The notes under the pieces: model-generated
Databases searched by the model: none
Told to the model about the DNA's origin: nothing
The model's input: only the letters and a program-made list of their open reading frames with translations
Made by a program: the position numbers and the translations under genes
Part shown: positions 1-32,000 of the stretch, in pieces
Numbering within the stretch: the stretch's first letter is position 1
Layout of the letters: every line of letters begins with the position of its first letter
NCBI RefSeq assembly: GCF_000400465.1
Contig: NW_008806291.1
Span: forward strand, 30,001-62,000
DNA from: Wallemia ichthyophaga EXF-994
Lineage: Eukaryota; Fungi; Basidiomycota
Length of the DNA: 32,000 nt
Direction: 5' to 3'

Positions 1-4
1 GCAG

Positions 5-2113
5 TTGGAAGCCGCTGCTGAGAATGGCGAAGACGAAGCACCTTCTAAAAAGAAAGGAGGTCGCAAGGATAAATTCAAGGGTGGTCTTGTTTTCGAACCT
101 AAAAAGGGGCTGTGGGATAAGTATATCCTCGTGATGGATTTCAACTCGCTTTATCCATCTATTATACAGGAATACAACATCGACTTCACCACAGTGGAGC
201 GCCCGGAAGATGATGGAGAAGACGAGGAGAAGATTCCAGAGGTTCCTCCACCGGGATCTGGTCAGGGTGTATTGCCGAAACTGATTGCAACGCTTGTCAA
301 CCGTCGTAAACAAGTGAAGGGGTTGATGAAGGATAAGAATGCGACGACAGCCAAGTTGATGCAACTTGATATACGTCAGATGGCCCTCAAGCTCACGGCT
401 AATTCTATGTATGGTTGTTTAGGTTTTGAAGGGTCCCGGTTCTATGCACGCCCTCTCGCCGCGCTGACAACTTTCAAGGGTCGTGAGATCCTCACACACA
501 CGCGCGAGCTGGCTGAATCGATGCAGCTGGATGTGGGTATTGATTTTGGTTGGTGGATGTTGCTCACGATCTGCTAGGTCGTCTATGGTGACACGGACTC
601 CGTCTTTATCAATTCGAACGCATACACGTACGATGATGCGCTCAAGGTGGCGAGCGAGTTCAAGAAGTACGTTAATGAGCGGTACAAGTTGCTCGAGATA
701 GATCTCGATGGTGTTTTTAAACGGTTGTTGCTTCTGCAGAAGAAGAAGTACGCGGCAATCAAGATGGCAGATGGCGTCGAAACAACTGAGGTGAAGGGCT
801 TGGATATGAAGCGTAGGGAGTACTCGCAGCTTTCAAAAAACACTTCGCAGTACGTCCTCGACCAGATACTCAGTGGGGAGTCTACGGAGGTTGTAGTGGA
901 GCAAATACACGAGTACTTGGGTGTGGTGAGCGAGAGCATCCGTAGCGGCAAGGTGCCACTGGAGGAGTATATCATCAACAAGCGCTTAGGTAAGGACCCA
1001 GAGGCTTACCCCGACTCTAAGTCTCAGCCACATGTCCTCCTCGCTCTCCGCATCAAGAAACGCGGTGGTGCCGTGCGCAGTGGTGACGTCGTCAGCTACA
1101 TCTTCTGTCAGTCTCCAGATGGCTCCTCCAGCAAGACGGGCAAGGCGGAGAATGCTCACAGTATAGATGAAATCAGACGCGATGGAATGTCAGTGGATTA
1201 TGAATACTACCTCACTTCTCAAGTCCTACCACCTATCGAGCGTCTGTGCGATAATATCGAGGGCACAGACCGTGCGCGACTAGCGGAGTGTTTGGGTGGG
1301 TGGTGCGCATTATTTTATGGTCTATTAACAAACCAAACCTTATAGGACTCGACCCTGCTCGTTTCCAGACGCAAACGATGGGTGCAAGCAACGACAAGGA
1401 ATTCCACACCCTCGAATCGCAGATGTCCGATAAGGAGAGGTTCAGACATGCTGAGCGACTCGTGCTACGCTGCGTGGGTTGTGACGAGCAGAATGAGTTC
1501 GGCAGTCTCCTTGATGATGTGGGTTGAGTGTGTTGTTGTCTATACTAGCTTACATGACCTGCGCAGACTAAACACATGCAGACGCGCGGTATCGTCTGTC
1601 AAAATTGCAAGGGTGTGCTGCCTCTTGGAAGCGTCGCCACTCAGCTCGAGATAAAGCTTAGGCAGTGCATTGCGCGCTATTACGAAGCTACCCTGGTTTG
1701 TAATGATCAGGCTTGTGGTAATACCACTCGCATGATGGGCGTTTATGGTAAGCGGTGCCTTGCGCCTAATTGCCTCGGAAGTATGTCGTATGCGTATGAC
1801 GACCAGATGCTTTACAATCAACTTTTATACTTTGCGAGATTGTTCGACGCGGATAGGATCATGACGCAGGCTAAGACGGGTGGTAATTATGGTGCGTTTT
1901 CTAGATAGTGCAGTTAGCACATACACACACAATCACACTAACCCTTGTACAGATGAAATTCACCTCCTCTGCGAAAAAAATAAACCCACCTTCTTTACCC
2001 TCCACAACACCGTGGCTAAGTTCCTCGAACGCAATGCTCGCTCCGTGGTCTCTCTCGCTGATATTTTCTCTTTTATGAACCTACAGCAACGTCGTTGGAG
2101 AGTGGCGGTGTGA
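5..2113 (+). CDS. POL1: DNA polymerase alpha catalytic subunit, 5'-truncated by the window edge; introns 533-577, 1296-1345, 1519-1566, 1892-1952
   Basis: Family-B polymerase motifs [21 protein letters not shown] and YGDTDS (rejoined across intron 533-577), [18 protein letters not shown]-terminal Cys motifs (RCVGC..VCQNC; VCNDQAC..RCLAPNC) typical of Pol alpha. Four GT-AG introns give one continuous frame to TGA 2113. Confidence 0.97.
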
Positions 2114-2193
2114 GACATGGTTTAAAATGTACTATTTATGTGCTTTTTATGAAAATTTATACAACTCTCTCTTGATTTCAATAATAATTCAGC

Positions 2194-2642
2194 TCACTTG
2201 GCCTGGCCTGCTGCGTCTTTTGCAACTTTGCACATTTCGCAGTTGAAAACGACGAATTCGCTCTGTTCTGGGGGAGTGTTAGGGACTTGTATCAGATATA
2301 CAGCTGCGTACCACTCGGAGCGACGAACACGGCCATAAATTCAGCTGGTTCAGTCTGGCTGTTGTTTGCCGAGACTGCATGCAGCGCGCCTGGCAGTTCT
2401 GACCAGGTATCGTTTGTGCTGAGAATCTTCTCCTCTTCTGCCTCTTTCGCGCCTGGTTGGTGGACGACGCTGCGGATGGTTCCGCTGAGGACTGTACCAA
2501 CGACGAACGCCTCACCGTGGTGGTGCGTAGGTGTAACCGCGCCTCCTTCGTAGCGCACCTTGAGTCCTACTACTACCTTGCTGCTGTCTGTGGGGAGCAC
2601 GTGGCTGAAAAGCGGTGTGAATGTGTGTCCTGGGAGCGACAT
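2194..2642 (-). CDS. Small single-domain cupin (about 134 aa); intron 2268-2311
   Basis: Cupin motif 1 GGAVTPTHHHG..VLSG and motif 2 WSELPGALHAVSAN. The intron GTACGC..CCTAAC..CAG (44 nt) extends the frame to EQSEFVVFNCEMCKVAKDAAGQAK*. Start MSLPGHTF at 2642. Confidence 0.85.
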
Positions 2643-2736
2643 TGTAGATGTTTGGTGGTTTGTAAGATAGGCGTTGTACACAGCGTTTTGAAGGTGTCTT
2701 CCCCAACGTCTTCTCACTTGCGTCATTTCACTCGCA

Positions 2737-2775
2737 AGACCGAGACCGAGACCGAGACCGAAACCGAAACCGAGA
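2737..2775. repeat. Hexanucleotide microsatellite (AGACCG)4(AAACCG)2
   Basis: Read directly; lies about 95 nt upstream of the cupin ATG. Confidence 0.95.
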
Positions 2776-3035
2776 TATGCTCTATGTAGTTTCTAAATGC
2801 GTTGGGGCGGTGGCCTATTAGTCATGTCTATTTGTGCTAGTCTTTCACTCAAGCTGGGATTGTCGAATTTGCATTTCAAGCGAATCATTTGAATCGTTAA
2901 GCGTCGAGCAAGGAGTGTTTTAGTAGAATGTAGTAGCCGTAGCCGGCTTCAAAGCCAACTGATCCTCAAGAAACCTTCTCGGCATGGTCATGAGTCTCGA
3001 ATAGCTCTCTGAATCGTCAGCTGCTATTCATTTAC

Positions 3036-3392
3036 AAATCGCCGGAAGTCCGTGTCTCATGAACAGGTGAACGACAAACTCCGAGCTAAGATTGGCCAAG
3101 AATCCACCAAGAATCATTGTGGATCCGTCTGTTGCCAAGCTTGTGCTGTTATCAAACCACCGTCATCTCAAATACACAAATTACGCTATCAAAGTCGCCG
3201 GAAAAATCGTTAGCCCGGAATTTTACAGAATCCGTAAATGATATGGCCGTTTATTGCCGTCTAATCGCGGGTATTACATATGGTCCGTATGAGAAATAAG
3301 TGGATACAGGACATTCAGGGAGTGTCCAACACGCCTTTAACGCCTTCACCAAGATTTATCTTGCGAGACAACTCTATCTGAAATCGCCGGAG
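3036..3392. promoter_or_regulatory. Three copies of AARTCGCCGGA in the divergent cupin/permease promoter; putative Zn2Cys6 factor sites
   Basis: aaatcgccgga 3036-3046, aagtcgccgga 3192-3202, aaatcgccgga 3381-3391, plus the related gcccggaa 3213-3220. CGG triplets are the known Zn2Cys6 half-site. Function is inferred. Confidence 0.55.
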
Positions 3393-3568
3393 AAATTCCC
3401 GCCGAACAAGCAAATCACAAAGAATAATGCAGCAGCTGAGCATATAGCTTTCTCGCTCTGTAGCAATTTACTACACAAATCTCGCTTTTTTACTGCCCAC
3501 GGGAAATGTCAGCGCGCTTAATTTAGCTCATGTGGATGTCTCATTAGGCACACGCATGAACATAGATC

Positions 3569-3576
3569 TATAAATA
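3569..3576 (+). promoter_or_regulatory. TATA box of the ACS-family permease gene
   Basis: TATAAATA about 75 nt upstream of ATG 3651, followed by a C/A-rich leader. Confidence 0.55.
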
Positions 3577-3650
3577 GATTACGATGGTTTCTGACTTAAT
3601 AAACTGCTCAACTCGCTAATTTCTCATAATCAACACAACCAACACAAAAC

Positions 3651-5419
3651 ATGAAAAAATCTGCCAATTTCACTGAGAAAGTCGAGCACATCCCTCAAGA
3701 AGAAGCTCAACATAATGAATACACCACTGATTACACCAACGATCCTGAAGCTCAGTCTCAGCGCACATCTACAGACGTCAGCTCAAAGAAACGCCGCTGG
3801 TCGCTCTCTACCGGATCCCTGAGATCTGCTGGCGATGGGGATAGTCCTCATATTGTCAGCAATCGCAAACTGGTGTGGAAGGTATGTTATAATAACTGTA
3901 GCCTGTCGAAACTCCCACTCACATTCCCACAGATGGACCTTGCGATTATGCCGTTAGCGTGTGTTTCATTTGCAAAAAATTTGCACCTTACTCACTCACC
4001 TTAGCATCTTGCTCTACCTCATGGCTTATCTCGATAGAGGTAACTTGGGAAACGCGAAAACGTTCCCCGGATTCGAGAGCACCGTCTTCAACGACCAGGA
4101 CGACAAATACGCGCTACTTAGTTCCATGTTTTACATATCTTATTTGGTCTTTCAAGTTCCTCTCACATTGCTCGCCAAGTATATGGCTCGTCCGGATTTA
4201 ATGATCGGGACAGTGGCAATTCTCTGGGGTATTTCATCTACCCTACAATCTACAGAATTCAACTACTCCGGTGCTCTCGCATGTCGCTTTTTCCTCGGCT
4301 TCTCTGAAGCTGGCTTTGGTCCACTAATGCCATTTTACTTCTCTATGTTTTACCTAAAAAATGAGCTAGGTAAGAGAACAACAATTTTCATAGCAGCAGC
4401 ACCGCTAGCTGGTGCATTCAGTGGTATCATTGCTTATGGAATTGAGCACATCGACTATAAGATAGCCAGCTGGAGATTACTTTTCCTCATCATGGGCTTG
4501 CCCTCGATCTTGCTCGGGATTGTCACGCTCTTTGTGATACCATCACGTATCGAGGTCACAAGATGGTTCAACGAGGAGGAGAGAGCGCTGGCACAGGCGC
4601 GCAAGAACTCTGAAATGACGCAAGAGAGAATCGGTTACATCAACTGGCGTCATGTCCTCAGTGGATTCCTCGATTTCCGCACATACATCAACTGCTTCAT
4701 ATACATGTGCATAAATGTAGCCCTCAGTTCTATTAGCAGCTTCCTTCCTCAAATCCTCACGGATTTGGGATACACAGGTGCCGATTCGCAACTTTACTCC
4801 GTCCCGCCATACGTCTGCGCAGGTGGATGGATGGTGAGTACATGGTGCAACGCTTTTACATTGCTCACTCCTTCACTAGATCATTCTCTCTTTCATCTCA
4901 GATAAATATCAGATGCGCGGTCCGGTAATTAGTGTCAACATGCTAATCAGCGGTATAGGATACTCGATTTTGATAGGGACCGATCCATCATCGCTGAATG
5001 CGCGCTATGGTGCCATTTTCCTCTCCGTAATGGGCACATACACAGCCATCCCACTGACGCTGTCGTGGTCAGCATCCAATGCAGGCTCCGAATCCAAGAA
5101 GGCAGTAGCTATCGCTATGTTGAACACTATCGGACACACATTGAGTGTGCTTGGCGGTTACATCTACCCCGATGCAGAAGCGCCAGAGTATACGCGTGGA
5201 TTTGCTATTTGCATGAGTTTCGCTTATGCTGGCTGCATCGCTGCGGCTACTCATAGTACCATTCTTTGGTTCATTAATAAGCGCCGCGATAGGGAGGAGG
5301 ATGTCTCAGAAATCGGAACACCGGATACCTTTACTCATGCGGACAAAGCGGTAAGTGGGGTACTTAGCGTATTCCAAAGCTGATGTGATATCTAGGTTGG
5401 ATTCAGATACACGCTTTAG
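3651..5419 (+). CDS. MFS transporter, anion:cation symporter family (Tna1/Dal5-like), about 526 aa; introns 3882-3932, 3959-4004, 4834-4879, 5351-5395
   Basis: Motifs K-MDLAIMP, YLDRGNLGNAK, GFSEAG, WRLLFLIMG, YSVPPY, SDKYQMRGP and C-terminal GFRYTL* are characteristic of fungal ACS permeases. Spliced length 1581 nt is in frame. Substrate unknown. Confidence 0.93.
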
Positions 5420-6295
5420 AACGATGTGAGCGTATGTTCTTGGGTCGCGTGTGTACTTTTAGGATTGTATAACATTATAACTGTATAATTGAGGATATGT
5501 ATGTCAATTCAACATGATTATGAGTGTATAAACGCTCGCACTACAAAGAGGTCGATGCGCTTTCATTGGAGAAATGCGTCAGGCTATTCAAGAGATACAG
5601 GCAGCCTTTGCCGTATACGGTAATAGAATTTGCAGCGATCAAATTCCGAATAAGGTGTGCTCGGCTCACCCTGCAAGTGGCCTAGCAGTTAAGAAGAAAA
5701 GTAAAGCCTTTTAATGGCAATTTATAAATACAACAATGTGATTATTTTCATTGACGCTCCAACATTCCAATCATATCATTGTATCCGCTATTCACTCAAT
5801 ATTCACCGACTTGAAATCTACTTTTGCCATCGATTTCATCCCAAATGACTGATTTACGACTTTTTAACAACTTGGAATAAAAGAGCTTTACTGGTAGCTC
5901 TGGCTGAAAAGAGAATGATTTTGGTAGATTTAGATTCTGGTTGAAATCGCTCTGGAGCACCCGGTGGTGCAGTTGGATATTCACAGCCGTATCGGGAATA
6001 GCAGGATCTAGATGATACCCGGTTATCAATTTCTTGGCGGTGACGGGAGCGAGGGAGCCAAGGGGGAATTGGGAAGCGTGATGGATCAGCGGGAATGATT
6101 TTAGAATAAGAGCACAAAATAGCTCCCATTCATCGACTCCTCTAACCCTTCAAGTACATACGCTTATCTCAAAAATTCTCCGGTTCAGGCACCGCCGGGT
6201 ACTGCAGAGCGAGGGTGACCGACACCGAGAAGGTGAAAAAGGCAAGAAACATCCTTTCTGCTTACTATAAGCTAGTCGCCCACTAAAAACTTGGG

Positions 6296-7876
6296 ATGCA
6301 CAGACAAAATTCATCGACAAGCGCATACTCGGAGGAAGAGATAGACATAGAGAAAATGGGCGGAGAGGGGGAAAATGGGATTAGAAATGAAGAGAAGGAC
6401 CAAGAACAGGAGCAGAAGCAGAATCACTTGGACGAGTATCTTGTCCAATTCACCCAGAATGACCCAACGAATCCGAAAAACTGGAGCAGTGGTCTGAAAT
6501 GGTACACGACGGTGCTAAGTTCGGTGTTCATTTTAAGCAGCACAATAGCGTCGTCGCTGCCGTCGACAACCATAGCGAATATGATAGAGGAGTATGACAC
6601 AACGGAGACAATAGCAATATGCACCATCACCATGTTTTTGCTAGGATATGTATGTGGTCCACTGTTTTGGGCGCCACTGTCGGAGGTATACGGACGCAAG
6701 CCCATCTTTACGCTCACGCTCTTGTTGTATACGCTGTTCAACGTCGGGTGCGCGCTCTCGCCAACCATCACCGGCCTTCTCATCTGCCGTTTGATTGCTG
6801 GCATAGGAGCAAGTTCACCGCTTACGAATAGCGGCGGCGTCCTCACTGACATATGGGAGATGGATGCTATCGCGATACCGATGGCGCTGTTCTCGTGGGT
6901 TGGTGTATTGGTGCCAGTGGATACTGCTAACACACTCGACAGTCTCGTGCCCTTCCTGGGACCGGTACTGGGGCCGATAATTGGCAATTTCATGATCATA
7001 AGCGTGCCGTGGCAGGACATATATTGGCTCATGCTCGCCTTCGGCGGAGTATGCTGGCTGCTGTGTGTGTTTACGCTGAAAGAGACATACGAACCTGCGA
7101 TACTGCACAGACGCGCGGCACAGCTGCGAAAGAAGACAGGCGACTCGGGGTACTACACGGCGCAAGAGAAGACACAGCCAGCGATGCGCACACTGCTCAA
7201 AACCAGCCTCACGAGACCTCTCCTTTTCCTCGTCACAGAGCCACTCGTCATTTTCTCCTCTTTATACGTCGCTGTGATCTACACCATCCTCTATCTCTCC
7301 TTCGAGATTGTGCCTTACGTATTTCGCGGCGTGTTCGAAATGCGGCAGGAGATAGCGGGTCTTATGTTCATCCCTATAGCCATAGGAATGTTCATCAACC
7401 TGGCCATCACCATGGTGGGGGTGGGGGTAATGAGGAGAAGGAGTGCAAACGTAGCAACCAAGAGTCTCCCCGAAGACCGACTGCTACCAGCCATTTACCT
7501 CGGTGGGCCATGTATGGTAGTGTCTCTCTTCTGGCTGGGTTTTACGAGCAGGGCCGATGTGCCGTGGGAGGTACCCGCGGCATCGCTCATCCTATTCGGC
7601 GTGGCTATCGTGAGCATCTTCAACAGCTTCCTCAGCTATCTTGCTGACGTGTATGCGGTGTACGCGGCAAGCGCGCTGGCTAGCAACACTATTGCGCGCA
7701 GCGTCATCGCGAGCGTGTGCCCCCTCTTTGTGAGGCAAATGTTCGACGCGATGGGCATCGATTACGCCTGCTTGCTACTCGCTCTCGTCGCCCTCACCCT
7801 CTGCGCTGTGCCCGTGTGGTTCAGACTGCGTGCCGCGTCGCTGAGGGCGCGCTCGGCGTATGCGCGCAGGGTGTAA
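6296..7876 (+). CDS. MFS drug:H+ antiporter, DHA1 family (Tpo1/Flr1/Mdr1-like), about 510 aa; probable in-frame intron 6895-6942
   Basis: Motifs FTQNDPTNPKNWS, APLSEVYGRK, motif C GPVLGPIIG, KETYEP, PEDRL, and about 12 hydrophobic segments. The 48-nt GTGGGT..GCTAAC..CAG segment interrupts TM5. Confidence 0.93.
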   Translation: MHRQNSSTSAYSEEEIDIEKMGGEGENGIRNEEKDQEQEQKQNHLDEYLVQFTQNDPTNPKNWSSGLKWYTTVLSSVFILSSTIASSLPSTTIANMIEEYDTTETIAICTITMFLLGYVCGPLFWAPLSEVYGRKPIFTLTLLLYTLFNVGCALSPTITGLLICRLIAGIGASSPLTNSGGVLTDIWEMDAIAIPMALFSWVGVLVPVDTANTLDSLVPFLGPVLGPIIGNFMIISVPWQDIYWLMLAFGGVCWLLCVFTLKETYEPAILHRRAAQLRKKTGDSGYYTAQEKTQPAMRTLLKTSLTRPLLFLVTEPLVIFSSLYVAVIYTILYLSFEIVPYVFRGVFEMRQEIAGLMFIPIAIGMFINLAITMVGVGVMRRRSANVATKSLPEDRLLPAIYLGGPCMVVSLFWLGFTSRADVPWEVPAASLILFGVAIVSIFNSFLSYLADVYAVYAASALASNTIARSVIASVCPLFVRQMFDAMGIDYACLLLALVALTLCAVPVWFRLRAASLRARSAYARRV

Positions 7877-7966
7877 GGATTTATTGGTTCGTTGATTGTA
7901 GTTAATGAGTAATAAGTTATGCATATCATTCCACGTCTATTCAAGGGTTTTGTTATAGCTGAGTTG

Positions 7967-9785
7967 TCAGAATTTCTTCTTCTCTGCCTTCTCGACCGAC
8001 TCACTGGCAGAGAGAGAAGTGGGGAGGGTGTAGCCACGTGCAACACCCGCCCTGCCCGTCTCAAGCTGACTAGGGGCGTCTTGGCCCTCGCGCACCTCTA
8101 GACCCTTCCAGGAGCGTTCGTTGTGGAGGAAAGCGGCAGCGGCCGAGTTGTGCATGACCTGCAATGCGTTTTCCTTGGTTCTGAGTGTGAGTGCGTCTGC
8201 ACCCTCTTCCAGCTGCCTCTGCACCTGTGCAGAAGCATCAGATGAAACTCCGTCGTCGAATCTGCGATGATGGACTAGTCGACCGGAAGAAGCGGAGAAT
8301 GTGGGTGCGTCAGGGTCGTGATGCACAAGGTGATTCTGCTCCTGCTCCGCCTCGCCACTACCGCTCAAATTCCACCTGCTGGATGGATCGAGGAGGGCGG
8401 GGAAATCGAGTACATACTCACCCGTCCACGTACGACCATCGAGTGCCATTTCGAGCTCGAAAGGTGTAACGACGGGAGTGATGAATTCCTTGCTATTAAC
8501 GATACTGCTCTCTTTGCACGCGACGACACACCACGCCTGGATTTCACCAAAATTGCCCAATTTGGCCGGGTTCAACTTGCCTACTGCCACCGTATAAACT
8601 TTCTTGCGATGGGCTTGCAGCTTGGCGCGCAACGCTCGCACGAGTGGGAGGTAGCTGGCGGTCGAGAGTGTCCCCACAGCCAGACCGAATACGTCGCAGT
8701 CGCGCGCTTTAGACGCTTGCGCATACCGCCGCTGTAGCAAGCGGTTCTCACTTCCTGTCGCATCGCTCACGTTGTGAGTGGTTGGGTCATACGCTAGCAC
8801 TGCCACGCCGGCGTGTGTGAGGACGAGATTTGTCAGCTTTAAGGACGCGCCCCCAATGTAGATGAGCAAGGTACGCGGTGGGAGAGGTGCGTCGGTGGGG
8901 AGCGTGGTGGTGCTGACTGGTCGCTGTGCTATGGAGGGGTTGCGGGGGTTTGTGGATGTGCAAGAGTTGCATGAGTTGCTTAATGTGCAGCTATTCTTGG
9001 TATCGCTGCAACCACAATCCTCTCCACGCGCAGCCTCCTCGCCCTTCAAGGCAGACCCATCGGCCTCGTGGTCCTGCATCTTAGACTCGTCGGCGGGGCG
9101 AACGGGTGGGGGAGCGCCGCTATTGAGAGCCGGGTAGACGATGGAAGGTGGGCGGTTATGCAAGTGTACGGTCATGTCCTTTAGTCTGCGATTGAGGCCA
9201 TCGCACACGGCTGGTGCTTTCCACGCGTACGCGGTGTCAGAGACGAGGAGGGCGCGTGAGTGGGTGTTGGTGTACCTCTGCAGGATACTCTGGGCAACTG
9301 CATCGACACACACCCCCACATCCAACCGCCTCTTCCCGAGAACGTAGATTACGGGGAGGCGAGCGCTCGGTTCTAGACAAGCGTGGCCGTAGTGGACGAT
9401 AACATCGGCGTCGACGTGCTGGGCTGCGACTTCATCGACGCAGCAGGCGTTGTAGGTGGTGTCTGCGAGGATGTAGACGCTGTGGGCGGTGCCTGGATTG
9501 AGACGGCGCAACTCGGCCAGTTCCCGCACGAGATCCCGGTACACGCCGACCGAGTGGTGCAACAGCTCGTCGGGGAATTGTAGGGCTATCTGCGGTGTCG
9601 GTGAGGCGGGCACACACCTCCCTGCTCTATCCACTCACCCTGCTGTAGCCGTGTTCAAGTATATCACGCGCTGTACGCTTGATCTCGTACCCGTCGTTGT
9701 CGCCGTTGTCGTCGGAGATGTCGTGCGGAGAAATATCGTTGCGGGCATGTATAATATCCTCGCCGGAGTTGGTGATTGTGGACAT
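7967..9785 (-). CDS. DPH2: Diphthamide biosynthesis protein 2 (about 589 aa); intron 9590-9638
   Basis: IALQFPDELL, ILADTTYNACCVDEVAAQH, HYGHAC, GKLNPAKLGNF, ACKES, TPFEL and the Dph2-type C-terminal GRAGVARGY. Upstream exon MSTITNSG..GYSR starts at 9785. Confidence 0.95.
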
Positions 9786-9886
9786 TAACGGGATAAATTT
9801 ATATTTTATATTTTAATTCGATGTTGGTCGTTGCTGCGAGAGAGTCTTCTCGGTTGATAACCAACGGCGAACGTGGAGAATAGAGA

Positions 9887-10876
9887 ATGTACGCAGATTT
9901 AAATTTGCCAGCGGTGTACACGCATAATGAACCATTGAGGAAGGAGAAGAAGAACAAAGCCAATAAAACGAGTGCAGCGAGTACACCGAGTACACCCACA
10001 GCACCCACAATAGACACCACACAGCTAAAATCGCTTGAATCTCGTACACGTACCCTCATTCACTTGGGTTATTCTGTAGCTGGTTACGATCATTATGTGA
10101 AAAATTTCACCCACTCAAACCACAACAATCCATTCACAAATTCACAGCCGCTATTCCCAGGGCTAGATACGCGTAGCTCACACAATCCACGCACTCTAAT
10201 CCAATTAAGCAGACTTACAGTTGAGTTGGATGAAGCGGGTGATGCAACCAAGCAGTTGGGACAAGGTGCAGTGGGCGTGTTGAACGCGTACGATTTACTC
10301 GCAGTCAAACCCACGGGCCCAATCACATTCAATCACGCCTGTTTGAATATGTGCACTCCTTCTCCATTCGCTGTGCACATAATTCAGCTCGATCTTGCTG
10401 CTCACTCTCGTCTCCCTTTCTTCCTTAAGCGCTCCACTCTCGGTAAGGCTATCGCTGATGGCGCTTTCTTTGAAGTTTGCTATGGTGGTGCACTCGACGG
10501 TGGTGATGATTACGCTAGAAGAAATCTAATCGCAAATGTTAAAGAGTTGCTTAGAGTCACAAGCGGTAAAGGAATCATATTCAGTAGCTGTGTTTCTAAC
10601 GCACTCCATTTACGCTCACCTGGTGATATTATTAACTTGGCTACAGTATTTGGAATGAATCAATCTGTTGCTAAGAAGACACTTACAGATAATCCAAAGA
10701 CGGTTATAAACAATTCAAACTCGCGGCGGCTGTTTAAGGGAATCTTGAGTGATCCAATTATCCATCACCCAAGTAATTCTGCCAAGCGTGCAAGTGATAG
10801 TACAGATATTATAGATAACTCAAATAACACACCCAACACCTCTAAAAACCCACCAAAGAAGAAGAAGCAAGTGTAG
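9887..10876 (+). CDS. RPP1: RNase P/MRP protein subunit p30 (329 aa)
   Basis: N-terminal MYADLN, LSRLT, YDLLAVKP, FFEVCY, GKGIIFSS, LRSPGDIINLA, and a basic C-terminal tail PPKKKK. Confidence 0.92.
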   Translation: MYADLNLPAVYTHNEPLRKEKKNKANKTSAASTPSTPTAPTIDTTQLKSLESRTRTLIHLGYSVAGYDHYVKNFTHSNHNNPFTNSQPLFPGLDTRSSHNPRTLIQLSRLTVELDEAGDATKQLGQGAVGVLNAYDLLAVKPTGPITFNHACLNMCTPSPFAVHIIQLDLAAHSRLPFFLKRSTLGKAIADGAFFEVCYGGALDGGDDYARRNLIANVKELLRVTSGKGIIFSSCVSNALHLRSPGDIINLATVFGMNQSVAKKTLTDNPKTVINNSNSRRLFKGILSDPIIHHPSNSAKRASDSTDIIDNSNNTPNTSKNPPKKKKQV

Positions 10877-10882
10877 AAGATA

Positions 10883-10909
10883 CATTACGTCATTACCTCA
10901 TTACGTCAT
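10883..10909. repeat. 8-nt tandem repeat CATTACGT-CATTACCT-CATTACGT-CAT, containing two TTACGTCA/ATGACGT CRE-like sites
   Basis: Read directly in the 44-nt gap between two convergent stop codons. Confidence 0.85.
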
Positions 10910-10920
10910 ATACAAATTAC

Positions 10921-11257
10921 TCAACCCCCAACATTGTTTGAATTGGATTCAGTGGCTGGCTCAGTTTGAAGTGGATTGATTGACCCTGCGAATGATTCAA
11001 CTTGGGTTGTTTCGTTGTTACTACCATCATTCGCTAATCCAGCAACGCCAAATGATGAATCGGAGTGAGTGGAAGGCGTGGGGGTGTTCTTGATACTCCC
11101 ATCGTCAACGCCTTCAAAACCTGCCTGATTCGATCTGGAGAAAGAGTCGCCGTGTGTGTTTACACCGTAGCCCCCTTCATCTGTGGCTGTGAGGGTGTGT
11201 CAGTCATATGAACACCTACCATTTCAATCACTCACTATCATTACTATAATTACTCAT
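10921..11257 (-). CDS. Small acidic Gly/Ser/Asn-rich protein (95 aa), hydrophilin-like; intron 11187-11235; absent from the ORF track
   Basis: ATG 11257, 22-nt exon 1, canonical 49-nt intron GTGAGT..CTGAC..CAG, 266-nt exon 2 ending TGA 10921. Total 288 nt in frame: MSNYSNDTTDEGGYGVNTHG..SNNVGG. Confidence 0.75.
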
Positions 11258-11356
11258 ACTAAATAATCGATAAGATGAATATTTTCACTCTCTTGATAGT
11301 TGTAGTAAATTCTAAAATCAAATCCGAATTGAAACGGTCACCAAATAAAATAAAAA

Positions 11357-12592
11357 ATGGGGCGTAAATCAGCGACCAAGAAGAAGCAAGTGGAGGAAGA
11401 GGAGGAGTATGAGATTGATTCTATTATAGATGCCATGATTGGTGGTGTACGGGGGAGACCTGTAAGTGGTGTACTAGGAGTGATACGCGTGGATATCTTA
11501 TCGAATTCAAATTAGAAAACTCTCAGCTATTTTGTCAGTTGGAAGGTTTGTTATTTTACGCGCGTTTTTTCCCTCTCTCACACTTACCAGGGATACCCAG
11601 AATCTGATAATTGCTGGGTAACGGACGGTGACGCGAACAATGCAAGCGAATTGGTTAAGAAGTTCTGGTATCATAACCCAGACTTATACGTTGATCTCGG
11701 TTTGAAGCCTAACAAGGTGGAGAAGCCACAGTCTCTGATTAATCGCGAGAAAGGCAAGGATATCCAACAGGAGGAGGATTTGAATGACAATAACGAGGAT
11801 CAACAGCACAACCGTACTTTCCTCAATCCTCCTCATTCTCCTGATGAAAGTGACTTGGACAATGGCTTAGACCATGACGTAGACAATCATTCCAATGAGG
11901 ATCATCATCCTGCTATTCCCGCTGATGATGCTGACGATGCTGACGATGCTGACGATGCTGACGATGCTGCCGATGCTGCTCACAGTGATAAAGCTGCTAC
12001 GGTTGATCCTGAGCCTGAATCTGATACTCATTCTCACTCTAAACTCCACTCTCACTCTCAAACTCTCTCTCAGCCTCCCTCTCGCCCTAAAAGAGGCAGA
12101 GGTCGCCCTTCAAAAGCCTCTCTTGGACTAAATCCCACTGAAAAACAAACAAAGTCCAAAAAGTTCAAAATTTCCTCCTATGAGTGGGTTCCCTTGTCTT
12201 TTCTATCACTCCCACTTCTCACAAACTTTCACAGCGATGCTCCACGTTGGGATAACCACCTCGACATCTTGGGCGTCAGTCGCTCAGATGTTCCCGGTGA
12301 AAAAGCCATGTTCAAAGTCCAGTTCGATGATGCGCGTGTCAATGTCTATGGTTTTGAAGAGCTTGTTGAGAGAGCTCCAAAGACAGTGAGCTGGTTAATT
12401 GCAATCTCAAACCCCTCTAACAACCCTCTCAGCTCTGCAGATATCTCTCTATGTACATGGACGTAAGTCCCAAGAAACCATAATCTCACACACTCAAATC
12501 ATCAGTTCGACAAAGCTCAAACAGATAACAGTGAACCGTCTAGACCTCTGAAAAGACACAACCAAGACGGTAAAACGTTTTTTGAAGTTTGA
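11357..12592 (+). CDS. HP1/Swi6-like heterochromatin protein (about 331 aa): chromodomain, acidic hinge with AT-hook, chromo-shadow-like domain; introns 11462-11515, 11546-11590, 12184-12234, 12386-12432, 12463-12505
   Basis: Spliced chromodomain EEEEEYEIDSII..YFVSWKGYPESDNCWV..ELVKKFW with aromatic cage Y/W/Y. Hinge contains KRGRGRPSK. C-terminal WDNHLDILGVSR..APKTLCRYLSMYMDF aligns by eye to the chromo-shadow CPQxxxxFYExxLxF pattern. Spliced length 996 nt is in frame. Confidence 0.8.
11921..11980 (+). repeat. Coding 9-nt minisatellite (GCTGAYGAT)5, encoding (ADD)5-AADAA
   Basis: Read directly in the HP1-like hinge. Confidence 0.95.
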
Positions 12593-12729
12593 GTCGTGTC
12601 GGATTACTTGGTAATCTCTTTTCTTTTTTTTTCACTCGCCACTGTCAATCAAAACTCTACCCGCTAGTTGCTTTCTGTACAATTTAATCAATCTCTACCA
12701 TATAAATTTGTAGTTGTTCATTTTAATCT

Positions 12730-15269
12730 TTACAGCTCCTCATGTACGTGTTGTGTGCCTGCTGCGCTCTCCGGTATAGCTGTGCTGGTTGGGTAATCAG
12801 CCACGTCAAATATCGTGCCATGCGCCGTGTCATTGTCTTTATGTGTGTCAACCAGTGGTGAGTGTTGGATGAATTCTTTCTCGGTGCTCTGTTCAACATC
12901 TTGACTGTTGTCGTCGTTTTCGAAGGGTGTGTGTGGCTCTTGATGGTAATGATCGTATGGCTTTTCTTGTGCGTCCTCCTGCTCCTCTATGCGCTCCTCT
13001 TCTTCCTCTTCTTGCTCGCTCACGTACACCTTCCCCACGCTCGCCACGCGCGACTCAAACTGCTGCTCGAGAGCGACGACCTTGCCAAACACCTCTTCAA
13101 ACAATGGCTCTAACACCAAATCGGTTTCTTGGACATCGCTAAGATGATCGACACGCTCGTCAAAGGTTTGCGTGAGATGGTGATAGTGCATCCAATCGCG
13201 ATAAGTGACACCATCCGTCCAAGCGAGTGTGCTACCAACCTCCCTCTGTGCTCGAGTGAGAAATTCACGCGGCGCGCTAATCGCCTCCCCGATCATCTTC
13301 ACTTCCATCTCATCTATTTCTCCCTGCCAACGCACCATACCGTCCAAAACGTTTTGGGCGAGCTGGCGCAGTTTGTTGGTTACTTTCGTACGGACTGTTT
13401 CTATGTTTTGGGTGTGTGTGTGGTGCTTCTCATCTCCTTGGTCACTAATTTCACTCATTTCCCGCTCGTGGTAGTCGACAAAACCATCCATCAGTCGCTG
13501 GAAATCACTCGTGAGCGATTCGACAGCCTTTTCACTGCTTAGTGTGACTGACGACGCCAATTCTGCGCGCTGCGTCGAGAGACGGTGCATGAATTGGACC
13601 GCACTGGCATCGAGAAGACGAGATAGCTCTGTATGTGTGTCATTGAGTGTCGTAAGTGTTTCTTCCAGATGGGGCGTGGGTTGTGGTGCTTCTGGCACCG
13701 CTGTGCCCGTGCCGCTGTTTTCTTTGACTTGTTCTCCCTCTCCCTCTCCTTGCTTCTCCCCCTCATTCTCACCCTCACTTCCGCTCATGCTTGCGAGGAA
13801 ATAGCTTATCTCATCCGCTGTTTCGCCAGTCGCTCCGTATGTGCTGGCTGTCTGGGGTGTGTTAGTGGGCTGCGCAGTGTAATTTGGTGGGAGCGTGGGG
13901 TATGTGAGAGTATAACAAAGTGTGAGACAGTGTGAGACAGTGTAATAAGAGAATGCGGTAGAATTACACGTGTATGATTGTGTGTTTTGTAAATATACGC
14001 AGGTACGAGAAATGGGAAAGTGAAAAATAATGTCAAAAGAGATGAAAGAGTGAGTGTGCAAATGCTGGAATGGTCAAGTGCTAAAGTCGCAAGTGCCATA
14101 GTACTCACTGCATAATCCACAGTGCTGCATAATAAAGCCTTACTCCACTCACACCCCTTACATCCACCACGACCCCACTAAGGACTCACATTAGAGCGCT
14201 GGACCTCGATCCACTCGGCAAGTCGGCTAAGGACAGGATCAAGGAACTTGCCTTTGAGCGAATGGAAGTGTTTGACGGTAATGAGTTTATCGTCGAGACC
14301 AAATTTGACATACTGACCGAGAGCCAAGCGGGAGATGTGTGATGTTATTCTGTGACTAATAGCGAGCCACTCAGCCACTGCGCGCTTCAAGTACTTTGTG
14401 AGGAATGTGCGTATATGCGGATAGTACGTTTTAGTGTACGACCAAGTTGTTGAAAGTGCCCTGATAGCCTGACGCTGAGAGTATGCGTGCACGACACTTA
14501 AGTGGGGGTGCAGAGCAGTGTAGGTGTTTTGAATTTGCTTATGAGATTGGTTGAGAAGAGAAAAGACACGCTGAGTGTGCTTGTGGGTGGAGATTGGGAG
14601 GTAGTACTTGTCGTGATATACCTTCCAATAACGCATTGCAACACCCTGCCATTCATCATAAACAGGTTTAAACCTATTCGCTAGTCTTCTCGATTGAATT
14701 TCGAGTCGTGGGTGGATAGAAGCGTTGTAGAGGTGCGTGGCACTCTTCTTGGATCTGCTGAGATAAGGTTCGAGCTTAACTAGCTGAGTTGTAATCGGAT
14801 TAAGCTTATTTTGAGCTTGTTGAAGGTGAGGGAGGATGACTGGGTGAACGTGGTCGTAGTAGACGGGTTCAAAGTACTCGACGGTAGACTGATGACGCAC
14901 GCAGAGGTCACTTGAGTCGGGAGTAATTGGAGTGTGGCAGAATAAGTGGGCTAGAAAGGTGTAAAGGAGGAAAAAGAGAGTGAAGCGCTTGACGAGACTT
15001 GTAAGCCTGAAAGGGGATCTGCTTCTAGGTACGGGTTCCACAGGCTGTACACGATTAGACTTTGTATCTGTTTTGACTTGGTCGTGGATGTCCTGTGTGG
15101 TGTTAGCCGTGTTAACCGTGCTAGGCAGTTCAACCAGCTCAACCCAACTCACACTAAAGAGAATCTTATCTGGGAGATTCTCCTGCTTCTCCTGCTTTTC
15201 CTGCTTCTTCTCCTTCTTTTCAGACACTGGAACTGCTGGCGTTGGCTTGTTGAGATTATTTCTAGCCAT
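12730..15269 (-). CDS. She10/Osw7-like single-pass membrane protein with coiled-coil region and C-terminal HEEL (about 713 aa); introns 15093-15152 and 13852-14189 (second intron model uncertain)
   Basis: N-terminal TM FTLFFLLYTFLAHLF followed by Cys residues and helical repeats. The downstream exon carries LAWTDGVTYRDWMHYHHL, which resembles the W-x-DG-[VI]-TY-x-DW-x-x-YH motif I recall for this fungal family (to be verified). Joining phases are compatible. Confidence 0.6.
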
Positions 15270-15328
15270 GGATGCAATTGAACAAGAAGGAATTGATAAA
15301 ATTTTACTGAAAAATACATGAAAACCAT

Positions 15329-16051
15329 TCAAATCAGCCAGTTCTCAACGCTGTCGTCTTCCTTCCACTGCGTAATAAACGTATCTACGAACGGTTTAAC
15401 TAATTTACCGGTGGTTGAGATTCCATCCACTCTTGTGAATGATTCAATGTAGATCATCTTTGGGTGGGGAATTCCAACCAATTTAGCGACCCAGATTGCT
15501 GCAACCAGCGAAACACAGGTAGATGGCCCATTCATTATCAACATATCGCCCAAGTGAGGTGAAGGTGCATCTGTAATGCTGTTAGAGCGTGTTGATGAGG
15601 GATTTGATATATCTGGTGGTGGTAGAATACTCAAACTCAAGCATTGGATGAATGAGACAAACAAATTTCCAGGTAGCTTGGAGTAACCCTCTCCAACGCC
15701 TCTTAAGCGGTGTAGATACTTGATAGCGTAGTATCCACTATCAGTCCAATCCAATGTAGCCGCTGTTTGCTTGAAATTTTCAAGTTCAACGACTCTATTA
15801 GTGGTAAGGGTGTCTCCGGAGTGGATCAGCCACAACCTAGGCGTGTACACCTTGAACATTAAAGCATCAATCATCTTCAATAACTCGGCGGAATGACCTC
15901 CACTTCCCATCATGACCGATATAGACACCTTTTCTCCAGGCTTCTTGTTCACTTTAGCAGAAGCACCGGATCTGAACTGGTTGATAGTGATCAAGCACTT
16001 GCCTAGAAGGAATAGCACTGCTGCTGCTGCGATTGAAATGTATTTATTCAT
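15329..16051 (-). CDS. ALG14: UDP-N-acetylglucosamine transferase subunit Alg14 (240 aa)
   Basis: N-terminal TM, VMMGSGGHSAEL, MNGPSTCV, IYIESFTRV..STTGKLV..FITQW. Confidence 0.93.
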   Translation of the reverse strand: MNKYISIAAAAVLFLLGKCLITINQFRSGASAKVNKKPGEKVSISVMMGSGGHSAELLKMIDALMFKVYTPRLWLIHSGDTLTTNRVVELENFKQTAATLDWTDSGYYAIKYLHRLRGVGEGYSKLPGNLFVSFIQCLSLSILPPPDISNPSSTRSNSITDAPSPHLGDMLIMNGPSTCVSLVAAIWVAKLVGIPHPKMIYIESFTRVDGISTTGKLVKPFVDTFITQWKEDDSVENWLI

Positions 16052-16092
16052 CCGTGTGCGTCCTTGGTGGTCGTAGCACTCGAACTATCAAC

Positions 16093-16515
16093 ATGGTTTG
16101 TTATTATAGTGTGTTATATTACCATTTCTAATACCACTCAAAGCCAGCTACTCTCGAATCCATCCACCCCGGCGACGGTAAAAACTTCCCAAAGCCAGGC
16201 CAAACTATCACCATGCACTACCACGGTACTCTGCTCGATGGCTCTGTATTTGACAGCTCTTACAGAAGAGGACAGCCATTTTCATCCCCAATTGGAATTG
16301 GAAGGTTGATTGGCGGTGAGTGATAGTGCTGACGTGTATGCCGGCGTCTAATCCGTCCTACAGCTTGGGATCAATGTGTACCTCAAATGTCTATCGGCCA
16401 AAAGGCAATCATCACTGCCACCCCTGAAGTTGGCTACGGTGAAAGAGGTTTCCCCCCAGTGATTCCACCAAACGCAACTCTCAAATTCGAAGTTGAATTG
16501 CTTGCTATTCAATAG
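16093..16515 (+). CDS. FPR1: FKBP12 peptidyl-prolyl isomerase (108 aa); introns 16096-16143, 16316-16363; missed by the ORF track
   Basis: Spliced product [81 protein letters not shown]. Exon 1 is the ATG alone. Confidence 0.95.
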
Positions 16516-16701
16516 ACTCGTTTTATTGGTGTTGAAAGCGTCTTCTAGGTGTGTTTGTACGCGTCTTCTAGCTCTTTTTCAACGCGTTTTTCTTTTTACA
16601 ACTTTCATTGTACACATGTCAATTTTCATTTGAACGGTGTCTTAACATTCATAAGTACTGTTTGTGAGTATTTATCCTTCCTTTCCCTCTCAAATCCCCT
16701 C

Positions 16702-18336
16702 ATGAAGAAACACAATCCATTCCAGGTTCCGCTCTCGACGCAGCGATATGTAGAGGTTTACAACGTACTCAACCAGCACAACTGTACAAAGGTGTGATAG
16801 GTGCTGTGACCTGCTGTCTTCTCACAATCCACCTAGCTTCTCGACCTCGGTTCTGGCGCTGGCAGTCTACTCCTCGAGCAGCTCCTCAAGCCTCCGATAA
16901 GTCTCGATGACGATGCACTCCGCCTCGCCCACTACCACGCACTTGACAGCGACCTCGCCGAGCTAGACGCTCTCTCACGCCTACTAGCCTCGCACCGCGA
17001 CGCCACTCTACGCTGGTCCACCGACCTCACTCTCCGCCTTTACCACGCCGATTTCGCAGCTACGTTCCACCCCGCCTTCCGCGCACTAGACGCCATCGTT
17101 GCCGTGGAGGTGCTCGAGCATATGCAAGAGTCTGTACTGGCGCAGACGATGCAGCTCATCCTAGGCACATACAGCCCACCCCTTTTCATCGCTACAACCC
17201 CCAACTACGACTTCAACCCACGCTTCACCTCCCCTGCACGCGTCGTGGACCCTACCGGACGCACCGACAGGCTTTTCCGTCATCCTGATCATAAATTCGA
17301 GCTGGGCGTGCGGGAGTACACACAGTGGTGCGCGCATTACGCCCGTTTGTTCGGTTATAATGTCTCCGTGTATGGCGTCGGCGAGTCTATCGCGCAGAAC
17401 CTCAATCCACCCAGTACCGATCCACGCGTCGATGACCGCTATCCGAGTCAAATTGCCGTGTTCAAGCGGGTGCGGTGTGCGGGCAGGATTAATACTGAGA
17501 ATACTGCGAATACTGAGGAAAGTGACCTCACCCAACCCACGCAACTCCCGCCCCTCCATTCCTCCTACACGCTCCCGAGCGCCGCGGAGCATTTGTCGCG
17601 GAGCAGCAAACTCAACGCCGGAACACCCGGAACACCCGGCACACCCGGCACACCCAACACACACGCAATCCTCACCCACCTCTACTCCCTCCTCGATCTC
17701 CCGTTCGGCGGGAGCAGGGTGGTCGTAGCATCTGCGCTCAGTCTCTGGGACACGCACATGCAGCTCCTCTGCAGAGGCGTTTTCGCCACGCTCCTCGACG
17801 CCGTCAGAAACAGCGGCAAGTATGGCGGTGAGGTGTCGACACTGGATGTAGACGGGGTGCGCGAACATAGCAGCCAACTCAGCGAGCATAGCAATCACAG
17901 CAATCACAGCCAACACAGCCAACACAGCGGAGACGCCTGGTTTATCTTGGCGAAAAACAGCTCCGACACACCCTCCATCGTCTACCGCCAGAGCGTCACG
18001 GACGTGCTCCATGCAGACACACTCGCCGCTGAGATGCGCGATAAGCGCAAAACACCCAAGGATAAAGAGAGAGAGCGGCAGCAGGAGGAGAAACAAGTGG
18101 ATGAGAGATTGGAGTTTGAGAAGGAGCAGCTGGTGGAAAACAGTGAGTATGGCTCCTCCCCTACACACAGCAGCTCTTGTTTGTCAGATAGATACGGTGA
18201 CACTGACGCCGTCCTCGCTAACCTCCAGCTCAATCTTTGGAAAGCAGACCCTGTGTGGTCTCAAGATGCCGCCAATGCCGCCGATGGCTCCAATGCGGGA
18301 TGGGGCGATGCCGATGCAAATCCCACTTGGTCGTAG
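16702..18336 (+). CDS. HEN1: HEN1-like small-RNA 2'-O-methyltransferase (about 529 aa) with a long low-complexity C-terminal extension; intron 16792-16836
   Basis: FQVPLSTQRY, SAM motif I LLDLGSGAG, DAIVAVEVLEH, TTPNYDFN and FRHPDHKFEL are the HEN1 methyltransferase signature motifs. Confidence 0.9.
17491..17928 (+). repeat. Three separate coding 9-nt tandem repeats in HEN1: (AATACTGMG)3 17491-17517, (GGMACACCC)4 17620-17655, (AGCVAKCAY/AGCCAACAC)5 17881-17925
   Basis: Read directly; they encode NTE-NTA-NTE, (GTP)4 and SEH-SNH-SNH-SQH-SQH. Confidence 0.9.
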
Positions 18337-18410
18337 CCTATGTCTTATTATTTGCAATCTTCTTGGCGCATTTATTTATAAAGACAGTGTTTCTTACATG
18401 CCTCACCCAC

Positions 18411-21400
18411 TCACTCAAATCCCAATCCAGCCACCTCCTCTTTCACATTCGCGATAAAGCGCTGCACGCCCTCGCTATCGAGTACAGACTCAGTGGTGCG
18501 AGCAGCCACAAACACCGTGTCGGCATGCGCATCGAGCACTACGTCCAAAAAGAGGGCATGCTTGGAGCGTGTTAGATAGAAGCCACCTCTACATTTCCAC
18601 TCACTCTCGATACTCCCCGCGTGTCCATCTCGCGCACGCTACTGTCGACATCTAGCTTCTCACTCGCCGCGTAGTCGCTAGGCGGACCAATCTGCCCGAG
18701 TATTTTGTCAGCACCTCCTGTGTCGAAACATGCTCACTCACATCCACCTGCGACAGTGCCGACGCGTCACTCGAGAATATCCTCTCTGCATGCCATAGCA
18801 AGTTGATGTAGACGTTGAAGACGGGCTCGCTCGTGCCCAATACCCTCCTGGCGATCTCGCCGTTGTCGTCCTGCTCGACCAGCACGCGCTTTGAGATACT
18901 CTTCTGGACTGCTTGAGCTGCTTGGACATCACCACTGAACGGTCCTACACCCAGCGGGAGCAGGTTGAGACACGGGCCTGCGACTGTATCTATACCATCA
19001 ATGCTGGCTGCGCGGCCAGTGTGGTAGACCCCCACTATCGGTTTCGCAGTCTGCGTGATCCTGCCCACCACCTTTGCAACCATAGTAGTGAGCACCGATT
19101 GAAGAGATACTTGGTGACGTTGTTGGAGTCGTTGAGTGAGGCTCTGCGCACCCTGTACCACGTCCTCCTTGTAAAACACCTGCTTACTGGAAGAATTCTT
19201 CACTGGGAGGAGTGTTGGCTGGCTGCCCCCCAACTCCGCCCTCCAGAACTCCTCGTCGAATGTGTTCCTCGACGCCGCCTCAACCACCTTACCGAAATCA
19301 CCAATGGACGCCAGCTCGCCTCCGCTGTAGCTGCGCCACAAATCGCTCATGAGCAACGGGATTGTCCATGCGTCGTACAGCGCATGATGGATCTTGAGCA
19401 GCACATAAGAAGTCGAGCGCATCTGCACAACAATCAGCTTCACTGGCGGGCGGTGCAGGGAGGAAGGTGCCCTGAACTCTTCCCGCACAATGCGCTTTGC
19501 TGTTTCCAATGCCTCGCCATCGCTGTTAACCACCTGCAACTCTGCGTCGTATTCCGTCAACACCACCTGCAGTGGTCGGCCGTCTACCGCTGTGAAGCAG
19601 GTGCGGAGGATGGGGTGGTGTGACACGAGCCTCCTCCATGCGCCCTGCAATTTGCGGAGGTCGAGTTTGTGCGGCGCCGCATGCGTGAACACGGGCTCGT
19701 AGAAGGTGTGCCCGCTGAGAATCCACGCTTGCAGGTGGTACGCCTGTCCAGGCAGCAGAGGCAGCACAGCCTCTGCTTCACGCCTGCTCAGACGTAGGCG
19801 TGCAAGCGCGCTGACAGCTTCAGATGCTGACACCAGAGGCCTGTCTTTGTCCCCCTTCTCGTCTTCTCTCCCGTAAGCTGTGCGCTCCCTCAACACCCTG
19901 TCCACGCCCGCTATCGTTTCCCCAACGAATATATCCGATACTGCCAAATCTTTCACCCCCAGCTTGCGACAGCGTGCGGCTAGCTGGATTGCACCGACTG
20001 AGTCCAGTCCTAATGCGTACAACGGCGCACTATAGCTAATCTCCTCGACATTGAGCTTCGAGATAATCGCAAACACATCACGGATCGTCGCCATCGTGCT
20101 TGTCACATGGCCGTCGTAGGCTTCTGTGTGTTGGACATATTCAACTGTTGCATCGATAGTGTTGTTCAGTGGAAGCGCGGCGAGCGATGATGGCTTTGCA
20201 GTAGCTGGCTGATGAGGATGATCGACTATATCAGCAAATAGTTCCCCGAATTTGCCAATTAATTCGTCCAGCTCCTTCCCTGTCATCACACTGCTCAGGC
20301 AGCTTGCGTTGATGGCGAGAGTGTCGCCTGCGTCGACAAACTCAGCATTTAGGGGGTATTCAACACTCTGCTCGGACTGTTCAGTCAGATCAACCGTCTC
20401 CCACAGCTTCACTTTCGGCTCTTGGTCATCCCGGAAGGACTTTTGGAATACAAAGAGCGTTTCGAAAAGCGACTTCTGCTTTACTACCCTCTGAACATCT
20501 CTAAGTGGGACGTGTTGGTGCGCTTCAATCTCGTTATACTGTTCAAATGCTTCGTGGCAGACATCGATGTTTGTCGCCTTCTTATTACCGATTTTGAACC
20601 TATAAGGAACAGTGCTGTCCGTATTGTTAAGTCTTGCTCATTAAATACACAAAGCACTCACTTGAACAATGGTCCAGACGCTAACAACGCATCTTCTAGT
20701 CCGATCGAGCGGCCAGCTACCACCTGCCCAAATGCAACATCGAGCGATCCAAATAATCCGCAAAGAGTCTTACCCCATGCCACTAGTACCATTGACTGAA
20801 GCGACACGCCAGCTGATTTTACGAGTCTGTTCGCCTTGGCTGTGATAGGAATGGTCTTGCCGGTAAAGTGTGCCTTGACCTCTCCCTGCTGAATTTTAGG
20901 AAGTGGCTTTGGAACGTAATTGGACATCTTGCTCTTCCAAAACCCTTCGTCATCCCTTGCACCGTCGAGAATATACGGTATTGCTTGGGTGAATTGTGGA
21001 CGCAGAGGCACTCTGTTGGCACTATAGCGTGCAAGTATCTCGTCTAGCACTAATGGCAGAGATACACCATCGTACAAGCTGCCGAAGGCCTAGTTAGAGG
21101 TACGTTACGATTATGTTGCGGTACACTTACGCGTGATGCATGGTCAAGACCAAAAATTTCTCCTTGTTTGTTTTGATAATCGTGAAGGCGTATGGCGGCT
21201 TTTCGAAATCGTCTTCCTGGCTTGGAACACTTGCACTACCGAGAATCTTCGAAGCTTCTTCAACTGATCCAACGGTGTGCTCATTCCATACCACATCGAC
21301 TCTGCCATGGATGAGTATCACCCAAGGATATTTGTCTTCGTCCGTAGTGCGGAATGATGCTCTAAGAATATCAACGTTCGCAACCGTGTCTATAACAGCC

Positions 21401-24400
21401 TTTTTGAGTGCTGCTACATCCATCGCATCGCTTAGCTTCAAGGTATGCTGAACGTTGTAAAATTTACCACCAGATGAAATAGTCTGTGTGAGCATACCAG
21501 TCTGCAGCGGCGTGGCAGGCACGACCTTCTCGATACCACACCCACCGTACCTTTCACCTAAACTCTGTGCAATCTTGGCAAATTCCCCAGCGATGTCCTT
21601 ATTGCTGGTGTTTGGCGCATACTTTGCAAGCTCACCAATACATCCAGCACGCATAATCGCATGTGTGGGAATGTTGATACCTTGCTTGCGCAACGACTGT
21701 GCAAATCTAACAGACGAGATGGAGTCTATGCCCAGAGAAATGAATGTAGACTCTTTGCTGATTGAGGTTTCATCCATATTGCACAGGTTCGCAATAGATT
21801 GACGCATAACTGACTCTTCAGCAGTCCATTCAACATTATAGCTAGTCTCTTGAGGATTTGCTAATTGCTGTGGTTTTAGCGGCTCGACTACCTGTTGGGC
21901 ATCTTCGAGAAGATTGTTGATCCGGCTGATGAGGATCTCGGCATCGCGCGATTGACCGAATGAAGAGTTGAAAACTGCGCGTAGGGTGAGCTTATTACTC
22001 TCTACATTAGCCGTGGCTTCGAGTGCGAGTGGGTACTTTAGTGTGTTAGAATAAGTTCACCAATGGTGATCACACCTACATCAACGCGAGACGACTCTTC
22101 GAGCTGCTCCCAGAGACTCTCATTCCCTTCGCCAGCAAGTCTACCGAAGGCGAACAGTGAATCGAAAAGACCGGCTGGTCGATTTATCCATTTTTGTATC
22201 AGGCGCAATGGCGTATATTGATACTCGAGTACCTGAGCACTCTCGCTCTGTGCTTGTTGCGCCATGTCTACAAACTTGCTTGCATCTGCCACCTTCACAC
22301 GCACTGGCATAGTTGTAATGCATGGCGCAAGCATAGTCTCAACACCACTGACAGGTACTGTGCGACCCGATAGGACGACACCAGTTGTCTATTTACGAGT
22401 TAGATGGACTATTGGCGCAAGATTTTCTGCTCACAATATCTGTCACTCCAGAAGATTCACCGAGCGAAACACCGTATGCTGTTTGAACGAGCACACGCAA
22501 TGACACATTCAATGAGCGTCCCAACATTTCCAGCTTCGATAAGGGCAGAGAAGCAGTCTTAACAACCTCTTTCGCGGTTGTACTACCCATTTCCATCTCG
22601 TTAGCTTGTGGCAGGTCTGACAAGTACTCCACGAAAAAAGTTCTAGCAACTTCTAGCGACTGACTGGAGATGAAATCGAGCAAGCGATCGACTGGTGCTC
22701 TTACGAGCGAAAATGATTCCTGGTAGCGTTCCTTTATTTCATCCATCAACATCAGGAATGATTCACCATCATATACAGCGTGGTGCATCGTGAATTGAGC
22801 AAAGGCTCTACCCGTAGCTGGCTTAGTTATGAGGACTCGAAGAGGCACCCTTGATTGAATGTTATCGACAACATCCTTCTCCAAATCCTTCTTTTTTGAG
22901 TCAAGGTAAGCTATGGCTGATGCTTCTGATTCACTTTGGTGTGTTTGTATAGCGTCAGTCTTCTCCAAAACAACTTGAGCCACTGCAGCTTCACCGAAAA
23001 AAAAGCAGGTGCGCAAAATTTCATTGGCTGCTATGGTCTTATCAATCGCTTCGGTAAATTGATCGATGACCACCCCACTATCCAGCTTAAACGTAAAATG
23101 GTTGACGTAGACGGGTTCAGCAGAGTTGAGAGTACGTGCGACCAAACCTTCTTGAAGCGGAAGACACGGTCTGACAGCTTCTAAGGTATCTCCAAAAGCG
23201 GCTCTTATCGACTTTTCGAAGCCTTCGTCAAGTTTCCGCACAGCTGAACTGTCTTTATTGCCGTCAGAGGAAGTGCTGTCGGCGAGCTTGGCAAGCTTCT
23301 CCACAGATGGACCAGATAAGACGACATGTGGTGGCACTGCAAGGCCTTTTGACTTCAAAAGAAAGCTGAGTGAGATGGCTGATAGTGAGTCAACACCCAA
23401 TTCCAGTGTGGTAGTTGATGAACTGATCGTATCCATGCCAACACCAGTCTGCTCACTGAGTGCAATAGCGATGATCTTCTCTTCAGCTGTAAGCGCACGC
23501 CGATTGTCTGTTGCCATTTCTGCACTTTTTTTCACCATGTTGCGAAGCGGCACTTGAGTGAATAATCTTCTAAGAATTTTCTCGTTCGTATGTCCATTGC
23601 TGGCGTCACATATTGGTAAGAAGGTCATTGGAAGAATAATGTCAGGTCTAGCCCCATATCCGAGCTTCTCTGCGCACGATTGGGTGAGAGATCTCGCAAA
23701 TGATTCATCTTGTGCGTCAATATCAGTAGTTGATCCATCGAGTGGATCATAGTTGTACGCGCGAGCAACAAATGCGACAATGTCTGGTTGCATGCTTTCT
23801 GGATGTTGCAGGACCATCGCTTGAGAAACAATGTTTTGTCGAGAAACAGATTCGACATTGCGCGAGACTTTTTCAAGATTAATTTGGATGTCTCTGTAGT
23901 TGACAATATCGCCCACTTTACGCTCCAACAAGACGCTATCGCTGCTGATCATTCTAGCTACCAATCCTGAACGTATGTACTCCCCTTCATCGCTAAAGGC
24001 GCAAAGCTCTCCTGCTTCAGCGAGAATGGCGACTTCTCTGGAGCAAAACCTTGCAATGCATGTCTTAATAAGTGGCTGGTCATAGACATTTGGCTGTTCA
24101 CTATTGTAATGTGACAAGAATGCAACAGATGAGGCGTGTGGAATTGCCAACGTTTTCCAAACATAGGCATCCATCCATGACTCATGGAGCGCTTTTGATG
24201 ATATGTGACCAGTTAAAATGATGTGTTTGAGTTGAGGTAACTCCGATCTTACGATACAATCCTTCTCAAACCATGCAGCCGTGAGGAAGGCATGAGTAAT
24301 CTGTGCCGCTTGAAGTGAAGCTCTGGCATTGTTTCTCAGATCTTCCACGCGTTTGCACACTATTTTAGAGCCCATTATAAGCGGTACTAATGTCTCCAAA

Positions 24401-27400
24401 ATGTGAAGATCAAATGCTGAGAATTTGTCAGCCGGTAGTCTATCAGGCTGAGAGTCACTCACTGCCAGGAAGCCAATTCAAAAATGTTGAAGCATTTGAA
24501 TCTGTCTTCAACCGATCTGAGGCCAAAGAAGCGTGATTGAAAAGTTGCTCGGTTGACCAGACAGAGTAGTCGTGCATGTCGAGCTGACCATTTGCAATAG
24601 TGATAGCAGCACGTTCAGTAAGACGCGTCTCTGTTGTATCACTGGAAATTTTGGCAAGATTTTCTACGTAACTCTTCTCGTCAACAAAAACAACCTTTTC
24701 GTTATCGAGTAAGGCGAAATCTTCCGCGTACTTCCTGATAGTGTAAACGATGTCTGCCTTGAACGAGCGTGCTATAAGTCTCTTGCGATTTGCAGGCAAG
24801 TTCTCACCAACGGCTATGTATGTTTTGCTAGCTTTGAAGATACCAAGCCTATGAACGATTGATTCATGTGAAGGTGGAATGCACAAGGCAACAACTTCAA
24901 CCGCGGATGTTAGCGAATTGGAAACTCTGTTGGATTGACTATCAAGCTCCTTAAAGGAGAGTGTACCAGTATCCGAAGTGACAGCTACCTCTTCCGGACG
25001 TTGTTGGACGTTGCGAGACAAAGTAACGAGAGGATTAATTGTAGCATCGGCGACCTTACTATGTGCTTTGGCGATGAGAGCCTCGTCGATCTTTCCAACA
25101 AGACTTGAGACTGGCTCATCGGCATGTTCACTCATTGCGTTCACCAATGCTTGCATTTGCTTTGAAAGAAGCTCAACTTGCTCCTCTGACCTGATTGACT
25201 TGTTAGCGGTCAAACGGAATATAACAGATAACCCACATAAGTAAATTACTTCCAAGAATGTCAATTTGAACGCTATCACCTCTGATAAAAGCGTTGATGG
25301 CGACAGGGTGCTCAACATCAAGCTCTCCTATCTCAAAGTTATCTTTGAACAAATCACCTTTGGTTTCCTCTCCTGACTCAACGATGAGAACAAACAGTGC
25401 GGGGAAGAGAGGAGCGCCAGAAGCACATTTGAGAGCTTGACGCACGTGCTGAAGACCAACGAACTTGTGTGGAGAACTAGCGGAGGCTAACGTGGACAAA
25501 TTATCCATCAACTGTCTAGCTGATGCGTTTTTGTCAACTTTGAGTGCAACTGGAAGAGTAGCAATCATTGGAGCCACAACGCTTTCCAAACCTGGAGCTA
25601 GACCGCGCAAGCTGAGAGTCTCGCCGAAAATAACATCCTCGGTTGATGTGTACCTTGACTGGAGAACAGCCCAGGCTGCTTGAAGCAGCTGGTTGATGTT
25701 TGCACGCTTGACGTCACTAAATCCCTTCGTCCAGAATCTTTGAGAGCGTTGAGAGTTGTCGTTGTGCAAAACAGGCCACTCTGTATTGCTTGTCTCAGCA
25801 AATGGCTCCAAAACCTTGTTCCAGAACTGCTTGGTAGTGTTTACGTCTGTGTTTATAACTGACATCGCGTCCTTCAGTGATGTGCGAGTGGCTTTATACT
25901 TTCGCATGTATGCATTTTCAACATCCTGGTAAATGAATTTGAGCGCGTCTCCATCGTAGATTGCGTGGTGAAGTGACGTCATGAGATAGCGACTGCCATC
26001 TGCCTTGGTTGCAAGCGTGAGAGCAACAGGCGGCTGATGTGAGCCTGACAAGGAGCTGACAATGTTACGGACACGCTCTTCAAGGATTTTCTCGCTGTCA
26101 AACCTGACTCTATCGAGAGCGAGCTTCGATGTAGAGTGTATGCATTGGGCGAAGACGGTGTCTTTCACACCATATGTGGCAGCTGGAATAAACGAGGTTC
26201 TCAAAGCCTGCGTGCTTTCTGCCACAGTCTTCCAGGCTCCGTAAAGAGCATCCACATCCACTTTGCTGGACAATTTGAAGACTTGATGCGACCAGTACGC
26301 AGCAGGGTTCTTGATGGTCTCACCAAGCATACCTTCCTGTGTCGGGGTGCATGGAAGAACGAAATCTACATCGGCAATGTCTTTTCTAACACTACCAATC
26401 AAGCTTTCGTTAAAGGTTTGCATCCACTTTGGTGTCTCAGTGACCATCTGATTCGATTCTGCTTTTGTAATGGCTTTGCTGAGTTGCTTTATGGTAGGAA
26501 ATGCTGCTATCTGGCTCACTGCGGCGTTGACACCTGCATTACGGAGCTTGGAAGCGAGCTGCAGGGAGCGAATCTAGGGAAGTGGTCAAAATGATTCGCT
26601 TCATCATTATTCACTCACGGAATCAACACCGAGCGCTGGTAAGTGCGAGGACTTGGAGATGCTGTCCACGGCGACGTTTGTCAGTCTAGCAGTAACTTGA
26701 CGAATAATCTGCTCCATTTCACTCCAAAATCCATCATCACCATCATCAAGACCGCTTAGGCGGCTTTCCCAGTCTGCAATTTCAACTTGCTCGTAATATC
26801 TTGCCAGCATCTTCCTGTCGATCTTGTTCGAAGGGGTGTGAGGGAGGTGTGTTAGAACCAGTATTACATTGGGAATCATGTAAGCTGGAAGGCTAGACTC
26901 TGCACGCTCCTTGCAAGCGGCAGCCACTGTCAACGCGTCGCTATCCGTGCGCAGTCCATCCTCTTTCTCGCCCTTGAGTGCGGGGGCGGCAACGAATGTA
27001 CACACGACCTTTTGCGGTCTATCGTGTCTTGACAATTGGAATGTTGTAGTCTCGCGAGCTAGCTCGTGGCAGTTGCCCAAGGCAGCACTGATTTCAGAAA
27101 GCTCAACTCTAATACCACCAAGCTTGACGAGATCGTCATTACGACCAACGAATTCACAGCTACCATCGTGCAACAAACGCACAACATCGCCAGTGAGATA
27201 CACTCGGCCAGCTTGTGGATGGTTGACAAACTTCTTGTTCGTCTGATCGGTATTGCGATGATATCCACGGGCATTTTGGAAGCCGCCCAAAGCTAACTCA
27301 CCAACAGCACCCCTCAGCAGAATTCTATCGTCCTGTATAACAAAACATGAGACGGTCGAGAGTGGAAGACCAACGTTGTGAGCTTTGGTGACTTCATTTG

Positions 27401-30400
27401 GAGTGAAACGGCGGTATGTTGCAATGATAGTTGATTCTGCAGGCCCGTACGTGTTGAGCGACACAGTGTCTTCCCTGCACCACGCATTTGCGACAGGCTG
27501 GGGGAGTTTTTCACCGATGCTAATGAGCGACTCAAGCGAGCTGCAGTTCTGGAGCGACGACTGAGCCATGAAGGCCGGTGTGAGAAAGGCGTGGGTGGCT
27601 GCAAACCCTCTGACGAGCTCTTCAAATGATCCGACGAGGTTGTCGCGAGTAGATGAACAGAGTGTGCCGCAAGTCTTGCCAAGTGCGTAGAAGACGTCAA
27701 GTACGGAAACATCAAAGGTATATGCGGAGAAGTTGAGACAGCGGATATGTGTGTCTTTCTTCCATGGTATTTCCTCTTGCAAGACTGTCAAGCTTTGCAC
27801 AGCGGCAAAGTGCTCAATTGGAACACCCTTTGGTGCGCCAGTGGTACCTGATGTCCATATCAAGTACGCTAAATGATTAGGTTTGGTGCATATGGCGGGT
27901 TTGCTAGACGGCTGCTTGCTATAAATGACATCTGCAAAAGAGCTGACCGTGATCTTGTCTTGAACGATCTTGCTGACTAGAGCCTTGTTCTCTTCATCCC
28001 GAACGAGAACAACAGGACCGCCAGCACGCTCAAACAGATCCTTCTTTCTGAGCGCTGGAGCAGCAGTGTCAATAGGGCACCATGCACCACCAGCCTGTAC
28101 GAGCATTAGCAACATGGTCATAAACACACGCAACACACCTTCACGATACCGAGAATAGCCATGAACATCTCGGGAGTTTTTTCTATATGGATGGGGATGG
28201 GCGTGTCAGTGAGATCGCCGTAAGTTGAGGTAAGGTAGTTCGCGACTCTGTTAGCACGAGCGTCCAGCTCGGCATACGTCCATCTGATATCTTTGGAAGC
28301 GTCCAATGGGTCTGGTTTGAACCACAAAGCGAGCGATTGAGGGTAGTCTTTTGCATTTCTCTCAAATTGGTGGTGGATAAGTTCCGCTTCAACGCCTTCG
28401 ATACGGATAGGGTATGGGTTGACAGCGGACGCGAGAGAGTGGCTTACATCCACGGCGATATCTTTAAACTTTCTATCGAGATCGCCTTCAAGGATGCTCG
28501 ATAGAATGTCATCGAATTGCCTCAGCATCATAGCAGACGACTCCTCGACCAAGACGTTATTGGAGCATGTAGCTCTCAACCTAATAGTATCGTTTGGATC
28601 AGGCCAAATTTCCAAAACGACAGCGAACTCTGTAACCATAGGAGGATATTCCGAGTGCGTCCAGAGCTCTGTCTGGGATGCGCCTTGAGCGAATTGCTGC
28701 AATGCAATGGTAGTGTCGTAGATGATACCGTTGTCACCACTAAGAATCTTTGGTGGCAAGTGTCGGTGTACCAAGCCCTCAGCATTGCTTCTAACTAAAG
28801 ACTTGAGCACGCCGCCTACACTGTCATCATTCGGATTAGTCACACGAATAGGCGAAGCTGTAAACACAGGGCCGACGGTATGCTCGAGTTGGTCCGTCGT
28901 TCTGCCACCGACGATGCTACCGAATACAATGTCGTCGGCGTCAGACTCCGAGTACGCCAACAAGATGCTTGACCAGGCAGCCTGCACGATCGAGAGTGGT
29001 GATAGCTTAAGCTCGCGTGCCTTCTGGAGAAATGAGCTATGAGAGAGTTTGGACGTGACATTCGAGACGTGATGGCCTGTTTTCTTTGCGTCCTGCCTCA
29101 ATCCTGTAAGATCTGGGAACGGGTCTGAGGTAAAGTTGCTTAGCTTTCCACCCCAGTATTCAGCATTAGCCTGTGCGTCAGCGGTGAAGACATCCACAAG
29201 CGCATGAACAAATCCCTCTCTGGGTACTTCTGCATACGGATCACGGTAGAGTGTAGCAAGCTCGTCGAGCATCAAAGCAAGCGAAGCACCGTCTGTTGAT
29301 TTGTGAGTGGTTGACATTACCAAGATAGCTATCGACACCTACCAAACAGTGCGTGATGAAGACTGACAACGAGTTTCTTCGATTTGGAGTCGGAGTAGAT
29401 CGCGCCGCTTTGCGTTCTCTCCAATAGTGAGAACTTGACTGAAGCAGTATCAATGTGTTGCTGGACTAGTTGATCGACATCACCTCCTTCGACCTCGTCG
29501 AATGTTGTTATAGGGTCAACAGGTACAACCACCTGTGCGAATGCGCTGATGTGGCTGTTGTCGATGAGCACAAAGCGGGTGCGTAGAATTTCATGTCGTC
29601 TCACGAGCTCGCACCAGGCATTGCGAAGCCTCTCACTATCCACACCCTCTTTCAGGGTGTAAACGGAGTGGTTGATGTACCCTGTGCCCGTCTTGGAGTA
29701 CAATGCAAGTAAGCCCGTCTGCATTGTTGTCGCAGGTCTGATAGCTTCAGGCTGTGCCCCAAGCGCCTCTTCGACAATTGGGAGTGCTTGGCTGCGAAAC
29801 TCCTCCTCTATATCTTCATATACGGCCTGTCTGTTGTCATTTTCGCCGAAGCCCTCCTCCGTTCTCTGGAATGCAATGTTTGCTAGCGCAGCAGGAGACA
29901 GACCTTTAATGACATCTTCGATTGTAATGGCGAGTAGACCCTCTTCACGAGCCAAACTAAGAAAACGAACACCCCTCAGCGAGTCAATACCCAAGGCTAG
30001 GAGTGTGAGGTTCGCATCTATTTCCTTCTCCTCTAACCCCACTGTCTTTGAAATGCAACTGAGGACTTTGTCGAGTGTTGGGGTATCGAGAATATGAACA
30101 GCCTCTACAGGCTGCTCTTCAGCAGTGCTAGTAGCACCTACGACATAGCCCTCGCTTATGTGATCCTTCACATATTTAGCGATCGCCTTTCTATCAGCCT
30201 TCCCGGCTGTAGAGCGAGGTATATCATCGGCAAACAAGTAAGCTTGTGGACGCATGTGCGCTGGAAGATGTTTTTCTGCACTCTCCGCACATCTCCCTAC
30301 CAGCGATGTGGAGTGTGGTGTCACATAAGCGCACAGCTGGCCTTCTGGTTGGATGACGACAGTGTGGACAGAGCGAAGACCGGGAGTGTTGGAAAGAATA

Positions 30401-31994
30401 GAGTCAATTTCACCCAGCTCAACACGCCTTCCGTTCAGCTTGACTTGCTCCAATCCCATACGACCAAGGTACTCAACGTTGTTCCACTGATTCTTCTCGT
30501 CTAGCACAACGCGAGCCTTGTCGCCTGTTCTATACAGCCTGCCGAGACCTTGAACATTAATAAAAGCCTTTTCTGTCTGTTCGGCCATTTTTAAGTATCC
30601 TTTCGCCAGCTGAGGTCCGCCAATAGCGAGCTCGCCCGAGAATCCCATTGGCATGACCTTGTTGAGGGTTGGGTGAAGAATGAGCAGAGAAGCTGTATCA
30701 ATTGGAGGACCTAGCTTTGCACCTGACTGTTCGGATGGATGTTTACGGAGGGTTACGTTGATCGCTGCTTCGGTCGGTCCGTATGCGTTGTACAGCGAGT
30801 TGCCGGGGCGGGTGAAGTTGCTAATCACCCTATCTGACAGCTTCTCACCCATGGTCCACAGCTCAAACCCGTCCGGCAGTTTGTCTGGGTTGAAAAGGCC
30901 AGCAATTGAAGGTGTGGCCATCATGTGTGTGCAACGGAGCTTTGACACGACTAACTCGGGGTTGGTGAGAAATTCTGCGCGCGGAGAAGCACATATAGTG
31001 CTTCCAGAGCTGAGAGACATGAAAGTCTCCATGATGGACTGCATTGTGTCAGAGTTGCGGGTGTGTTGATATCAATAGTGAGACTTACAGGATCGAACGT
31101 CGACGGAGCGAATTGGAACCATCTTACCTTATTGTCGAGTGGCCTGACGGCTAAGTGAGATTGTATCGATGCTGCTGCTGCTGAATGCTGTATTTGGACA
31201 CCTTTAGGTTTGCCTGTTGAGCCAGAAGTGAAGAGAACGTATGCAACGTCGTCTGGGGTCGCTTGTTGGGGTGCGTCGACAGCCAAACACTCTCTACTCA
31301 AGTACTCGACCATAAAAGCAGAGACATCGATGTATTGGGTGTCTCGCTTAATCCAAGCATCACGCTCACCCAAGCCGAGTACGACGGATGCATCCAAATC
31401 ATCTAGTAATCCAAGCTGCCTTTCTACAGGCGCTTGTAGATCGAATGGGCTGAATGCATTGGCTGATTTCAGTGCAGCCAAGTACCCAATGTATAGTTCC
31501 AGCGAAGGTGGGAGAAGGAGAGGAACAACAGCACGGGTGCAAGGTATTTGCACAGCCAAAGCACTTGATAAGCTGTCTAGCTGAGCGTAGGTGAGTGTAG
31601 ATCCGTTGAAATCCACAGCGACGCAATCTGCGTGCATCTTGGATTGAGTGATGAAATCTGAGTGAAGTAATTTATCAATCGGAGGTTTGCTTGGTGGGTG
31701 ATTGAGTTTTGAAAGCGGGAGATCATCGTCGTTGTTGATAAAGAAGCGTTTGAGGGTGTGAGCGAGTTCTTGGCTGATACGATGCTTCATGGTAACATGG
31801 CCGTTGTTGATTGTGATGCGGAATAGATAGTCATCGCAGCTCGACTCGTAATCCTCATGCAGCTGGAAATCTTGGTGGGTGAATGGGGACACCTCGACGC
31901 TGCCATCGGCGCAAGAGATTGTACTGCCGTTGTGCTCGTAAGTAAATTCATCATCGCACAGGAATTCTTTCAGTAATGTTTGAAATCTTTCCAT
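18411..31994 (-). CDS. sidC: Ferrichrome-type siderophore NRPS (SidC-like), architecture A-T-C-A-T-C-dA-T-C-T-C-T-C; 4339 aa if ATG 31994 is the start; introns 31039-31088, 29293-29342, 28095-28138, 26574-26618, 25191-25236, 24417-24462, 22389-22434, 22036-22079, 21079-21130, 20615-20661, 18692-18741, 18561-18604
   Basis: A1 has FTSGSTGKPKG/YGPTE/YRTGD/GKADR. A2 has WTSGTTGAPKG/YGPAE/YLTGD/NKIDR. Five G-[IVL]-D-S T motifs (Ser codons 29980-82, 26619-21, 23386-88, 21721-23, 19999-20001) and five HHxxxD C motifs. Terminal T-C-T-C repeats are typical of ferrichrome synthetases. Twelve canonical introns give 13020 nt in one frame. The 5' end is only 6 nt from the window edge. Confidence 0.92.
23560..25040 (-). 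other. Degenerate adenylation domain (dA3) within the NRPS
   Basis: Full-length A-domain scaffold is still recognisable (LSFKELDSQSNRVS, TFDLHILE, THAFLT). The P-loop is replaced by RAAITIANGQLDMHDY, YGPTE is replaced by LAIPHA, TGD is replaced by YIRSGL, and the A10 catalytic Lys is His (NGHTNEK, 23590-23592). Confidence 0.9.
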
Positions 31995-32000
31995 TTTTTT

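Follow-up and report, generated by a model that had tools for sequence, protein, structure and literature searches.

Ferrichrome-family synthetases of the SidC type, among them A. nidulans SidC (ferricrocin) and the product of a Fusarium falciforme gene, are organised as A-T-C-A-T-C-A-T-C-T-C-T-C, where A, T and C stand for adenylation, carrier and condensation domains. In SidC the third A domain is active, prefers the L-form of acyl-hydroxyornithine (L-AHO) and loads T3, T4 and T5. Fer3, the ferrichrome A synthetase of Ustilago maydis, belongs, as a basidiomycete enzyme, to Type II of the NPS1/SidC lineage; according to published codes, through which we made the comparison, its A3 keeps Asp235 and Lys517 and is a predicted AHO binder. 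Siderophore synthetases may also keep dead A domains, as do Sib1 of S. pombe (module 2) and SidD/NPS6 (module 2). In both cases the same polypeptide contains a live A domain of matching specificity that serves the orphan T domains.

The closest full-length relative of the enzyme described here is Fso1, the ferrichrome A synthetase of Omphalotus olearius (Q52US9 / AAX49356, 4547 aa), a fungus that has ferrichrome A biosynthesis genes. The fso1 gene reportedly adjoins genes for an ornithine monooxygenase and an acyltransferase. A preliminary description of the present locus took the last A domain of Fso1 to be an AHO activator, but that domain has been described as highly diverged, without core motifs and degenerate (Bushley 2008). 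The same description placed degenerate A domains in type VI synthetases of basidiomycetes, which instead have one A-T-C module and, after it, a T-C repeat (Bushley 2008). The genome of Wallemia ichthyophaga is reported to be compact, poor in secondary-metabolite clusters and with only one NRPS cluster; it encodes one 'siderophore peptide synthase', the NPS2 analysed below, and three other NRPS-like proteins. The literature searched reports no Wallemia siderophore and none of its chemistry.

An Fso1-type synthetase in Wallemia

The window, a 32,000-nucleotide stretch of W. ichthyophaga EXF-994 DNA, contains a complete NRPS gene on the minus strand. Its model, rebuilt from the sequence, runs from an ATG at 31994 to a stop at 18411-18413 through 12 introns, all canonical, and an open frame of 4339 codons. 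The spliced translation is identical at 4339/4339 residues to annotated P0410 = EOQ99429.1 ("Nonribosomal peptide synthetase 2", EXF-994), and the gene has 0 mismatches to scaffold KE007241.1.

18411..31994, minus strand, complete NRPS gene (NPS2, EOQ99429.1), by protein and DNA identity
31088-31039, 29342-29293, 28138-28095 and 26618-26574, minus strand, introns 1-4 of 12
25236-25191, 24462-24417, 22434-22389 and 22079-22036, minus strand, introns 5-8 of 12
21130-21079, 20661-20615, 18741-18692 and 18604-18561, minus strand, introns 9-12 of 12

The three AMP-binding domains, the five T sites and the five HHxxxD motifs are arranged as A1-T1-C1-A2-T2-C2-dA3-T3-C3-T4-C4-T5-C5, where dA3 denotes the third A domain. 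This is the Type II (NPS1/SidC lineage) ferrichrome synthetase layout, with a T-C-T-C tail behind three A-T-C modules. A regular-expression scan found LGxDS five times (aa 651, 1740, 2772, 3297 and 3838) and HHxxxD five times (aa 863, 1946, 2977, 3496 and 4046), in agreement with the earlier observation that all five carrier serines and all five condensation motifs, the tail included, are intact.

29977..29994, minus strand, T1 phosphopantetheine site LGIDSL (aa 651)
29291..29358, minus strand, C1 motif HHALFD (aa 863), split by intron 2
26571..26633, minus strand, T2 phosphopantetheine site LGVDSI (aa 1740), split by intron 4
25953..25970, minus strand, C2 motif HHAIYD (aa 1946)
23383..23400, minus strand, T3 phosphopantetheine site LGVDSL (aa 2772)
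22768..22785, minus strand, C3 active-site motif HHAVYD (aa 2977)
21718..21735, minus strand, T4 phosphopantetheine site LGIDSI (aa 3297)
21069..21138, minus strand, C4 active-site motif HHALYD (aa 3496), split by intron 9
19996..20013, minus strand, T5 phosphopantetheine site LGLDSV (aa 3838)
19372..19389, minus strand, motif HHALYD (aa 4046) of C5, the terminal condensation domain

Fso1 has the same domain order as NPS2 and is colinear with it end to end. Identity amounts to 50% in A1, 64% in A2 and 38% in the tail, but to only 28.5% between the third A domains. The pocket codes of A1 and A2 are the same in both enzymes and the degenerate third A domains share a clade. Thus, architecture and A-domain clades both uphold the original ferrichrome-type assignment, and NPS2, from a halophilic basidiomycete, is a synthetase of Fso1 type (NPS1/SidC lineage, Type II), with a product predicted from architecture to be of the ferrichrome family. 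The Wallemia gene has far fewer introns than fso1, and intact versions of it occur in at least four related loci. Three related loci, L001-L003, presumably belong to other Wallemia species. We also considered a type VI enzyme (A-T-C-T-C-T-C), and rejected it, as NPS2 has three A domains, none of them both hydroxamate-type and active.

The preliminary description had pointed to a possible additional AHO module upstream of 31994. Within 10 kb upstream of NPS2 we found no second A module, SidA or acyltransferase gene, and none within 18 kb downstream either; over the same distances the ornithine monooxygenase and acyltransferase neighbours are absent, unlike in the cluster said to surround fso1. 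Directly upstream of the synthetase lies an MFS-ArgJ (ornithine supply) gene pair, conserved in two species. SidA adjoins the synthetase in an ascomycete locus, but such clustering is not universal.

The third adenylation domain

The third A domain had been placed at 23560-25040; its location stands, while its borders had to be moved to the full span given below.

25189-23569, minus strand, dA3, whole span
24463..25189, minus strand, dA3 exon 1, covering the region of motifs A1 and A2 as well as the site of the destroyed P-loop (24607-24563)
24417..24462, minus strand, canonical 46-nt intron within dA3, GTGAGT...CTGAC...CAG
23569..24416, minus strand, dA3 exon 2, with the A4 motif FDLHILE (24414-24394) kept and remnants of A5, A7 and A10

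Both the rebuilt gene model and a profile alignment with A3 of Epichloe SidN bear out a full-length, in-frame domain. The 46-nt intron, whose position L001 and L002 share, is the only interruption. The one exception to full length is the absence of about 24 residues between A6 and A7, a deletion that Wallemia has in addition relative to Fso1. This length sets dA3 apart from the dead domain of SidD, truncated by about 290 N-terminal residues; an assignment to the SidD/NPS6 type was rejected on this ground.

In A domains the P-loop (A3), [ST]SG[ST]TGxPKG, binds the ATP phosphates, the A7 aspartate binds the ribose, and the catalytic A10 lysine corresponds to K517 of GrsA. We read the motifs of module 3 from an alignment with A1, A2, Fso1, a bacterial reference and GrsA. 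In the regular-expression scan, SG[ST]TGxPKG, YGP[TA]E, TGD and [GN]KxDR each occur twice in NPS2, in A1 and A2 only. The P-loop site of dA3 (24607-24563) reads AITIANGQLDMHDYS. Instead of NxYGPTE, the A5 remnant is LAIPHASSVA (24150-24121), and instead of YRTGD the A7 remnant is YIRSGLVAR (23979-23953), in which the Asp is gone. The GRxDxQVKxxGxRIELGEI site reads ERKVGDIVNYRDIQINLEKVS, and at A10 SNGHTNEK (23601-23578) replaces NGKxDR, turning Lys517 into His. Scan and alignment thus agree with the motif losses first noted, and of the features expected of a catalytically competent ANL A domain, module 3 lacks the P-loop, A5, A7 and the A10 lysine alike. The domain scores 64 bits against Pfam AMP-binding (cut-off 29.9 bits), compared with 176 for A1 and 182 for A2. 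Its pocket, DLLFITIFLH, is filled with bulky residues and does not resemble a Gly-rich AHO pocket. Structure prediction for dA3 was unsuccessful (pLDDT 31.6).

The same losses are seen in relatives. The P-loop is degenerate in a similar way in the third A domains of L001-L003 and Fso1; in Fso1, YGPTE, TGD and the A10 lysine are missing as well, and [ND]G[QH]L takes the place of the P-loop in both Fso1 A3 and the Wallemia domain. Residue 517 is His in W. ichthyophaga, Arg in L001, L002 and Fso1, and Gln in L003. Asp235 is kept in W. ichthyophaga, L001 and Fso1, whereas L002 and L003 have Gly or Glu there. Judged from its sequence, dA3 is a full-length pseudo-enzyme devoid of every residue set for ATP binding and adenylate formation, and a predicted dead third A domain is common to W. 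ichthyophaga, L001-L003 and Omphalotus Fso1. Taken jointly, the identity of NPS2 and the catalytic death of its A3 are, in our view, almost certain. The novelty implied at first does not hold, because the third A domain of Fso1 had already been called degenerate (Bushley 2008). The dead A3 of NPS2 is a further example of a known, still unexplained oddity: the architecture had been characterised in an orthologue, Fso1, the mechanism had not.

An alignment and a tree of the A domains, proposed as a check on ancestry, connect dA3 with the AHO clade. In the neighbor-joining tree the lineage clades of A1, A2 and the terminal A domain are supported by 100%, 100% and 96% bootstrap, respectively. The Wallemia domain and Fso1 A3 form a clade with 100% bootstrap, in which long-branch attraction may play a part; this clade joins an intact third A domain at 96%, and support is 85% once an NPS2-type terminal A domain is added to that group. 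An exhaustive search with dA3 exon 1 finds Fso1 residues 2333-2586. Among intact enzymes, dA3 matches only the third A domain in the SidC-type Fusarium synthetase and, in a ferricrocin synthetase, the last one. Among PDB chains, a profile of the dA3 clade matches SidN A3 (PDB 3ITE), the closest solved structure, with 175.8 bits over the whole length, the next match scoring 130 bits; positions 39-529 align with chain residues 7-542 (E = 1e-50), and the C-terminal subdomain is the best-conserved part. SidN A3 activates a hydroxamate and has an FDVHIxE-type A4 like dA3, but retains TSGSTGTPKG, YGPTE, YRTGD and the A10 lysine, which dA3 does not. The FD[LV]HIxE signature is also shared with type VI A domains. 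Given the tree grouping, the best PDB match and matches confined to third or last A domains, dA3 is orthologous to, and descends from, the terminal A domain that activates hydroxamate.

We also ran the proposed test for selection. Against L001, dN/dS is 0.17-0.20 for dA3, 0.12-0.16 for the C domains and 0.06-0.18 for T3-T5, and it lies well below 1 in every NPS2 domain. Against L002, dN of dA3 (0.28-0.33) is about four times that of A2 (0.076). These substitution rates indicate that purifying selection keeps both dA3 and the T-C-T-C tail.

Pockets of the intact A domains

26676..28297 (approximate borders), minus strand, A2, intact adenylation domain, pocket DVLFIITIIK, Pfam 182 bits
30025..31652 (approximate borders), minus strand, A1, intact adenylation domain, pocket DPMMWMAINK, Pfam 176 bits, all motifs

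Our pocket-position ruler recovers the published rows for 1AMU, NPS2 A1 and NPS2 A4. The A1 code is identical to that of A. nidulans SidC A1 (Bushley 2008, Table 2), a domain Ser-specific by assay, and near-identical to that of Fer3. The A2 code is the same in W. ichthyophaga, L003 and Fso1; SidC-type enzymes share the A1 pocket and the A2 clade with NPS2, but SidC A2 (DVQHTITVVK, Gly) differs at five positions: 239, 278, 299, 330 and 331. Bulky residues occupy positions 301 and 331 of the A2 pocket, the places of Gly in AHO pockets; among the AHO pockets predicted in Table 2 of Bushley 2008, Gly301 is present in all and Gly331 in most. Fungal A-domain codes predict specificity poorly (Bushley 2008). 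The crowded, hydrophobic A2 pocket seems suited to Gly/Ala-like substrates. The pockets thus support the view that neither A1 nor A2 is hydroxamate-type. With a Ser-type A1, a small-residue A2, a dead A3 and no A module upstream, no domain of NPS2 looks able to load a hydroxamate in cis, as the preliminary description had concluded. Unlike Sib1 and SidD/NPS6, NPS2 has no hydroxamate-type A domain other than the dead one, and the counterpart of the active SidC A3 is dead.

How T3-T5 might be loaded

The reading we favour, about evenly balanced against all others combined, is that dA3 serves as a scaffold and that hydroxamate is loaded in trans. The scaffold part, which draws on analogy and dN/dS, is rather probable; trans-loading of T3-T5 by a candidate partner A domain is a serious prospect, if slightly short of even. 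The domain would be a structural platform between C2 and T3, offering a surface where C4 and C5 present T4 and T5, by analogy with SidC A3, on which C4 and C5 sit in models. Three acyl-hydroxyornithine units would be put onto T3-T5 by an A domain on another polypeptide, the candidates being the three NRPS-like proteins of the small W. ichthyophaga genome and, in mushrooms, a type VI A-T-C-T-C-T-C enzyme. The tail would then build the tri-hydroxamate, to which the Ser/Gly part may be added before cyclisation as in SidC. A precedent for loading between polypeptides comes from SidC: its C3A3T3 transfers AHO to a C5T5 construct supplied separately, but not if the C domain is missing.

Alternatively, the product may not be a hydroxamate siderophore at all, T3-T5 being charged by A1 or A2 through inter-modular loading to give a Ser/Gly(Ala)-only peptide or another non-chelator. 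The available pockets are only Ser-type and small-residue-type, SidC A2 is capable of non-canonical loading that yields poly-Gly chains, neither a SidA nor an acyltransferase gene occurs within 28 kb, and the literature searched is silent on a Wallemia siderophore. On the other hand, the homologue Fso1 is named a ferrichrome A synthetase and comes from a host with ferrichrome A genes, the MFS-ArgJ pair is conserved, and so is the ferrichrome-type tail; we regard this alternative as unlikely. Compensation in cis, by an A2 (or A1) of the Fso1 lineage repurposed or promiscuous enough to activate acyl-hydroxyornithine besides a small amino acid, would follow every known precedent: the documented synthetases with dead A domains, SidD and Sib1, all compensate within the same polypeptide, which also counts against trans-loading. 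The five changes of the A2 pocket relative to SidC and Fer3, thereafter identical in Wallemia, L003 and Omphalotus, form a frozen lineage-specific change that coincides with the loss of A3. Yet the changes made the pocket more crowded and hydrophobic (L239, F278, I299, I301, I330, I331), where AHO pockets have Gly301 and mostly Gly331, and A1 is unchanged from the Ser-specific code, making such compensation quite improbable.

Purifying selection, the Asp235 of W. ichthyophaga, L001 and Fso1, and the well-conserved C-terminal subdomain would also suit a non-canonical enzyme that binds a hydroxamate or pre-activated donor and transfers it without the usual ANL residues. We consider this highly improbable, as nothing is left of the P-loop, A5 Thr/Glu, A7 Asp or A10 Lys, residue 517 varies (H, R, R, Q, R), Asp235 gives way to Gly or Glu in L002 and L003, and bulky residues fill the pocket. 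Even less probable is a decaying relic, be it the gene or dA3. The fourfold faster evolution of dA3 relative to A2 would fit decay, but the open frame with its canonical introns already contradicts it, as do the intact genes of the related loci, the low dN/dS throughout and the retention of the gene in a compact genome.

As to the favoured scaffold with loading in trans, one observation on A2 could point to a cis solution instead: its pocket changed in the exact lineage in which A3 died, and then froze.

The NPS2 gene and its third adenylation domain

NPS2 is one very large gene on the minus strand of the window, with its ATG at 31994 and its stop codon at 18411-18413. In our gene model, built from open frames and GT...AG introns, it is interrupted by 12 introns, each of them short (44-52 nt). 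The 4339-aa product, P0410, is identical to EOQ99429.1/XP_009269655.1, and the gene DNA aligns to scaffold KE007241.1 with 0 mismatches. W. ichthyophaga, a halophilic member of the basidiomycete class Wallemiomycetes, has one listed "siderophore peptide synthase", XP_009269655 (Jancic et al. 2016). A DNA polymerase alpha fragment close by likewise indicated Basidiomycota. GC content is ~0.45-0.47 across dA3, T3 and C3 (window 22000-26000) and ~0.56 in window 17000-20000, which holds the T5-C5 end of the gene and its convergent neighbor; another GC-rich block lies at 7000-10000 (Dph2).

The encoded enzyme has the layout A1-T1-C1-A2-T2-C2-dA3-T3-C3-T4-C4-T5-C5, where A, T and C are adenylation, carrier and condensation domains and dA3 is the degenerate third A domain. 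Motif scans found the P-loop, YGP[TA]E, TGD and [GN]KxDR confined to A1 and A2, together with five LGxDS carrier sites and five HHxxxD condensation motifs, a full set of each. Pfam scores follow the same division, with 176 bits for A1, 182 for A2 and only 64 for module 3. The altered sites were located by aligning module 3 with A1, A2, Fso1 (the Omphalotus olearius ferrichrome A synthetase), a bacterial A domain and GrsA.

Core motif sites of dA3 (25189-23569, minus strand), from the alignment
P-loop site: AITIANGQLDMHDYS
A5 site: LAIPHASSVA
A7 site: YIRSGLVAR
A8 site: mostly rewritten
A10 lysine: replaced by His

The domain is full length, its profile aligning to residues 7-542 of SidN A3, and in frame, the single interruption being a canonical 46-nt intron (24462-24417). 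The preliminary description had reported a dead, full-length, in-frame third A domain among intact T and C motifs, and the scans, Pfam and the alignment bear out every detail. Wallemia-type dA3 domains are missing ~24 residues between GELxxGG and YRTGD (window 23979-24050, remnants of A6-A7), a segment present in Fso1 A3 and in active A domains. An AlphaFold model of the second dA3 exon, based on a 3-row alignment, had a pLDDT of 31.6, too low to be informative.

Descent of dA3 and the pockets of A1 and A2

The best solved relative of the dA3 sequence is SidN A3 (3ITE), the Epichloe SidN domain that activates the hydroxamate, with a score of 69 bits against 36 for the next match; with the dA3 profile the corresponding values were 175.8 and 130 bits. 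When compared with the intact SidC-type gene at the Fusarium falciforme locus L006, dA3 gave an end-to-end match to the third A domain (103 bits), 34 bits to the second and no match to the first. In the ascomycete ferricrocin synthetase at locus L007, the last A domain was the sole match. In a neighbor-joining tree of A domains (426 columns, 200 bootstraps), four Wallemia-type dA3 domains and Fso1 A3 formed one clade with 100% support. Its grouping with the intact L006 third A domain had 96% support, and the wider group that takes in the NPS2-type terminal A domain had 85%. Moreover, dA3 keeps the A4 motif in the form FD[LV]HIxE, as do SidN A3 and type VI basidiomycete A domains. The match to SidN A3, the matches at both loci, the tree and the A4 motif together show that dA3 is the orthologue of the SidC domain known to activate L-N5-acyl-N5-hydroxyornithine (L-AHO) and to load T3-T5. 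A protein homologue search with dA3 returned two gene fragments only (matches of at most ~1.75 times the query length), and a metagenome scan using the dA3 alignment found no relative. The F. falciforme synthetase is annotated as two fragments, and the unannotated 6 kb gap between them (L006 14474-20474) holds the intact third A domain.

Substrate pockets were read at 17 positions (Bushley et al. scheme) through alignment to GrsA, which served as a ruler only; it reproduced the published rows for 1AMU, NPS2 A1 (DVFELIMIHK) and NPS2 A4 (DVLDIGGIGK). The A1 code, DPMMWMAINK, is that of Aspergillus nidulans SidC A1, for which serine was preferred in assays. A2 falls in the SidC A2 (Gly) clade, and its code, DVLFIITIIK, is the same in the window (26676-28297), in the related locus L003 (12867-14400) and in Fso1 (aa 1315-1845). 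Relative to SidC/Fer3 A2 (DVQHTITVVK) there are five differences (239, 278, 299, 330 and 331), each bulkier and hydrophobic; the change coincides with the lineage whose A3 is dead. In predicted AHO pockets position 301 is Gly, as 331 usually is, whereas A2 carries Ile at both. With the serine-type SidC code in A1 and these two Ile residues in A2, both live domains look unlike hydroxamate domains, with the caveat that specificity is poorly predicted by fungal codes. At the level of predicted pockets, NPS2 is shown to lack a hydroxamate-type pocket in cis.

An exhaustive search with the first dA3 exon, whose ranking was dominated by bacterial multi-A NRPSs, yielded one fungal protein whose third A domain matches the whole exon. 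This protein, singled out by coverage and position, is Fso1, which is colinear with NPS2 (50% identity in A1, 64% in A2, 28.5% in dA3 and 38% in the tail). In their analyses, Bushley et al. (2008) omitted the Fso1 A3 domain as "highly divergent ... and likely degenerate", with several core motifs missing, so the Fso1-type architecture and its dead third A domain were already known. The interpretation in the preliminary description thus stands in part: its central inference, that the chelating residues are not loaded in cis, is sound, but its premise that the last A domain of Fso1 activates AHO is mistaken. Nor is a degenerate A domain part of the type VI definition, as it had supposed; that definition comprises a single A-T-C module and a T-C repeat (Bushley et al. 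2008). The 2023 SidC study gives schemes for six architectures and does not mention Fso1, and the literature searched does not address the source of hydroxamates for Fso1-type enzymes. What the present analysis adds is another basidiomycete class, the second, with a dead A3, and purifying selection on the domain.

Selection on dA3 and the supply of hydroxamates

Three related loci, two from Logan assemblies (L001 and L002) and one from an ENA metagenome scaffold (L003), carry this gene too, its frame open and its dA3 motifs degenerate in the same way; identity and synteny indicate that these are presumably other Wallemia species. Only L001 was used for dN/dS, because dS against L002 was saturated.

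dN/dS against L001 (dS ~0.8, unsaturated)
dA3, two exons: 0.20 and 0.17
C domains: 0.12-0.16
T3-T5: 0.06-0.18

The domain evolves ~4 times faster than A2, a rate close to that of the C domains in the tail. By these substitution patterns dA3 is a conserved pseudo-enzyme under purifying selection, not a decaying one, and the T-C-T-C tail that it should serve is likewise conserved. An assembly or frame artefact and a pseudogene are both rejected, as NPS2 matches the reference exactly and four related loci share the dead-A3 state. Intron positions vary among the orthologues: L001 (2-5357) reads through several window introns (25236-25191, 22434-22389 and 22079-22036), and the dA3 intron of L003 is sited elsewhere (L003 17030-17080, after aa 2592).

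How, then, might T3-T5 be charged? We tentatively propose that Fso1-type synthetases, from Wallemiomycetes to Agaricales, are half of a two-protein siderophore assembly line in which dA3 docks a partner A domain that charges T3, T4 and T5 with acyl-hydroxyornithine. The dead domain would be retained for a scaffolding role between C2 and T3, and also to give C4 and C5 a surface for presenting T4 and T5. Support comes by analogy with SidC, in which loading of a separate C5T5 construct by C3A3T3 depends on the presence of the C domain and C4 and C5 are modelled against A3. Candidate partners are an NRPS-like protein in Wallemia and, in mushrooms, the type VI A-T-C-T-C-T-C enzyme, which is widespread. 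It is unlikely, by comparison, that NPS2 makes a non-hydroxamate product, and rather improbable that a repurposed A2 compensates in cis, given its pocket. Residual non-canonical activity of dA3 seems very doubtful, and decay of the gene or domain is scarcely credible in view of the open frame and degenerate motifs common to L001-L003 and the dA3 dN/dS values.

If trans-loading by a partner is correct, these would be the first obligate trans-loaded fungal siderophore NRPSs, and the persistence of both enzyme types in basidiomycetes would be explained. Ferrichrome synthetases serve as the model for non-linear fungal NRPS programming, and the 2023 SidC study accounts for all architectures but this one, with its sole hydroxamate-loading domain dead. 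Far from being peculiar to a single mushroom sequence, the state is conserved under selection in a distant class. The compact W. ichthyophaga genome has few secondary-metabolite clusters, a single NRPS cluster and three NRPS-like genes, so the search for a hydroxamate loader, or proof that no hydroxamate is loaded, is short and tractable. The second class, the purifying selection and the small genome together make the case worth reporting.

Genomic surroundings

Locus L008 adds 10 kb upstream of the ATG, encoding Ku, an unknown gene, AA9, a 609-aa MFS transporter, ArgJ and two hydrophobins. On the downstream side of NPS2 the window contains an unknown convergent gene, Alg14, RNase P p30, Dph2, two MFS transporters, a cupin and DNA polymerase alpha. 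Neither these 10 kb nor the downstream part of the window contains a further A module, an ornithine monooxygenase or an acyltransferase; an extra AHO module upstream of 31994, which the preliminary description had considered, is therefore rejected within that distance. The Wallemia locus differs in this from the classical clustered layout of L007, an unrelated ascomycete metagenome contig on which an NPS2-type ferricrocin synthetase (9517-23860) adjoins a SidA-like Lys/Orn oxygenase (6472-7986).

The order AA9-MFS-ArgJ-NRPS is common to W. ichthyophaga (L008 3789-8385) and L003 (1517-6336). ArgJ, an ornithine acetyltransferase, makes ornithine, a weak hint of an ornithine-based product. The adjacent MFS_1 protein (609 aa) could be a siderophore transporter. 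Two hydrophobin genes lie directly upstream of the NRPS in W. ichthyophaga (L008 8625-9742) and were not called there in L003; the pair fits the hydrophobin expansion reported for this species.

Neighboring genes in the window
17104-18336, plus strand: convergent gene, with its end ~75 nt from the stop codon of NPS2; 529 aa in the annotation, no Pfam match
3961-5383 and 6296-7876, plus strand: two MFS_1 transporter genes, 11-14 kb downstream of the NRPS

The convergent gene contains low-complexity runs (GTPGTPGTP and HSNHSNHSQHSQ), and its L003 counterpart gives weak methyltransferase matches.
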